Shown here: in pieces, positions 1 to 64,000 of the stretch
Layout of the letters: each line of letters starts with the position of its first letter
Position numbering within the stretch: position 1 is the stretch's first letter
NCBI GenBank assembly: GCA_963665075.1
Contig: OY762063.1
Coordinates: 2,539,045 to 2,603,044, forward strand
Source: Dehalococcoidia bacterium
GTDB taxonomy: Bacteria; Chloroflexota; Dehalococcoidia; Lucifugimonadales; GCA-2712585
Direction of reading: 5' to 3'
DNA length: 64,000 nt
Position numbers and translations under genes: made by a program
Notes under the pieces: model-generated
Database searches by the model: none
What the model was told of the DNA's origin: nothing
The model's input: the letters and a program-made list of their open reading frames with translations, nothing else

Positions 1-1
1 G

Positions 2-457
2 CAGATAGACACTACGTTGCCGACTCCGAATCCGATGCCGGAGCCCGCGCCTGTATCGACGGCGACGCCTGAGCCGACGCCCGCGGCGACGGCTGTGGCC
101 GCGCCGACGCCAACACCGACACGCGCGCCGACGCCAACGCCGACGCCGGAGTCAGCATCCGCGCCGGAGCCAACGCGGGAGCCTTGGATGTCGCTGGTGT
201 CGAGTCCGCGGAGGGAGACGCCGGAACCTCAGCAGATAGGGGACGTGGGTCTGAGCGCGGCTGCGCGCGAGGCAGGGGGCGAAGAGGACGGAGGGCCGTT
301 CTATGAGGAGGCGGCTCCCGTGGGGCAGGCTTCGCCGCCGGAGGCGACCCCCGGGTTGGGGTTGCAGGATATGTGGCTGTGGCTGCTGCTGCCTGCGGTT
401 CTGCTGATGCTGTTGTTCGTGGCGGCGCGTCGGAGGCGGAGGATGGCGGAGGAGTAG
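2..457 (+). CDS. Pro/Thr/Ala-rich envelope protein, C-terminal fragment with hydrophobic helix and poly-Arg anchor
   Basis: The frame is open from nt 2, so the gene probably starts before the window. Low-complexity PTPEPTPAATAVAAPTPTPT sequence. The C-terminus reads WLWLLLPAVLLMLLFVAARRRRRMAEE. A strong terminator hairpin follows. Confidence 0.4.
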   Translation, partial: QIDTTLPTPNPMPEPAPVSTATPEPTPAATAVAAPTPTPTRAPTPTPTPESASAPEPTREPWMSLVSSPRRETPEPQQIGDVGLSAAAREAGGEEDGGPFYEEAAPVGQASPPEATPGLGLQDMWLWLLLPAVLLMLLFVAARRRRRMAEE

Positions 458-493
458 CGGCGGGGACGCTGCGGCGAAGGATAGGGATTGAAT

Positions 494-536
494 GACGCGG
501 CGGCGGGTTTCGGCCCGCCGCCGCGTCGTTTGTTTG
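494..536 (+). terminator. Rho-independent terminator
   Basis: 14-bp GC stem, gacgcggcggcggg / cccgccgccgcgtc (494-527), followed by gTTTgTTT. Confidence 0.7.
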
Positions 537-552
537 GGGATGTCGGGATGGT

Positions 553-592
553 TGGGGAGGGGGATGGGATCCCGCTTTTGCGAGAGCAAGAG
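553..592. repeat. Short palindromic repeat module C (gggatcccgcttttgcgagagcaag)
   Basis: The same module recurs at 20937-20961 (reverse orientation) and 63501-63527. Confidence 0.75.
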
Positions 593-687
593 GTGGGGGT
601 GTTTTTGTTGATGGGGGGGTTGGGGTAGTTTAGAATAGGTAGTTGCGCTCGGATAGGGGCGTTTGTATCGTAGAGACGATTTCAGGA

Positions 688-2499
688 ATGGAGGCGTGCG
701 TGGGCGAAAGAACGAATTGCGGCGAGCTTAGAGTTGGGGAAGTGGGCAGCGAGGTTAATCTTTTTGGGTGGGTGCATCGACGGCGGGATCACGGGGGGCT
801 GATTTTCATTGATCTTCGGGACAGGTCGGGCATCGCGCAGGTGGTGGTGAATCCGGCGACGGCGTCGGAGGCTCACGTCGTGGCCGAGCAGTTGCGGTCG
901 GAGTGGGTGGTGAGCATCGCGGGTAGGGTTGAGAAGCGGCCGGAGGGGACGGAGAATCCGCAGCTGCCGACGGGGGACGTGGAGGTGCACGCTTCCGGGG
1001 TCGAGGTGTTGAATCCGTCGAAGACGCCGCCCTTCTATATCAACGAGGAGCAGGAGGTGGACGAGGCGCTGCGGTTGAGTCATCGCTACCTGGACTTGAG
1101 ACGGGATGGGATGCATGGGAACATGGTGTTGCGGCACAGAGTGGTGAAGTTCATCCGGGATTATCTGGACGAGCGGGGGTTCTTGGAGATTGAGACGCCG
1201 ATTCTAATCAAGAGCACGCCGGAGGGGGCGAGGGACTATCTGGTGCCGAGTCGGCTGCATCATGGGAGTTTCTACGCGCTGCCGCAGTCGCCGCAACAGT
1301 TGAAGCAGCTGTTGATGGTGTCGGGGTTCGAGCATTATTTCCAGATTGCGCGGTGCTTTCGGGATGAGGACTTGCGGGCAGATAGGCAGCCGGAGTTCAC
1401 GCAGCTGGACCTGGAGATGAGCTTCGTGAGTGAGGAGGATATTCTCGCGCTCATCGAGGGGTTGTACGCGGAGATTGTTGAGACGATAACGCCGGAGAAG
1501 CGGGCGTCTAGGCCGTTTCCGAGGTTGGATTACCGGGAGGCGATGTCGAGGTTCGGGACGGACAAGCCGGACTTGCGGTTCGGGCTGGAGTTGGCGGACG
1601 TGACGGAGTTGGCGGGTGAGAGCGGGTTCCAGGTGTTTCGGTCGGTGGTGTCGTCGGGGGGAGTGGTGAAGGGTTTGGCGGCGCCGGGGTGCGCGGGGTA
1701 TTCGCGTCGGCAGCTTGACCGGTTGACGGAAGAGGCTCGGAGCAGGGGCGCGCGGGGGCTGGTGACGGTGGCGATTGGAGAGGGCGACGGGGGATTGGAG
1801 GGGCTGACGATGGAGGAGGTGCGGTCGGCGGCGGCGCGTCATCTCACAATCGAAGAGGTGCGAGGAATGGCGGGGGCGATGGGAGCATCGCGAGGGGACT
1901 TGCTGCTGGTGGTGGCGGGGCCGGAGGAAGTGGTCAACAACAGCTTGAGTCACTTGCGGACGTTGATGGGGGAGCGGTTGGGATTGGCGGACGCGTCGGA
2001 GATGGCCTTCGCGTGGATTGTGAATTTTCCGTTGTTGGAGTGGCAGCCGGAGGAGGGACGTTGGGACGCGCCGCACAATCCGTTTTCGGCGCCGACGGCG
2101 GAAGACGCGGGATTGTTGGATTCGGAGCCGGGGGCGGCGCGGGCGCAGCAGTACGACATGGTGTGCAACGGGTACGAGGTGGGGGGCGGGAGTATTCGGA
2201 ATCACCGGCGGGAGGTTCAGGAGAAGATTCTGCGGTTGATGGGGCATTCGGATGAGGGGATGCAGCAGCAGTTCGGACAGTTGTTGGACGCTTTGGAGTA
2301 TGGCGCGCCGCCTCACGGGGGAATCGCGATGGGTATCGACCGGCTGATAATGCTGCTGGCGAACGCGGACAACATTCGGGACGTGATAGCGTTTCCGAAG
2401 ACGCAGAGCGCGTCGGACTTGCTTTTCGGGGCGCCTTCGCCGGTTGAGGAAGTCCACCTGGCGGAATTGGGGATACGGCTTGCGTCCAAGGATGGCTAA
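688..2499 (+). CDS. aspS: Aspartyl-tRNA synthetase
   Basis: [62 protein letters not shown] and [10 protein letters not shown] are typical class IIb AspRS motifs. The ORF is open from 643; ATG 688 gives the usual N-terminus. Confidence 0.93.
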
Positions 2500-2531
2500 T
2501 TTGGCGTCTACAGATAGTTTCAGGCAAAAGT

Positions 2532-2559
2532 CCCTGTGATATAATTGGCACAGGGTTTT
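2532..2559 (+). promoter_or_regulatory. Hairpin plus T-run overlapping an extended -10 box (TGaTATAAT, 2537-2545); either the aspS terminator or the tig promoter
   Basis: ccctgtg-N10-cacaggg followed by tttt. The loop and stem contain tgatataat, 30 nt upstream of the tig TTG start. I cannot decide between the two roles from sequence alone. Confidence 0.4.
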
Positions 2560-2574
2560 GGGGAAGTGAATTAG

Positions 2575-3921
2575 TTGAAGATAACACGCGAGTCGGACCT
2601 CTCCACGGAGGTGGTCCTCAACATTGAATGCGACGAAAAGGACGTAGATCCCTATCTGGACTGGGCGTATCGTCGGCTGGTCAATCGGGTCAGGATTCCC
2701 GGCTTTCGCAGAGGGAAGGCTCCCAGGCGCATCCTTGAGCAGGTGGTGGGGCGGGAGCAGCTTTTGAGCGAGGCGTTGGAGCGGGCGGTGATGGGGCTGG
2801 TGGAGCGGGCGGTGAGGGAAGAGAAGTTGGAGCCGTACATTCCGCCCAACATGGACGTCACCAGCATTGAACCTCTTGAGATTCGGGCGACTGTGCCGCT
2901 TGAGCCGACGGTGGCTCTCGGCGATTACAAGAGTTTGCGAATCGAGCGGGAGGCGGTTGACGTAGGAGATGAGCAGGTGGATGAGGTGGTGGAGCGTCTT
3001 CGCACGGAGACGGCTCCTTGGGAGCCGGTGGACGAGGCGATTCAGTTCGGCGACCAGTTGACGATAGACGTGACGGGGACGGTGGAGGGGCGAACTATCG
3101 TGGACGACAAGGGCGTCGAGTACATTCCTTCGATGGAAAACAGGGCGCCGCTGCCGGGGTTCTCGGTGATGTTGGAGGGTTCCAGGAAGGGCGACGACAA
3201 GACGTTCACTTTGCAGGTGCCGGAGGACTTCGGAAACGAGGAGTATGACGGGAAGGAGTGCCGCTTTCACGTGGTCATCAACGAAGTGAAGCGGAGGGCG
3301 CTGCCGGAATTGGACGACGAGTTCGCCAAGGGAATCGGGACGGGCTTCGACACGCTGGAGGCGCTGCGGGAGTCGGTGTTGGAGAATTTGACCACCACCG
3401 CGGACAGGGAGGTGGACCAGGAGTTGTACGACAAGGCGATGGAGCAGGTGGTTGCGGGGGCGACGGTGGAGTTCGCGGACGTGCTGTTGGAGCGTCAGTT
3501 GGACCAGATGTGGCGCGAGAGGACGGAGGCGTTGCAGTCGCAGCAGATGGACATGGACGCCTATCTCCAGCAGGTTGGGAAGACGGAGGAGGAGATTCGG
3601 GAGGAGATGAAGCCCGGCACACGGGAGGGGATGGTGCGGTCTTTCGTGTTGAGGAAGCTGGCGGAGGTGGAGGGGATAGAGGTGAGCGACGAGGAGGTAA
3701 CCGAGCATATCGATAAGTTGGTGGAAGACTCCGGCGGCAGCGGAGATCCTTCCGTTCAGAGGGCGGTGCTGGCCCAGGCGTTCAGGGACTCGATGGCGTC
3801 GAATTTGAAGACTAAGAAGACGCTGGAGCGTCTTGCATCGATTGTGCAGGGCAAAGAAGAAGAAAAGGAAACTTCGTCTGAATCTGAATCAACGCCAGAC
3901 GAAGAACAAGGAGGAGAATAG
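2575..3921 (+). CDS. tig: Trigger factor
   Basis: N-terminus [18 protein letters not shown]...[16 protein letters not shown] carries the trigger-factor ribosome-binding signature GFRxGxxP. Length is 448 aa. Confidence 0.92.
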
Positions 3922-3922
3922 A

Positions 3923-4549
3923 GTGACTTTCAATCCTGGCAGTATCATACCTATGGTGGTGGAGACGGGGCCGCGAGGCGAGCGGGCGTTTGACATATAT
4001 TCGCTGTTGTTGAGGGAGCGGATTGTGTTTCTGGGGACGCCGATCATGGACCAGACGGCGAATCTGATAATCGCGCAGCTGCTGTTTCTGGAGCGGGAAG
4101 ACCCGGACAAGGACATCAACCTTTACATACACAGTCCCGGCGGGGTGATTTCGGCGGGGCTGGCGATTCACGACACGATGCAGATCATCCGGTGCGACGT
4201 TTCGACGATAAGCGTGGGGATGACGGCGAGCATGGGGACGGTGCTGCTGACGGCGGGGACGAAGGGGAAGCGGTACGCGCTGCCGAATTCGACGATTCAC
4301 ATGCATCAGCCGATGGGGGGCGCGCAGGGGCAGGCCAGCGACGTGGAGATTGCGGCGCGGGAGATTCTGCGATTGCAGGACAAGCTGCGGACGATTCTGT
4401 CGGATAACACGGGGCAGCCGTATGACAAGATTGCCCAGGACACGGACAGGGATTATTACCTGACGCCGGAGCAGGCGTTGGAGTACGGGATAATCGATGA
4501 GATTCTGGGCGTGGGCGGGGATGAAGAGGGGGAGGGTGACGGCGGTTAG
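3923..4549 (+). CDS. clpP: ATP-dependent Clp protease proteolytic subunit
   Basis: [19 protein letters not shown]...[19 protein letters not shown]...[11 protein letters not shown]...HMHQPMGG. The start is GTG 3923, in frame and 6 nt after AGGAGGAG, immediately after the tig stop codon. Confidence 0.94.
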
Positions 4550-4577
4550 AGCCGGTTCGTTAGTTCAGTAAATTGAA

Positions 4578-4612
4578 AAAGACCTGTTCGTTGGAGCGGG
4601 TCTTTTGCTTTT
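4578..4612. terminator. Bidirectional Rho-independent terminator between the convergent clpP and purN genes
   Basis: 12-bp stem aaagacctgttc / gagcgggtcttt (2 G-U pairs) with a GUUG tetraloop. T-runs lie on both sides (aaaaa upstream, ttgctttt downstream). Confidence 0.7.
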
Positions 4613-4620
4613 GGGTGGAA

Positions 4621-4700
4621 CGCCCCCATCCCTTCGACAGGCCCAGGACAAGCCTAACCTTCGTCCGTTAAGGGGGAAGGGATAAGAGGAGGGAGGGGGA
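4621..4700. repeat. Composite palindromic repeat (modules A' and D), overlapping the 3' end of purN
   Basis: Its reverse complement aligns at about 80% identity by eye with 14835-14897: cccttcccccttaacggacgaaggttaggcttgtcctgggcctgtcgaagggatggggg versus ctcttcccccttcacgggggaagattgagcctgtcctgagcttgtcgaagggatggggg. Confidence 0.7.
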
Positions 4701-5292
4701 TTTGGTTGGCGGCGATTTTTTGGAGGGTTTCGACGTAGAAGCGGCGTTCGGCGGTTTGGACGCGGGTGCGGAGGGTGTCCAGGGTGTCGTTGGGGTGGAC
4801 GGGGACGTGGGTTTGGGCGAGGATCTTGCCGTGGTCGTAGATTTCGTCGACGAGGTGGACGGTGACGCCGGTGGTATTTAGGCCGGCGTTCAGCACGGCT
4901 TGATGGACGTTGTCGCCGTACATGCCGCGTCCTCCAAAGTCGGGTAGCAGGGCGGGGTGGGTGTTGACGATTCGGTTGCGGTAGCGGGCGAGGGTGATGG
5001 GGCCGAGGAGTTTCATGTATCCAGCCAAGACTACCAGGTTGACGCGGTGGGTTGCGAGGGTGTCGGCGATGGCGTTGTCGAGGGCGTCGGGGTTGGGGTG
5101 GTTTTTCGAGCTCAGGTGGAGGGCGGGGATGCGGCGGTTTCGGGCGCGTTGGAGGGCGAGGGAGCGGGAGTTGTTGCTGATGACTACGCTGATTGTGGCG
5201 TTGAGGCGTCCTTCTTCGCAGGCGTCGATAATGGCCTGGAGGGTTGTGCCGGTGTGGGAGGCCAGGATGCCGAGGTTGAGGGGCGGCGGCAT
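4654..5292 (-). CDS. purN: Phosphoribosylglycinamide formyltransferase
   Basis: LGILASHTGTTLQAIIDA, VVLAGYMKLLGP, NTHPALLPDFGG and VHLVDEIYDHGKILAQ are PurN motifs. The last roughly 15 aa are encoded by a repeat element. Confidence 0.9.
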   Translation of the reverse strand: MPPPLNLGILASHTGTTLQAIIDACEEGRLNATISVVISNNSRSLALQRARNRRIPALHLSSKNHPNPDALDNAIADTLATHRVNLVVLAGYMKLLGPITLARYRNRIVNTHPALLPDFGGRGMYGDNVHQAVLNAGLNTTGVTVHLVDEIYDHGKILAQTHVPVHPNDTLDTLRTRVQTAERRFYVETLQKIAANQIPLPPLIPSPLTDEG

Positions 5293-5296
5293 GGGT

Positions 5297-5962
5297 TCAC
5301 CGGCGGGAGAAGTATTTGCGTGCTTTGGCGACGGTGGGGGCCATGCGGTGAATCATGCGGGTGCGTTTGGTGACGAGCTGGGCTTGGGAGAGGCCCTGGA
5401 GGAAGTCCTGGGGAGTGTCCATGAAAGTGGGGATAAGGTTGTAGGTGCGTCCCAGTTCGACGGAGGCGTGGCCGTCGCTGGCGGCAGCGCGGACGATGCG
5501 GTGGCTGCGGGCGATTTCGTCGGCTTGCGCGTCGTCGGCATCGAAGAAATTGCGGGCGTTGAAGGTTTCCAGGATGTCCACGTCGTGGGCGATGGATTGG
5601 AAGGCCTCAAGGCCGAGGGCTGAGTTGCGGACGCGGTCGAAGGGGTGGGGAACCATGACGAGGCCGCCCTGGGACTTGATTTCCCGGACGGTTTGCTCGG
5701 GGGTGAGGTCTTTGGGGATGGTCTCCTTTAGGAATAGACCGATGATGTCGCCCTCGGAGGACTTAACCTCTTCGCCGACGATGACGTGGATGGGAGCGTT
5801 ATCCTTGAGCAGCATGGCGCCTTCGGCGGTGTTGTGGTCGGTGATGGCGAGGCAGTTGATGCCTGTCTGGATGCAGCGGTTGATTATGGATTGAAGGGGG
5901 GCGGTGGAATCGTGGGAGTAGCAGGTGTGGACGTGAAGGTCGGCTTTGAGGAAGCTATTCAT
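5297..5962 (-). CDS. PHP-domain metal-dependent phosphoesterase
   Basis: The N-terminus KADLHVHTCYSHDS...CLAITDHNT is the PHP-family His/Asp signature. Confidence 0.8.
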   Translation of the reverse strand: MNSFLKADLHVHTCYSHDSTAPLQSIINRCIQTGINCLAITDHNTAEGAMLLKDNAPIHVIVGEEVKSSEGDIIGLFLKETIPKDLTPEQTVREIKSQGGLVMVPHPFDRVRNSALGLEAFQSIAHDVDILETFNARNFFDADDAQADEIARSHRIVRAAASDGHASVELGRTYNLIPTFMDTPQDFLQGLSQAQLVTKRTRMIHRMAPTVAKARKYFSRR

Positions 5963-6194
5963 TGTTCTCCGGGTCGGCGTCGGACATATCCTCCATGAAG
6001 GAGTCGCGCAGATCGGTTATGCGGAGTTCGGTGGCGTTGAGCATCCGGTTGCAGAGCTTGGCGAGGTTCATGCCCTCCTCGTAGAGGCGCTGGGTGTCGG
6101 CGAGGGAGAGCTTGCCTTCCTCCAGGGTTTGGACAAGCTCTTCCAGGCGGCGGAAAGCTTCTTCGAAGGTCATTTGTTGTTCCTGTTCAGACAT
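5955..6194 (-). CDS. xseB: Exodeoxyribonuclease VII small subunit
   Basis: 79 aa. FEEAFRRLEELVQTLEEGKLSLADTQRLYEEGMNLAKLC is a typical XseB sequence. It lies directly downstream of xseA. Confidence 0.9.
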   Translation of the reverse strand: MSEQEQQMTFEEAFRRLEELVQTLEEGKLSLADTQRLYEEGMNLAKLCNRMLNATELRITDLRDSFMEDMSDADPENNE

Positions 6195-6201
6195 GGTGAA
6201 T

Positions 6202-7440
6202 CTACTGGAATAGGCGGGCGGCGGCGGGGGCGGTCTTCTTGCGTCTGCGCCGAGTAGGTTGGGAGACTTGGACGGAGGCGGGGAAGGAGCCGTCGGCGAC
6301 GGTTACGTTAAGGGGATCGCCGGGACGGATGCTGTTTTTGGAGTAGACGGGGCGGTTGCCGGGCTGCTTGTGGACGACGGCGTAGCCGCGGGAGAGGGTG
6401 GCGGCGGGGTTGAGGGTTTGGAGGCGGGCCAGGAAGGAGGATGTTTCGCCGTTTCGGAGGGTCAGGAAAGCGGTAGTGGCTATGCCGGAACGTTGAGAGA
6501 AGTCGTCGACGCGGCGTCGGAGGGTGGCGAAGTCGGGAAGCCGGTAGTCGAGGTCGGCGACGAGGCGGGAGATGGCGTAACGTCGCTGAGTGTTCCCGTC
6601 GCCGATGATGGCGTGGAGGCGTTGGAGATTCGCTTTCACTTCCTGACGGAGGGCGGCTTTGTGGGGAGCGACAAGCTCGGCGGCGGCGGAGGGGGTGGGG
6701 GCGCGTAGGTCGGCGACGAAGTCGGCGATGGTGAAGTCGGTCTCGTGGCCGACGGCGCTGACGATTGGGACGGAGCTGGCGTAGATGGCGCGGGCGACGG
6801 CTTCTTCGTTGAAGGGCCAAAGCTCCTCCATTGAACCGCCGCCGCGGGCGACGATTATGACTTCGGCGCGTCCGTCTATGAATAGTTTGGTGAGGGCTTC
6901 GACGATGGCGGGGGCGGCGTCGGTGCCTTGGACGGGGGTGGGGGAGAGGAGGAGTTCGGCGAGGGGGTAGCGGCGCGTGAGGACCTGGACAACGTCATGG
7001 AGGACGGCGCCGGCGGGGGAGGTTACGATGCCGATGAATTTAGGAAATGGAGGCAGTGACCGCTTGCGGGAAGGGTCGAATAGTCCTTCGCGTTCGAGGG
7101 ACTGCTTGAGTCGTTCGAATTCGAGGGCGAGGGGGCCGACGCCTTCGGAAACGACGATGTCGGTGATGAAGTCGAGGGAGCCGCGGGGTTCGTAGAGGGA
7201 GAAGCGGCCGTGGGCGGTGACGGCGGCGCCGTTGTCGAGGAGGTCGAGTCCGGCGCTTCGTCGGAACATGACGCAGTTGAGCTGGCTGTCCGGGTCTTTC
7301 AGGGTGAAGTAGGCGTGGCCGGACTGGGAAACGCGGAGGTTTGAGACTTCGCCGGCTATCCACGCGTCCTGAAGGAGGGGGTCGCGGGAGAGCAGGCCCT
7401 TGAGGTGGGCGGTTATCTGGGAGACGGAGTAGACTTTCAC
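6202..7440 (-). CDS. xseA: Exodeoxyribonuclease VII large subunit
   Basis: VYSVSQITAHLKGLL...VSNLRVSQSGHAYFTLKD (OB fold) and IIVARGGGSMEELWPFN. The GTG start overlaps the efp stop by 1 nt (TAGTG). Confidence 0.92.
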   Translation of the reverse strand: MKVYSVSQITAHLKGLLSRDPLLQDAWIAGEVSNLRVSQSGHAYFTLKDPDSQLNCVMFRRSAGLDLLDNGAAVTAHGRFSLYEPRGSLDFITDIVVSEGVGPLALEFERLKQSLEREGLFDPSRKRSLPPFPKFIGIVTSPAGAVLHDVVQVLTRRYPLAELLLSPTPVQGTDAAPAIVEALTKLFIDGRAEVIIVARGGGSMEELWPFNEEAVARAIYASSVPIVSAVGHETDFTIADFVADLRAPTPSAAAELVAPHKAALRQEVKANLQRLHAIIGDGNTQRRYAISRLVADLDYRLPDFATLRRRVDDFSQRSGIATTAFLTLRNGETSSFLARLQTLNPAATLSRGYAVVHKQPGNRPVYSKNSIRPGDPLNVTVADGSFPASVQVSQPTRRRRKKTAPAAARLFQ

Positions 7441-8009
7441 TAGGTCACGCGCTCGACGTACTGGCCGTTGCGGGTGTCCACCTTGATGGTTTCGCCTTCG
7501 TCGATGAAGAGGGGAACGTTGAGGGTGTGGCCGGTTTCGAGAGTGGCGGGCTTGGTGCCGCCCTGGGCGGTGTCGCCGCGAAGGCCGGGGGGGCTGTAGG
7601 TGACGACGAGGTCTACGAAGGTGGGGAGATTGACGCCGATGACGGCGCCCTTGTAGAAGGAGACTTCCAGGACGATTTCTTCCTTGAGGTAGTTGAGGCC
7701 GTCGCCTATCTGGGCGGCGGTAAGCTGGTGCTGGTCGTAGGTCTCCATGTCCATGAAGTTGTAGAATTCGCCGTCGTAGTAGAGATATTGGGTGTCGGCG
7801 CTGGTGACGTCGGCGGGGGTGAAGGAGGTCTCGTAGGCCTGGAAGGTTTTTTCGGTGACGCTGCCGTTGAGGAGGTTCTTGACCTTGACGCGGGTGACGG
7901 GGGCGCGCTGCTGCATCTTGTGGCGGGTGTAGTCTACGACCTCGTAGGGCTGGCCGTCGATTTCGATGGCGAGACCCTTGCGGAGGTCTCCAAAGTTGAG
8001 GGATGCCAT
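7440..8009 (-). CDS. efp: Elongation factor P (non-canonical loop tip)
   Basis: 189 aa. It aligns without gaps by eye to B. subtilis EF-P across VVD...EKTF and ...GDTAxGGTKPATLETG...VPLF. The aroQ / Xaa-Pro peptidase / efp gene order matches that in Bacillus. Confidence 0.92.
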   Translation of the reverse strand: MASLNFGDLRKGLAIEIDGQPYEVVDYTRHKMQQRAPVTRVKVKNLLNGSVTEKTFQAYETSFTPADVTSADTQYLYYDGEFYNFMDMETYDQHQLTAAQIGDGLNYLKEEIVLEVSFYKGAVIGVNLPTFVDLVVTYSPPGLRGDTAQGGTKPATLETGHTLNVPLFIDEGETIKVDTRNGQYVERVT

Positions 8010-8030
8010 TGGGGTGCTCCTGTTATCTAT

Positions 8031-9098
8031 CTATTTGCGGGCTTTGCTGAGGGGGCGGGCGCCGGTTTCTTCGAGGACGACGAGGTCTTCGATGCGGACG
8101 CCGCCCCAGCCGCTGAGGTAGATGCCGGGTTCGACGCTGAATACCATCGACGGTTCGAGTACGTCGGGGGACGTGGGGCCGACGCGGGGGAATTCGTGGA
8201 CGGCCAAGCCGATGCCGTGGCCCAGGCTGTGGCCGAAGTTCTTCTTGTAGCCCGCTTCGTCGAGGACGGTTCGGGCGAGGTTGTCGGCTTCCTCGCCGTT
8301 GAGGGTGGGCTTGAGGGTTGAAATGGCGGTCAGCTGGGCGCCGAGGACGAGGTTGTATATCTTCCTGAACTGGTCGTCGGGCTGGCCGATGCAGACGGTG
8401 CGGGTGATGTCGCTGCAATAGCCGTCGAGCTTCGCGCCCATGTCTATGACGATGGGTTCGCCTGCCTGGACGGGGCGGTCGCCGGCGCGGTGGTGGGGCA
8501 TGGCGCCGTTGGGGCCGCCGGCGACGATGGTGTCGAAGCTGAGGCTTTCGGCGCCGAACTCGCGCATGGCCTTTTCCATCATCCAGGCGATTTCGCGCTC
8601 GGTCTGGCCGGGTTGAAGGGTTGGGGTGACGGCTTCCATAGCCTTGTCGGAGATGTCGATGACGCTCTGGAGCATGGTCAGTTCGTGAGCGTCCTTGACG
8701 GCGCGGATGTTTTCGACGAGGTTGCTGGTGGACATGAAGCGGGGACGCTTGTCGACGTCCACGTCATTGAAGGCGGTGACGATGCGACGGTAGGCGTCCA
8801 TAGTGACGTGCTGGGCCTCGAAGCCGACCTTGGCGGGGCCGATTTTCTCCAAGAGCTCGACGAGCCATTTCCAGCCGGCGACCTGCTTGACCTCGAAGTC
8901 GGGGGCCTGGTTGGTGGCCTGCTCGGTGTATCGGAAATCGGTGGCGAGGACGGCCTGCTCGTGGGAGATGAAGAGCCATCCGGCGGTACCGACGAAGCCG
9001 GAGAGGTATTGGCGGTTTTCGGGGGTTGATATGAGGATGGCGTCGAGTTCCTTTTCCGTGAGGGCGGCGCGGAGTCGTTTCAGTCTATTTGCAGTCAA
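8031..9098 (-). CDS. Xaa-Pro aminopeptidase (M24B)
   Basis: Creatinase-like N-terminal domain followed by IDMGAKLDGYCSDITRT, HSLGHGIGLAVHE and VFSVEPGIY, the metal ligands of the M24 family. Confidence 0.9.
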   Translation of the reverse strand: MTANRLKRLRAALTEKELDAILISTPENRQYLSGFVGTAGWLFISHEQAVLATDFRYTEQATNQAPDFEVKQVAGWKWLVELLEKIGPAKVGFEAQHVTMDAYRRIVTAFNDVDVDKRPRFMSTSNLVENIRAVKDAHELTMLQSVIDISDKAMEAVTPTLQPGQTEREIAWMMEKAMREFGAESLSFDTIVAGGPNGAMPHHRAGDRPVQAGEPIVIDMGAKLDGYCSDITRTVCIGQPDDQFRKIYNLVLGAQLTAISTLKPTLNGEEADNLARTVLDEAGYKKNFGHSLGHGIGLAVHEFPRVGPTSPDVLEPSMVFSVEPGIYLSGWGGVRIEDLVVLEETGARPLSKARK

Positions 9099-9099
9099 G

Positions 9100-9543
9100 T
9101 TAAACCTCCTTTTGTGTGAGAGCGTGAAGATAGTCGAGGGCGGCGAGGTAGCCCATCCAGCGCATTCCGGCGATGGTGGAGTCTACTGCGCGGGCGAAGA
9201 TGGAAGGGCTGCGCCAGGATTCGCGGGCGTAGATGTTGCTTAGGTGTACTTCCACCACGGGGACGCCGGAATCGATGCAGGCGTCGAGCAGTGGGTAGCC
9301 GACGGTGGTGAGTCCGGCGGGGTTGACGATGATGCCGTCGGCGCGGGAGGCGTTGTCGTTGATGAAGTCCACCAGTTCCGCCTCACTGTTGGACTGGCAG
9401 AATTTGAGGGCGACGCCGAGTTGGGCGGCGCGGTTGTTGAGGCGTTCTTCGATGTCGGCGAGGGTGGTTGTCCCGTAATGCTCGGGGTCTCTGCGCCCCA
9501 GCATATTGAGGTTCGGGCCGTTGACTACGAGGAAGGCGGTCAT
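9100..9543 (-). CDS. aroQ: 3-dehydroquinate dehydratase, type II
   Basis: VVNGPNLNMLGRRDPEHYG, FCQSNSEAELVDFI, IVNPAGLT and VEVHLSNIYARE. Confidence 0.92.
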   Translation of the reverse strand: MTAFLVVNGPNLNMLGRRDPEHYGTTTLADIEERLNNRAAQLGVALKFCQSNSEAELVDFINDNASRADGIIVNPAGLTTVGYPLLDACIDSGVPVVEVHLSNIYARESWRSPSIFARAVDSTIAGMRWMGYLAALDYLHALTQKEV

Positions 9544-10607
9544 TCTTCGTCCACCGAATCGGGGTTTCCGTTGGCCCTTGGGTGGCTGGCCATGTATACC
9601 TTCCTGGCCTGCCGCTGGGTGACGTGGGTGTATATCTGGGTGGTGGCGGGGCTGGAGTGACCGAGGAGTTCCTGGACGACGCGGAGGTCGGCGCCGCCTT
9701 CGAGCATGTGGGTGGCGAAGGTGTGGCGCATGCTGTGGGTGTGGGTTTTGGGGTTGATGGCGGACTGGCGGGCGGACTTCTTGACGATTTTCTGGATGCT
9801 GCGGGGGGAGAGGCGACCACCGTATTTATTGAGGAAGAGGGCGTTGGTTGGGGGGGCGCTCGACCCTTCGACAGGCTCAGGGTGAGCGGAGGATGTAGGG
9901 GCGCTCGACCCTTCGACAGGCTCAGGGTGAGCGGAGGATGTAGGGGTGCCAGGGTGAGCGGATGTGTAGAGTTGGGGTCTGGAGGCGGTCATGTAGCGGT
10001 GGAGGGACTGAACGGCGGGGCCGCCGAGGAGGACGATTCGCTCCTTGGAGCCTTTGCCGAAGACCTTGGCTTGTCGCGTTTCCAGGTCTACGTCGTCCAT
10101 ATTAAGGGCGGCGATCTCTGAGAGGCGGACGCCGGAGGAGTAGAGCAGTTCCAGGATGGCCTGGTCGCGGAGGCCGAGGTCGGTGTCGGTGTCGGGGGCT
10201 TGGAGGATTCGTTCCGTTTCGTTTTCGGTGAGGAAGTCTGGGAGGCGCTTTTCGGTCTTGACGCGGAAGGCGCTGCCCTTGGGGACGGGGTTGGTCTTGA
10301 CGATTCCTTCCTGCCGGAGGAAGCGGTAGAAGGCGCGGAGGGAGACGAGCTTGCGGGCGACGCTGACGCGGGCGTAGCCGCCGCGCTTGCCGCGGGCGCG
10401 GGTGGCGAGCCAGGCCAGATAGCGGCGGAGGAAGCGTCGGTCGAGTTGGGCGAAGTCGGCGTTTTCCATCTCAAGAAATCGGTTGAAGGTTGAGAGGTCG
10501 TCGAGATAGACGCGGACGGTGTTTTCGGACCGGCCTTTGGTTCCGATGAGGAAGGCTTTGTACTTGTCGAGGAGTTCTTGTGGGACTGCCATTTTCCATA
10601 CTTCCAT
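9540..10607 (-). CDS. Tyrosine recombinase, XerC/XerD-like, with a repeat-derived in-frame insertion
   Basis: The catalytic set is intact: RLSEIAALNMDDVD, HSMRHTFATHML and LLGHSSPATTQIYTHV. An insert of about 40 aa, TSSAHPEPVEGSSAP x2, lies in the catalytic-domain loop. Confidence 0.85.
   Translation of the reverse strand: MEVWKMAVPQELLDKYKAFLIGTKGRSENTVRVYLDDLSTFNRFLEMENADFAQLDRRFLRRYLAWLATRARGKRGGYARVSVARKLVSLRAFYRFLRQEGIVKTNPVPKGSAFRVKTEKRLPDFLTENETERILQAPDTDTDLGLRDQAILELLYSSGVRLSEIAALNMDDVDLETRQAKVFGKGSKERIVLLGGPAVQSLHRYMTASRPQLYTSAHPGTPTSSAHPEPVEGSSAPTSSAHPEPVEGSSAPPTNALFLNKYGGRLSPRSIQKIVKKSARQSAINPKTHTHSMRHTFATHMLEGGADLRVVQELLGHSSPATTQIYTHVTQRQARKVYMASHPRANGNPDSVDEE
9856..9968. repeat. 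Tandem 45-nt palindromic-repeat units (2 full copies plus 1 partial) inside the recombinase CDS
   Basis: gcgctcgacccttcgacaggctcagggtgagcggaggatgtagggg occurs at 9856-9900 and identically at 9901-9945, with a partial copy at 9947-9968. This is the same module A found in intergenic regions. Confidence 0.9.
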
Positions 10608-10758
10608 AGACTGAATGGCAAGAATGGTACTCCTCGCGGATTCTCAAGTCCGACGAATGGAAATGCGTGATTTCAGACGTTTCAGCGGATATTGCCTTCA
10701 TACCGGCAAAACAATTGCGATTCTTATGTATGGCATACTGCGAAATTAACATAATGCG

Positions 10759-13047
10759 TCAAACCTTCGTCGCAGCCTTGGCGGGTTCGCCCTTCCAGGC
10801 GCAGCGGGTGCAGGAGTGGACGTCGTCCTTGTCTACGACCATGAGGCCCTCGCATTCGGGGCAGGGTTCGGGGAGGGGGCGCTTGTTGACGAGGAATTTG
10901 CACTTGGGGTAGTTGGAGCAGCCGTAGAAGACGCCGCGGCGGGAGCGGCGTTCGAGGAGATCGCCGTCGTCGCACTTGGGGCAGCGGGCGCCGGTCTTCA
11001 TGGGCTTGATGTTGCGGCACTTGGGGTATGCGGAGCAGCCCATGAAGCGACCGAATCTGCCCGTCTTGACGACCATTGGGCTTTCGCACTTGTCGCAAAG
11101 TTCGTCGGTGGTTTCTTCCTGGGCGGGGGCGGCGCCGTTGGCGCCGATCTCCCTGGTGTTGCGGCATTCGGGGAAGCCGGTGCAGGCCATGAAGCGACCG
11201 AATCGGCCCGTCTTGATGACCATAGGCTTGCCGCACTTTTCGCAGATTTCGTCGGTGGGTTCCTCCACCTTCACCCTGGGCATCTTTTCCTTGGCTTCCT
11301 GGAGGGTCTTCTTGAAGGGGGTGTAGAAGTTCTCCAGCATGGGCACCCACTGGCGTTCGCCGCGGGCGATTTCGTCGAGGGAATCCTCCATGTTGGCGGT
11401 GAAGGCCACGTCCATCACGTCGGGGAAGAACTGGGTGAGAAGGTCGCTGACGGAGATGCCGAGGGCGGTGGGGGTGAGGCGATTCTTCTCCCTGGTGACG
11501 TAGTTGCGGTCGGTGAGGGTGGAGAGGATGGGGGCGTAGGTGCTGGGGCGACCGATGCCCTTTTCCTCCAGAAGTTTGACGAGGGTGGCCTCGGTGTAGC
11601 GGGGCGGCGGCTGGGTGAAGTGCTGCTTGGATTCGAGCTTCTTGAAGTCGAGCACGTCGTCCTTCGCCAGCTTGGGAAGGGGCTTGCCGTCTTCCTGTGG
11701 GTCGTCGTCCTTCCCTTCCTTATATAGGGTGGCGAATCCGAGGAATTTCGTCCGGGTGCCGGTGGCGCGGAAGAGGTAGCCCTTTTTCGCATCGTCGCGG
11801 GCGGCGCGGATGTCGGCGGAGGTGGCGTCATAGATGGTGTCGGCCATCTGACAGGCGAGGGTGCGACGCCAGATGAGGGTGTAGAGGCGAAGCTGCTCCG
11901 GCTTGAGCCGACTCTTGAGGGAGTCGGGGGTGCGGAAGATGGAGGTAGGGCGTATGGCCTCGTGGGCCTCCTGGGCGCCCTTGGAGCGGGTCTTGTAGAT
12001 GCGGGCGCCCTTGGGGAGGTAGCGTTCGCCGTACTTCTCGGCGATGTACTTGCGGGCCTCGCCGATGGCGGAGGAGGCCAGGCTGGTGGAGTCGGTTCTC
12101 ATGTAGGTGATGAGGCCGGCGGAGCCTTCCCTGCCGAGGTTGACGCCTTCGTATAGCTGCTGGGCTACGCGCATCGTTCGCCGGGCGGCGAAGCGGAGTT
12201 TGCGACCTGCTTCCTGCTGGAGCGTGCTGGTGGTGAAGGGGGGCGAAGGACGGCGGCGGCGTTCTTTGGTCTTGACGGAGGCGACGACGTAGGTCGCGCC
12301 TTCGAGGTTGGCTTCTATCTCGCGGACTTTGGCTTCGTTGGGAAGCTGAATCTTGCGGCGTTCGCCTTCTATGGAGTGCAAAAGGGCGGGGAAGGTCTTG
12401 GCGTCCTTGGCCAGATTCGCTTCCATCGTCCAGTATTCCTTGGGGTCGAAGGCCTGGATTTCCTTCTCGCGGTCAACAATCTGGCGCAAGGCGACGGACT
12501 GGACGCGACCGGCGGAGAGGCCGCGCTGGACTTTCGACCAGAGGAGGGGGCTGAGCTGGTAGCCGACGAGGCGGTCGAGGATGCGGCGGGCCTGCTGGGC
12601 GTTTACCAGATCGAGGTCCAACGGGCGGGTGTGCTGGAAGGCTTCCTCGATGGCGCCGGGGGTAATTTCGTGGAAGACGATGCGTTGGAGGTCGGGGGAA
12701 TCCAGATCCCATTTGAGGGCCTTGGCGAGATGCCAGGAGATGGCTTCGCCCTCGCGGTCGGGGTCGGTGGCGAGGTAGATGGAGGTGGCGTTCTTGCCAA
12801 GCTGCCGGATTTCCTTGAGGGTGGAGGACTTGTCGCGGGGGACGGAGTAGGTGGGGGCGAATTCGTGGTCCACGTCGATGCCGAGCTTGCCCTTGGGCAG
12901 GTCGCGGACGTGGCCCATCGAGGCGGTAATCTTGTAGTCCTTGCCGAGAATCTTGCCGATGGTTCGGGCTTTCGTGGGGGATTCGACTACCACCAGCTTG
13001 CTGGACGCCTTGCGGGAGCGGGTTTTCTTGGGGGATTTAGCGGCCAT
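10759..13047 (-). CDS. topA: DNA topoisomerase I with C-terminal zinc ribbons
   Basis: LVVVESPTKARTIGK (Toprim), GLITYMRTDS (catalytic Tyr) and four CxxC...CxxC ribbons. ATG 13047 is preceded by AGGAGG. The listed ORF start at 13221 is an upstream extension. Confidence 0.94.
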   Translation of the reverse strand: MAAKSPKKTRSRKASSKLVVVESPTKARTIGKILGKDYKITASMGHVRDLPKGKLGIDVDHEFAPTYSVPRDKSSTLKEIRQLGKNATSIYLATDPDREGEAISWHLAKALKWDLDSPDLQRIVFHEITPGAIEEAFQHTRPLDLDLVNAQQARRILDRLVGYQLSPLLWSKVQRGLSAGRVQSVALRQIVDREKEIQAFDPKEYWTMEANLAKDAKTFPALLHSIEGERRKIQLPNEAKVREIEANLEGATYVVASVKTKERRRRPSPPFTTSTLQQEAGRKLRFAARRTMRVAQQLYEGVNLGREGSAGLITYMRTDSTSLASSAIGEARKYIAEKYGERYLPKGARIYKTRSKGAQEAHEAIRPTSIFRTPDSLKSRLKPEQLRLYTLIWRRTLACQMADTIYDATSADIRAARDDAKKGYLFRATGTRTKFLGFATLYKEGKDDDPQEDGKPLPKLAKDDVLDFKKLESKQHFTQPPPRYTEATLVKLLEEKGIGRPSTYAPILSTLTDRNYVTREKNRLTPTALGISVSDLLTQFFPDVMDVAFTANMEDSLDEIARGERQWVPMLENFYTPFKKTLQEAKEKMPRVKVEEPTDEICEKCGKPMVIKTGRFGRFMACTGFPECRNTREIGANGAAPAQEETTDELCDKCESPMVVKTGRFGRFMGCSAYPKCRNIKPMKTGARCPKCDDGDLLERRSRRGVFYGCSNYPKCKFLVNKRPLPEPCPECEGLMVVDKDDVHSCTRCAWKGEPAKAATKV

Positions 13048-13088
13048 GTGGGGCTTGAGCCTCCTGATTTTTCGTGTTGATTGGTCGG

Positions 13089-14264
13089 TTAGCCATAAAT
13101 CGCGGGCGCTTCGCGGGTGAGGACGTATTGCATTCCGGGCACCTGCTTTACCAAGCCGTTTATCTCCATGATGGTGAGGGCGCTGCTGACCACGTTGATG
13201 GGCAGGCCCGCGCCCCTGCATATCTGGTCGATGTGAACCGGCTCATAGGATATCTGGTTGAGGAGGGTTTTTTCGTCTCCCACAAGCTGCGGAACGGCGG
13301 GTTTCGGCGGAGCTTGCTCGACGGGAACTTCCGCCGCCGTCGCGTCATTCGACTTGAGGGCGAGCCTGGCCTGGATGGGAAGGTTGTAGATGGTGTTAAG
13401 GTTCATCTCCTGGAGGATGTCCTGATAGTTCATCACGAGCTTGGCGCCTTCCTGGATAAGCTGGTTGGGGCCGAAGCTGACGGGGGAGAAGATGCTGCCG
13501 GGGATGCAGAAGACGTCTCTATCCTGCTCCAGGGCGTGTCGGACGGTCCAGATGGCGCCGCTGCCCTTTCCGGCCTCGACGACGAGGGTGCCGAGGGTCA
13601 TGCCGCTCATGAGGCGGTTGCGGCGGGGAAACTGACGGGGGCCGGGGCGGACGCCGAGGGGGTGTTCGCTGATGAGGGCGCCGCCGGTTTCGACGATTTC
13701 CCGGGCCAGCCGGTTGTTTTCTCTGGGATAGATGTGGTCGACGCCGCTGGCCATGACTGCGAGGGTACGTCCGTTGGCGTCGAGGGCCGCGCGGTGGGCG
13801 ACGGTGTCGATGCCGCGGGCGAGGCCGCTGACGACGGTTATGCCGCTGCGGGCGAGGTCGTTGGCGAGAGACTGGGCGGCTTCGCGTCCGTAGGGAGTGG
13901 CGCGCCGGGTGCCGACGAGGGCGATGGAGCGCTGGTCTTCGGGTTCGATTTGGCCCTTGACGTAGAGGACGGGGGGCGGGTCGGGTATCTGCTTGAGGAG
14001 TTCGGGGTAGCCGGAGTGGTTCCAGTTGAAGGCGGAGACGCCGGCGTTTTCGAGGCGTTCGAGCTCGCGGTCGGGGTCGATGGTCTTGCGGCTTTCTTCG
14101 ACGGAATTGACGGCGCGCTTGTCCAGTCCGGCGTTTCTGAGATGTCGGACGGGGGCGTACCAGGCTACTTCGAGGGAGCCGAAGAATCCTTCAAGCAAGC
14201 GAAATCGGGCGGTGCCGAGTTGACGCACCTGGTCGAATGCAATCCAATACTTGAGGTCGCTCAT
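13089..14264 (-). CDS. dprA: DNA-processing protein DprA/Smf
   Basis: IALVGTRRATPYG...VVSGLARGIDTVAHRAAL...FPRRNRLMSGM. ATG 14264 (MSDLKYWIAF) is the likely start, because the longer ORF would run into tRNA-Ser. Confidence 0.88.
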   Translation of the reverse strand: MSDLKYWIAFDQVRQLGTARFRLLEGFFGSLEVAWYAPVRHLRNAGLDKRAVNSVEESRKTIDPDRELERLENAGVSAFNWNHSGYPELLKQIPDPPPVLYVKGQIEPEDQRSIALVGTRRATPYGREAAQSLANDLARSGITVVSGLARGIDTVAHRAALDANGRTLAVMASGVDHIYPRENNRLAREIVETGGALISEHPLGVRPGPRQFPRRNRLMSGMTLGTLVVEAGKGSGAIWTVRHALEQDRDVFCIPGSIFSPVSFGPNQLIQEGAKLVMNYQDILQEMNLNTIYNLPIQARLALKSNDATAAEVPVEQAPPKPAVPQLVGDEKTLLNQISYEPVHIDQICRGAGLPINVVSSALTIMEINGLVKQVPGMQYVLTREAPAIYG

Positions 14265-14317
14265 GGCGGTGAAGCTAGCATAGCATACGGAAATGGGGGC
14301 TACAACGGAGGGGGTGG

Positions 14318-14409
14318 TGGCGGAGAGGGCGGGATTCGAACCCGCGAGGCCGGTTGCCCAGCCTACGCGCTCTCCAGGCGCGCCCATTCGTCCACTCTGG
14401 CACCTCTCC
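14318..14409 (-). tRNA. tRNA-Ser (anticodon GGA), CCA encoded
   Basis: GGAGAGGTGCCAGAGTGGACGAATGGG-CGCGC-CTGGAGA-GCGCG-long variable arm-GCGGGTTCGAATCCCGC-CCTCTCC-G-CCA. The 7-bp acceptor stem, type II variable arm and T-loop TTCGAATCC were folded by hand. Confidence 0.88.
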
Positions 14410-14489
14410 GTGGGTTGAAGACATGGGGTATGAGTACACAGCGTCGGCTATAAAGTATGCATTGCGGGGGAAATTAGTGTCAACAGGGG

Positions 14490-14604
14490 GGAGTGCGCTC
14501 GACCCTTCGTCCTTCGACAAGCTCAGGATGCGTTCAGGGTAAGCGGATGGATGGTGGTTCAGGGTGAACGGGGGACTGGATTCCGGCTTTTACCGGAATG
14601 ACGG
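14490..14604. repeat. Mosaic palindromic repeat array (module A, cagggtgaacgg fragments, module B ggattccggcttttaccggaatgacgg)
   Basis: gcgctcgacccttcg..ttcgacaagctcaggatg. Module B recurs at 63368-63395. Confidence 0.8.
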
Positions 14605-14614
14605 AGGGGGTGAA

Positions 14615-14704
14615 TGGCGGAGAGGGCGGGATTCGAACCCGCGATACGCGCAAACGTATACCGCTTTTCGAGAGCGGCGCCTTCGTCCACTCGGCCACCT
14701 CTCC
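14615..14704 (-). tRNA. tRNA-Ser (anticodon CGA), CCA encoded
   Basis: GGAGAGGTGGCCGAGTGGACGAAGGCG-CCGCT-CTCGAAA-AGCGG-variable arm-GCGGGTTCGAATCCCGC-CCTCTCC-G-CCA. The acceptor and T arms are identical to those of the neighbouring tRNA-Ser. Confidence 0.88.
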
Positions 14705-14834
14705 GGGGGAGGGTCTGGGGGTTCCTGCTAATTATAGCGGAAAGGAGAATGCTGCGTGTAGGGGCGGTTGGTTGTGGGCGCGGCCCTCACCCCCAGTAGA
14801 CCTTTACATAACCCTTTCGTGAGCTTCCAAAAAC

Positions 14835-14905
14835 CTCTTCCCCCTTCACGGGGGAAGATTGAGCCTGTCCTGAGCTTGTCGAAGGGATGGGGGTGATCCC
14901 TCCCT
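14835..14905. repeat. Composite palindromic repeat (module D hairpin cttccccc-ttcac-gggggaag plus module A')
   Basis: Homologous to 4621-4700 in the opposite orientation. Contains the 8-bp hairpin at 14837-14857. Confidence 0.75.
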
Positions 14906-14984
14906 TGAGCAATGGTATATAATTGACTCCACATAACGTAACATTACCCCCATCCACCCACACAGGCAGGTCTAACCCAACTCC

Positions 14985-16763
14985 ATGACCGTTGTAGACG
15001 ACATAAAAGCCAAGCTCGACGTCGCGGACCTGGTCTCCAACTACGTCACCCTCCAGAAGTCCGGCGCCAGCTTCAAGGGCCTCTGCCCCTTCCACGCCGA
15101 AAAGACGCCGTCCTTCTTCGTGTTTCCCAACCGGCAGAGTTGGCGCTGCTTCGGCGCCTGCGCCACCGGCGGCGACGTTTTCTCCTTTTATATGCAGCGG
15201 GAGAACGTGGACTTCCGCCAGGCCCTCCAGGACTTGGCCCGCATGACCGGCACGGAGCTTCCCACCCAGCGCCGGCGGAAGAAGGAAGACCCCCTCTTCA
15301 AGCTCATCGAGGCCGCCGCCAAATTCTTCACCCGCAACCTCGCCTCCTCCGACGGCGCCGAAGCGCGGGCCTACGTCGAAGAACGCGGCATCACCCCCGA
15401 AACCGCCGCCAAATTCCAACTCGGCCTCAGCCCCAACGACGGCTCCGCCATGCGGCGTCATCTCCTATCCCTGGGGTACGCCGAGGGCCAGCTTTCCCTC
15501 GCCGGGCTGGTTTCCCAACCCGAGGAAGGCGCGGGCCAAGACCTGTTCCGTCGTCGCCTCATCTTCCCCATCTGGGACTCCGAAGGCCGCATGGTCGGCT
15601 TTGGCGGTCGCGCCCTCGACGACGCAATGCCCAAGTACCTGAACTCCCGCCAAGGGCCGATTTTCGACAAGAGCAAGATTCTCTTCGGCTTTCACCTCGC
15701 CAGAAACTCCATCAGAAACGGCGGCGCCGCGGTGGTGGTCGAGGGCTATATGGACGCCATCATGGCCCACCAGAACGGCTTCAACAACGTGGTCGCTTCG
15801 ATGGGCACCGCCCTCACAAGCTACCAGACGGACCTCCTCCGCGCGTCCACGGAAGTTGTCATGGCCCTCGACCCCGACGCCGCCGGGCAGGAGGCCACCC
15901 TCCGCAGCATGGAGACTTCCTGGAAGGTCATGCAGAAGCAGGAAGTCTCCCGCTCGCAGCGCAATTCCGTCTACCGCCGCCCCGGCGGCCCGACTCTGAA
16001 GATTGCGCCCCTTCCCGCGGGCAGAGACCCGGACGACATCATCCGCGAAGACCCCGCCGAATGGGAGCGGCTCACGAAGGAAACCCAGCCCGTCTTCGAG
16101 TTTCTGCTGCAAGCCTACGCCCGCCGCTTCGACATCGGAACCCCCCAGGGCAAGTCCGACATGGCCGGCGCCGTCTCCCACCTGGTTTACGCCGCCGCCG
16201 ATCCCTTCGAGCAGGACAGGCACGTCCGCATCCTGGCGGAAGTCCTGGACGTGCCCGAAGCCACGCTGAGGGCAAGAATAGACAGCCCCCGCCCCCAAAG
16301 GCCCACCCGCCGCGTACGCAGGCCGGACACGGCGGCGGCCACCCCCTTCAAGCAGCTTGAGCGCGACCCCCTGGAGGAGCACTGCCTGGCCCTGCTGCTG
16401 CAAAACCCCGATATGTCGGACATGGCCGACGGCCTCCGCTCGGAGATGTTTGAACGGGTGGAGAACCGGGAACTGTTTACAAATTGGCAACGAAGCATCA
16501 CAATAGAGGAGTTGGACGAGGGAATTCGCAGCCATCTCGATTATCTGACCGCCAAGTCGCTTCCGCCCGCCGACCACAAGGATAAGCAGGCGGATCTGTC
16601 CCAGTGCGTCAACCGCCTGCAGGAACGGAGGCTCCGGCAGTTGAAGATTGAGGAGGGCCTGCGTCTATCCGACGTCGACCACGAAGAATTCAACCGATTC
16701 GAGGAGGAAATCCTGAAAGTCAACAGCGACATGGAAGCTCTATTTAGAGCCAGGAGTGTGTGA
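14985..16763 (+). CDS. dnaG: DNA primase
   Basis: Zinc finger [25 protein letters not shown] and Toprim EGYMDAI...ALDPDAAG. Confidence 0.93.
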
Positions 16764-16767
16764 TTAT

Positions 16768-18324
16768 ATGGTAAGCACAAGGAAAATCCGGAGACCCCGC
16801 AAGGCGGACGAAGAGTACCTGGAGTCCCTGTCCAACGGACAGGAAGCCGGCGAAACCGTCAACCTACTCGGCGCGGGCGCCGCCAAGGCCCTGGAGGTGA
16901 TTCCCACCGCCATAACCACCGCCAACGTGAATTCCGGCGACGACTCCCTGGAAGGCGGCGCGGGCCCCCTCAAGGTGGTCGTGCCCCCCTACGCCGTGCA
17001 GATTCAGGCCGAAGACCCCGACTGGGAGCCGGACCTGGAAGGCGCCGAAGTGCTCGACGACCCGGTGCGGATGTATCTCCGGGAAATCGGTCGCGTCCAG
17101 CTGCTGACCTCCGAGGATGAGCGGGTCCTCGCCCGCAGCATGGAGGGCGGCAAGCAGCTGGATGAGCTGGAAGAGCAGCTGAGCGACGGTTCCGGCCGCC
17201 CCGTTCCCGCCTGGGAGATGAGCATTGCGCTGCTCAAGAGGGTGGTCGCAGCCGAGCCTCTGGTCATCTCCCTGGGCCGCCGCCTCGGCATCTGCGAGGA
17301 GCTTACCCTCTTCGCCATAATCACCAATCGGGACGTGCGAGACGCTATCGACGTCCTCCTCGACCGGGAGATTATGGAGAGGGTGGCCGGCGACCTGGAC
17401 TGGGAGATGGACGAGGTGGAGAAGGCCATCATCCAACTCTCGCTGGATAGCTGGGTCTTGCCGCCGGAGAGCGCCAATGTTTTCGGCGATTGCAGCCTGA
17501 GCGTCCTCGGTTCGAAGCTGGAGAACAACGGCAGTCCCGCGAAGCTGAAGCGGGTTGACCCGCGGCTCAGGTATCACATCCTGCGCATCAGGTCGGAAGC
17601 GTTCCGGTCGCAGCAGCACCTCACGGAGGCCAACCTGCGGCTGGTGGTCAGCGTCGCCAAGAAGTACATCGGACGCGGCATGTCCCTGCTGGATCTGATT
17701 CAGGAAGGAAACATCGGACTCATCCGCGCCGTGGAGAAATTCGACTACCGCAAAGGTTACAAGTTCAGCACCTACGCCACCTGGTGGATTCGACAGGCCA
17801 TAACGCGCGCCATCGCCGACCAGGCGCGAACCATACGCATCCCCGTGCACATGGTTGAGACCATCAACAAGCTCATGCGGCACAACCGCCGCCTGCTCCA
17901 GGACTACGGACGCGAGCCCAGCCCTGAGGAGATCGGACGCGAGATGGACCTGACGCCCGAACGGGTGGAGGAGATAATCAAGATTTCCCAGGAGCCGGTT
18001 TCTCTCCAGACCCCCATCGGCGAGGAGGAGGACAGCCACCTGGGTGACTTCATCGAGGACCAGAGCGCACCCGCCCCCTCCGACGCCGCCTCCTTCCAGC
18101 TGTTGAAGGAGCAGATAAGCGACGTTCTCCACACGTTGACGGACAGGGAACGGCGCGTCCTTCAGCTGCGCTTCGGACTGGAGGACGGGCGCAGTCGCAC
18201 CCTTGAAGAGGTTGGACGAGAATTTGGCGTCACCCGCGAGCGCATCCGCCAGATTGAAGCCAAAGCCCTCCGCAAGCTGCGTCACCCCACGCGGTCGAAG
18301 CGGCTGAAGGATTTTCTGGAATAA
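16768..18324 (+). CDS. rpoD: RNA polymerase primary sigma factor
   Basis: [62 protein letters not shown], and region 4 [20 protein letters not shown] 16768 lies 10 nt after AGGAG. Confidence 0.93.
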
Positions 18325-18327
18325 TCT

Positions 18328-18375
18328 AATCCCCGCTCGACCCTTCGACAAGCTCAGGATGAGCGGGGAAGGGGC
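18328..18375. repeat. Palindromic repeat module A between the convergent rpoD and peptidase genes (likely also a terminator)
   Basis: ccccgctcgacccttcgacaagctcaggatgagcgggg. The outer arms ccccgctc/gagcgggg are complementary. Confidence 0.8.
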
Positions 18376-18383
18376 GTATAGCC

Positions 18384-20420
18384 TTATCCGCCGTCTATGG
18401 TTATGGTGTAACTGGCTGGTTGGCGGCTGTTTTCGGCAAGGCTGCCGACTACCAGAACCGCCTCGTCGGCGTCACCCAGGTTTGTCACTGATAGGCTAGC
18501 TTGGTTATTCTCATCAAGCGCGACTGGCGTCACCTGAATGTCGTCGTCCCGAATTTTCACCAGATGAACCACGAATCCCTGCGCCATCCGGTTGTCCGTC
18601 CGGTAGAACCCTTCCGAAGTCCACCCCTGGTTGGATGATGCGTCGTCGTAGAACCCCAACTCCGGTATCCACGCCGAGTCGACGCAGATGCCCGGCCCCG
18701 TAATGGCGTCGTCCGTCACGTAGTGGAAGCGCGCCAGCACAGTCCTCCCCGCGTAGGCCGTCAAGTCCACCGAGTCCGAAATCCAGCCGCCGCTCTCGCC
18801 CGTATAGCCCGGCCCGTAGGCGTTCTGGGAAGGATTGTCCGTGCTCGCAAGCGCGCCTTGCAGGATGTCCCACGTCGAGCCGCCGTCGGTAGAAACCTGC
18901 ACGTAGGCGTAGTCCCAATCTTCCTCGATGGAATACCACGCCGTGAAGTTGAGCGTCGCCTTCTGCATGCCTGAAAGGTCGAATTCCCTGGTCAGCGTCG
19001 TGCTGATAGTGTCGCCGTAGTTTCCCCACCAGCAATGGCCGCCCGTGGGCGGGTCTTCCGGCAGCAACCCAACCCTGTCGCCGGCGGAAAAACTCACCTC
19101 TGCGCTTTCGCCGTCTATGTCCAGCAGAAGATACCGCGCCGAAAACTGAGGCTGGCTGAAGGGGTAAACCCCGTCGCCTTTCAACACGTCGGTAGCGTCT
19201 ATGGAGGGCCACCAACGAGCGTATCCGTAGTCGCCGCCCTGCCTCGTTTCCGAGAGATAGCCGGCCACGGTCCAACGCCCAAACATGGATTCGAAGGACT
19301 CCCCCGCGCCCAGCGACTCCAGATAGGCGTCCACGGCGGCAATGCCCCGATGGTCGGCCCTGACCAGGGGTTCCAGGCTTGCGGGCGACCCCGCCTGCTC
19401 CGAAAGAAACTGGCTGAACATGAACGAGCCGCCGTAGTAGGGGCTGGAGTCCCGGTAGCTCAGCGGCCAGTACACCAGCGAAGTGGGCGCCGAATGGACG
19501 AATGCCTCCACCGAAAAGGGCCGCCAGCCCAAGCGGTACTCGGCCACCTGCGAAAGTCCCTCGTTCAGCCAGGTGGTCTGGCCGCCGCTGAGATTCCAGT
19601 TGACGGCGTGTTGAAGCTCGTGGGCGAGGACGGAAAGGTAGGTTTCAGTCCCAATCCGCAGCGCGGTGGGATTGATGTAGATCATCTTGCGCTGGTTGCT
19701 GTTCTCGTGCACCCGCACCGGATACTCGTCGGCGGAACTGTAGTAGCCCCCCAGTCCCCTGGTCGGCGCGTGGAGGATGGTCAAACGCTGCCCCGCCGAA
19801 TAGTCCGCACTCCATAGCGGCCCGAAGGAAGCCGATAGGCCGGGCAGGATTCTCTCTTCGAAAACAGACGCCGATTCCTTCAGCGAGTCGTCGTTGAATC
19901 GGACGCCCTCCTGCACGTACCAGTAGGCGTTGTCGGAAACGTGCTCCAGCCTGGCCTCTATCTCCCGAAACTCCACGGGTTCCACAGTGGCGAGAACCTT
20001 GAACGTGTCCACACGCCCTACCTGCAAATCCCCTGGAATCTGAGGCCGGAATCGGGGAATGGGTTCCTGGGACTTGTGGCGGAGTGACCGCGCTAACTCG
20101 TACAGGTCGCGACGGGGCGGGACGGGTACGCTCTCCGGTTCGTCGGGAGTGTCAGTGATAGATGGGGTTGCCGTGACAGCAGGCGTGGGGGTGGCAGTGG
20201 GAGATGGGGAGCCGTTGGAAGGGATGGGTGGTGGCGCGGAGGCGGCATTGGCGGCTCCCGGCGTTGAAGATGGCGGGGCGAGGGTGGGGGTTGTTGTGGG
20301 GGTATCGATGGGAATTACGGTTAGCGTAGCCGCAGCCTCGCGTGTAGCATTGCGGTCGATGTTGCAGGCGACCAGCAAAAGCAACCCCGCGGACAGTGCC
20401 AGCAGGACGGCCCACGCCAA
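18384..20420 (-). CDS. Lipoprotein zinc metallopeptidase (HExxH gluzincin-like) with a Pro/Thr-rich tether
   Basis: Signal peptide and lipobox ...LLLLVAC, followed by a PT-rich linker of about 70 aa. LAHELQHAVNW...WLNEGL provides HExxH plus a downstream Glu. The C-terminal ...DYAYVQVSTDGGSTWDIL resembles M6/InhA-type peptidases; that family call is tentative. Confidence 0.72.
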   Translation of the reverse strand: MAWAVLLALSAGLLLLVACNIDRNATREAAATLTVIPIDTPTTTPTLAPPSSTPGAANAASAPPPIPSNGSPSPTATPTPAVTATPSITDTPDEPESVPVPPRRDLYELARSLRHKSQEPIPRFRPQIPGDLQVGRVDTFKVLATVEPVEFREIEARLEHVSDNAYWYVQEGVRFNDDSLKESASVFEERILPGLSASFGPLWSADYSAGQRLTILHAPTRGLGGYYSSADEYPVRVHENSNQRKMIYINPTALRIGTETYLSVLAHELQHAVNWNLSGGQTTWLNEGLSQVAEYRLGWRPFSVEAFVHSAPTSLVYWPLSYRDSSPYYGGSFMFSQFLSEQAGSPASLEPLVRADHRGIAAVDAYLESLGAGESFESMFGRWTVAGYLSETRQGGDYGYARWWPSIDATDVLKGDGVYPFSQPQFSARYLLLDIDGESAEVSFSAGDRVGLLPEDPPTGGHCWWGNYGDTISTTLTREFDLSGMQKATLNFTAWYSIEEDWDYAYVQVSTDGGSTWDILQGALASTDNPSQNAYGPGYTGESGGWISDSVDLTAYAGRTVLARFHYVTDDAITGPGICVDSAWIPELGFYDDASSNQGWTSEGFYRTDNRMAQGFVVHLVKIRDDDIQVTPVALDENNQASLSVTNLGDADEAVLVVGSLAENSRQPASYTITIDGG

Positions 20421-20697
20421 AGGTCGAACGGTTGAGAATCTCCTAGCTATGGCTATCCGTCCTGGTCGCCGTCATCATTTCTTCGCCAACGTCCTTCGAG
20501 GTCAATCGATATACAAGCGGTTGCGGGCCAATCCCCGCACGGGCAATTATACGCCAGCCGCGCCTGTGCAGATTGCCGGAGGCGGTAAATGCCGTTGTTG
20601 CGCCCAAATGCCCCTTGTAACTTTCGCTGAAATCGCTAAACTATTGGGTGTCAGGTTCAATCTCTGACAGACAACGTAATCCACTGACGAACGAGGA

Positions 20698-20922
20698 ATG
20701 ATGAGCAACGAAGAGAAAAACCAGCAATCCAGGGGAATGACTCGCCGCGGCTTTCTGGGACGGGTGTCCCTCGGACTTGCGGCCGCTGTGGCCCTGACCG
20801 TCCCCGTTCGCAATCTCCTCTCCTCAGACTCCTCCTCCAAGAATCCCGCCGAAGATTTGCCGGAGGACTCCATCTTCCGCCCGGCTGACGACTCCAACGG
20901 CAACGGCCCCCTGAACACCTAA
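20698..20922 (+). CDS. Small (74 aa) protein with a twin-arginine signal peptide
   Basis: SRGMTRRGFLGRVSLGLAAAVALTVP is a Tat-type motif plus h-region. Third-position GC matches neighbouring genes. GAGGA lies just upstream. The mature part is only about 35 aa (acidic, Ser-rich). Confidence 0.45.
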   Translation: MMSNEEKNQQSRGMTRRGFLGRVSLGLAAAVALTVPVRNLLSSDSSSKNPAEDLPEDSIFRPADDSNGNGPLNT

Positions 20923-20929
20923 CCACCCT

Positions 20930-21010
20930 CCCTTCCCTTGCTCCCGCAAAAGCGGGATCCCATCCCCTCTCCGCTCACCCTGAGCTTGTCGAAGGGTCGA
21001 GCGCCCGCAA
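20930..21010. repeat. Mosaic palindromic repeats (module C then module A, reverse orientation)
   Basis: cttgctcccgcaaaagcgggatccc...ccgctcaccctgagcttgtcgaagggtcgagcgccc. Confidence 0.8.
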
Positions 21011-21261
21011 AAGTGGCATCTTCGTCTTAATCAAATGTTCCCGCACCTGCTATCCTTCTCCCATGAACTCACGCACCTTTACAACAGTACAAATCCCGTC
21101 GCAGCAAGTTGCGTCGCCTTCAATGGGATTCGTTTCCCATATTTTTTGAAACGAATATCCCTGAAAATTCCCGGATTTATACCTGTTTCACGCCCAGAAC
21201 CCCATTATTCGTTTGCCAAACGAATCCATTTCACCCGTCCCCACGCCCAACCGCATCCACC

Positions 21262-22965
21262 CTACCGCCGCCCGAATTGCCGCTCCAGGTTATGCGAGCT
21301 CAGGTGAAGCATGGTGGGCCGTCCGTGAGGGCATGTATGGGGGTTCTCCGCCTTCTCCAGTAGATTGATGATTTCCTGCATCTCCCGATGATCCAGGCTC
21401 ATCCCCGCTCGCACCGCGCTGTGGCAGGCGATGGACGCTGCCAGCGCTTCCCTGTATCCACCCAGGGATGATGCGTCGCGGCGGAGCATCTCCAGAACTT
21501 CCAGCAGCGCTTCCACGGGATCGCCCCGGCGGAATACGGCCGGCACCGCGCGCAGCACGTAGGATTCCCCGTCGAAGGAGTCCAGCTCGAAGCCGTAGGC
21601 CTTCATCTCCTCCGCGCCGTCCTTCACCAATTCCTGATACTCCGGCGCAAGCTCCACGGGTGCGGGTTCCAACAGCGCTTGCACCGACGGGCTGCCCCGC
21701 TTCATCTCCGCGACTATCTTTTCGTACAACACCTGCTCGTGGGCCGCGTGCTGGTCCATCAGGAAGATGCCGTTCGGCCCCTCCGCCACAATGTAGGTGT
21801 TCGACGCCTGTCCCAGTACCCGCAGAGCGGGGGATTCTACGGCCGGAGTGTGACCGTCGGTGTCACGCGTGGGCGCGGAGGCCGTTGGGCGCGACGCCAG
21901 CGGCGAGGTCACGAAGGAGGGTTGGAAGGTTGGCGCGCTTTCCGTGGGCGCTATCTGAATCTGCGGCACGGGCGCGGACCCAACCAGCGTCCCTCGGACG
22001 GCTCTCTGCACGGCGGAGAAGACCTGCGCCCCCTTTCGGAACCGCACTTCCGCCTTTGTCGGATGCACGTTCACGTCCACGTCTTCGTAGGGAAGATTGA
22101 CGTTCACCGCCGCCACGGGGTATCGACCCTGGGGAAGCAGCCCGTGATAGGACTCCTCCAGCGCCACGTTCAGCATCCGGCTCATCACCCATCGTCTGTT
22201 GACGAAGAAGGTCTTGTGGCGTCGATTGGAGCGGTGAAGCGAAGGCGGCCCGACGAAACCTTCGACCGATATTTGGCCGGTAGCGTCCTGCCATTCCACG
22301 GACAGCGCTTCCTTCGCCACCTGCGGCCCGTAGACGGATGCCAGCGCGTCTTCCGCCCGTCCGCTGCCCGTGAAGTTCAGCGAGTCGCGTCCGTCCACAG
22401 TCAGGTTGAAAGCAACGCTTGGGTAGGCCAGGATAAATCGCGAGATGAGGGTTCGGATGCGCCCGACCTCGGCGGCGTTGGAACGGAGAAACTTCCGACG
22501 GGCCGGCACGTTCTCAAACAAGCCCGCCACTGCTACCGACGTGCCGGAAGCGATGCCGATTGGCCCCTGACGCTCTATCCGGCCCCACTTCACCGCTACC
22601 TCCCAGCCGTTGGGGGAAGACTCCCGCCGGCTGGCCATATTCACGTTGGCGACGGACGCGATGCTCGGAAGGGCCTCGCCCCGAAACCCCAGGGTGCCGA
22701 TGCTGTCCAGGTCGGTCGCGTCGCCGAGCTTGCTGGTGGCGTGACGCTGGAAGGCCAGCGGCATCTCCTCCGCATCCATGCCGGAGCCGTTGTCAACGAC
22801 GCGGATGAGTTCAACGCCCCCTCCTTTCACGTCGATACGCACCCGCGTCGCGCCCGCGTCCAGGGAGTTCTCGATAAGCTCCTTGGCAACGGACACGGGG
22901 CGCTCCACCACCTCCCCGGCGGCTATCTTCGCGGCCAACTGCTCGGAAAGAAGCCTTATTGCCAT
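21262..22965 (-). CDS. mutL: DNA mismatch repair protein MutL (endonuclease type)
   Basis: AAGEVVERPVSVAKELIENSLDAG (GHKL ATPase). The C-terminal DQHAAHEQVLYE, ACHSAVRAG and CPHGRPT are endonuclease motifs. Confidence 0.93.
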   Translation of the reverse strand: MAIRLLSEQLAAKIAAGEVVERPVSVAKELIENSLDAGATRVRIDVKGGGVELIRVVDNGSGMDAEEMPLAFQRHATSKLGDATDLDSIGTLGFRGEALPSIASVANVNMASRRESSPNGWEVAVKWGRIERQGPIGIASGTSVAVAGLFENVPARRKFLRSNAAEVGRIRTLISRFILAYPSVAFNLTVDGRDSLNFTGSGRAEDALASVYGPQVAKEALSVEWQDATGQISVEGFVGPPSLHRSNRRHKTFFVNRRWVMSRMLNVALEESYHGLLPQGRYPVAAVNVNLPYEDVDVNVHPTKAEVRFRKGAQVFSAVQRAVRGTLVGSAPVPQIQIAPTESAPTFQPSFVTSPLASRPTASAPTRDTDGHTPAVESPALRVLGQASNTYIVAEGPNGIFLMDQHAAHEQVLYEKIVAEMKRGSPSVQALLEPAPVELAPEYQELVKDGAEEMKAYGFELDSFDGESYVLRAVPAVFRRGDPVEALLEVLEMLRRDASSLGGYREALAASIACHSAVRAGMSLDHREMQEIINLLEKAENPHTCPHGRPTMLHLSSHNLERQFGRR

Positions 22966-23011
22966 AACGCCGACACCTTCACGTCACAACCCCGATCGCC
23001 GCGGCATGACT

Positions 23012-23455
23012 TCAGGCGCGAACCAGGGGGCGAATATCGCCTTTGGCGCGGAAGTGGGCGTCGTCGGAGTGCCCTGTGTCGGCGAAGGCCGTTGCCGACG
23101 CCAAGACCCTTCCCATCGCCCCCTCGTCGTCGCCCTGCTTGTAGTAGGGTGGAACCCAGATGCCTCCGAAGGCCGACACCACCTGCGGGTCGTCGTCCAC
23201 GACGAAATCGGGCGGAAAGGGCAGCCCCAACTCCTCCAGCCGCTCCTCGTAGTCATACAGCGGCTTCTGGTACAGCCCGGACACGAGACCCTCCAAGTCG
23301 TGCCGACGGATAGTCTCCCGCCTGATCCCCATGCCGGACCAGACGTACACGCGGTGGCCCGATTCCGTCAGGGCGGTCATGGTCTCGCGGACGCCGGGAC
23401 GGAGCGAGTTGTCCATGCCCAGGATGGTCTGGTCTACGTCGAAGAAGATGTTCAC
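23012..23455 (-). CDS. HAD-superfamily hydrolase (small)
   Basis: Motif I FFDVDQT at the N-terminus and VVDDD near the C-terminal half; 147 aa. Confidence 0.65.
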   Translation of the reverse strand: MNIFFDVDQTILGMDNSLRPGVRETMTALTESGHRVYVWSGMGIRRETIRRHDLEGLVSGLYQKPLYDYEERLEELGLPFPPDFVVDDDPQVVSAFGGIWVPPYYKQGDDEGAMGRVLASATAFADTGHSDDAHFRAKGDIRPLVRA

Positions 23456-23469
23456 CGGGCTATGGGCGG

Positions 23470-23826
23470 CTATGCCGACGCCAGAACGGCGTCGATGGCC
23501 TTCTTGCCGCCGCCCACAATCAGCGTGTCTCCGACCCGGAACATCGGACGTCGGATGAGCCGGGGTTCCTGGGACATCAACCGGACCAGGTCTTGCGGCT
23601 CAAGGCTGTCCTTGTCCAAGTTCAGCTTGCGGAAGCTGGGGCTTCGCCACGAGAAGACTTCCGAGGGTGGAGCCAGCGTCAGAAGTTCCTCGATTTCAGC
23701 CTCCGATAGGGGGTCTTTGAAGAAGTCCCGCTCCTCGAATTCCAGTCCATGCTGCGAGAGCAACTCTCTCGCCTTGCGGCAGGAGCTTCAACGCGCCCAC
23801 CAGTAGTAGGTAATCTGCTGTGCCAT
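23470..23826 (-). CDS. ArsC/Spx/YffB-family thioredoxin-fold protein with an in-frame UGA (probable selenocysteine, U13)
   Basis: From ATG 23826 (AAGGAGA RBS upstream) the frame reads MAQQITYYWWAR-TGA-SSCRKARELLSQHGLEFEERDFFKD... The TGA at 23788-23790 aligns with the N-terminal catalytic Cys of the family. A SECIS-like hairpin lies 15 nt downstream. The product is 118 aa, typical for the family. Confidence 0.72.
23754..23772 (-). promoter_or_regulatory. Putative bacterial SECIS hairpin
   Basis: On the mRNA strand: GCGAGAG-AGUUG-CUCUCGC, a perfect 7-bp stem whose loop contains GU. It starts 15 nt after the UGA. Confidence 0.55.
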
Positions 23827-23869
23827 GCTTTCTCCTTTTGCGATTGGTTGTTGTGTCAAATAAGGTCAG

Positions 23870-26452
23870 TTAGCCCGCTTCCTTGGCCATCGATTGAAGC
23901 TCGTACAGCTTGTTGATGGCCTCCAGGGGCGTCATGTTGGTCACGTCCAGCTTGAGAAGCTCCTCCACCAGCGGCGGCGTAACGGAAAAGAGCGGGATCT
24001 GCTGGTGGCTTTGCGACGGCGGGCCGGCGCCGTTTGACTGAGGCAGGGATTCCAGGGTCTCCAGGATCTCCCACGCCCTATGGACGACGGTTTGGGGGAG
24101 TCCCGCCAGCTGGGCCACGTGGACGCCGTAGCTTCTGTCGGCGCCGCCGGGAACGATGCGATGCAGGAACACCAACTGTCCGCCGCTTTCGCTGACGGCG
24201 ACGGTGTGGTTCTGCACTCGCGGGAGGCTCTCGGCAAGCTGCGTAAGCTCGTGGTAGTGGGTGGCGAACAGGGTGCGGCAACCCATCTTCGGGTCGTTGT
24301 GGATGTGCTCCGCCACCGCCCTCGCGATGGACAACCCGTCGTAGGTGCTGGTGCCCCGTCCTATTTCGTCCAGAATCACCAGTGAGCGTTGGGTGGCCTG
24401 GTTCAGGATTGCCGCCGTCTCCACCATCTCCACCATGAAGGTGGACTGCCCGGCGGCCAAATCGTCCTGCAAGCCGACGCGGGTGAAGATGCGGTCCGCC
24501 ATGCCTATGGTGGCGGAGTCGGCGGGTACGAAGCTGCCGATTTGCGCCATTAGGGTGATGAGCGCGGCCTGGCGGATGTAGGTGGACTTGCCGGACATGT
24601 TGGGGCCGGTGATGAGAAGAAGCTGAGATTCCTCCGACGATAGATGCAGGTCGTTGGGCACGAAGGCGCCGGCGGGCAGGATTCGCTCCGCCATCGGATG
24701 ACGGCCGCCCTTGACTTCCAGAACGGGTTCTTCCACCAGGTTGGGTCGGACGTAGCCGTAGTTGTCGGCGGCTTCCGCAAAGGAGGTCAGGACGTCGGTG
24801 AGGGCGATGCCGTGGGCCAGTTCGAGAATTCCTTTTGCCTCTTGTCCGACTTGGGCGCAGATTCGCGAATAGAGGTCCTGCTCCAACCGCTGGATCCGTT
24901 CCTGGGCGTCCAGTATGCGCGCCTCGTAGCCCTTCAGCTCAGGAATGATGAACCGCTCCCCGTTGGTGAGGGTCTGCCGCCGTTCGTAACTGCTCGGCAC
25001 TTGGTGGAGGTTCGTCTTCCTGACCTCGATGTAGTAGCCGAATACCCGGTTGTAGCCGACTTTCAGTGAGCGGATGCCGGTGGATTCCTTCTCCCGACGC
25101 TCCAGTCCGGCGATGAACCGGCGGGCCTCGCGCACCGAGGCGCGCAGTTCGTCCAGTTCCTCGGAGAACCCCTCCTTCAGCACTTCGCCGTCGCCGGGGC
25201 TGCCGGTGGCGTCTTCCTTCAATGCCCCCTCCAGCAGGTCTTCCAAATCGTAAAAGGAACGGAATCGCCCGTTGAGCCATCCCTCGGTTTCTTCCCCTTC
25301 TAGCAATGGCGAAATAGCCGAAGACGCGCGCAGGCTTTCCTTCAGGGCGAGCAGGTCGCGGGGGGGAGCCGACCCCAGCCGAACGCGGCTCATTATCCGC
25401 TCCAGGTCGGAGATTCGCGAGAGGTGGGAGCGAATTTCCTGCCTTCTCAACAGGTTGGAGTGGAAGTAAGCAGTGCCGTCCAGACGACGTTCAAGGTCGT
25501 CCATGTTGAGAAGCGGCTGGCCGATCCATCGGCGCAGGAGCCGCGCGCCCATCGCCGTGCGGGTGAAGTCCAGCGTTCCAAGGAGGGAGTGACCGCCTTC
25601 GCCCCAACGCCCGCCGTCGAAGAGTTCCAGGTTGCGCCGGCTCTGCGGGTCGAGCGTCATGTACTCCGTGACGGAGTAGGTCCTGAGGGAAGTTACCTGT
25701 CCCAAAATCTGCGATTGGGTTTCGCCCAGGTATCCCAGAATCGCGCCCGCGCTGCCAACGGCAAGGGGCAAGTTGTCGCATCCGTAGGCTTCCAGGGTCA
25801 GCGCTCCGAAATGGGACAGCAGAACTTCCCTGGCTCTGGAAGCGATGAACTCTTTGGGTGGAAGTGGCACGGACATGTCTACGTTCAATTCCGTGAAGTC
25901 GTCGCCGCCTTCGGGGACGAGAAGCTCGGCGGGGGAGAGACGATTTATCTCCGAGGGCAGATGACTCAGAGGCAGCTGCGCTACGGCGAACTCCCCCGTC
26001 GTGATGTCGATGTACGCCAAGCCCGCCTCCGCGCCTTCCACCTGCAGGGCGGCCAGGTAGTTGTTGGATTCCTGCTCCAGCATTGCGGGTTCAACCACCG
26101 TGCCGGGGGTGACGACGCGCACCACGTTTCTATCGACTATGCCCTTGGAGGCGGCGGGATCGCTCAACTGCTCGCAGATGGCTACCCGGTGGCCGGCTTC
26201 GATGAGCTTCGCCAGGTAGGATTCAACGGAATGGGCGGGAATGCCGGCCATTGGAACCCGGACGCCCTTCCCCATGCTTCGCGACGTGAGGACGATGTCG
26301 AGAACCTGGGCGGCGAGCTTGGCGTCGTCGTCGAAGGTCTCGTAGAAGTCGCCGAGGCGAAATAGAAGGATGGCGTTGGGATAACGCTGCTTGATGCTGA
26401 GGTATTGGCGGCGAATGGGAGTCAATGGAATTCTTCCTGTCTGTAGTGGCAT
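23870..26452 (-). CDS. mutS: DNA mismatch repair protein MutS
   Basis: TPIRRQYLSIKQRYPNAILLFRLGDFYETF, Walker A GPNMSGKSTYIRQ and DEIGRGTSTYDG. ATG 26452 (MPLQTGRIPL) is preferred over the listed start at 26539. Confidence 0.94.
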   Translation of the reverse strand: MPLQTGRIPLTPIRRQYLSIKQRYPNAILLFRLGDFYETFDDDAKLAAQVLDIVLTSRSMGKGVRVPMAGIPAHSVESYLAKLIEAGHRVAICEQLSDPAASKGIVDRNVVRVVTPGTVVEPAMLEQESNNYLAALQVEGAEAGLAYIDITTGEFAVAQLPLSHLPSEINRLSPAELLVPEGGDDFTELNVDMSVPLPPKEFIASRAREVLLSHFGALTLEAYGCDNLPLAVGSAGAILGYLGETQSQILGQVTSLRTYSVTEYMTLDPQSRRNLELFDGGRWGEGGHSLLGTLDFTRTAMGARLLRRWIGQPLLNMDDLERRLDGTAYFHSNLLRRQEIRSHLSRISDLERIMSRVRLGSAPPRDLLALKESLRASSAISPLLEGEETEGWLNGRFRSFYDLEDLLEGALKEDATGSPGDGEVLKEGFSEELDELRASVREARRFIAGLERREKESTGIRSLKVGYNRVFGYYIEVRKTNLHQVPSSYERRQTLTNGERFIIPELKGYEARILDAQERIQRLEQDLYSRICAQVGQEAKGILELAHGIALTDVLTSFAEAADNYGYVRPNLVEEPVLEVKGGRHPMAERILPAGAFVPNDLHLSSEESQLLLITGPNMSGKSTYIRQAALITLMAQIGSFVPADSATIGMADRIFTRVGLQDDLAAGQSTFMVEMVETAAILNQATQRSLVILDEIGRGTSTYDGLSIARAVAEHIHNDPKMGCRTLFATHYHELTQLAESLPRVQNHTVAVSESGGQLVFLHRIVPGGADRSYGVHVAQLAGLPQTVVHRAWEILETLESLPQSNGAGPPSQSHQQIPLFSVTPPLVEELLKLDVTNMTPLEAINKLYELQSMAKEAG

Positions 26453-26496
26453 TGTACCTGAAAGAGAAGAGGAGGGAAACGCCCGGCCCGTGAAAA

Positions 26497-26526
26497 TTGA
26501 CTTTCGGAGAAATGCGTACCTATAAT
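26497..26526 (+). promoter_or_regulatory. Sigma-70-like promoter (TTGACT-18 nt-TATAAT)
   Basis: ttgact at 26497-26502 and tataat at 26521-26526, about 100 nt upstream of the 26628 CDS. AT-rich hexamers of this kind are rare in this GC-rich window. Confidence 0.55.
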
Positions 26527-26627
26527 GCGGCATTCTCAACAGGCGCGCGCGCCTTCAGACTGCTGTTGTTTCGAGGCTTTGCATTCGAGAGCCGAAGTCA
26601 GCATTACTAGCATATAGGAGGTAACCC

Positions 26628-27194
26628 ATGGAAATAGTCTTTTTGATGGTATTGCCCGCAACTCTTTGGGCCCAATCCTGGTATTTCCTGGACCTGTACA
26701 ACAACACGAAGACCCTTGGAGTGATGGCCGCGGCGGCGGCGATAATTCTGGGGGGAATGGTGATTTTCACGGGAGGGAGCTTCACCGCCCTGATTGGCGG
26801 GCCGCCGGAAGTGGCCGACGTGGGCGCCGTCCTTTCAACCTTCATAGCCCTCTGGGTTGTCTACCTCGCCATGCTGGCGGGGGTTCACCTGGGAGGGTTC
26901 GACGAGCGGACGCTGGGGCTTTACTCCCTGTTCCTCTCGGTGGTTTCCATCATCTACACGGTCTACTTCTTCGCGGGAGGGGAGATTCTTGGCGGCGCCC
27001 AGGTCGGCTACCTGATGCACTGGCCGCTGGCCATCGTGTCGGCGATGCTGGCGGTGTTCGCGCTGCTGGTCTTCTTCCACCTGGCGCCGCCCTATCCGAG
27101 GCTGCGGTACGTCACAGGCTGGTACACGCTGGTAATTTCCATCGTGACCACCATCCTGGCCGGCCTCATTCTTCTCGGAGTTTCCGTCTACTAA
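26628..27194 (+). CDS. Polytopic membrane protein, possibly an AmiS/UreI-family channel
   Basis: 188 aa with about 6 hydrophobic segments. The length, and blocks such as LGLYSLFLSV...FFAGG and the C-terminal ...ILAGLILLG, resemble AmiS by eye. The family call is tentative. Confidence 0.45.
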   Translation: MEIVFLMVLPATLWAQSWYFLDLYNNTKTLGVMAAAAAIILGGMVIFTGGSFTALIGGPPEVADVGAVLSTFIALWVVYLAMLAGVHLGGFDERTLGLYSLFLSVVSIIYTVYFFAGGEILGGAQVGYLMHWPLAIVSAMLAVFALLVFFHLAPPYPRLRYVTGWYTLVISIVTTILAGLILLGVSVY

Positions 27195-27245
27195 CGACGT
27201 TGCCCGGAACTACGGGCATGGAAGCGGCAGCAGTTTGACATAAGC

Positions 27246-27275
27246 GAAGGGGCCTCCAAAGTTGGAGGCCCCTTC
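27246..27275. terminator. Bidirectional terminator hairpin between convergent genes
   Basis: Perfect 14-bp arms gaaggggcctccaa / ttggaggccccttc separated by ag. Confidence 0.65.
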
Positions 27276-27297
27276 CTGGCGTGCGACGAGTCTTGCG

Positions 27298-28029
27298 CTA
27301 CTGCTTCCAGAAGCGCTCTTCCTTGACGTTGAAGCCTTTGGGGCCCAGCCGCTCCTTCACGTCTTCAATCATGCCGGGATGTCCGCAGGCGTAGACCAGC
27401 GTGGAAGCAGGCTCCAGCCCCAGCTTCGCTATCTGATCTTCGACGATTTCGTTCGCGCGGCCTGAGGCGCCCGTCCAGCCGTCGTTCTTCGCTTCGCCGG
27501 GGCGGCTTACCGTTGGGATGAACGTGACGGTGTCGGGATGGTCGGCCTGCATCTCCTCCAACTCTTTATCGTAGACGAATTCGTCCTGGTAGCTGGCCCC
27601 TTCCAGCACGTAGAAGCGGTGTCCCTCGCCCTGGCGGTGGAAGTAGCTTCTGAGCATGCTGATGAAGGGCGCGACGCCGGTGACGGTGGCGACCATGAGG
27701 TGGGAGTTGTACTTTTCGTCCAGGGTGAAGATGCCCTTGCACCGGGGACGAATGGTCATGGTGTCGCCCTCCTTCATCTTCCACATCAGGGGAGTCAGCG
27801 CGCCGTCGGGATAGGGCACTAGCTCCACGAAGATCTCCAGGTCTTCTTCGTGGGGAGCCGAGACGATGGAGTAGGCCCGTTCGATGCCTTCCAGTCCCAG
27901 GGTGCAGTATTGGCCGGGCTTGAACGGCATTGCCGATTCCGGCCTCATCTTGATTATCATCAGGTCTTCGGTGATGTCCTTCCGCTCCACCAGAGCGGCT
28001 GTGGGCAGGCTTACCTGTCTGCGCGCCAT
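27298..28029 (-). CDS. Ferredoxin--NADP(+) reductase (FNR/Fpr type)
   Basis: FAD site RAYSIVS, NAD(P) site LMVATVTGVAPFISMLR, and C-terminal ACGHPGMIEDV...FWKQ. Confidence 0.85.
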   Translation of the reverse strand: MARRQVSLPTAALVERKDITEDLMIIKMRPESAMPFKPGQYCTLGLEGIERAYSIVSAPHEEDLEIFVELVPYPDGALTPLMWKMKEGDTMTIRPRCKGIFTLDEKYNSHLMVATVTGVAPFISMLRSYFHRQGEGHRFYVLEGASYQDEFVYDKELEEMQADHPDTVTFIPTVSRPGEAKNDGWTGASGRANEIVEDQIAKLGLEPASTLVYACGHPGMIEDVKERLGPKGFNVKEERFWKQ

Positions 28030-28071
28030 AACGTCCTCTTCGGTTCTAGATTCCCCCGATGGTGTTGGTGT

Positions 28072-30888
28072 TTACGATTCTACCTTGACGAGCCGGGCTG
28101 CGGCGATGTTCAACCCGGCAATCTGCGACATGGGGTCCGGGGATTGGCTAGCCTCTACTTCGACCATTAGCTGACCGAATAGCTGGGTGGAGGATACCAC
28201 GCCCCGCTGAAGCCCATCTTTGAAGGCGACTCTTCCCTGGAGGTTGAAGCCGTTGGTCTCCAGTTGCACTTTCACCAAGTCGCCCTCGCGGAGGCCCAGA
28301 ATCCGGCCGTCGTCCCTGTGCAGTTCGATTATCTCCTCTCGCTCAATGCGGTTGGATAGTCCCTTGACGACGGTCATCTCCCTTTCGGACTGGAGGAGTA
28401 CCCTTCCGGGAGCGAATAGCAGAGGGAAAGCCGCATCCTCAGCCAGTTCGGTCTTGCGATAGCCGGGTATGGGAATCCGCGGCTTGGCGCCCTCGAAGCC
28501 GTTGGCGAAGAGAATCTCCACGCCGGAGCTTTCGGCGTCGGGGCAGGGCCACTGGATGCCGTGATACTCCTTGTCGGAGTAGAGCACCTGGGTTGGGAGC
28601 GGGTTGCCCACGTCGGGCCGGAAGACCAGCTTCCCCTCGTCCTCGAGTCTACGATGGCTGACGCCGCCGTATATCGGTGAGACGCGGGCTATTTCGTCCA
28701 TAACCGCGGCGGTGTCGGGGAAATCGAAGCCCTTTGCGCCCATGCGCTGCGCCAACTGGCAGATTGCCCATGACTCCGGCTTGGCGTCGGTGTTCTTGGG
28801 GGATATTATGGGCCTCACCGACTGGATGCGGCGTTCCAGATTTGTGTACGTCCCGGTCTTCTCGGCGAAGGTGCTGCGGGGCAGGACAACGTCCGCCCGT
28901 TGAGCGGCGGCGCCGAGGAAGGTGTCCTGGACGACGAGGAAGTCAAGGGCTTCCAGCGCGGCAATGGCGTCTGCGCCTGGATTCGGCAGGTCGCCAACAA
29001 GGAATAGGGCTTTGACTTGACCGGTCCGGAGAATATCACGTTGGCCCAATCCCGATGCATTCGGAATTTCCGTGGGCCATTCTTGCTCTATGCGCTCTCG
29101 TGCTTCGTCATCGTCAAGGGAAGCGAATCCGGGAAGGTGGGTGGGAACGCAGCCGACGTCCCACGCGCCCTGGCTGTTGGCGCCGGGCTTTAGCGGGTAG
29201 ATGCCGGCGGCGGGCTTGCCCACGCTGCCCGTCAGCAGGGAGAGGGCAGTGAGGGCGTAGACGCAATCCTTGTGCAGCGTATCCGGCACGTTGTCCATGC
29301 CGTAAACGATGGAGGAGGGGTCGGCGGGCCCGTAGATTCGGATGGCGGCGTCGATCATATCCTTGGAGATGCCCGTTTGCGCCGAAATCTCCGCCATCTC
29401 CAGCGACGCCATTGCTTCACGTAAGTCGTCCAGGCCGTCGCAGTTTTCGTACAGCCACTCGCGGCGCTCCAATCCCTGATGCAGCAGCGACTTGACCAGT
29501 CCGTTCAGCAGCAGAAGCTCGGTGCCGGGCTTGGGCCGCAGCCACAAGTCGGCGTACCGGGTTAGCTCAACCTCGCGGGGGTCGATGACGATGAGCTTCG
29601 CGCCTTCCTTGACGGCCCGCTTGATGGGCACTGCCGCCACGTTGTGCTCCTCGGTGACGTTGGCGTTGAAGACGAGGATGCATTCCGCGTTCTCCAAGTC
29701 CCAGATGGGATTGGTGGCTGCGCCGAAGCCCAAGACTTCGTGGAGGGCCTTCACCGCTTCCGGCTGGGTGTTGGACGTGTAGTCCACGTTGTTGCTGCTC
29801 ATCACGACGCGGGAGAATTTCTGGGCTAGGTAGTGTTCCTCGTTGGCGCTGTCCGACGCCGATAGCATGGCGAAGGAATCGCCTCGGTATTCGCTTAGTC
29901 GCTCTGCGACGTATTCCAGGGCTTCGTCCCAGGTGGCTTTCTCCAGTGAGCCGTTACGCCTGATGAGGGGAGTCTTCAGACGCTTCTTGTCGTTGACGAA
30001 GTCCAAGCCGAACTTGCCCTTGAAGCAGCCTTGCCCCCGATTGGCGGGAGAGCTGATTTCCGGCACGGAGCGGACGACTTTCTCGAAGCGGTTCACTTCG
30101 AGATTAAGCTGGCAGCCGACGGGGCAGTGGGGGCAGATGGTGCGCTCTACCTGCTGCGCCTTCTCCCACTTGTGGTCGCTCTCCACCAGTGCTCCGACGG
30201 GGCAAACGTCCAGGCAGGCGCCGCAGAACTCGCAGCCGGATTCGAGGAGGGACGTGCCGGCGGAAGTGCCGACTAAGGCTTGTCCGGCGCGTTCGGTGAA
30301 GGTGATGGCATTGTCGCCGCGTACTTCTTCGCAGATGCGGACGCAGCGTCCGCACACGATGCAAAGGTTGTAGTCCCGGTCGTAGAAGGGATCGCCCGTC
30401 TCCACGGGCAGGTCGCGGTACTTGTACTCCAGCGGCGATTCCATCTCCATGCCAAGATAGCGGACGGTGTCCTTGAGCTCGCAGCGCTCGTTCTTGGGGC
30501 AGGTGACGCATCGGTCGTTGACGGACACGTGGCGCAGGCAAACATCCTGCGGGCCGCACAGGTCCACCCGGTGGCAGGTCAGGCACCCGTGGGGATGGTC
30601 GGCAATCAGCAGTTCCATCACGTCCCTGCGAAGCTCGTGCACCTGGCTGCTGTTGTTCCGCACCTTCATGCCTTCGGCGACGGGCAGGGTGCACGACGCC
30701 GGAAAGCCGCGTCCGTTCTCCACCTCGACGACGCACATTCGGCAGGCGGCGAAGGGCTTCATGCCGGGGTGATAGCAGAGGTAGGGGATGTAGATGCCCG
30801 CCTCTATGGCGGCTTCCAGCACCGTCTGGTCGCGGCGCGCCTTGACCTCTACGCCGTCGATGGTGATGGTTACGCGGTCTTCGGCCAT
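28072..30888 (-). CDS. NAD-linked formate dehydrogenase catalytic (molybdopterin) subunit, NuoG-like N-terminus
   Basis: N-terminal 2Fe-2S and 4Fe-4S Cys clusters, then CPHCPVGCQLNLEV (Mo-bisPGD 4Fe-4S). RGQGCFKGKFG has Cys at the Sec/Cys Mo-ligand position. ATG 30888 follows GGAGG. Confidence 0.88.
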   Translation of the reverse strand: MAEDRVTITIDGVEVKARRDQTVLEAAIEAGIYIPYLCYHPGMKPFAACRMCVVEVENGRGFPASCTLPVAEGMKVRNNSSQVHELRRDVMELLIADHPHGCLTCHRVDLCGPQDVCLRHVSVNDRCVTCPKNERCELKDTVRYLGMEMESPLEYKYRDLPVETGDPFYDRDYNLCIVCGRCVRICEEVRGDNAITFTERAGQALVGTSAGTSLLESGCEFCGACLDVCPVGALVESDHKWEKAQQVERTICPHCPVGCQLNLEVNRFEKVVRSVPEISSPANRGQGCFKGKFGLDFVNDKKRLKTPLIRRNGSLEKATWDEALEYVAERLSEYRGDSFAMLSASDSANEEHYLAQKFSRVVMSSNNVDYTSNTQPEAVKALHEVLGFGAATNPIWDLENAECILVFNANVTEEHNVAAVPIKRAVKEGAKLIVIDPREVELTRYADLWLRPKPGTELLLLNGLVKSLLHQGLERREWLYENCDGLDDLREAMASLEMAEISAQTGISKDMIDAAIRIYGPADPSSIVYGMDNVPDTLHKDCVYALTALSLLTGSVGKPAAGIYPLKPGANSQGAWDVGCVPTHLPGFASLDDDEARERIEQEWPTEIPNASGLGQRDILRTGQVKALFLVGDLPNPGADAIAALEALDFLVVQDTFLGAAAQRADVVLPRSTFAEKTGTYTNLERRIQSVRPIISPKNTDAKPESWAICQLAQRMGAKGFDFPDTAAVMDEIARVSPIYGGVSHRRLEDEGKLVFRPDVGNPLPTQVLYSDKEYHGIQWPCPDAESSGVEILFANGFEGAKPRIPIPGYRKTELAEDAAFPLLFAPGRVLLQSEREMTVVKGLSNRIEREEIIELHRDDGRILGLREGDLVKVQLETNGFNLQGRVAFKDGLQRGVVSSTQLFGQLMVEVEASQSPDPMSQIAGLNIAAARLVKVES

Positions 30889-30892
30889 CGGG

Positions 30893-32605
30893 TTACCTCC
30901 GTACGCGGGTGGGGGAATGCCACAGGCCAGGGCAGGTTCCCGTGGGGCAAACTTTGTCATTCAAGTGTTGGTCGAATTCTTCCCGGAAATAGCGCACCGC
31001 CGAGGACACGGGATTGAATCCCAGCTGCCCGTGGCCGCATAGGGACCCGGCCTGCATACTGCGCCCTACGCGGCCCATGAGGGCCATGTCTTCGGGAGTG
31101 CTGTCCATCCGACAGATGCGCTCCAGCACCTCCAGCAGGTGGGTCATTCCGGTGCGGCAGGGGAAGCACTTGCCGCAGGACTCGTACTGGCAGAAGGCGA
31201 TTAACGCGCGGGTAAGGTCTACGACGCAGGCGTCTTCGCTGGCGGCGATGAGTCCGCCGGAACCCAGAATCGCCCCCGCCTTTGACATGGCGTCGAAGTC
31301 GAGGGCAATGTCCAAGTCGTCGGCGCTGAGGACGCCGCCGAGAGGCCCGCCGGTCTGCAATAGCTTGAGATCTTTGCCGTCTGGGACGCCGCCGCCCATC
31401 TGCTCAACCACTTGCCGCAGGGTCATGCCCATCGGCACCTCGGCCATGCCGGTGTAGGCCAGGTCTCCCGAGAGGCAGAGGATGGCGGTGCCGGTGCTGC
31501 GGTCCTGACCGATTCCGGCGAACCACTGGCCGCCGTTGAGGACAATCTGGGGAACGTAGGCGAGGGTCTTCACGTTGTTGATGTTGCTTGGCTTGCCGAA
31601 CAGCCCTATCTGGGCAGGGAAGGGCGGACGGAAGCGAGGCATCGCCCTCTTGCCCTCGATGGACTCCATCAGGGCGGTTTCCTCGCCGGCGACGTAGGAG
31701 TCGCCGGTGAGGGAAACTTCCATGTCGAAGCAGAAGTTGGAGCCGAAGATGTTGCGTCCCAGGATACCCAACTGTTTCGCCTGCTCGATGGCGCGCCAGG
31801 TGCGGTCGATAGGCCCGTCGTGTCCGTGGCGGATGAAGACGTAGCCCATAGTCGCGCCGGTGGCGTAGCCCGCCAGGATTACGCCTTCTATGAGGCTGTG
31901 GGGGTCGCTTTCCAGGATGCCTTTGTCGTTGAAGGCGCCGGGGTCGCCTTCCTCGCAGTTGACGAGGATGTACTTGACGGGGCTGTTGGCGCCGGCGAGG
32001 AAGTTCCACTTCATCCCCGTTGGGAAAGCCGCGCCTCCCCTACCCCTCAGTCCGGAATCGCTGACCTCCTGCCGCACCTCGTCCGGCGTCATCTCAGTCA
32101 GCGCCTTGTGCAGGGCCGCGTAGCCGTCGTTGGCCACGTACTGGTGGATGTCCATTGGGTCAACCTGTCCGGCGTTGCGAAGGGCGATGCGGCGCTGCGG
32201 CTTCATCATCGGATGGTCCCACAGGGAAGGGATGCTGCCGTTCAGGTGATTGCCCACGGCGCCGAGGGCTGCATCGGCCAGAGGTTGTCCTTCCAGCAGG
32301 TGTTCATCGACGATGCGGGTTGCCAATTCGGGCGTCACGTTGCGGTAGACGACGCGGGAGCCGTCAGGCATTGACACGTCCACCAGCGGCTCGGCGAAGC
32401 AGGGGCCGAGGCATCCGACCTCGCTGACCATTGCGCTGACGCGCTTCTGGTCCATCCGCTCGACGAGCGCGGCGATAACGGCGTCGGCTCCCGCGGCCTT
32501 GCCGCAGAGAGCGGCGCCAATTCTAATCCAGGGACGGGTTCCCGATGTCAGCCCCCGCCACCGGTCAAGGCCCTGCTCCCTGATTTCTTCGAAGCTAGGA
32601 GGCAA
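30893..32605 (-). CDS. NuoF-like NAD/FMN/4Fe-4S subunit of formate dehydrogenase
   Basis: SGLRGRGGAAFPTGMKWNF (FMN/NADH site) and ESCGKCFPCRTG. The start is ambiguous: TTG 32605 after GGAGGA, or the listed 32662, which overlaps the upstream gene by 68 nt. Confidence 0.86.
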   Translation of the reverse strand: MPPSFEEIREQGLDRWRGLTSGTRPWIRIGAALCGKAAGADAVIAALVERMDQKRVSAMVSEVGCLGPCFAEPLVDVSMPDGSRVVYRNVTPELATRIVDEHLLEGQPLADAALGAVGNHLNGSIPSLWDHPMMKPQRRIALRNAGQVDPMDIHQYVANDGYAALHKALTEMTPDEVRQEVSDSGLRGRGGAAFPTGMKWNFLAGANSPVKYILVNCEEGDPGAFNDKGILESDPHSLIEGVILAGYATGATMGYVFIRHGHDGPIDRTWRAIEQAKQLGILGRNIFGSNFCFDMEVSLTGDSYVAGEETALMESIEGKRAMPRFRPPFPAQIGLFGKPSNINNVKTLAYVPQIVLNGGQWFAGIGQDRSTGTAILCLSGDLAYTGMAEVPMGMTLRQVVEQMGGGVPDGKDLKLLQTGGPLGGVLSADDLDIALDFDAMSKAGAILGSGGLIAASEDACVVDLTRALIAFCQYESCGKCFPCRTGMTHLLEVLERICRMDSTPEDMALMGRVGRSMQAGSLCGHGQLGFNPVSSAVRYFREEFDQHLNDKVCPTGTCPGLWHSPTRVRR

Positions 32606-33098
32606 CGTCGTCCTCCGGGGAAAGCCCGTTCCTGAGTCCGTTGAGAACTTGACGCGCCTCATCCGGCGTCATTCTGCCCATCAGATGATGATCGACGCTG
32701 ATTACGGGCCCGTTGGCGCAAGCCCCGAGACAGGTGTTGAAGCGAAGGCTCACGTTGCCGTCCCTGGTTGAGCCTTCCTCCTCGATACCCAGGGTCTGCA
32801 TGACCTCACGGATGACGGGCATGACGCCCTTGACGTGGCAGGTGGGGCCCCAGCACACCTCCACCCTGTGACGACCCGGTGGCTGAAACTGGAAGTTCGT
32901 GTAGAAGGACGCCACGCCCCAAACGTCGTTGATGGTGGAGCCGGTGACGCGGGCCACCTCCTCGGCGGCCTCCGGTGGGATATAGCCCAACTCGTCCTCC
33001 ACTGCCAACAGGCATGAAAGGACGGTTACGGTTTCGGGCTTCTGCTCCCTGATGGCTTGGGCGGCCCGTTGTCTCAGAACGCCGGAATTTGCGGTCAC
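32595..33098 (-). CDS. NuoE-like 2Fe-2S subunit of formate dehydrogenase
   Basis: LLAVEDELGYIP, VCWGPTCHVKG and CLGACANGPV are the NuoE-family Cys motifs. Confidence 0.86.
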   Translation of the reverse strand: MTANSGVLRQRAAQAIREQKPETVTVLSCLLAVEDELGYIPPEAAEEVARVTGSTINDVWGVASFYTNFQFQPPGRHRVEVCWGPTCHVKGVMPVIREVMQTLGIEEEGSTRDGNVSLRFNTCLGACANGPVISVDHHLMGRMTPDEARQVLNGLRNGLSPEDDVAS

Positions 33099-33231
33099 GC
33101 AATCTCCAATTTCGCTAATTTACATATCGCTGGAATGGTAGCACAGCCCTAAGCAAGGTTCAATTGGCGCAAAATCGGCTGAGTGAGTCCATACGCTTCA
33201 TGTCTGAGACGATACAGCCTGGGGCTTGCTG

Positions 33232-34554
33232 CTATTCTCCGTGGTCTTGCAGCGCCAGCCGGGCGACCTTCCGTCCCAGCTTGACGCTGTAGTTGGTGCC
33301 CCTGTCCTCAGGGTAGATCTGGGTGGTGTTGGCGAGGTACAACCCCGGTATGGGCGTCCGCAGGTCCGGTATCTGCTGTCCGTAGTTGACGCCGATGATG
33401 GGCTGTGCCGCGTCTACCTTGTGATGATGGTAGTCCACAATCCAGGAACGGTCGAAGTTGGGATTCACGCTGGAGAGGTGGGGGAGGTATTCTTCAAGAA
33501 GCTCGTCCGGCGTCATCTGGTAGATGGGTTCGTCGGTGGCGGGGTAGTTGGTGAGGTAGACGACGTGGTTGCCGCCGTAGAGATCGGGGGAGACGAAGTT
33601 CGTTTGCTCGATGATGCCGACGAAGGGGATGGAGCGGTCGGCGATGTTGAGCCAGTATTTTTCGGTTAGCGGGCGGTCCAGGACGAGGATGGCGAGCACC
33701 GCGGACAGATAGGTTACGTCGGCCAGACGGCGCTTATAGTCGTCCGGCAGCATGGGGGCAAGGCGGGTGAATACGTAGGAAGGAGTCGTGGCGATGACGG
33801 CGTCGTAGCGTCTGGTCTCCGGTTCGCCGCCGCGAGTCTGGACCTCCAGCCCCACGGCGCGCCCGTCTTCTACGATGACGCGTCTTACGCCGGTGGAGAG
33901 GCGCACGTCGCCGCCCATGCGCTTGATTTCCCGGTCGAGGGCGTCGAATATCTCGCCGAAGCTGCCCATCGGATAGCCCAGCTTCTCCTTCTCCCAGATG
34001 CGCTCCCTGGAGGCTACCCGCAGGTAGATCTTGCCCCACAGCCAGGCCATGCTGACCTTGTCGTAGTGGCGGCCGAACTTGCCGCGCAGCATCGGCTCCC
34101 AGATGACTTCGTAAGGACGGCGACCGACGCGCTTCTGAAGCCATTCAAGGGCGGTAACGTCTTCAAATCGCTGCCAATTCTTGGTCTTTTGCAGGTAAAG
34201 GGTCACGAGACCCAGACGGACTCTGTCGATGAAACTGAGGGGAGTGAAGGTGAGCAGGTCTTTGGGGGAGGCGAAGTTCCAGATTTTGCCGCCGTGGTAG
34301 AGGCCGACTTTGGATTCGATCCAGTGGAGCTTGGGGCCTAGTCCAAGCTGATGGATTAGGTCCACGATGTCCGTGTCGCTCCTGAACAGGTGGTGATAGC
34401 CCTTCTCCAGCAGGCCGCCGCCCACTTCGAAGGTTGAGGCCTGACCACCCAGGAAGGGGGCGACTTCGAAGACTTCCAGCTTGTGACCTTCGAGGCATAG
34501 GTCGTAGGCGGCTGCAAGGCCCAGGGCGCCTCCGCCGATAATGGCTACCTTCAC
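33232..34554 (-). CDS. FAD-dependent oxidoreductase (amine oxidase / phytoene desaturase-like)
   Basis: N-terminal MKVAIIGGGALGLAAAYDL...EVFE...GGQ dinucleotide-binding fold; 440 aa. Confidence 0.72.
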   Translation of the reverse strand: MKVAIIGGGALGLAAAYDLCLEGHKLEVFEVAPFLGGQASTFEVGGGLLEKGYHHLFRSDTDIVDLIHQLGLGPKLHWIESKVGLYHGGKIWNFASPKDLLTFTPLSFIDRVRLGLVTLYLQKTKNWQRFEDVTALEWLQKRVGRRPYEVIWEPMLRGKFGRHYDKVSMAWLWGKIYLRVASRERIWEKEKLGYPMGSFGEIFDALDREIKRMGGDVRLSTGVRRVIVEDGRAVGLEVQTRGGEPETRRYDAVIATTPSYVFTRLAPMLPDDYKRRLADVTYLSAVLAILVLDRPLTEKYWLNIADRSIPFVGIIEQTNFVSPDLYGGNHVVYLTNYPATDEPIYQMTPDELLEEYLPHLSSVNPNFDRSWIVDYHHHKVDAAQPIIGVNYGQQIPDLRTPIPGLYLANTTQIYPEDRGTNYSVKLGRKVARLALQDHGE

Positions 34555-34581
34555 CGTTCCTCCTGAATCGAGGCCAACTGC

Positions 34582-35661
34582 TCAGACTTTTCCGCGGCTC
34601 AGGCGGGGATAGTCTTTGTCTTCCCGCCGCATGAGGCGGGAGAGGGAGATGTTGCCGAACCAGAGATAGAGGAGTCCCAACACGGTTACGGGGAGAAGGG
34701 CCGTTACGTGCACGAGGACGGCGTAGGCTCCGGCGACGCCCTCGCCGCCGCCGATCCCGCCGCCGAGACCCACGAGGGCAAGGGCCGCGACGGCCGGAGC
34801 CTCGAAGGTGCCCAACGAACCGGGGGAGGAGGGTATGGACGTGGCCAGGTTGGACACCGCCGTCACAAGAATCACCACCGGTATGACCATCGCGGCGGGT
34901 TCGAAATAGCTGGGAAGGTCGAAGGAGAGGGCGACGACGAGGTACATGCTTCCTTCCAGAAGCCAAACGGGTAGAGAGAGGAGGAACAGTCCCAGGTGCC
35001 GGCGCGGTTCGCGCAGTACGGAGAGTCCTTCTACGAAAAATGCAATGAGTTCGCGCGCCTTGGGTCGCAAGGGCTTGGGCAGCAGGTTCGCCAGCCTTTC
35101 GATGAAGCCGCTGAATCCCGGCTTGAGGGCGATGAGGGTAAGAACGACGATGGCGCCGATGAACACGAGGGCGGTTATGCCGCCTACGATGGCCCAGGTT
35201 ACTTCCGAAGTTGTTCCAGAGCCGTCAACTATCCCGCCAAAGATGAGAAAAGGTACGGCCAACGCCACCAGGAAAAGCAGGGTCAGGCCGTCGTAGACTC
35301 TCTCAACCAGAACCGTCGCCAAGCCGGTGCTGGCGCTCAAGCCCTCCCGTCGACCAAGATAGTAGGCCCTTGCAATCTCGCCTAGACGGGCGGGCAGCAG
35401 GTTGTTCGCCATGTATCCCACCGTGACGACGGGGAACAGGCGGGCGACGGGAATGCGGCTTACCGGAGTCAGCAGGAACTGCCATCGAATCGACCGGAAG
35501 AAGAGGGCCACGAAGTATAGAACGATGGCGGGAAGGATGAAGCGGTATTTGGCGGATGCCAGCGCATTGCCCATCTCCCCCAAGTCTACGATGAAGAAGA
35601 AGAGGAGGAGGAAGGCGAGGCTGACTGCCATGCCCAGGAGAAAGCGGCGGCTGATTAACAA
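34582..35661 (-). CDS. Flippase-like / LPG-synthase-TM (UPF0104) membrane protein
   Basis: Polytopic. FFRSIRWQFLL and GYMANNLLPARLGEIARAYY are characteristic of this family. Confidence 0.7.
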   Translation of the reverse strand: MLISRRFLLGMAVSLAFLLLFFFIVDLGEMGNALASAKYRFILPAIVLYFVALFFRSIRWQFLLTPVSRIPVARLFPVVTVGYMANNLLPARLGEIARAYYLGRREGLSASTGLATVLVERVYDGLTLLFLVALAVPFLIFGGIVDGSGTTSEVTWAIVGGITALVFIGAIVVLTLIALKPGFSGFIERLANLLPKPLRPKARELIAFFVEGLSVLREPRRHLGLFLLSLPVWLLEGSMYLVVALSFDLPSYFEPAAMVIPVVILVTAVSNLATSIPSSPGSLGTFEAPAVAALALVGLGGGIGGGEGVAGAYAVLVHVTALLPVTVLGLLYLWFGNISLSRLMRREDKDYPRLSRGKV

Positions 35662-35763
35662 TTTTTTCTCACTTGGTCAATCGCGCTTCACGTGAGTAAT
35701 CCCGTAAAAGTATAGCTTGGATTGGGCGTCATGTCTTTATGTCGGGGCGCGCCGACTTCGGGT

Positions 35764-38145
35764 TTACGGGTCTCTGGGGCGGTAGTTGTAGAATTTAGAG
35801 TCCCACCACTCTTCATCGATGTGGCGGTAGAGGATGTAGTCGAGGGCGTCCTTCCAGGTGGAGCGACGGGGAGCCATGTTGGCGGCGAACTTGGCGTCCC
35901 GCCACAATTCCTGGAAGATGTTCTCCTCCTTGCGCCGCTCCCCGGGCCGGCGGTACACCTCCGGGAACCAGAGGAGTTCGTTGTAGGAGCCTTCCCGCTT
36001 GTAGTCGGTGAGATGGGTGTGGAACTTGTACCCGTTCTCGTCGAGAAGCAGCAAGCCCGCCGCGGAAGGCGGGGCCGTTATGTCCTGGCAGCCTGGCTTG
36101 CTTCCGTAACACCGGTACTTGACGAACTCGTCGCTTCGCACGTACCAGTTGAGGGGATACCAGAGTTCGTAGTCCACGTGTAGCTGCGCTTCCGGGTCTT
36201 GCAGATAAGGCTGGTCGCGGAGATCGTTGGCCACCTGGCGAAGCTCCGCGCTTGCGCCCGCGTACACAATCATTTCCACGGTTTCGTCGTCGTTTACCCA
36301 ACCGGCGCGGAGGGCGACGAAGGCGGTGAATCCAAGCAGCAGGACGGCGACGCCGAGGCCGCCGAGGGCGAGACCCTTTCGGACGCCCAGCTTGTCCAGA
36401 ATGGCGCTGAATATCAGGACAAGGGCCACCACTACGCCCAGGCTCACCCATCCGGCGAGGGTATTGACGCCTTCCGCGTCCAATAATCTCAGCGACAGAT
36501 TTACGAGGGCCGCCAGCAGCAGGGGCCCGACGAGGATGACCGCGCCGTTCATGCTGGGAACGAGCCTTCGCCACGGCAGGCGTTCCAGGGCTTCGCCCAG
36601 GAACTTGGCTGACAGGATGATGAATGGCACCGTGATGTTGACCAGCAGCCAGGGCATCTTTTCGCTGGCGACGGTGTAGGCTCCGAAGGTGACTACGGCC
36701 CAGAATACGAGGAAGAGGGATAGGGGGCTTCGCTTTCTCAGGTAGTAGATGATGGCGACAACGCCCACCAACAGGGGGAGGAATTCGTACACGGAGCCGA
36801 TGAGCAGGTAGTAGTACCAGGGCTGGTTGCCGCGGGCCACTTCCTGCTGGGCGAGCCAGTAGCCCAGGCCCTGCCAGACGCCGGTGAAGGCGCCGCCGAA
36901 GCGGGAGCACACCGATTCGACGGTGTCGTTGAGGGCCGCGGGACATTCGGTGAAGGGGCGACCGAATGCGCCGAAGACGGCGGTGTAGAAGAAAAGCCAG
37001 ACGGTGTAGAAGATGCCGGCGCAGAGGAGCCAAACCCGCCACCTCCACATAAGCCCGATAGCCACCGATACAGCGGACACCAGGAATAGCGCGACGCCGG
37101 CGATGAGGTAGTTCCTGGCGATTTCCAGTTCGGTCATCGACATGGCGGCGTAGAGCAGGGCGAAGGCGGCCACTGTGAAGAAGAAGGCCAGCGCCCATCT
37201 GACGCTGTAGCGGGCGAGATAGAGGGAGGCGAGGGCGAGGACGGCTATCAGGCCGCGGATGACGTGGTGGAAGAATCCGAGATCGGCGAAGACGCCAAGG
37301 TTGACGAAGGGTTCGCCCCAGAGGGGCAGGCCGGTGGGATTCGAGGTGTCGCCGCCGGAATAGGCAAGAACCAGACTCTCGCCGAACAATCCCTGGAAGG
37401 CAGAAACCAAGGCGGTCCATTGGGGGAGGGTCAGGGTTATCAGGAGAAGCAGGAACACACCCGGGCGGGTGAGGCTCGACAGGCTGAACCGGGACATGGC
37501 GCCGGATCGCAAGTCGTTTACGGCGAGTACAAACAGGAAGAGGCCGAAGATTGCGACGATGATGTAGGCGGTCTCCTTGGAGGCGAAGGCCAGCGCGAGG
37601 ACCGCCGAGGCCATGTAAAGATAGCGGTTCTTGCCTTCCTGGATGTATCGCCACATGAGGATGACCAGGCCCAGAGCGAAAACGGCCATGTAGATGTCGT
37701 TGCGGGAGTAGCGGCTGAAGTAGAAGAGGGCGGGAGAGAAGGCCAGCATGATGGCCGCTATAAGCGCCCCGGCGCGACCGATGTAGTCGCGGAAGAAGAA
37801 GGGAAGTCCCACCAGGATTACGCCGAAAATGACGTAGGTGATGCGGACGGTGTAGTCGCTGTCCCAGAAAATGGCGAACACGGCGGAATTGAGGAAGAAT
37901 TGCAGGGGGCCGTGAATCCAAGGCTCGTGGCGATAGCCGTCGCCGACGAAAAGCTGCCAGCTGTAGTAGGCGTGAAGGCCCTCGTCGTAGTGGATGGGGC
38001 GTCCTCCCAAGTCCCAGAGTCGCAGGGCCAGGGCCAGAAGCATGACGGCGCCAAAGGCGGCCATATAGGGAGAAATTCCTATCTTCTCCAGAGGTTCCAG
38101 GACTCGTCGGGTGCGGCGAATAAGGGAATCGGCAGCGGTATTCAT
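35764..38145 (-). CDS. GT-C fold membrane glycosyltransferase-like protein (PMT_2/ArnT-like; TIGR03663-like, tentative)
   Basis: 793 aa with more than 12 TM segments. N-terminal loop RLWDLGGRPIHYDEGLHAYYSW..HEPWIHGPL. QPWYYYLL motif. Confidence 0.62.
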   Translation of the reverse strand: MNTAADSLIRRTRRVLEPLEKIGISPYMAAFGAVMLLALALRLWDLGGRPIHYDEGLHAYYSWQLFVGDGYRHEPWIHGPLQFFLNSAVFAIFWDSDYTVRITYVIFGVILVGLPFFFRDYIGRAGALIAAIMLAFSPALFYFSRYSRNDIYMAVFALGLVILMWRYIQEGKNRYLYMASAVLALAFASKETAYIIVAIFGLFLFVLAVNDLRSGAMSRFSLSSLTRPGVFLLLLITLTLPQWTALVSAFQGLFGESLVLAYSGGDTSNPTGLPLWGEPFVNLGVFADLGFFHHVIRGLIAVLALASLYLARYSVRWALAFFFTVAAFALLYAAMSMTELEIARNYLIAGVALFLVSAVSVAIGLMWRWRVWLLCAGIFYTVWLFFYTAVFGAFGRPFTECPAALNDTVESVCSRFGGAFTGVWQGLGYWLAQQEVARGNQPWYYYLLIGSVYEFLPLLVGVVAIIYYLRKRSPLSLFLVFWAVVTFGAYTVASEKMPWLLVNITVPFIILSAKFLGEALERLPWRRLVPSMNGAVILVGPLLLAALVNLSLRLLDAEGVNTLAGWVSLGVVVALVLIFSAILDKLGVRKGLALGGLGVAVLLLGFTAFVALRAGWVNDDETVEMIVYAGASAELRQVANDLRDQPYLQDPEAQLHVDYELWYPLNWYVRSDEFVKYRCYGSKPGCQDITAPPSAAGLLLLDENGYKFHTHLTDYKREGSYNELLWFPEVYRRPGERRKEENIFQELWRDAKFAANMAPRRSTWKDALDYILYRHIDEEWWDSKFYNYRPRDP

Positions 38146-40484
38146 CAGGATTCAGACTTCCTCTCGAATACAACTACGTCGCCGCTTCTGAAATATACCT
38201 GCATGGATTGCAGAAACTTCTCCTCGTCAATCGGGCCGTATTTGGCCCGTTCTCTGGCCCCAAGGTATACGTAGCGAACGTCGTATTTGTCAAGGAGGGC
38301 CGCGAGTTCCGTGGGATTGTTTGACTGATAGATGGCGGTCACGTCTTCTTCGCGTCCGGCAAGGGGCAAGTGGGAGCCACGCCATTGGGCCTCGTGTCCC
38401 GGCCAGTTCAGGATGGAAGGCAGGCCCGTGCTGGAGGCGACGCGTCCGAATTCCGAGTATGACGAGCCTACGGCCTCGACCAGGACGCCTCCGGGGGCGT
38501 GGTCGCGGAGTTGAAGGATGGCTTCGTATTCGTCCGGGGCGCTTTTCTTGATGAAGGCCAATCCGTCCAACGTAGGGGGATCGTCAGAGGCTTGGATTCT
38601 GTCCAACGCTGCTCCCACGGGATAGTAGAGGGAACATAAGACGAGAACCGAAATCAGTCCAACCCATGCGTAGTCTGCGACTTTCAGGGCGGGGAATTTC
38701 GGCAGCGGCTGGGAGAACCAGTAGTAGACGCCAAAGGCGGAGGCGACTGCGAGCAGCAGCCAGGACTGGTAGTAGAGTTTGAAGACGGTGTTCATCCGCA
38801 GTGGGAAGAAATCTTCCACGTAGAAAAGCTCTGCGCCCATGAGGAGATAGAATCCGAGGGCGGCGAGGGTCAGGGTGAAAACCAGGGGCGTCGGGCCGGT
38901 TCGGGCGCGAGCAAGGGTGCTGTAGACGGCGAGGCCGATGACGGCCAAAATGGGAAGCAGCTTTGCCAGACGGGAGCCGACAAGGGTCAGGGCAGAATAG
39001 AGGCCGTTGTCGAAGGTCTCCAGGGGTAGGACTATCACCGCCCATATCAGAAACGGAAGCGCCGTTATTGCCAGGGTGAGGGAGACGAAAGAGTCTGTCC
39101 TTCGTCCGGTTGAAGGCAGGCTTGAAAGCTGCCGGATTAGCACGGCGGCGGCAATGGCGAGGAACAGCCCCCAGATGAGCAGGAAGTGGAGGGGGCGGGT
39201 GCTCACCTCCCGGAGGGGCACGATGCCGGCGGCCTGGCTCTCCAGGTTGAGGTAGAAGGGCAGGAAGAGGACCACGGCAGCGGCAAGAATCGCAAGTCCG
39301 ACGATTGCGACGCCGAGCGTGGCTGAACCAAGTCCGGCGTCTGTATGGCGCAGTCCTGTCAAGAGAAGTATGGCGAGAAAAAGCGTACTGAGGGTGGGGA
39401 TGTCCCAGGTGTTGATGAATCCCAGCGCGCCTACGGATAGGGCGATGGTCGCGCACTCCCACGGATTTCGACGAAGCCAACCCAAACCGGGCGGCGTCTT
39501 GGATAGAAGCACGTTCAACAGCAATCCCAACGCTAGAGCGATGAAGGGCAGGGCCATCACGTGGGCGTGGAGGTCGCCCAGAAGGAAGCTGAAGAAGGGG
39601 AACTCGGTGATGGTGTAGTCCAGGCTTCTGCCGTTCACCACGGTGTCGATGACGCGGGTGTCGCGCCACCACCAGTTGAACTGGTCGGGGAAGAATCCGC
39701 CGCCTCCGATGGCTCTGAGGTCTTTTATGCCAATCCAGTCCCAGAAGGCGTATCCGCCCCAGCCTCTCGTCTGGAAGAAGTGGAGGATGCCCACCAAGTT
39801 GCTGATTATGCCGACGAAGACCGGCCCGGCCAGGGAGAACAAACCCGCCTTGAGACGGGAGGCTACGGTCAAGCGGATCAGGTTGTACATCAGCCCGTAG
39901 ACGGCGACGGATGCCAAGGCGGAGATGAGGGCTATAGCCAGGTTGTAGGATACGTTGGATGGAAGGCCGGAAAGCTTCGTCAAGCCGCTCATGACCAGGT
40001 GGCCGAAGTGGTAGTAGTTGACGGGGTGGCCTGCCAGCCAGAAGTCCTCCGGCGGGTAGCCGGTTGCGCCAAGCAGGGCGTTGAGGAATCCGAAGTCCAT
40101 AGGCTTTTCGGTGTGGTTGATGGCCGGAACCTGGGCTGCGATAAGCGTCCATCCGATGAGAACGGCGAGGAATACGGCTTCTGCGGCGAGCAGATGCCAG
40201 CGTTCGCGCTTCACGAATTCCCATAAGTCGCGCCGCTTTCGCCACGCAATCCAACCTGAGACGACTGCAAGGGCCAAGACCAAGGCCCAGACGGTAATTT
40301 GGGAATGGGGGGCCAATCCCACCAGTCCGACCAGCCAAAGGGCGTAGCTGATCAGGAGGATGCCCAGGACTTTGCTTAGGGTTGCGCCCCTATCGGGCAG
40401 ACGCTTGAAGAGGGCGTAGGCAAGTGGGAAGGCGATTAAGCCGACAAGCTCCACCACCAGGAGCCAAATCAGGAAACTACTCAC
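38145..40484 (-). CDS. Large polytopic membrane protein (DUF2298 / 'Chlor_Arch_YYY'-like, tentative)
   Basis: 779 aa. N-terminus WLLVVELVGLIAFPLAYALFKRLPDRGATLSKVLGILLISYALW, and HPVNYYHFGH. Its stop overlaps the downstream GT-C gene's start by 1 nt. Confidence 0.6.
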   Translation of the reverse strand: MSSFLIWLLVVELVGLIAFPLAYALFKRLPDRGATLSKVLGILLISYALWLVGLVGLAPHSQITVWALVLALAVVSGWIAWRKRRDLWEFVKRERWHLLAAEAVFLAVLIGWTLIAAQVPAINHTEKPMDFGFLNALLGATGYPPEDFWLAGHPVNYYHFGHLVMSGLTKLSGLPSNVSYNLAIALISALASVAVYGLMYNLIRLTVASRLKAGLFSLAGPVFVGIISNLVGILHFFQTRGWGGYAFWDWIGIKDLRAIGGGGFFPDQFNWWWRDTRVIDTVVNGRSLDYTITEFPFFSFLLGDLHAHVMALPFIALALGLLLNVLLSKTPPGLGWLRRNPWECATIALSVGALGFINTWDIPTLSTLFLAILLLTGLRHTDAGLGSATLGVAIVGLAILAAAVVLFLPFYLNLESQAAGIVPLREVSTRPLHFLLIWGLFLAIAAAVLIRQLSSLPSTGRRTDSFVSLTLAITALPFLIWAVIVLPLETFDNGLYSALTLVGSRLAKLLPILAVIGLAVYSTLARARTGPTPLVFTLTLAALGFYLLMGAELFYVEDFFPLRMNTVFKLYYQSWLLLAVASAFGVYYWFSQPLPKFPALKVADYAWVGLISVLVLCSLYYPVGAALDRIQASDDPPTLDGLAFIKKSAPDEYEAILQLRDHAPGGVLVEAVGSSYSEFGRVASSTGLPSILNWPGHEAQWRGSHLPLAGREEDVTAIYQSNNPTELAALLDKYDVRYVYLGARERAKYGPIDEEKFLQSMQVYFRSGDVVVFERKSES

Positions 40485-40515
40485 AGGTCATCCTATCAGG
40501 AGCCACATGGGGAAT

Positions 40516-41475
40516 CTAGTCGGCGGGGGCCAGCAAAGCCTCCACGAACTCCCTGGGGTTGAAGGGGGCCATGTCGTCCACGCTCTCGCCGGTGCCGATG
40601 TAGTGGATGGGAAGACCCAACTCCCGGCTTATGGCCAGGACGATGCCGCCGCGAGCGGAGCCGTCGAGCTTGGCGAGGAAGACGCCGGTGCAGCCGAGGG
40701 CGTCGGTGAATGCCCGCGCCTGGCTTAAGCCGTTGTGTCCGGTGGTGGCGTCTAGGGCCAGCAGCACTTCGTGGGGTGCGGAAGGCTCCAGCCTGCGGAT
40801 GACGGAGTGGATCTTCTTCGCCTCGGCCATGAGATTGGTCTTGGTGTGGAGACGGCCCGCGGTGTCGATTATGAGGGTGTCGGCGCCTCGCGCTCGCGCC
40901 GCCTGGAAGGAATCGTAGGCGACGGCGCCCGGGTCCGCGCCCTGGGAGTGGGCCACGACGTCGACGCCCACGCGTTCGCCCCAGATTTGAAGCTGGTCGA
41001 TGGCGGCGGCGCGGAAGGTGTCGGCGGCGGCCAGGAGTACCTGGCGTCCTTCCTGCTTGTAGGCGTGGGCCAGCTTGGCGATGCTGGTGGTCTTGCCCAC
41101 GCCGTTCACGCCTACGACGAGGATGACGTGGGGTGGCTTTGGGGAGGACGTTGGCTGATTGTTTGCGCCTTCGCTAGTGGCGTTCAGTAGGGCGACGAGT
41201 TCTTCCTTGAGGGCGGCGAAGACCTGTTCCGGCTCCTGGAGGGAATCTCTGCGGGTACGCCCTCTCAGGTCTTCGACAAGGTCAAGGGAGGTTTCTACGC
41301 CAACGTCACCTGAGATGAGAAGCTCCTCCAATTCCTCCCATAGGCTATCGTCCAGGCGGGAACGCTGAAAAACGTCGCGGATGCGCCCGAACAAACCGCG
41401 GCGGCTGCGTTTGACCGCCGATTCGGTCTTTGCCCTGGTTTCGCTGTCTTTCCTGCGTAGGAACTTGAGCATCAC
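40516..41475 (-). CDS. ftsY: Signal recognition particle receptor
   Basis: ILVVGVNGVGKTTSIAKLA, LLAAADTFRAAAIDQL, IIDTAGRL and FLAKLDGSARGG. Confidence 0.93.
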   Translation of the reverse strand: MMLKFLRRKDSETRAKTESAVKRSRRGLFGRIRDVFQRSRLDDSLWEELEELLISGDVGVETSLDLVEDLRGRTRRDSLQEPEQVFAALKEELVALLNATSEGANNQPTSSPKPPHVILVVGVNGVGKTTSIAKLAHAYKQEGRQVLLAAADTFRAAAIDQLQIWGERVGVDVVAHSQGADPGAVAYDSFQAARARGADTLIIDTAGRLHTKTNLMAEAKKIHSVIRRLEPSAPHEVLLALDATTGHNGLSQARAFTDALGCTGVFLAKLDGSARGGIVLAISRELGLPIHYIGTGESVDDMAPFNPREFVEALLAPAD

Positions 41476-42275
41476 CCTTGTTCCTGGCCGGGAGCTTCTG
41501 AGGCGGCGAGGGACGTCAGAGCTTCTTGCGCCGCCTTGCGCTCTGCGTCAACCTTCCTACGGGCTACGCCGACGCCGGCGACGCGGTCTTCCAATAGAAC
41601 CTCTACGGTGAAGGTGCGCCTGTGGTCAGGGCCACGTTTGTCTACCACGCGGTACTGAGGCAGCGGTTCGTGGCGGGCCTGGACCACTTCCTGAAGGTGG
41701 GACTTGGGGTCGAGAGGGGCGTGGCCCCTTTGCTCGGCTCGTTCAATCTCATGGGATAGCAGCTTCAGTATCAGATTCTTTGCGGCGTCGGGGCCTTGGT
41801 CGAGGTAAGTCGCGCCGATTAGGGCTTCCACCCCCGCCGCCAAGTTGGAGCTGCGTCGGCGACCACCGATGGCCTCTTCTCCACGGCCCATGAAGAGTTG
41901 GTCGCCCAGGTGGATGGACTCGCCAACGGCGGCGATGGTGCGCTCCTGGACGAGATGGGCGCGGAGTTTGGTCAGTTCGCCTTCGTGAAGAGTGGGAAAG
42001 CGGCGAAAGAGTTCCGACGCGGTTACGTACCCCAAAACGGCGTCGCCCAGAAATTCCAGACGTTGGTAGGATGCCCTGCCGGTTTCGGGATATTCGTTCA
42101 GGAATGAGGGGTGGGTGAGGGCTTCGACGAGCAAAGCGGGGCTGTCGAAAGACAGCCCCAACCTCTCTACTGCCCACTCTGCTTCGGACAACCCGCCCTC
42201 TGCGGCTACGCCGCGGGGGTGACTCCCGCCGGCCAGGGCGGCTGCGGGCGCTTGATCTCGCCGATGTTGACCCAC
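41472..42275 (-). CDS. rnc: Ribonuclease III
   Basis: ALTHPSF...YQRLEFLGDAVLG plus a C-terminal dsRBD. The true start may be TTG 42191, because the listed start overlaps the upstream gene by 70 nt. Confidence 0.9.
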   Translation of the reverse strand: MGQHRRDQAPAAALAGGSHPRGVAAEGGLSEAEWAVERLGLSFDSPALLVEALTHPSFLNEYPETGRASYQRLEFLGDAVLGYVTASELFRRFPTLHEGELTKLRAHLVQERTIAAVGESIHLGDQLFMGRGEEAIGGRRRSSNLAAGVEALIGATYLDQGPDAAKNLILKLLSHEIERAEQRGHAPLDPKSHLQEVVQARHEPLPQYRVVDKRGPDHRRTFTVEVLLEDRVAGVGVARRKVDAERKAAQEALTSLAASEAPGQEQG

Positions 42276-42841
42276 TGGGACATCATCTTCACGAGGCTGT
42301 CGTACATCTCGCCCGCCTCGTCCTTTGACGGGTAGAACATCTTGAGAAACACGGAGCCGCCGTTGTCGAAGGCGAAGGTCGGCACGCCAAAGGCGCCGAA
42401 CTTCTGGGTGGCTTCCGTGTGGCTCTCGCCAATGGTGGCGAGGATGGAGGGGTCTTTCATGTCCTCCTGAAGACGGCCCACGTCCAGCCCCGCGTCGCCG
42501 GCGATGCTCATCAACACGTCCGGGTCGTCCAGATTCTTCCTGTCCACGTGGCGGGCCTTGAGCAGGCCGTCATGGAAGGCGTCGTAGAGGCTGTCGCCCT
42601 GGCGCATGGCGGCGATGCCGGCGACGTGGGCCAGCATTCCCCGAACCTTCTCCTCGGCGGGGCGCTCCCACGCCTTCCAGTCCGGCCCTTCCTTGCTGTT
42701 GGCCTGGGCCAGAGCAAAGGGACGCCATCTGATGTTAAGCCTTTCGCCCTTGTCTTCTTCGACTCTTCGCAACCAGACCGTTGCGTTGTAGACGAAGGGT
42801 CAAGTGTAGTCGTAGAAAACCGTCATTTCTTCATTTGCCAT
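42206..42841 (-). CDS. DsbA-family thioredoxin-fold protein with an in-frame UGA (probable selenocysteine, U14)
   Basis: From ATG 42841 (GGAGG 6-7 nt upstream) the frame reads MANEEMTVFYDYT-TGA-PFVYNATVWLRRVEEDKGER... The TGA at 42800-42802 replaces the first Cys of the CPxC motif (FxDxxCPFCY context). A SECIS-like stem-loop follows. The product is 211 aa. Confidence 0.7.
42757..42797 (-). promoter_or_regulatory. Putative bacterial SECIS element
   Basis: On the mRNA strand: lower stem CUUCGUC/GUCGAAG (6 of 7 pairs), an internal loop, upper stem CGCAAC/GUUGCG, and apical loop GGUCUG. The upper stem starts 14 nt after the UGA. The GGUC-containing loop recalls the E. coli fdhF SECIS. Confidence 0.58.
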
Positions 42842-42925
42842 AACGCCCTCCTTTGGTGAAATTCTAGCCAGCGAGAGGCGGAAAGTCAAAGAATCTTGCG
42901 TGAAACAAGGCGTTTAGTCGCTCCG

Positions 42926-42934
42926 TGATATAAT
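42926..42934 (+). promoter_or_regulatory. Extended -10 promoter element (TGaTATAAT) immediately upstream of cca
   Basis: tgatataat ends 3 nt before GTG 42938 and 9 nt before ATG 42944, which implies a leaderless or near-leaderless mRNA. Confidence 0.45.
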
Positions 42935-42937
42935 GCG

Positions 42938-44203
42938 GTGGCGATGAAAACTTCGTCCATTTCAGTCTTGACCAATAGTCCGGTTGACGAATTTCAGCGT
43001 TCACTGAATGCGGATGCCGCGCGTCTATTGGAAGCGACTTTGTCGGAAGCCGAACAACGGGACGCCTCCTTGTATCTGGTGGGCGGGCCGGTGCGGGACC
43101 TGATGCTGCATCGGCGGTCGTGGGATCTGGACCTGGTGACGGAGGGCGACGTGGAGGCTTTGGCAACGGGGGTTGCCGAGGCTGTTGGGTCGAAGGCGGC
43201 GCTCCATCGGCGGTTCGGAACGGCTACGGTAAAATTTGAGGGGGCGCGGTTGGACCTGGCGACGGCGCGTAGGGAGACCTATGCCCGTCCGGGCGCGTTG
43301 CCGACGGTGATGTCGGGAACGATTGAGGAGGATCTTGGACGGCGGGATTTCACCATCAATGCGATGGCGTTGGGGCTTTCGGGGCGTCACAACGGGCAGC
43401 TATTAGACCCCAGCGGCGGGTTGGATGACCTGACCAAGGGCGTGGTGAGGGTCCTGCATCAGCGGAGCTTTGTTGACGACGCAACGCGCATCTTCAGGGC
43501 GGTTCGCTACGAGCAAAGATTGGGGTTTCGGCTGGAATCGGAAACGCGACGGCGACTTCTGGACGCTTTGGACGATGGGATGTTGGCGACGGTGAGCGCG
43601 GACAGGCTGCGCCATGAGATTGAGCTGATTCTGGCTGAAGATGTGCCGGTTCGCACCTTGCTGCGGGCTGGGGAGTTGGGCGTGTTGCACAGTCTTTACA
43701 CACCTTTGAAAGAGGCGGAGTGGATTCGTGCTTTTGATGAGGAAGCTGAGTCGCTCACATTGGTTGCGGCTTTGGCGTATATGATGAGTACGGAGGGGGC
43801 ACAGGCATTCGTCGCGCGGTTGAATATGCCGTCGGCATGGGCCGGAGCGGTGATGGGCATGACGCGGTTGGCGTCCGACGTGCCAAAGCTAAAAACCTCC
43901 GACCTGCCGCCTTCGATGCTGTATCGCACGTTGGAAGGCCGCCCGATGGCGAGCATCGACGCGCTAGCCCGACTGACACCGAAGGCTGTTTTGCGGGAGA
44001 GGCTGATCGATTATTCGGAGAATCTTCGGTTTGTGCAACCCATTCTGCGTGGCGGCGATTTAATCGCATTGGGAGCGACTCAAGGGCCTGTGGTGGGGGA
44101 GATTCTACGTCGCATTCGGGATGCACGTCTGGACGGGGAGGCGAGGACGGTGGAGGAGGAACGAGCGTTGGCCTTGCGTTATTTGGCGGATTTGCGGGCT
44201 TGA
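42938..44203 (+). CDS. cca: CCA-adding enzyme / poly(A) polymerase family nucleotidyltransferase
   Basis: LYLVGGPVRDLML...DLDLV and RRDFTINAMAL. The start is 42938 (GTG) or 42944 (ATG). Confidence 0.85.
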   Translation: MAMKTSSISVLTNSPVDEFQRSLNADAARLLEATLSEAEQRDASLYLVGGPVRDLMLHRRSWDLDLVTEGDVEALATGVAEAVGSKAALHRRFGTATVKFEGARLDLATARRETYARPGALPTVMSGTIEEDLGRRDFTINAMALGLSGRHNGQLLDPSGGLDDLTKGVVRVLHQRSFVDDATRIFRAVRYEQRLGFRLESETRRRLLDALDDGMLATVSADRLRHEIELILAEDVPVRTLLRAGELGVLHSLYTPLKEAEWIRAFDEEAESLTLVAALAYMMSTEGAQAFVARLNMPSAWAGAVMGMTRLASDVPKLKTSDLPPSMLYRTLEGRPMASIDALARLTPKAVLRERLIDYSENLRFVQPILRGGDLIALGATQGPVVGEILRRIRDARLDGEARTVEEERALALRYLADLRA

Positions 44204-44274
44204 AGCTGGTGGTAGAAGGGAGTGGGCGGGTCGGATTCATGGAAGTTTCAAACCATTCGGGGGGACGAGAAAGA

Positions 44275-45312
44275 ATGAGAGCAGTCTACATTGAAAGTCA
44301 GGGCGGGCCTGAGGTGTTGCAGTACGGGGAACGCCCCGAACCTTCGCCCAAGGCCGGGGAAGTGAAGGTGCGAGTGCGGGCGGCGGCGCTGAACCGACTG
44401 GACACGTATGTCAGAACCGGTCGGCGGGGGCAGCGTAGGAACTTCCCGCCGGCCCATATTCCGGGAGGCGATTCGGCTGGCGTGGTTGCGGAAGTCGGTT
44501 CCGATTCCTTGTCGCATCTGGTCGGTCGAAGGGTGGTTGTCAACCCACGGATTCCATGCGGGGCGTGCGACTTCTGCATTGGCGGAAGCGACGATCTTTG
44601 TCCCAGATTTCGGTTCCTCGGAAGCAACTGCGGGGGAAGCTACGCGGAGTTCGTATGCGTGCCTGCCAGCAACGTACATACCATAGCGGACGACGTCAGC
44701 TTCGAGACGGCGGCCGCTACGCCGACGGTGTATCTACCCACCTGGAATATACTCATTCGCAAGGCCCAGTTGAAGCCGTGGGAGACGGTTCTGGTTCTCT
44801 CCGCGTCGGCAGGGGTAGGCACTGCCGCCATTCAGGTGGCGAAATCCGTGGTTGGGGCGACTGTCATAACCACCACGAGCAGCGCGGAGAAGGCGGCTAT
44901 GGCTAAGAAAATCGGCGCGGACCACGTGATTGACTACACCAGGGAGAGCATTTCCGAAAGGGTGAAGGAGCTTACGGGAGGGCGCGGCGTGGACGTGGTG
45001 ATGGATCACGTGGGGGCGCAGTTCTTCGACGACGCGTTTAATTCCTTGAAGCGCGGCGGTCGATACGGCAATTGCGGGGTGACTTCCGGCTACGCGGCGA
45101 ATCTCCAATTAGGGAGCTTGTTTACCAGGCAGGTTCAGGTTTTTGGCGTCTTCATGGGTTCCAGGGCGGACATGAGCCAGATTACGCAGATGCTGAATCA
45201 GGGGAGAATCCGGCCTGTCATCCACAGGGTATTTCTGCTGGAAGAGGCTGCCGAGGCGCACAGGGTTATGGAGGAGCGGAGCTTCTTCGGCAAGCTGGTG
45301 TTGAAGGTCTAG
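44275..45312 (+). CDS. Zinc-type alcohol dehydrogenase / NADPH:quinone oxidoreductase family
   Basis: MRAVYIESQGGPEVLQY...AAALNRLD and GVGTAAIQVAK. The listed ORF start at 43837 is an upstream extension overlapping cca. Confidence 0.85.
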   Translation: MRAVYIESQGGPEVLQYGERPEPSPKAGEVKVRVRAAALNRLDTYVRTGRRGQRRNFPPAHIPGGDSAGVVAEVGSDSLSHLVGRRVVVNPRIPCGACDFCIGGSDDLCPRFRFLGSNCGGSYAEFVCVPASNVHTIADDVSFETAAATPTVYLPTWNILIRKAQLKPWETVLVLSASAGVGTAAIQVAKSVVGATVITTTSSAEKAAMAKKIGADHVIDYTRESISERVKELTGGRGVDVVMDHVGAQFFDDAFNSLKRGGRYGNCGVTSGYAANLQLGSLFTRQVQVFGVFMGSRADMSQITQMLNQGRIRPVIHRVFLLEEAAEAHRVMEERSFFGKLVLKV

Positions 45313-45349
45313 CCATTCCTCGTCGGAAGCAGTCGGGATATTCGAATCC

Positions 45350-46330
45350 CTAGGATTGTCGCAGGATACGCTCGACAAGCTGCTGAATGCGGAGAGCGGC
45401 CTCGAAGTTGGGGAGTCCATGGTGTTCGCCGCGAATCATAGCGGCTACGGCGTCCAGTTGAGTCGGGGCGTTGTCCCAGGCACCCAGAGAAACGGGTTCC
45501 CAGCGTTGGCCCTTCTTCGCCTCTAGGGTAGTCCAGTTGAGGATGCGGTAGGTTTGCTTGCTGCCGTGCAGAGTCCAGGTCAGGATGTCGTCTGGGACAT
45601 CTCCCACGCTGCCTTCCAGGGTGACGGGGATGTTTCCGGTGCTCATCTGGGCGAATACGCGGGATTCGGAGAGGGAGGGGTCGTCGGGGTAGGCGACCAT
45701 TGTGTTGTTGACGACGGGTACGCCGAGGAGCTTGCTGGTGAGGAAGGCGAAGTGGGAGAAGACCTCGCGGACGAAGCCGCCTTCCTTGCGGCGGGCGAGC
45801 CAACCGGCGGCGTTTCTCTGCCATCCACGGGGCCATTCGGCGAACCGGAGCTTGACCTCGACCTTCAGGGGATCGCCGATGATTCCGGTGGCGATGGCGT
45901 TTCTGAGGGCGCTGTAAATCGGGCCGGTGGCGTAGCTGAAGTTGACGGCGTTGGGCAGGCCGGAAAGCCTGGCGTCCTCTATCAGGCCGCGGGCTTCCTG
46001 CATATCGACGGCCAGGGGCTTTTCGCAAAGGATGGGCTTTCCCATCTCCAAAGCCAACTCGCAATACTCGACGTGGCTGGACGGCGGGGTGGCGACGTAG
46101 ACCAGATTTATATCGTCGAAGGCAACCAACTCTTCGGCGCTCTGGGCAATCTGGATTTTGGGGTATGAGCTCCAGACGGTGTGGCACTGGAGCACGTTCG
46201 AGTCCCAGGCGTAGCGAACGTCGAATTCCGTGTGGCCGTTCATGGACTCCAGCATTCGCTGGCCCATTGTGCCGAGTCCGATGATTCCCACGTTTAAGGA
46301 CAGATCGTGCTTGAAGACGGTGCGGACCAT
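45350..46330 (-). CDS. Gfo/Idh/MocA family oxidoreductase
   Basis: LNVGIIGLGTMGQRM Rossmann N-terminus and EKPLA motif. ATG 46330 is preferred; the Arg-rich upstream extension is non-coding-like. Confidence 0.8.
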   Translation of the reverse strand: MVRTVFKHDLSLNVGIIGLGTMGQRMLESMNGHTEFDVRYAWDSNVLQCHTVWSSYPKIQIAQSAEELVAFDDINLVYVATPPSSHVEYCELALEMGKPILCEKPLAVDMQEARGLIEDARLSGLPNAVNFSYATGPIYSALRNAIATGIIGDPLKVEVKLRFAEWPRGWQRNAAGWLARRKEGGFVREVFSHFAFLTSKLLGVPVVNNTMVAYPDDPSLSESRVFAQMSTGNIPVTLEGSVGDVPDDILTWTLHGSKQTYRILNWTTLEAKKGQRWEPVSLGAWDNAPTQLDAVAAMIRGEHHGLPNFEAALRIQQLVERILRQS

Positions 46331-46362
46331 CCGCCATCTGCTGGATTGAGGTTGCGTCACGG

Positions 46363-47184
46363 CTAGCGGGACCTCCGCCATTCTTCGTATCTGGCCTGGA
46401 GGTCCGGCGGCAGGTCGCCGTGAACCTGGTTGACGGTGTAGCCATCCTCCAGCAGGGTGCGGGTGAAGGTTTCTTCGACCTCCTGGGCGATGGCGCCTTC
46501 GATGACTTCCTCGGCGATGGCCTGGGGGCAGACGACGACGCCGTCGTCGTCGCCGACGAGGAGGTCGCCGGGGTAGACGGTTACGTTGCCGCAATCAACG
46601 GCAAGCTGGACGTCGGCGGCCCAGTGTTCGGACATGTGGCCGTAGCCGTGGGGGGCGCGGACGAAGACGGGGAAGTCCTGGTCTCTCAGGTAGGGAACGT
46701 CGCGAATTGCGCCGTCGGTGACCAGGCCGGAAGCGCCAAGGTAGTGCATCCGGGCGACTAGTCTATCGCCGAAGATTCCGGCGTGGACGTTGCCGCGGGC
46801 GCTGACGACGAGGACATCCCCGGGGCCTACGGATTCGACGGCGACGTGCTCAGGGTATAGGTGGCGGGCTTCCATCGGGATGGGGAACATGGGGTGGTCT
46901 TCGCGGCGGGGCAGGTAGCGGAGGGTGTAGGCGCGGCCCGCGAATACGGAACCGGCTTTGAGGGGCAGGACGCCGGCCATGTATACGAACCGGAAGCCGC
47001 GCTTGTTGAGTTCCCAGGAGATGGTTGCGGAGCTTGCCTGCTTCGCCTTCTCCAGAAATTCGACGGAGAGGAATTTGGTGGGCGGTCTCAGGAGAGAGGA
47101 GTCCGTGTTTTGGGCGCTATCGTGGGTTTCCAAGGCGATGTTTACCTTTCTAATCTTGGCTGTCGTTGTGCTGTCCCCAGGCAT
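46363..47184 (-). CDS. RraA-family protein (HMG/CHA aldolase / oxaloacetate decarboxylase-like)
   Basis: GDVLVV...GIFGDRLVARMHYLGASGLVTDGAIRD...PVF...GDLLVGDDDGVVV. The start is uncertain (TTG 47133 is possible). Confidence 0.72.
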   Translation of the reverse strand: MPGDSTTTAKIRKVNIALETHDSAQNTDSSLLRPPTKFLSVEFLEKAKQASSATISWELNKRGFRFVYMAGVLPLKAGSVFAGRAYTLRYLPRREDHPMFPIPMEARHLYPEHVAVESVGPGDVLVVSARGNVHAGIFGDRLVARMHYLGASGLVTDGAIRDVPYLRDQDFPVFVRAPHGYGHMSEHWAADVQLAVDCGNVTVYPGDLLVGDDDGVVVCPQAIAEEVIEGAIAQEVEETFTRTLLEDGYTVNQVHGDLPPDLQARYEEWRRSR

Positions 47185-47779
47185 CCCAGAAGGTTATTTC
47201 CGCGACGGGGCGGCGTTTGGTGGGGCCGTATCCGTCCCCCTCGGCGATGTATCCGATGGGCAGGAGGGCGGCGGTTTCCACGTTGTCGGGGATGCCCAGC
47301 AGGGTCTTTATTTCATCTTCGAATCCCTTGTGCAGGGTGGTGAGGGCGCTGCCAAGGCCCAGCCCGCGGGCGGCGAGGAGGATGTTCTGGACGGCGGGGT
47401 ATATGGAAGCGCCGCGGCCCATTGAGGTGGGGCCGCCGTTGTGCTCGATGCAGGCGAGGATGAGGGCGGGAGCGCGGTGCATATTCTCCGCGAGATGAGT
47501 GGCGGACCTTCGCACCCTGGCGGCCAGAGGCGGCGGGGAGGATGATTTGGCGCCGTAGACCCGTTCCCAGGATTCGCGGTAGCAGCTGCCGATTCGCTTC
47601 TTCAATTCTTCGTCGCGGATGATGAGAAACTTCCAGGGCTGGCTGTTGCCGCCGCTGGGAGCCTTGACGGCGGCCTCTATTAGACGAAGGAGAGTTGCCT
47701 CGGGCACCGGGTCAGGCTTCAGATAGCGGACGGCCCGCTGGCTGTAGATGGCTTCGAATAGGCCGATGTCTTTGCTCAT
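47150..47779 (-). CDS. Nitroreductase family protein
   Basis: IYSQRAVRYLKPDPV...AVKAPSGGNSQPWKFLII. Confidence 0.85.
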   Translation of the reverse strand: MSKDIGLFEAIYSQRAVRYLKPDPVPEATLLRLIEAAVKAPSGGNSQPWKFLIIRDEELKKRIGSCYRESWERVYGAKSSSPPPLAARVRRSATHLAENMHRAPALILACIEHNGGPTSMGRGASIYPAVQNILLAARGLGLGSALTTLHKGFEDEIKTLLGIPDNVETAALLPIGYIAEGDGYGPTKRRPVAEITFWDAWGQHNDSQD

Positions 47780-47834
47780 ATCCTCACTTGGTTGCGATGT
47801 TTGTCGCGGCTGGCGTTCAGGTTCTTGTTTTCTC

Positions 47835-48677
47835 TCACGCCTCGGACGGAGGGAGGCCGAGGCCGTAATCGTTGGTGGCGTCGAGGGTACTCATAGTTTC
47901 GTGAACGAGGCGGCTCGTGTCAACGATAAATTGTCGATGTTCCAGGGCGTCTATCATTCCGTGCTTGGTCATAACGGCTACTGCGTAGGGCTTGCGGGGA
48001 AGATAGACGATGCCCGCGTCGCATTGAACGTTGTCCATGCCGCCGGGCTTGTTGGCTACGGGCACGCCTAGGGGAACGGCTTTGTTCAGGGGAGCGTCCT
48101 TGGGCTTCTTCAGGATTTCCAGGGTTTCCCTCGCCACGTAGGACGAGGGGCGGCCCTGTTGAAGGGCCATGAGCATGGCGACGCATTCGTCGGGGGTGGA
48201 TACGTTCTCGCGGCTTTGGGCGATGGCGTCGGGGTCCTGCATCTTGCGTCGAAGGGTGGTTGCGGCGAGGCCGAGGTCGCGGATGAGATTGTTGGTTTCC
48301 TCCATGCCCGCTAAGTCGATGCACAAGTTAGTGGCGGTGTTGTCGGATAGGGCAATCATGAGCACGGCAAGGTTGTACATGGTGAGTTCAACGTGGCCCT
48401 GTAAGTGGCTGAGGATGCCGCTGCCTGGGACGCGCATTTCATCCGTAACTACTACCAGTCGGCGCATATCCAGTTCGCCCCGCTCCGCCTTGGCAAAGAG
48501 TTGGGCGAGGACGTGAATCTTGATGGTGGAGGCGGTGGGAAAAGGCTCGCTGCCGTTGATGGATATGCGGTTGGGGCCGCCAATTTCCTGGACGCAGGCG
48601 CCCGCGACGCCGGGGAAACTTTCGACCGCGTCATGAAGCTCGGATTCCAACTTTTGCCACATCAGTTGTTGGGACAT
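47835..48677 (-). CDS. Class A beta-lactamase-like serine hydrolase (no signal peptide seen)
   Basis: STIK (SxxK), SDN, and a KPG element in place of KTG. Confidence 0.72.
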   Translation of the reverse strand: MSQQLMWQKLESELHDAVESFPGVAGACVQEIGGPNRISINGSEPFPTASTIKIHVLAQLFAKAERGELDMRRLVVVTDEMRVPGSGILSHLQGHVELTMYNLAVLMIALSDNTATNLCIDLAGMEETNNLIRDLGLAATTLRRKMQDPDAIAQSRENVSTPDECVAMLMALQQGRPSSYVARETLEILKKPKDAPLNKAVPLGVPVANKPGGMDNVQCDAGIVYLPRKPYAVAVMTKHGMIDALEHRQFIVDTSRLVHETMSTLDATNDYGLGLPPSEA

Positions 48678-48774
48678 GTTTGCAACCTTTCACAGGAGGA
48701 GCGTCAAGCGCGCCATCTATAGGAAAGATATTAGCACAAATAGATAGTCGAGGGACATACAAATAGGCGGATGT

Positions 48775-48783
48775 TGATATAAT
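48775..48783 (+). promoter_or_regulatory. Extended -10 promoter element (TGaTATAAT)
   Basis: tgatataat lies 34 nt upstream of ATG 48817, with GGAGGA as RBS. Confidence 0.45.
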
Positions 48784-48816
48784 GCTTGTAGTCCAATCTG
48801 TTTTGGAGGATGCGTA

Positions 48817-49794
48817 ATGGCGACGGCAGTTAGCGGCGGCACAGGATTCGTGGGGTCGAACATCGTGAGGATGCTTGCGGAAAGGGGGCATCGCGTGGTC
48901 TCTCTTGACATCGCGCCTCCCAACGAGATGGTGCGGAAGTATCTGAGGCCGTGGGAGAGCCGGATTGACTTCGTGGAGGTGGACATACTGGACACGGAGG
49001 CTTTGGACTCGGTGGCGGACAGCAGCGTGATGGCTGGAGTGGACAGGATTATTCACGCCGCGGTGTATACGTCTACGTTGCCGGAGACGGAGCGGGACGA
49101 CGCCAAGCGAATCATCGACGTCAACGTGGGCTGCACGATCAACCTGCTGGAGATGGCGCGGGGGATTTCGGCCAAGCGGTTTCTGTACGTGAGTTCAGGA
49201 GGCGTGTATCGAGGACAGGGCGGGCCTGGAAAGGCTTTGACGGAGGATCTGCCGCTTCTGCCGAGTTCCTTCTATGGGGTGACGAAGTTTGCGTCGGAGG
49301 GCATAACGAAGCGGTACGGGGAGTTGCACGACCTGGAGACGGTTTCGGTGCGGCTTTCTTCTCCCTACGGGCCGATGGAGCGAGCAACGGACTATCGGCT
49401 CAAGATGGGGATGCTGTATGACTGGACGAGGAGCGTTGTGCGGGGCGAGCCGATACACGTGCCCGCGGAGGTCGGCGGGGGCGACTGGATGTTTGTCACG
49501 GACAAGGCGGAGGCGATAGCGACGGTTTCGGACGCGCCGACGTTGGAGCACGACATGTACAACATCACCCAGGGGGATCCGACGCCGCTTGAGGGTCTGA
49601 TGGCCGCGTTCCGTCAGGCGGCGTCTTCGGTGGAGTTTGTCGGGCCGGGCGCGGAAGGCGGGAGCGTTCCGTGGGACCAAGGGCACATGGACGTGAGCCG
49701 GTTGTGGGGGTTGGGGTTCCGGCCCAGGTACGACATCGTCAGTGGGGTTGCGGAGTACATCAGGTGGAGGCGGGAGTTTCCGTTTTTGGATTGA
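48817..49794 (+). CDS. NAD-dependent epimerase/dehydratase (extended SDR)
   Basis: VSGGTGFVGSNIVRML and the YGVTK catalytic motif. Confidence 0.85.
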   Translation: MATAVSGGTGFVGSNIVRMLAERGHRVVSLDIAPPNEMVRKYLRPWESRIDFVEVDILDTEALDSVADSSVMAGVDRIIHAAVYTSTLPETERDDAKRIIDVNVGCTINLLEMARGISAKRFLYVSSGGVYRGQGGPGKALTEDLPLLPSSFYGVTKFASEGITKRYGELHDLETVSVRLSSPYGPMERATDYRLKMGMLYDWTRSVVRGEPIHVPAEVGGGDWMFVTDKAEAIATVSDAPTLEHDMYNITQGDPTPLEGLMAAFRQAASSVEFVGPGAEGGSVPWDQGHMDVSRLWGLGFRPRYDIVSGVAEYIRWRREFPFLD

Positions 49795-49859
49795 GGGATG
49801 ATTAAGAGTGAGTGACATGATTCCCAGAGCAAGCAACAACGTAGCAGGGGTGATAAGAC

Positions 49860-50771
49860 ATGGCTAGGGCAGACTTGGCTCATCCGAAAAATGCTGCCGG
49901 GCCTTGGTTCGTGGACACACGGTGTATTCGGTGCGACGCTGCACGGAACTGGGCCCCAGGATTGATTGACATGGATGCTGACGGGAGGTCGTTTGTGGCC
50001 TATCAGCCCGTTGGGGAAGAGCAAGAAGCTTTACTGTGGCGCGCAGCTGCGGGCTGTCCGACCAGGTCCATAGGGAATCACCAACAGACCAGGGAGCCTA
50101 CAGGCGTGTTTCCGTATCAGATGACGCAGGGTGTGTTCGCGCTGGGAAACAATGCCCTTTCTTCCTTCGGCGCTCACTCGTATCTGGTGGCGAGGCCTGA
50201 CGGCAACATGATGATAGACTCGCCACGGTTCAGTCGTCCACTGGCAGCGCGCGTTGACAAGTTAGGGGGCGTCGCTCACGTGCTTTTGACACACCGGGAT
50301 GATGTAGCCGACGCCGCCCGTTGGGCGGAGCGGTATGGGGCCAGAGTCTGGATTGGCGATGCGGACTCGGACGCCGCGCCCTATGCAACGGACGTGACGG
50401 TAGGCTTAGATCCTACGGTAATTTCCCCGGGCGCGTTGTCAGTGCCCGCGCCGGGGCATACGGAGGGTCACGTGCTGTATCACATAGGCGACCGGTTGCT
50501 CTTTACGGGAGACACGCTCCACTGGAACCATCGCAGAGGGGAGTTTGATGTATTTCCTGAGCAGACCTTTTATTCGTGGACGGCGTTGTCGACTACGATG
50601 GACCGAATTGCGTCGTTGTCGGTAGAGTGGGTGTTTCCGGGACATGGGATGTGGCGCAGGGTGGAAATGGAAGAGTGGCGGCAACGGATGTCGGCCTTAG
50701 GCCCGGCCATGCGTCGAGTAGGACAGGCGGGATGGGCCGCGCTGCCGAACGCCGCCTATGGCTGGTATTGA
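49860..50771 (+). CDS. Ferredoxin-like domain fused to an MBL-fold hydrolase
   Basis: N-terminus WFVDTRCIRCDAA...GCPTRSIG, then LLTHRDDVADA, APGHTEGHV and FPGHG. Confidence 0.65.
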   Translation: MARADLAHPKNAAGPWFVDTRCIRCDAARNWAPGLIDMDADGRSFVAYQPVGEEQEALLWRAAAGCPTRSIGNHQQTREPTGVFPYQMTQGVFALGNNALSSFGAHSYLVARPDGNMMIDSPRFSRPLAARVDKLGGVAHVLLTHRDDVADAARWAERYGARVWIGDADSDAAPYATDVTVGLDPTVISPGALSVPAPGHTEGHVLYHIGDRLLFTGDTLHWNHRRGEFDVFPEQTFYSWTALSTTMDRIASLSVEWVFPGHGMWRRVEMEEWRQRMSALGPAMRRVGQAGWAALPNAAYGWY

Positions 50772-50787
50772 CGGGGTGGCAGGATAA

Positions 50788-50808
50788 GGACGGGTTCCAA
50801 ACCCGTCC
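50788..50808. terminator. Hairpin between convergent genes
   Basis: ggacgggtt-cca-aacccgtcc, a 9-bp stem. Confidence 0.5.
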
Positions 50809-50816
50809 CCCTCCAC

Positions 50817-51893
50817 CTAGCCCTCCAGGTTGTACATTTCGAGGGCGTTGTCGCGCAGGATGGCCTTCTTGTCGGCCTCGGAGAGGTCGGTGCGTTCCCA
50901 GATGCTGTAGAGGCTTTCGGGGTATTCGTGGTCCCAGTGGGGCCAGTCGGAGGCGTAGAAGAGGCGGTTGCTGCCCATGAGCCGTATGACGTCGGGGATG
51001 AGCTTTTCGCTGGGTTCGGCGTGGATGAAGACGTTGCCGCTTTTGATGTACTCGCTGGGTTCCTTCTTGCAGTTGGGGGTCTCGAACCAGCCGCGCTTCT
51101 CCCACTCTTCGTCCATGCGGTCGAGCATTCCGGGCACCCAGCTGCAACCGCCTTCCAGGTAGCCTACCTTGAGGTTGGGGAACTTTTCGAAGACGCCTTC
51201 GTAGGTCATGTGCATCATCTGAATCATGTTGGAGACGGGGAATCCGATGGTGTGGCTCTGGATGAATTTGGTGTAGTTATTGTATTCGGAGGTGGCGTGA
51301 CCGCCGTGGACGGCTATGGTCGTGCCAAGGCGTTCGGCTTCGGCGTATAGGGCGTCGAAGCGTCGGTCGCCCAGAAGTCCGGCGCCGGTGGCTCCGACAA
51401 AGACGCCGTTGTAGCCCAAGTCCTCCACGCAGCGGCGCATCTCCTTGACGGACTCCTGGATGTCCTTGAGGGGAATCATGGCGACGGACTTGAAGCGGGG
51501 GCTGAACTTGAGCCACTCTTGGTGGACGTAGTCGTTGTAGCCCTTGCCGAGGGCGATCTGGTAGTCGGGGTCGCGGATGCCGGAGTAGCCGAGGAGGACG
51601 GTGGGGAAGAGGAAGACGGTCTCCATGCCGCCGGCGTCGGCGTTGTCGAGCCAATCCTGGGGAGTGGGGAAATCAGGGCCGCCGTGAGTGCCCAGTCTGC
51701 CGCCTAGGGTGGAGTCCATGTATGACTTGGTGGCGATGACGCTGGCGCTGGTGCCGACGATGCCGTCCTTGTTGGGGATGTAGCAGTGGATCTGCTTCAT
51801 CTCTCCGTAGGGGCCTTCGATGTATTCGCGAAGGCGGTGTTCGGGTTCGAGGATGTGTCCGTCGCCGTCGACGACGCCAAAGGGCGTTTTCAT
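50817..51893 (-). CDS. Amidohydrolase-2 (ACMSD-like) family protein
   Basis: VVDGDGHILEP at the N-terminus and ASDWPHWDHEY near the C-terminus. Confidence 0.8.
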   Translation of the reverse strand: MKTPFGVVDGDGHILEPEHRLREYIEGPYGEMKQIHCYIPNKDGIVGTSASVIATKSYMDSTLGGRLGTHGGPDFPTPQDWLDNADAGGMETVFLFPTVLLGYSGIRDPDYQIALGKGYNDYVHQEWLKFSPRFKSVAMIPLKDIQESVKEMRRCVEDLGYNGVFVGATGAGLLGDRRFDALYAEAERLGTTIAVHGGHATSEYNNYTKFIQSHTIGFPVSNMIQMMHMTYEGVFEKFPNLKVGYLEGGCSWVPGMLDRMDEEWEKRGWFETPNCKKEPSEYIKSGNVFIHAEPSEKLIPDVIRLMGSNRLFYASDWPHWDHEYPESLYSIWERTDLSEADKKAILRDNALEMYNLEG

Positions 51894-51959
51894 GGCTAAC
51901 CTCCCTGTGTTGGGGCTATTTTGCGTGGGTATTCTACTATTTTAGCTGCCCAAAATGTG

Positions 51960-51990
51960 GAAGGAGGCCACCTCCAGGGCGGCCTCCTTC
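51960..51990 (-). terminator. Rho-independent terminator of the upstream substrate-binding-protein gene
   Basis: 10-bp arms gaaggaggcc / ggcctccttc. On the minus strand the hairpin is followed by cacATTTTggg. Confidence 0.6.
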
Positions 51991-52009
51991 AGACTCAGGT
52001 TGAGAGTGT

Positions 52010-53869
52010 CTAGTTGTACACGGGCACGGCGAACTCCAGGTGGCGAACCGGGCCGAAGTTGCCCATGTTGGCTTCGTATTCAGCGACCACTTCGGGGTCC
52101 ATTGCCGCTTCCGGCAGTATCCAGAACATGGGGACGGTGCCGTAGTTTTCGTACATTCTCTGGCCGTAGATGAGTTCCAACGCGTCCAGCCTGTCGGCGT
52201 CTACGGTCTGCTCGTACTCCTTGTAGTGTTCAAGGAGGAACGGGTCCTGCCAGATGGGAACGCCGGAGAACAGGCCGTTGCTCCAGGTGCCGGAGATGTA
52301 GCCAGGGCCGACGCCGAAGCGGTATCCGACGAGGGTGCGGCCGTACTGGTAGGTCTGGGTATTGCTGATGACGAGGCCGTAGTCCAGGGTGGTGAAGTTG
52401 GTCTTTACCCCGATGGCGTTCCAGTAGGGCAGGGTTGCTTCCGTGATGTCCGGGGCCTCCGGGAAGCCCGACATATTGGGCGCAACTACGACGTCGATTG
52501 TAAGGCCGTCGGGATAGCCCGCCTCTGCGAGGAGCGCCTTCGCGCGTTCCGGGTCGTAGGGGTAGGGAGTCCATGCGGGATCGTAGGCGCGGCGGGTGGG
52601 CATCATGCCGTGAACGGCCTGGAGGAAGGCGCGGTCTCCGAGGAAGACTTCCCGTATCTCTTCCCGGTCGATGGCGATGTTCAGGGCTTCTCGCACCTTG
52701 ACGTTATTGAGCGGGTCTTCCGGGTCGTAATTGTCCCCATAACTCGACCCTTGGAACTCGATGGGTTCGGGGAAGAAGAGGGGGAATACGAAGAAGAAGG
52801 ACATGCCCGGGAGGGTGCTGCGGACGCGCTTGAAGCCCGCGGCGGTGGCTCCCTGCATGAGCAGGGCGGGGATACTGGCTATGTGAGTCTCGCGGGCAAT
52901 GAGCTTGGCTTGCCGGACGGCCGGTTCGGGAGTGTACTGGAATTCAACCTCGGCGAACTCGGGTATCTTCCACCAGTGGTCGTCGTCGGGGTCTTTGAAT
53001 CGCTCGACTACGAGCCCCACGCCCACGCCGAATTCGGCGTAGGTGAAGGGGCCTGTGCCGATGGGATTGTCGGCGTAGCCATCCTCGCCTGCCGTGTCCC
53101 AATGGTCGGCGCTGAGAATGGGGAAGACGGACGCTTCGGCCACGTCCTGAATCAGGAAGGGAGTGGGCACCTGGAGATTAAAGACCACCTGGTAGGGGTC
53201 TGAAATGTCGATGTTAGTGGAATCGCCCACCCAGTTGACCCACGTCCTGCGTCGGTAGCTTAGGCTGGATTCCAGGGTTGTAACGTCGAAGGAGCGGCGT
53301 ATGTCTTTAGAGGTGAACTCCGTGCCGTCGTGGAACATTACGCCTTCGCGAAGGTCGAAGGTCCACGTCTTGCCGTCGGGAGACATGGACCAGCCGGTGG
53401 CAAGCATGGGTTCATAGGCTTCGGTGTAGCGGTCCATCCATAGAAGCTGGTCGTAGATGGTGCGGAGAACGCCTGTGGAGCTGCCGCTGTTCTGGGTGTG
53501 GTACATGGTTGTTTGAGAACCCGGGGGCGAGATGGCGACCATGATCCTGGAGGCAACAGGCACCTTTGGAGCCATTGTGGCTGCGGGAGTTGGGGTAGGA
53601 ACCGCCGTCGGTGCGGGGGTGGGAGGAGGAGTTGGCCTGGCAGTGGCCGTAGGCTGCGGTGCTGCAGTGGGAGCGGGCGTGGCAGGCGCAGCAGTTGGGG
53701 CCGGAGTCGGAGCCGGAGGTGCAGCAGTTGGAGCCGGTGTGGGGGCAGGTGTAGCTTCAGGTTCGTCGTCGGCGCAGCCAAAGATCAGCAGGGCCAGCGC
53801 CAAGAGGGCTGCAACGGCTGCCAGCGTTGTGAGCTTGAAACCGATTACGTTTTGCAACATGGTATTCAC
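52010..53869 (-). CDS. ABC transporter substrate-binding lipoprotein, family 5 (peptide/opine/nickel type) with a PT-rich tether
   Basis: Signal peptide and lipobox LLIFGC, followed by a Pro/Thr/Ala linker of about 75 aa and an SBP_bac_5-like body. Confidence 0.85.
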   Translation of the reverse strand: MNTMLQNVIGFKLTTLAAVAALLALALLIFGCADDEPEATPAPTPAPTAAPPAPTPAPTAAPATPAPTAAPQPTATARPTPPPTPAPTAVPTPTPAATMAPKVPVASRIMVAISPPGSQTTMYHTQNSGSSTGVLRTIYDQLLWMDRYTEAYEPMLATGWSMSPDGKTWTFDLREGVMFHDGTEFTSKDIRRSFDVTTLESSLSYRRRTWVNWVGDSTNIDISDPYQVVFNLQVPTPFLIQDVAEASVFPILSADHWDTAGEDGYADNPIGTGPFTYAEFGVGVGLVVERFKDPDDDHWWKIPEFAEVEFQYTPEPAVRQAKLIARETHIASIPALLMQGATAAGFKRVRSTLPGMSFFFVFPLFFPEPIEFQGSSYGDNYDPEDPLNNVKVREALNIAIDREEIREVFLGDRAFLQAVHGMMPTRRAYDPAWTPYPYDPERAKALLAEAGYPDGLTIDVVVAPNMSGFPEAPDITEATLPYWNAIGVKTNFTTLDYGLVISNTQTYQYGRTLVGYRFGVGPGYISGTWSNGLFSGVPIWQDPFLLEHYKEYEQTVDADRLDALELIYGQRMYENYGTVPMFWILPEAAMDPEVVAEYEANMGNFGPVRHLEFAVPVYN

Positions 53870-54013
53870 CTTAGATATAGCTGTTTCGTAGAGGATTCCG
53901 TAAGTGGCAATAATTACTTAATGCCGAATCTAGGGCGATACTATATTAACGGAATTTAGTAGTCAAGTTGGGGAAAGTGGCCGCGATGGATTAAGCAATG
54001 GGAGTAAAGAGAA

Positions 54014-54042
54014 GGGGGCCGACCCGTTCTGGGTCGGCCCCC
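54014..54042 (-). terminator. Rho-independent terminator
   Basis: 12-bp arms gggggccgaccc / gggtcggccccc with loop gttct, and T-rich flanks on both strands. Confidence 0.7.
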
Positions 54043-54069
54043 TTTTGGCGTTCTTGGAGAACGTGGGGG

Positions 54070-55905
54070 TTACTTGTAGACGGGGACGGTGTACTCGTGG
54101 TGGCGCACCGGGCCCATGTGAAGCATGTTGGCTTCGTAACCTTCGAGAATCTCCGGATTGTAGCCCACCTGCGGGAAGAGGAAGAAGAGGGGGATGATCA
54201 GGTGGTTGTTGTACATCCAGTCGCCGGTCTCGTGAATCCCGGCTAGCATGTCTTCCGGAGTAATCTGCTTGCGGAGGTGGACGTAGAGTTCGTCCAACTC
54301 AGGGTACTCCCATATGGAGGAGCCGCAGCCGCCGGCTACGTTGCTCATGGGGAAGCACCAGCCGAGGGGGGCCGGGCCTGTGGCGTAGCGCATCATGAAT
54401 ACGGTGCGACCCATGTTGCGTTCACGCTGGAGCCGCAAGACTTCTGCGAACTCGACCTCGACGATTTCGGCGTCCAGCCCGATGGCTCCCCAGTCGGAGT
54501 GGATGGCTTGGCCAACGTCAGGTCCTTCAGGCACGCCGGCCATGTTGGGGGCCATCATGAGACGGAAGTCGAAGCCGTCGGGATAACCCGCCTCTGCCAG
54601 AAGCGCTTGGGCGCGGTCGGGGTCGTAGGGGTACGGGTAGCCGTTGCCCGCGCAGCCCGTGCTGCCTTCAGGCCCGGGATGGGGGAACCACTCATCCTTG
54701 CAGTCGAAGCGGTAGGGCGGGACGTTGTGAATGGCCTGGGGAATGGCTGCGTCGCCCCAGAAAGCCTGACGTATCGCATCTCGATTGATGGCTACATTCA
54801 GGGCTTCCCTGACCCTGGGATCCCGCAAGGGATCGTCGGCGGAGTAGCCCATAGCCACAGGCTCCTCTTCGCCCGTGCGGGCGCCGGCCAGCACTGTTTG
54901 AGGCTCGCTGTAGTACTGACCGCCGATGAACGCGTAGATGTAGAAGCCGGGCAGGGTGCTGGTAGCGACCTGGAGGCCTCTCTGGGTTGCCTCGGGAAGT
55001 TGAGTCCTCGGAACGTCTGCGATGGCCACTTCCTTGGCGAGAAGCATGGCCAGGCGGGTGGAGTCTTCCTTGACGTAGAAGAACTGGAGCTCGTGGAAGT
55101 GAGGCGTCTGCCTCCAGTGGTCTTCCACCCTCTCGTGAAGAATGTGGGAGTCGATGACTATCTCAACGAACTGGAAGGGGCCGGTGCCGATGGGATGGTC
55201 ATGGTAGCCATCGGGGCCGCGGTCGTCCCAGTAGTCCTTGCTGATAATGCCGGCGACCCATTCTTCAGCCATCCAGAAATCTATGAGGGGTTCCGGCTTG
55301 TCCAAGGTCCAGATAATCTCGTGGTCGTTGGGAACCTCGAAGTTGCTGTCTGCGAGACCGAGGTCCTTCCAGATTGAGGAACTGGCAAGAGAGTCATCAC
55401 GCCCAAGGGTCTGAACGGTCTGGATCACGTCTTTCGCGGTGAATTCAGTGCCGGTCCAGGAATCGGTAGAGTGGAAGGGGATTCCTTCACGGAGCTTGGC
55501 GCTCCACGTCGTTCCGTCCGGCGTAAGGCTCCACGAGGTGGCGAGCTGCTCGTTGTTGAATTCGCCGGAGTACCGGTCCTTATAGATGAGGTGCTCGTAC
55601 ATGGCCTTCTGGGGGCCGGTGGAGCTCTGGAAGGTCCGGTACATCATGGTCACCTGGTGGCCTGGGGGAACCATTGCCACTGTCAGCCTCGGGTCCACAG
55701 GCTCCGGCGCGGCTGGCTCCGGAGTGGGCGTCGGCGTGGGAGCGGCGGTCGGGGCCGCGGTAGGCGCGGGCGCCGCCGTGGGAGCGGCGGTGGCGGCGGG
55801 CGCGGGCGTTGCATCGTCCTCGTCGTCGCCGCAGGCCACAATCACCAGCGACAGGACCGCCAGGGCCGCAATGGCCAGATAGATTGCTTTCATGCCTTTC
55901 ATCAT
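54070..55905 (-). CDS. ABC transporter substrate-binding lipoprotein, family 5 (paralogue of 52010-53869)
   Basis: Lipobox LVIVAC and a PT/A linker. The C-terminus YEANMLHMGPVRHHEYTVPVYK compares with YEANMGNFGPVRHLEFAVPVYN in the paralogue. Confidence 0.85.
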   Translation of the reverse strand: MMKGMKAIYLAIAALAVLSLVIVACGDDEDDATPAPAATAAPTAAPAPTAAPTAAPTPTPTPEPAAPEPVDPRLTVAMVPPGHQVTMMYRTFQSSTGPQKAMYEHLIYKDRYSGEFNNEQLATSWSLTPDGTTWSAKLREGIPFHSTDSWTGTEFTAKDVIQTVQTLGRDDSLASSSIWKDLGLADSNFEVPNDHEIIWTLDKPEPLIDFWMAEEWVAGIISKDYWDDRGPDGYHDHPIGTGPFQFVEIVIDSHILHERVEDHWRQTPHFHELQFFYVKEDSTRLAMLLAKEVAIADVPRTQLPEATQRGLQVATSTLPGFYIYAFIGGQYYSEPQTVLAGARTGEEEPVAMGYSADDPLRDPRVREALNVAINRDAIRQAFWGDAAIPQAIHNVPPYRFDCKDEWFPHPGPEGSTGCAGNGYPYPYDPDRAQALLAEAGYPDGFDFRLMMAPNMAGVPEGPDVGQAIHSDWGAIGLDAEIVEVEFAEVLRLQRERNMGRTVFMMRYATGPAPLGWCFPMSNVAGGCGSSIWEYPELDELYVHLRKQITPEDMLAGIHETGDWMYNNHLIIPLFFLFPQVGYNPEILEGYEANMLHMGPVRHHEYTVPVYK

Positions 55906-56147
55906 ATAATCGTTACCCCCTGTTCATGAAGTTGTGGAAGCGGGAAGCCGCGATTTCCGATGGGACGCCGCATTGACATACATTGTCCCAGATAGGAAAA
56001 TCAGCGTACCTTGGCGGTCAAGCTAACACCCCCAATTTGGTTTGTCAAGAAAAGGATGGCAGGCTCTACAGGGCCTGAACAGGGGCGCACCGAAAACCGC
56101 CAAAAGGCAGGAATTTGTTGACGATTTTCGTCCAGGAGGAGGATTTG

Positions 56148-57287
56148 ATGATGTCCCCGCAACCCGACAAGAAGGCGCTCTTCAACGAGGCCAGGTTCCG
56201 CCGATTGATGGACGAATCGGACCTGGCCGCGGTAATCGCTACAAGTCCCGCGAACATCACGTATACGTCGGGATACCACAACATCGACATGAAGCTTCTG
56301 CCGGAGCGGATGAAGGCGGTCATCCTGCCGAGGGACGGCGAGCCGATTCTGATGCTGAACGGGAACAAGAACACGGTGGACAGCTTCATCGAGGACGTGA
56401 GGCGGTATCCGCTGTACGAAGGGGTTATGGACCCCGGGCTGTGGAGCCTGGTGGAGGTTCTTCGCACGATGGAGTTGGTGGATGAGAAGGTGGGGCTGGA
56501 GATGCGGTACGTCACCGGTCACACCTTGAGGGCGCTGGAGAAGGAGTTTCCGAGGGTGCGATGGGTGGGGGCGGACGACTTGCTGGAACGCACGCGACAG
56601 GTTAAGACGGAGGCGGAGATAGAGTTGATGCGTCACGCGGCGCGGGTGACGGACCGGGCCATCGCTATGGCGTACCGGTCGGCGACGCCGACGGACACGG
56701 AGAAGTCGGTGGGGGATGCGATGAGTTACAACGTGATGAGGTTCGGCGCGGACATCGTGGCGTTCAACATTCTGGCGTCGGGGAAGCGGATGACGGCCGG
56801 GCATCACACGGGCGCGGCGGTGCCGCTGGAGCAGGGAAGTCTGATGAGGTGCGACTTCGGCGCGAACTTCCAGGGCTATTACAGCGATTTGGCCCGGCTG
56901 GCGGTGGTGGGCAAGTCGTCCTCCAGGCAGAAGGATACCTACGCGCGATACCTGGACGTTCACAATCGAACGCTGGACTTCGTGAAGCCTGGCGTGACGG
57001 GGGAGGAGATTTTCGACTTTGCGTGTGGTCTGTACCGGGAGCACGGGTTGAGTCTGCCGATGATGGGAGGACACAGCATTGGGCTGATTATCCACGAGCG
57101 TCCCGTCATCATTCCCGGCGACGATTGGGAGGTGGAGGAGGGGATGACGATGTGCATCGAAACGGTGAGTTCGGTGGAGGAGTATGGCGAGCACTATCAC
57201 CTGGAGGATATGATAGTTGTAAGGGACAAGGGCGTTGAGGTGCTCTCGGACTACACGCCCCTGGATTCGCCAATAGAGATTGTCTAG
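56148..57287 (+). CDS. M24-family metallohydrolase (creatinase/prolidase-like)
   Basis: Creatinase_N-like N-terminus. CDFGANFQGYYSDLAR, GHSIGLIIHE, CIET and HLED are the metal ligands. ATG 56148 follows AGGAGGAGG. Confidence 0.8.
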   Translation: MMSPQPDKKALFNEARFRRLMDESDLAAVIATSPANITYTSGYHNIDMKLLPERMKAVILPRDGEPILMLNGNKNTVDSFIEDVRRYPLYEGVMDPGLWSLVEVLRTMELVDEKVGLEMRYVTGHTLRALEKEFPRVRWVGADDLLERTRQVKTEAEIELMRHAARVTDRAIAMAYRSATPTDTEKSVGDAMSYNVMRFGADIVAFNILASGKRMTAGHHTGAAVPLEQGSLMRCDFGANFQGYYSDLARLAVVGKSSSRQKDTYARYLDVHNRTLDFVKPGVTGEEIFDFACGLYREHGLSLPMMGGHSIGLIIHERPVIIPGDDWEVEEGMTMCIETVSSVEEYGEHYHLEDMIVVRDKGVEVLSDYTPLDSPIEIV

Positions 57288-57331
57288 CTGAGGCGGCGTG
57301 CCGGCAAGGCGCGTCATCAAGGAAGAAACGA

Positions 57332-58417
57332 ATGCTCAAACAGTTTCAGATTCCTCAAGAAAACGTGGTGAGGGTGGACCACAAGCGGCTGCGGGAGACG
57401 ACGAAGGCGTTGTTCGTCGGTCACGGCGTCCCTGAAGGAGACGCGGAGATAGGCGCAGACGTGTTGGTGAGGGCGGACCTCCGGGGTGTGGACACTCACG
57501 GCGTTTCCAATATGCTGCGTCACTACTTGAGCGACTTCAAGAACGGTGTCATCAATCCCAAGCCTGAGATGCGCGTACTGCGGGAGACTGCGGCGACGGC
57601 GAATTTGCACTCGGACGACGGGCTGGGCGTGGTGGTTGCGCCGAAGGCGATGGAGTTGGCGATAGAGAAGGCGAGGGACGCGGGCGTCGGGATGGTGACG
57701 GTGGCCTTCGGGCGGCACCTTGGGATGGCGTCGTATCACGCGATGATGGCGATGGAGCATGACATGATAGGCGTTTGCGTGACGAACGCGGGGCCGCGGG
57801 TTGTGCCGACCTTCGGGGCGGTGCCGAGGCTGGGGACGAATCCGATAGCGGTGGCGGCGCCGGCGGGTTCGGATCCGCCTTTCGTGTTTGACGTGGCGAC
57901 CAGCGTTGTGGCGGGGAATAAGATTGTTATTGCTCAGAGGCTGGGAAATCAGTTGACGGGCGGCTGGGTTGCGGAGGCCGACGGCACTCCTATCATGGAA
58001 GATTCGGACCCTCCGTCGGTGGACGTGGCGGCGCTGCTGCCGCTGGGAAGCACGCGAGAGATGGGTTCCCATAAGGGGTTCGGACTTGGAATGGTGGTGG
58101 ATATTCTGAGCGGCGTACTCTCGGGAGGCGGATACAGCATGTTTCCCGGGAGGCCGTTCAATCACCACATGGTGGCGGCGTATCGGATAGACGCGTTCAC
58201 GGAGGTGGACGGGTTTAAGGATATGATGGACGAGTTCTTGCAGACGTTGAAGGCGACGCCGCCCGCGCCGGGACATGACAAGGTGATTGTGCCGGGGGAG
58301 CCGGAGTGGGAGACGGAGCAGGAGAGGCTTGTCAACGGGATTCCACTTCACGAAGAGGTGATTGGGTGGTTCCGCACAACGTGCGAAGAGATGGGCGTTC
58401 CTTACGGGTTGGAGTGA
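57332..58417 (+). CDS. Ldh_2 family (malate/L-lactate/sulfolactate dehydrogenase type 2) oxidoreductase
   Basis: LVRADLRGVDTHGVSNM, GTNPIAVAAP and HKGFGLGMVVDILSG. Confidence 0.85.
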   Translation: MLKQFQIPQENVVRVDHKRLRETTKALFVGHGVPEGDAEIGADVLVRADLRGVDTHGVSNMLRHYLSDFKNGVINPKPEMRVLRETAATANLHSDDGLGVVVAPKAMELAIEKARDAGVGMVTVAFGRHLGMASYHAMMAMEHDMIGVCVTNAGPRVVPTFGAVPRLGTNPIAVAAPAGSDPPFVFDVATSVVAGNKIVIAQRLGNQLTGGWVAEADGTPIMEDSDPPSVDVAALLPLGSTREMGSHKGFGLGMVVDILSGVLSGGGYSMFPGRPFNHHMVAAYRIDAFTEVDGFKDMMDEFLQTLKATPPAPGHDKVIVPGEPEWETEQERLVNGIPLHEEVIGWFRTTCEEMGVPYGLE

Positions 58418-58494
58418 TTTTGCCGAGGGTGGGAGAGATTCTTGGCTGCGCTCAGAATGACATGAAGACAGGGCGTGGGAAATGACGGAAAGGG

Positions 58495-59625
58495 GTGTGG
58501 GCGTTGGTTGAGAAAAGCGCGTTTCCGAAGATAACAGAGCGGGAGTTAGACCGTCTGCGGCGGGTGATGAACGTGGAGTTGGAGGCGCGGGATCCGTTCA
58601 ATAGGTATGCTTCTCCAGACACGATTCGGCACTTCGCTCACGCCATCGGCGACGATAATCCGCTGTTCACGGATGAGGAGTACGCCGCGTCTAGCCGGTG
58701 GGGCGGGCCGGTGGCGCCGCCGACGTTTCTGTTCAGCTGCTTCGGAAGGGGAGCGCCGCAAGGTTTGCGGGGAATTCATAGCATGTGGGGCGGCGCTTCC
58801 TTCGATATGCGTAAGCCGATTACGTCGGGGACGCGGATTGACGGGACGGTGGCGCTGACGGGGCTGACGCCTAAGGAGAGCCGATTCGCCGTCAAGACCA
58901 TACTTCAGGATCACGTCTACACTTTCACAGATGGCGATGGGGAACTGCTGGGCAAGGTGAAGGAGTGGCACTTGAGGACGGAGCGGGATACGGCGCGACG
59001 ACGGGGTAAGCATCGTAGATTGGAGCCTGCCAGGTATTCGCCGGAGGAGATCGAGGGGATATTCGCGGACTATGAGAAGGAGGAGATTCGTGGGGCCAAA
59101 CCCCGGTATTGGGAGGACACGGCGGTTGGGGAGGAGCTTCCGCCGGTGGTTAAGGGGCCTTTGAGGGTGACGGACAACGTGGCCTGGAAGGTGGGGTGGG
59201 GGTTTCGTCCATTTGCCTACGCGCACAAGCTGGGGGTGGACTACTATCGGAAGCATCCGATGGCGTTCATTCCGAACGAGCAGGGGGTGCCGGACGTGCC
59301 GGAGCGGGTGCACTGGGATGAGGATTTCGCCCGTAGGGTGGGGGTGCCTACGTCGTATGATTTTGGGCCGCAGCGGGTGGCGTGGCTGGGGCAGGTGGTG
59401 ACGAACTGGATGGGGGACGAAGGGTTTATTGTGAGCTTCTGGGGCGAGGTGAGGCGGTTCAACCTGGTGGGGGATACGCACTGGCTGAGGGGGGAGGTGA
59501 CGGATAAGGCAGAAAGGGAGGGGCGACGATTGGTGTCGGTGGCGCTGTCTGGAGCAGACCAGAGGGGAGAGGAGACGATTCGCGGCGGGGCAGAGGTGGA
59601 GCTTCCATCCCGGCAAGGGTGGTAG
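58495..59625 (+). CDS. Double hot-dog (MaoC/FAS1-like) acyl-CoA dehydratase/hydratase
   Basis: N-terminal half IRHFAHAIGDDNPLFTDEEYA...APPTF, and a C-terminal half ending ...GDTHWLRGEVTDK; 376 aa. Confidence 0.72.
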   Translation: MWALVEKSAFPKITERELDRLRRVMNVELEARDPFNRYASPDTIRHFAHAIGDDNPLFTDEEYAASSRWGGPVAPPTFLFSCFGRGAPQGLRGIHSMWGGASFDMRKPITSGTRIDGTVALTGLTPKESRFAVKTILQDHVYTFTDGDGELLGKVKEWHLRTERDTARRRGKHRRLEPARYSPEEIEGIFADYEKEEIRGAKPRYWEDTAVGEELPPVVKGPLRVTDNVAWKVGWGFRPFAYAHKLGVDYYRKHPMAFIPNEQGVPDVPERVHWDEDFARRVGVPTSYDFGPQRVAWLGQVVTNWMGDEGFIVSFWGEVRRFNLVGDTHWLRGEVTDKAEREGRRLVSVALSGADQRGEETIRGGAEVELPSRQGW

Positions 59626-59638
59626 GGCGTTATCGACG

Positions 59639-62089
59639 ATGGCATTGGAGGCTGACGGGCAGAACGGTAAAAGAACCGGTGCGCCGCCCCTGGAGGGGGT
59701 CAGGGTTCTCGACCTATGCGGGCCGGAGGGGCAGTTGTGCGGGCGGCTGCTGGCGGACTTGGGGGCTGAGGTGATAAAGGTAGAGCCGCCTGGGGGGGAT
59801 GTTGGTCGTCGGTTGGGGCCTTTCGCCGAGGATATTCAGGGGCCGGAGGCGAGCCTGTCTTTCGCGTATTTCAATTCCAACAAGAAAAGCATTGTTTTGG
59901 ACTTGGCGACGGAAGCAGGACGGGAGGGGTTCAGGGGGTTGGCGCGGAATGCAGACGTGATTTTGGAGACGTTTGCACCTGGGGTGATGCAGAAGTGGGG
60001 GCTGGACCATGCCAGTTTGTCGTTGATGAATCCGGGACTGGTGACGGCTTCGATTACGGGGTTTGGGCTGTCGGGGCCGCACAGCGGGTATAAGGCGCCA
60101 AGCATCGTTTGCTCGGCGATGGGGGGAGTGATGTACCTGTGCGGATCGGAGGATAGACCGCCACTGGCGGAGCTTGAGAACCAGCCGTATCATCTGGCGT
60201 CGGCATTTGCGGCGACGGGGGTGTTGCTGGCGTTGAGGCAGAGGGAGTCGACGGGCCGGGGGCAGCCGGTTGAGGTTTCTTGCCAGGAAGTTCAGGCGGC
60301 GCAGCAGCATATCTTGGTGAACTACAGCGCGAATGAGAACGTGTTGAAGCGGGCGGGCAGCCGGACGCCGGTAGGCGGCGGGATGCCCTACGGGATTTAT
60401 CCAACCAAGGACGGTTTCTGCCATCTGGTGGTGATTGCGACGTCGCATTGGCGGAGCTTCGTTGATTGGATGGGGAATCCTGATGCTTTGACGGACGAGC
60501 TATGGGACAACCGGCATATTCGGATAGCCAATCCGGATCTGATCGAGCATCTGACGGGGGAGTTTACGCGGAAGTTTGCGAAGGCGGAGTTCTTCCGTCA
60601 AGGGCAGTCGCGGCGGGTGACGACGGCGGCTGTGAACACGCCGGAGGAGTTTGTCGATGATCCGCACGTGAGGGACGTTGGGTTGTTTGTGGAGGTCGAT
60701 CATCCGGCGTTGGGTGGAATCAAGCTGGTCAGGCCGCCGTTTCGGTTGAGCGCGTCGCCGTCGGTCATCAAGAGAGGCGCGCCGATGTTGGGGGAGCATA
60801 CGAGGAAGGTTCTGGGCGGGTTGAGTGAGAGACGGAGTTTGGTGGGGGAATGGGGTGGGTCGTCAGTAGAAATAGAGGCGGGGGAGAAGCCGCTATCCGG
60901 GGTGCGGGTGTTGGACTTCAGCCAGGCGGTGGCGGGGCCGGTGTTGACGCAGCTTTTGGCCGCTTTCGGTGCGGAGATCATCAAGGTGGAGTCGGAGGCT
61001 CACCAGCAGCGGGGTCGGACGCGGGAGGGGATGGACCCTCGGATTGTGCTACAGCAGCGGGTGACGTTCGCCGATATGAACCGCAACAAGCGGTCGGTCA
61101 CAGTGAACCTGGGTACGGAAGAAGGCCGGGAAGTCATTCGGAAACTGATTCCACAGTGCGACGTGGTGGTGGAGAATTTCAGTCCGCGGGTGATGGACCG
61201 TTGGGGTTTGGGCTACGAGGGGCTGCGGAAGCTTCGGGATGACATAATAATGGTGCGTCTGCCGGGGTTTGGGCTTTCCGGCCCGTATCGAGACTATGTG
61301 GGGTTGGCGGCGGTGGCGATGGCGGTTACGGCGATGTACCATCTTTGGTCGTATCCCGACGCGGACGAGCCGGCGGGGCCTCCGGTGTGGGCGCCGGACT
61401 ATCTGAGTGCGGCGTTCGGCGCGGCGGCGCTGCTGGCTGCTTTGAGGCATCGTGGACTTACGGGGGAAGGGCAGCTGATAGAGTTGAGCCAGATGGATGC
61501 GACGGCGTATGTAATGGGGGCGTCGTATTTGGACTATTTTGTTAACGGGGGGGAGCAAGCGCCTATTGGGAATGGACATCTTCAGTTCGCTCCCCACGGA
61601 GTGTATCCGTGTAGGGGGAAAGATAGGTGGTGCGCGATTGCGGTTACAAGGGATGAGGAGTGGAAGGCGCTGGTGGATGCGATGGGGAGTCCGGCGTGGG
61701 CTGGAGATGCGATATTTGAGACTGCCGAGGGTCGATTGAGCGAGATTCAACGGCTGGACGGGCTTATCGGGGAGTGGACGCTTCGTCATTCGCCTCGTCG
61801 GGTTATGGAGTTGCTGCAACGGGCGGGGGTGCCCGCCGCGGCGGTGCAGGACGGCAAGGACTTGTTCGTCGACGAGCATTTGAGGGCGCGGGGGTTTCTC
61901 AAGACGGTCGAACATCCGCTAACGGGGGCGATTGAGTATCCAGACGTGCCGGTGAGATTGGGGGAGACGCCGGGGAGTCTCGAATGGTGGCACACGATGG
62001 GTGAGGATAACGGATACGTGTTCGGGCAGATTATGGGTATGAGCGAGGCGGAGATTGACTCGCTTCGAGAGTCGGGGGTGTTGAAGTGA
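59639..62089 (+). CDS. Tandem-fused family III (CaiB/BaiF) CoA-transferase, two complete domains in one 816-aa chain
   Basis: Domain 1 begins LEGVRVLDLCGPEGQLCGRLLADLGAEVIKVEPPGGD and ends ...APMLGEHTRKVL. Domain 2 begins LSGVRVLDFSQAVAGPVLTQLLAAFGAEIIKVES and ends ...MSEAEIDSLRESGVLK. Confidence 0.85.
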   Translation: MALEADGQNGKRTGAPPLEGVRVLDLCGPEGQLCGRLLADLGAEVIKVEPPGGDVGRRLGPFAEDIQGPEASLSFAYFNSNKKSIVLDLATEAGREGFRGLARNADVILETFAPGVMQKWGLDHASLSLMNPGLVTASITGFGLSGPHSGYKAPSIVCSAMGGVMYLCGSEDRPPLAELENQPYHLASAFAATGVLLALRQRESTGRGQPVEVSCQEVQAAQQHILVNYSANENVLKRAGSRTPVGGGMPYGIYPTKDGFCHLVVIATSHWRSFVDWMGNPDALTDELWDNRHIRIANPDLIEHLTGEFTRKFAKAEFFRQGQSRRVTTAAVNTPEEFVDDPHVRDVGLFVEVDHPALGGIKLVRPPFRLSASPSVIKRGAPMLGEHTRKVLGGLSERRSLVGEWGGSSVEIEAGEKPLSGVRVLDFSQAVAGPVLTQLLAAFGAEIIKVESEAHQQRGRTREGMDPRIVLQQRVTFADMNRNKRSVTVNLGTEEGREVIRKLIPQCDVVVENFSPRVMDRWGLGYEGLRKLRDDIIMVRLPGFGLSGPYRDYVGLAAVAMAVTAMYHLWSYPDADEPAGPPVWAPDYLSAAFGAAALLAALRHRGLTGEGQLIELSQMDATAYVMGASYLDYFVNGGEQAPIGNGHLQFAPHGVYPCRGKDRWCAIAVTRDEEWKALVDAMGSPAWAGDAIFETAEGRLSEIQRLDGLIGEWTLRHSPRRVMELLQRAGVPAAAVQDGKDLFVDEHLRARGFLKTVEHPLTGAIEYPDVPVRLGETPGSLEWWHTMGEDNGYVFGQIMGMSEAEIDSLRESGVLK

Positions 62090-63357
62090 TGGGCGCGCCC
62101 GGAGTTCCGGCGGGGTCGTTGGAAGGGGTGCGGGTGTTGGATCTGACGCGGGTGCTGGCGGGGCCGTTCTGCACGCGGCTGATGGCGGACATGGGAGCGC
62201 ACGTGGTCAAGGTGGAGCCGCCAGGGGGCGACGCGGCGCGTCAGTTTGAGTACATCACGCCGGAAGGGGTGAGCGGGTATTTCATGCAGCAGAATTGCGG
62301 CAAGGAGGATGTCTGCCTTGACCTGGCGCATGAAGGAGCGAGGGAGGCGGTTCGTCGGCTGGTGCGGGTGTCGGACGTGGTGGTGGAGAATTTTCGACCG
62401 GGGGTGATGGGTCGGCTGGGGTTGGACTATGAGAGTCTGCGGCGGCTGAATCCTTCCATTATATTGTGCAGCATCAGCGCGTTCGGGCAGAACAGTCCAT
62501 TCGCGCATCGAGCGGCGGGGGACATGGTGGTGCAGGCGATGAGCGGGATAGCGTCGCTGACGGGAGACCCGGACGGGCCGCCGCAGACGGTGGGGATGTC
62601 GCTCAGCGACACCAGCGGCGGAGTGCACGCCTTTGGGGCGATATGCGCGGCGTTGTATCATCGGAGCGTGACGGGCAAGGGGCAGTTCATCGACCTGGCG
62701 CTGGCGGATTGCATCCTGTGGCAGAACGAGTGGGCGAGTCAGTATCTGTTTCTGAGTGGGGGGCGGCAGGTCCCTAAGCGGTATGGGAACCGGCGGCCAA
62801 TTCTGATACCGGGGAATCTGTTTCGGGGGAAGGATGGGTGGGTGGCGATTGTGGCGTCGACGGACCCGGGATGGCGGAATCTGACGTCGGCGATGGGGAT
62901 GCCGCATTTGGCGGAGGACGCGCGGTTCGTGGACAGGGTTTCCCGGATGGCAAATCGGGATGAGTTGGAAGCGATAGTTGAGGAGTGGGTGGGGTCGTTC
63001 TCGTCGGTGCAGGAGGTGGAGGAGGCGTTGGCGGATAGGGGCGGCGTGCAGTGCGGACGGGTGCGTTCCTGGAAGGAGATGCTGGAGGACGAGCACGTGG
63101 AGCGTCGGCGTCTGGTGGCGTCGGTGGACGACCCGCTGATGGGCGCGACGCCTGTGATGAATTCGCCGTTCAGGACGGATGGGGTGGGGTCGGAGGCGCG
63201 GGGGCCGGCGCCGTTGTTGGGCCAGCATACCTATGAGGTGTTGGGGGAGCTTTTGGGGTGCGCGGACGGGGAGATTCTGGATATGATCAACGCGAATGCG
63301 GTACACGCCGACCCGGTGGTGATGACGGGGTTGGTTGAGCGGTTGATGGAGGGCTAG
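62086..63357 (+). CDS. Family III (CaiB/BaiF) CoA-transferase
   Basis: LEGVRVLDLTRVLAGPFCTRLMADMGAHVVKVEPPGGD. GDMVVQAMSG carries the conserved Asp. The start overlaps the upstream stop (GTGATG). Confidence 0.88.
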   Translation: MMGAPGVPAGSLEGVRVLDLTRVLAGPFCTRLMADMGAHVVKVEPPGGDAARQFEYITPEGVSGYFMQQNCGKEDVCLDLAHEGAREAVRRLVRVSDVVVENFRPGVMGRLGLDYESLRRLNPSIILCSISAFGQNSPFAHRAAGDMVVQAMSGIASLTGDPDGPPQTVGMSLSDTSGGVHAFGAICAALYHRSVTGKGQFIDLALADCILWQNEWASQYLFLSGGRQVPKRYGNRRPILIPGNLFRGKDGWVAIVASTDPGWRNLTSAMGMPHLAEDARFVDRVSRMANRDELEAIVEEWVGSFSSVQEVEEALADRGGVQCGRVRSWKEMLEDEHVERRRLVASVDDPLMGATPVMNSPFRTDGVGSEARGPAPLLGQHTYEVLGELLGCADGEILDMINANAVHADPVVMTGLVERLMEG

Positions 63358-63359
63358 AG

Positions 63360-63660
63360 GGAGGAGATGGATTCCGGCTTTCGCCGGAATGACGGAAAGG
63401 GGGGCGAGGATGACGAGGGGGGCGCGACCCTTCGACGGGATCAGGGTGAGCGGGGGAATCGCCCTCACCCCAACCCTCTCCCATCTTGGGAGAGGGGGCA
63501 TGGGATCCCGCTTTCGCGGGAGCAAGGGGGGCAACCACAAGGGTTGCGCCTACGGAGAAGGAGAGGGGGACGCTCGACCCTTCGACAAGCTCAGGATGAG
63601 CGGAAGAGAGGCTCAGGGTGGACGGTAGAGGTAGGATAGGTTCAGGGTGAGCGGTGGGAT
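63360..63660. repeat. 300-bp mosaic array of at least 6 different short palindromic repeat modules
   Basis: Module B at 63368-63395; A at 63421-63455; ctctccc-atcttg-ggagag hairpin around 63474-63494; C at 63501-63527; gcaacc-acaa-gggttgc at 63530-63547; A at 63569-63602; then cagggtgagcgg fragments. Confidence 0.85.
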
Positions 63661-63666
63661 GGGTTT

Positions 63667-64000
63667 CTAGCAATCGCCTGCGGTGTATGCAGCGCGGCGT
63701 TCCATGAGCATTCCCTGTTCGCCCATCGAGGGGGGGATGCGTTGGGCGGATTGGTAGGCTGAGGGGACCGGGGGAAGGTCGAAGCCGTTGCCCTGTAACA
63801 TCTGGGCGATGGTGCGAATCTGGATTTTTGGATAGTCGCGGTTCCAGATTTGGGAGTGGAAGAGGCCGCCGCTGGCGGCCTCGGAGAGCATGGCCTTCGT
63901 CGGTTCTTTGAGGGTGATGAAGAGGCCCATCGCGGCCTTTTCGCGTTCGACCACGCCCTTCAAGTCGCGGATGAGGGGGACGGAAACTCGTCCGCCCTTG
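63667..64000 (-). CDS. 3' part of a gene running off the window; the tail resembles the conserved C-terminus of stand-alone DNA methyltransferase / Mrr-like proteins (tentative)
   Basis: ...KAAMGLFITLKEPTKAMLSEAASGGLF...YPKIQIRTIAQMLQGNGFDLPP. The frame is open to nt 64000. Confidence 0.4.
   Translation of the reverse strand, partial: KGGRVSVPLIRDLKGVVEREKAAMGLFITLKEPTKAMLSEAASGGLFHSQIWNRDYPKIQIRTIAQMLQGNGFDLPPVPSAYQSAQRIPPSMGEQGMLMERRAAYTAGDC

What the first reader, a model, noticed from the sequence alone, without database searches (positions are those of the whole stretch)
23470..23826. ArsC/Spx/YffB-family gene with UGA at the catalytic-Cys position and a downstream SECIS-like hairpin: a probable selenoprotein truncated by ORF calling
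The ORF track starts this gene at TTG 23763, which leaves a thioredoxin-fold protein without its N-terminal redox motif. I read upstream by hand in the same frame.
- From ATG 23826 the sequence is MAQQITYYWWAR-TGA-SSCRKARELLSQHGLEFEERDFFKD.
- AAGGAGA lies upstream of that ATG.
- The TGA at 23788-23790 lies where family members carry the nucleophilic Cys. Compare E. coli YffB ...LYGIKNCDTCKKARKWLE..., recalled from memory. This gives a U-x-x-C motif.
- Fifteen nt after the UGA the mRNA forms a perfect 7-bp hairpin, GCGAGAG-AGUUG-CUCUCGC (23754-23772). That is the position expected for a bacterial SECIS.
- The restored protein is 118 aa, the normal size for this family.
- TGA is used as an ordinary stop elsewhere in the window (for example dnaG and the fused CoA-transferase), so a genome-wide codon reassignment is unlikely.

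The gene sits between mutS and a HAD hydrolase/mutL on the same strand, which is an unusual neighbourhood. ArsC-like selenoproteins have been predicted in marine metagenomes, so the family is not new, but this locus would be mis-annotated by standard pipelines.
Basis: partly seen in the sequence, partly recalled or inferred. Interest (0 to 1): 0.8.

Follow-up and report, generated by a model that had tools for sequence, protein, structure and literature searches.

The report
Selenocysteine Spx/ArsC-like redox protein gene
A small thioredoxin-fold gene between mutS and mutL carries an in-frame UGA with a conserved downstream hairpin in 80 related Dehalococcoidia genomes, so it very probably encodes a 118-residue selenoprotein that gene callers cut to 97 residues. 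Selenoproteins of this general kind are already known.

Summary
On the minus strand an ORF runs from ATG 23826 through TGA 23790-23788 to TAG 23472-23470 (118 codons).

- **Active-site position.** The TGA aligns with Cys10 of the Spx C10-x-x-C13 motif, giving U-S-S-C.
- **Conservation.** The 80 related genomes examined (all Dehalococcoidia/SAR202 MAGs, one per species) and the window itself all have TGA at this codon, never TAA, TAG or a Cys codon. The 8 codons upstream vary in a coding pattern.
- **Hairpin.** The 7-bp hairpin 15 nt after the UGA pairs in 99% of cells, and three of its pairs show compensatory changes. It meets all four published bacterial SECIS criteria.
- **Cys homologues.** More distant full-length homologues carry CxxC at the site.
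- **TGA elsewhere.** TGA is an ordinary stop for 14 of 40 long ORFs in the window.
- **Second gene.** A DsbA-like gene (42206-42841, minus strand) also has a conserved UGA plus hairpin. This argues that the genome decodes Sec.

selA, selB, selD and tRNA-Sec could not be checked, because only 64 kb is available.

The family (ArsC/Spx-like UxxC selenoproteins) was reported from ocean metagenomes in 2008. This clade falls below the cut-off of the curated model for it. It lacks Spx Gly52 and the Spx C-terminal tail, so a selenol/thiol oxidoreductase is more likely than an RNA polymerase regulator.

Verdict: a real, mis-annotated selenoprotein gene and a new member of a known kind.

The parts
23470..23826 (-). 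Full coding sequence of the Spx/ArsC-like selenoprotein: 118 residues including Sec13, plus the TAG stop
   Evidence: Translation. Pfam ArsC PF03960, E 1e-14, over residues 8-112. Spx structures, E 1e-19, over residues 4-106. tblastn matches to residues 1-118 in related genomes.
23831..23837 (-). Shine-Dalgarno-like AAGGAGA, 4 nt before the ATG
   Evidence: Read from the sequence. 77 of 81 sequences have an in-frame start with an SD-like motif 11-15 codons before the TGA.
23788..23790 (-). In-frame TGA, predicted Sec codon (residue 13, first position of U-S-S-C)
   Evidence: TGA at this codon in 81 of 81 sequences. It aligns with Cys10 of B. subtilis Spx and with Cys in 29 of the 34 longer cluster representatives read.
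23779..23781 (-). TGC codon for Cys16, the predicted resolving cysteine of the UxxC motif
   Evidence: T and G of this codon are invariant in alignment A2 (columns 13 and 14). The Cys is present in all 81 translations.
23754..23772 (-). Predicted bacterial SECIS hairpin: 7-bp stem, 5-nt loop AGUUG, -10.4 kcal/mol, loop starting 22 nt after the UGA
   Evidence: RNAalifold predicts the same helix. 99% of cells pair, and 3 pairs have compensatory changes in 52 cells. The G at loop position 2 is invariant. Energies are and the criteria.
23761..23763 (-). TTG taken as the start by ORF callers (97-residue truncated product); it lies in the SECIS loop
   Evidence: ORF list. P0001 and most database relatives are 88-106 residues, with differing called starts.
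23870..26539 (-). mutS, immediately upstream (43-nt gap); probably the same transcription unit
   Evidence: Pfam MutS domains I-V. Adjacent in 64 of 80 related loci. No terminator-like site between the genes.
23012..23455 (-). Small HAD-like ORF, 14 nt downstream
   Evidence: Only a weak match to a Cof-type HAD N-terminal motif, E 1.8e-4. Adjacent in 57 of 80 loci.
21262..22965 (-). mutL, downstream
   Evidence: Pfam DNA_mis_repair, MutL_C and HATPase_c_3. Present in 59 of 80 loci.

Best explanation
The locus encodes a 118-residue thioredoxin-fold protein of the ArsC/Spx superfamily. Its active-site motif is Sec13-Ser-Ser-Cys16.

**Decoding (inferred).** During translation, the hairpin that starts 15 nt after the UGA (a bacterial SECIS) recruits SelB carrying GTP and Sec-tRNA(Sec). 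The UGA is therefore read as selenocysteine instead of stop.

**Protein chemistry (inferred).** The selenolate lies at the N-terminus of helix alpha-1. It acts as the nucleophile and forms a selenenylsulfide with Cys16, which cellular thiol reductants reduce again.

**Role.** The protein lacks Spx Gly52 and the Spx C-terminal tail. It also falls below the arsenate-reductase model cut-off. It most likely works as a small selenol/thiol oxidoreductase or redox sensor of unknown substrate, not as a classical RNA polymerase-binding Spx or an arsenate reductase. It is probably co-transcribed with mutS, a HAD-like gene and mutL.

**Shown:** the UGA position, its conservation, the coding signature on both sides, hairpin covariation, Cys homologues and fold.
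**Inferred:** Sec insertion itself, the redox cycle, the substrate and the operon.
For: - **ORF and motif.**
- **Family.** Pfam ArsC scores 55 bits against a cut-off of 24. The best NCBIfam models are Spx/MgsR. Spx structures match at E 1e-19, with the UGA opposite Cys10.
- **Conservation of TGA.** 81 of 81 sequences (the window plus 80 species-level Dehalococcoidia/SAR202 genomes) have TGA at the site. P0030's 'W' at the site is also TGA in the DNA.
- **Coding signature upstream.** Variability by codon position over the 8 codons upstream of the TGA is 0.23/0.19/0.35. Downstream it is 0.25/0.16/0.42. 77 of 81 sequences have a start with an SD-like motif.
- **Hairpin.** 99% of cells pair, 52 cells carry double compensatory changes, and no shuffle out of 500 reached the observed percentage paired, number of compensatory cells or covariation score. 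Slid controls pair in 37-67% of cells, and RNAalifold finds the same helix.
- **bSECIS rules all met.** The loop is 5 nt, the stem 7 bp, G is at loop position 2, the loop starts 22 nt from the UGA, and the energy is -10.4 kcal/mol.
- **Cys homologues.** The Cys homologue P0051 has TGC and no comparable hairpin. 29 of the 34 longer cluster representatives read carry CxxC at the site.
- **TGA as stop.** TGA ends 14 of 40 long ORFs in the window.
- **Second candidate.** An independent UGA-plus-hairpin gene (DsbA-like) lies in the same window. Its TGA is kept in 6 of 6 close relatives and is Cys in distant ones.
- **Lineage.** Dehalococcoidia MAGs rank among the most selenoprotein-rich bacteria (PMC13326102).
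- **Fold.** An AlphaFold model of the Cys homologue (pLDDT 84.8) matches Spx and YffB at TM 0.81-0.85.
Against: - **Sec machinery not seen.** No selA, selB, selD or tRNA-Sec was found in the 64-kb window, and no tRNA-Sec in the 60 related loci scanned. This is expected for about 2% of a genome, but it leaves the machinery unverified.
- **No Rfam hit.** No Rfam SECIS family matches.
- **Single-sequence energy.** It is not unusual (z = -0.66).
- **Weaker hairpins in some relatives.** 15 of 81 hairpins, taken as the isolated 19-nt stem-loop, are weaker than -7.5 kcal/mol.
- **Model cut-offs.** The protein scores below the curated cut-offs of NF041106 (35 against 85) and TIGR01617 (69.2 against 75.05).
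- **Function.** The functional assignment rests on motif and fold only. No substrate or partner is known.
Confidence: 0.88

Rival explanations
1. The TGA is a true stop. The functional product is the 97-residue protein starting at TTG 23763, perhaps with a 12-codon upstream leader peptide, and the hairpin is a regulatory or coupling element.
For: This is what ORF callers and all public annotations give. The Sec machinery was not observed.
Against: - The stop is always TGA, never TAA or TAG, in 81 of 81 sequences.
- The upstream codons are conserved at the protein level (YWW[AP][RK]), and they align with strand beta-1 of Spx.
- The called downstream starts differ between relatives, giving products of 70-106 residues. 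No downstream start is conserved.
- The truncated product would lack strand beta-1 and the CxxC helix start of the fold.
- Full-length Cys homologues exist.
Confidence: 0.03
2. The UGA is recoded, but not to selenocysteine. Examples are Cys inserted by a tRNA-Sec-like tRNA(Cys) with a SelB-like factor, or near-cognate read-through by tRNA-Trp or tRNA-Cys. The product would then be an ordinary CxxC or WxxC protein.
For: The sequence data show recoding signals but cannot tell which amino acid is inserted. The machinery genes were not available. From my own knowledge, SECIS-dependent Cys insertion has been proposed for some bacteria; I did not check this in the library.
Against: - The hairpin meets the SelB-type bSECIS rules.
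- The lineage is reported as rich in selenoproteins.
- A second gene in the window has the same architecture, at a redox site typical of Sec.
- TGA is a normal stop elsewhere, so there is no genome-wide reassignment.
Confidence: 0.04
3. The protein is a genuine Spx-type global regulator in which Sec replaces Cys10. It binds the RNA polymerase alpha-CTD and switches transcription on oxidation.
For: The best sequence and structure matches are to Spx. The UxxC motif lies at the Spx redox switch. The score is just under the Spx/MgsR subfamily cut-off (69.2 against 75.05).
Against: - The alignment to Spx places a two-residue gap at Asp51-Gly52. From my own knowledge, Gly52 is required for alpha-CTD binding.
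- At 118 residues the protein lacks the Spx C-terminal tail of about 13 residues.
- The score against the Spx model NF002459 is 74, against a cut-off of 123.
- The YffB fold match is as good as the Spx match (TM 0.83-0.85).
- From my own knowledge, characterised Spx proteins come from Firmicutes.
Confidence: 0.12
4. The TGA is a sequencing or assembly error, or the gene is a pseudogene.
For: None beyond the presence of an in-frame stop.
Against: The same TGA occurs in 80 independently assembled genomes and in short metagenome contigs. Both flanks show purifying selection.
Confidence: 0.005

Closest known systems
'Arsenate reductase 2' selenoproteins of the Global Ocean Sampling survey (cd03032, UxxC; Zhang and Gladyshev 2008, PMC2398784). 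A 2026 review (PMC13188914) lists them as 'Arsenate reductase-like protein', NCBIfam NF041106.
   Same: ArsC-superfamily fold, UxxC motif with Sec in the first position, marine metagenomic origin, and prediction by Sec/Cys pairing plus bSECIS.
   Different: The window protein scores only 35.2 bits against NF041106 (cut-off 85) and scores higher against the Spx models. It is therefore a separate clade by NCBI's criterion. A fixed position between mutS and mutL is not mentioned in the passages I read.
Bacillus subtilis Spx (PDB 1z3e, 3gfk, 7f75), the Spx/MgsR subfamily TIGR01617
   Same: Best sequence match (E 1e-19 over residues 4-106), with the same C/U-x-x-C position, RSxxF and LxRRP motifs. 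Best Foldseek match for the Cys homologue, TM 0.81.
   Different: Sec instead of Cys10. A two-residue deletion removes Asp51-Gly52. There is no C-terminal tail (118 against 131 residues). The score is below the family cut-offs. The host phylum is Chloroflexota.
Sargasso Sea 'arsenate reductase' selenoproteins (Zhang, Fomenko and Gladyshev 2005, PMC1088965) and ArsC TIGR00014
   Same: Same Pfam/COG superfamily (COG1393), with Sec at the nucleophile position and a downstream SECIS that has a G in a small loop.
   Different: Those proteins carry UxxS; this one carries UxxC. The score against TIGR00014 is 44.6 against a cut-off of 106.
YffB (PA3664, PDB 1rw1), ArsC-family reductase NF008107
   Same: Comparable fold match, TM 0.83-0.85, and similar length.
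   Different: The sequence match is weak (E 1.2e-5; 28.9 bits against a cut-off of 121). The one YffB-like representative read here, P0259, has CxxV rather than CxxC.

Membership tests
Bacterial selenoprotein gene (Sec-UGA plus bSECIS) | In-frame UGA aligned with a conserved Cys of homologues (Sec/Cys pair) | tested here: met
   UGA lies opposite Cys10 of Spx. P0051, P0118 and P0119 have CSTC. 29 of the 34 longer cluster representatives read have CxxC at the site.
Bacterial selenoprotein gene (Sec-UGA plus bSECIS) | UGA, not UAA or UAG, conserved among orthologues, with coding conservation on both sides | tested here: met
   81 of 81 sequences have TGA. Third-position variability is highest both upstream and downstream, and 77 of 81 sequences have an upstream start with an SD-like motif.
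Bacterial selenoprotein gene (Sec-UGA plus bSECIS) | bSECIS: 3-9-nt apical loop, 4-16-bp stem, G in the first two loop positions, 16-37 nt from UGA to loop, MFE of -7.5 kcal/mol or lower (PMC13188914) | tested here: met
   The window hairpin has a 5-nt loop AGUUG, a 7-bp stem, a 22-nt spacing and -10.4 kcal/mol. The helix is supported by covariation. 66 of 81 sequences pass the energy rule for the bare hairpin.
Bacterial selenoprotein gene (Sec-UGA plus bSECIS) | Genome encodes selA, selB, selD and tRNA-Sec | not testable with these tools
   Only 64 kb of the genome is available, and none of these genes lies in it. Indirect support comes from a second UGA-plus-hairpin gene in the window and from the Dehalococcoidia selenoproteomes in BSepDB.
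Bacterial selenoprotein gene (Sec-UGA plus bSECIS) | Selenium found in the protein | not testable with these tools
   This needs 75Se labelling or mass spectrometry.
Pfam ArsC family PF03960 | Score above the gathering threshold | tested here: met
   55 bits against a cut-off of 24, over residues 8-112.
Spx/MgsR RNA polymerase-binding regulators (TIGR01617, NF002459) | Score above the curated cut-off | tested here: not met
   69.2 against 75.05 for TIGR01617, and 74.3 against 123 for NF002459.
Spx/MgsR RNA polymerase-binding regulators (TIGR01617, NF002459) | N-terminal CxxC redox switch | tested here: met
   U-S-S-C aligns with C10-T-S-C13.
Spx/MgsR RNA polymerase-binding regulators (TIGR01617, NF002459) | Gly52 contact to the alpha-CTD, and the C-terminal tail used for ClpXP/YjbH control (both features from my own knowledge) | tested here: not met
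   The HMMER alignment puts a gap opposite Asp51-Gly52 of Spx. The protein ends at residue 118, against 131 in Spx.
Glutaredoxin-coupled arsenate reductase ArsC (TIGR00014) | Score above the curated cut-off | tested here: not met
   44.6 against 106.05.
ArsC family (seleno)protein NF041106 (ArsC_rel_Se_1) | Score above the curated cut-off | tested here: not met
   35.2 against 85. The UxxC motif is shared.

The most novel reading that the evidence does not exclude
The gene is held between mutS and mutL (with a HAD-like gene) across Dehalococcoidia whose MutS proteins are only 52-92% identical. It could therefore be a selenium-dependent redox switch or repair factor functionally tied to mismatch repair. 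It might, for example, sense or reverse oxidation of MutS or MutL, or couple oxidative stress to mutation-rate control. That would go beyond a generic oxidoreductase.
Probability: 0.08. Interest if true: 0.65.

Novelty: new member of a known kind. Interest (0 to 1): 0.4.

Why it matters
**Annotation.** Public entries for this gene are truncated and lose the active site. This holds for the 10 NCBI-sourced protein clusters. The gene was found in 366 Dehalococcoidia/SAR202-type genomes, and in the 80 examined the TGA that causes the truncation is present every time. A family model that allows U at residue 13 would correct these entries. The same applies to the DsbA-like gene at 42206-42841.

**Biology.** The gene adds a well-supported Spx-like UxxC selenoprotein to a lineage now recognised as selenoprotein-rich. 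The 80-genome alignment gives a clean example of a SECIS with covariation inside a coding region. The conserved mutS-gene-HAD-mutL arrangement is a testable lead to function. None of this changes what is known about how selenoproteins work.

Tried and rejected
- **Rfam.** Neither the gathering scan of the window nor a permissive scan of 23650-23860 gave a SECIS family hit. From my own knowledge, Rfam's bacterial SECIS models are each built for particular selenoprotein families, so the negative result is not informative.
- **Single-sequence folding.** The z-score was -0.66, so it does not discriminate. I relied on covariation instead.
- **tRNA-Sec.** ARAGORN found only tRNA-Ser and tRNA-Lys genes in the window and 60 related loci.
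- **Sec machinery.** A Pfam scan of about 40 long ORFs in the window found no SelA, SelB or SelD.
- **Structure prediction.** I modelled the Cys homologue P0051 instead.
- **Other read-through candidates.** A scan for TGA read-through candidates with high GC3 on both sides gave only antisense-frame noise and neighbouring genes in the same frame. The hairpin-filtered scan gave the two genes reported here. I set aside its six other rows without checking them further.
- **Literature.** A search for SAR202 with selenoprotein found nothing. A search for Spx with selenocysteine and ArsC found nothing specific. PMC12013261 is not held. BSepDB has no supplements held as text, so I could not see whether this exact clade is already listed there.
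- **P0030.** I first considered it a Trp variant at the Sec site. Its DNA has TGA there, and the entry shows W, probably from a table-4 style gene call.

Full report
**1. The observation.**
Read on the minus strand, window 23826-23470 is one frame: ATG GCA CAG CAG ATT ACC TAC TAC TGG TGG GCG CGT TGA AGC TCC TGC CGC AAG ... TAG.
- AAGGAGA lies at 23837-23831, 4 nt before the ATG.
- The in-frame TGA is at 23790-23788.
- The stem-loop GCGAGAG-AGUUG-CUCUCGC is at 23772-23754 and starts 15 nt after the TGA.
- The mechanical ORF list starts the gene at TTG 23763, which lies in the hairpin loop, and gives 97 residues.

**2. Family.**
With U replaced by C, the 118-residue protein matches Pfam ArsC (PF03960, 55 bits, cut-off 24) over residues 8-112. 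The best NCBIfam models all fall below their cut-offs:
- Spx NF002459: 74.3 bits, cut-off 123.
- Spx/MgsR TIGR01617: 69.2 bits, cut-off 75.05.
- True arsenate reductase TIGR00014: 44.6 bits, cut-off 106.
- 'ArsC family (seleno)protein' NF041106: 35.2 bits, cut-off 85.

Against solved structures the best hits are B. subtilis Spx entries (E 1.1e-19, residues 4-106). The TGA lies exactly opposite Cys10 of the C10-T-S-C13 switch.

An AlphaFold model of the Cys-containing homologue P0051 has a mean pLDDT of 84.8, with a beta-alpha-beta start and the CxxC at the N-terminus of helix 1. Foldseek matches it to Spx (TM 0.81) and to YffB (TM 0.83-0.85), then to other ArsC-family structures.

**3. Is the UGA conserved?**
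A protein search returned 119 relatives. Nearly all are 70-106 residues long and cover only the C-terminal ~80% or less of the query. Their called starts differ. This is the signature of a family-wide in-frame stop.

A scan of one genome per species found 366 genomes with a relative. The best 80 are all Dehalococcoidia, SAR202 or 'Chloroflexota' MAGs, and tblastn matches run over residues 1-118, across the stop. Extracting the codon gave these results:
- 81 of 81 sequences (80 loci plus the window) have TGA there, never TAA, TAG, TGC or TGT.
- The upstream peptide is conserved as [FYL]-Y-[WT]-W-x-[RK]-U-x-x-C-[RK]-K.

Over the 8 codons before the TGA, the fraction of non-consensus bases by codon position is 0.23/0.19/0.35. 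For 80 downstream codons it is 0.25/0.16/0.42. This is the same third-position-rich pattern. In addition, 77 of 81 sequences have an in-frame start with an SD-like motif 11-15 codons upstream.

One apparently full-length relative with Trp at the site (P0030) has TGA in its DNA.

True Cys forms exist further out:
- P0051 has TGC, and no comparable hairpin follows it.
- An exhaustive phmmer search of 1.84 billion cluster representatives gave 344 hits. I read 34 of the longer ones, and 29 carry CxxC at the aligned site.

**4. The hairpin.**
The counts are as follows:
- 99.0% of cells form standard pairs. Sliding the 3' partners by 1-3 columns gives 37-67%.
- Three pairs show compensatory double changes: C-G to U-A or G-C, G-C to A-U, and G-C to A-U. 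These account for 52 cells.
- None of 500 shuffles reached the observed percentage paired, number of compensatory cells or covariation score.

Some of these changes alter the protein (Ala to Val, Ser to Leu) and still keep the pairing, so the helix is not a by-product of the peptide sequence. The G at loop position 2 is invariant.

The published bacterial SECIS model requires four things (PMC13188914): a 3-9-nt loop, a 4-16-bp stem, a G in the first two loop positions, and 16-37 nt between the UGA and the loop with an MFE of -7.5 kcal/mol or lower. The window element has a 5-nt loop AGUUG, a 7-bp stem, a 22-nt spacing and -10.4 kcal/mol. Across the family, 66 of 81 bare hairpins pass the energy rule.

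Rfam has no matching family. The single-sequence z-score is unremarkable.

**5. Can this genome decode Sec?**
- TGA is an ordinary stop for 14 of 40 long, high-GC3 ORFs in the window, dnaG among them. Genome-wide reassignment is therefore excluded.
- No selA, selB, selD or tRNA-Sec lies in the 64 kb, and the related loci scanned hold no tRNA-Sec. This is the main untested point.
- A scan for other UGA-plus-hairpin ORFs gave eight rows, one of them the gene under study. I followed up one other, a DsbA-like gene on the minus strand (ATG 42841, TGA 42802-42800, TAG 42208-42206). AAGGAGG lies upstream of its ATG. Its motif is DYT-U-PFV, and a hairpin CGCAAC-GGUCUG-GUUGCG starts 14 nt after the UGA. 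The Pfam DSBA match runs across the UGA.
- Six of six metagenome relatives of that gene (42-75% identity) keep the TGA. More distant relatives have Cys in FFDYNCGYC. The hairpin is retained with base changes in three of the five distinct relative sequences folded.
- Two Dehalococcoidia MAGs are in the published top ten of selenoprotein-rich bacteria, with 49 and 46 genes (PMC13326102).

**6. Context.**
The window is a housekeeping chromosomal stretch. It holds clpP, purN, xseA, efp, a xerC/D-like gene, topA, dnaG, rpoD, mutL, mutS, an NAD-type formate dehydrogenase cluster, ftsY and rnc.

The gene lies 43 nt after mutS and 14 nt before a small HAD-like ORF, which mutL follows. No terminator-like site lies between them. 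This order is kept widely:
- MutS is adjacent in 64 of 80 related loci, at 48-92% identity to the window's MutS (52-92% for matches not cut short by a contig end).
- The HAD-like ORF is present in 57 loci.
- MutL is present in 59 loci.
- An FNR-like reductase gene upstream of mutS is present in 58 loci.

The 16 loci without this context belong to two sequence subgroups, YWWKR-U-SSC and YTWAR-U-STC. In the four of these loci that I examined the neighbours differ; two of them lie next to a gene with an S18-like RRKVCGFC motif, preceded in one by an Ssb-like gene, judged by eye.

**7. Mechanism and function.**
The evidence meets the standard computational criteria for a bacterial selenoprotein gene. 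I put that part at about 0.9.

Function is inferred. The U-x-x-C at the start of helix 1 of a thioredoxin-like fold is the arrangement of redox selenoproteins (PMC1088965). The likely chemistry is a selenolate nucleophile with Cys16 resolving it to a selenenylsulfide.

I favour an oxidoreductase or sensor role over a true Spx regulator for four reasons:
- The alignment deletes Spx Asp51-Gly52. From my own knowledge, Gly52 is needed for alpha-CTD binding.
- The Spx C-terminal tail is absent.
- The family cut-offs are missed.
- The YffB fold fits equally well.

I disfavour arsenate reductase because of the low TIGR00014 score.

**8. Comparison with what is known.**
- ArsC-superfamily selenoproteins were reported from the Sargasso Sea (UxxS, 14 sequences).
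- The GOS survey reported 'Arsenate reductase 2, cd03032, UxxC', with 42 Sec and 238 Cys sequences. From my own knowledge, cd03032 is the ArsC_Spx model.
- A 2026 review equates the latter with NF041106.

The kind is therefore known. This clade is below the NF041106 cut-off and closer to the Spx models. I found no paper naming SAR202 selenoproteins or a Sec-containing Spx. I could not query BSepDB itself.

**9. Verdict.**
It is a new member of a known kind, with moderate interest of 0.4. The conserved mutS/mutL neighbourhood is the only unusual aspect, and the Sec machinery of this genome is the main missing test.

Noticed in passing
window 42206-42841, minus strand (TGA 42802-42800): A second probable selenoprotein gene. 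It is DsbA-like and 211 residues long, with the motif DYT-U-PFV, so it has no resolving Cys. AAGGAGG precedes the ATG. A hairpin CGCAAC-GGUCUG-GUUGCG starts 14 nt after the UGA. The ORF caller gives only 188 residues, from TTG 42772. The TGA is kept in 6 of 6 metagenome relatives (L083-L088). Distant relatives L089-L092 have Cys.
   Followed up: partly
window 21262-28029, minus strand; loci L001-L079: The gene order FNR-like reductase, mutS, Sec gene, HAD-like ORF, mutL is conserved in 57-64 of 80 Dehalococcoidia genomes, down to about 52% MutS identity. 16 loci from two sequence subgroups lack this context; the four of them examined have other neighbours.
   Followed up: partly
window 28072-33098, minus strand: An NAD-type formate dehydrogenase-like cluster. 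The alpha subunit (962 residues, 28072-30960) carries a NuoG-like N-terminus and is uninterrupted, so it is not a Sec form at the usual site. A NuoF-like ORF (30893-32662) and a NuoE-like 2Fe-2S ORF (32595-33098) follow. The residue at the position of Sec140 in FdhF was not checked.
   Followed up: no
L081 295-648 (ENA contig of P0030); P0121 and P0246: The public protein entry P0030 shows Trp where its DNA has TGA (checked in L081). The likely cause is a gene call on short metagenome contigs with a TGA=Trp table. This can disguise selenoproteins as full-length 'W' proteins. P0121 and P0246 also show W at the site, but their DNA was not read.
   Followed up: partly
window 14318-14409 and 14615-14704, minus strand: Two tRNA-Ser genes (anticodons GGA and CGA) lie about 200 nt apart. 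ARAGORN calls both. Rfam reaches its gathering score only for the second.
   Followed up: no
window 9540-10607, minus strand: A tyrosine recombinase (phage-integrase family with an N-terminal SAM-like domain) lies next to topA. It is most simply a XerC/D-type chromosomal recombinase. No mobile element was looked for.
   Followed up: no
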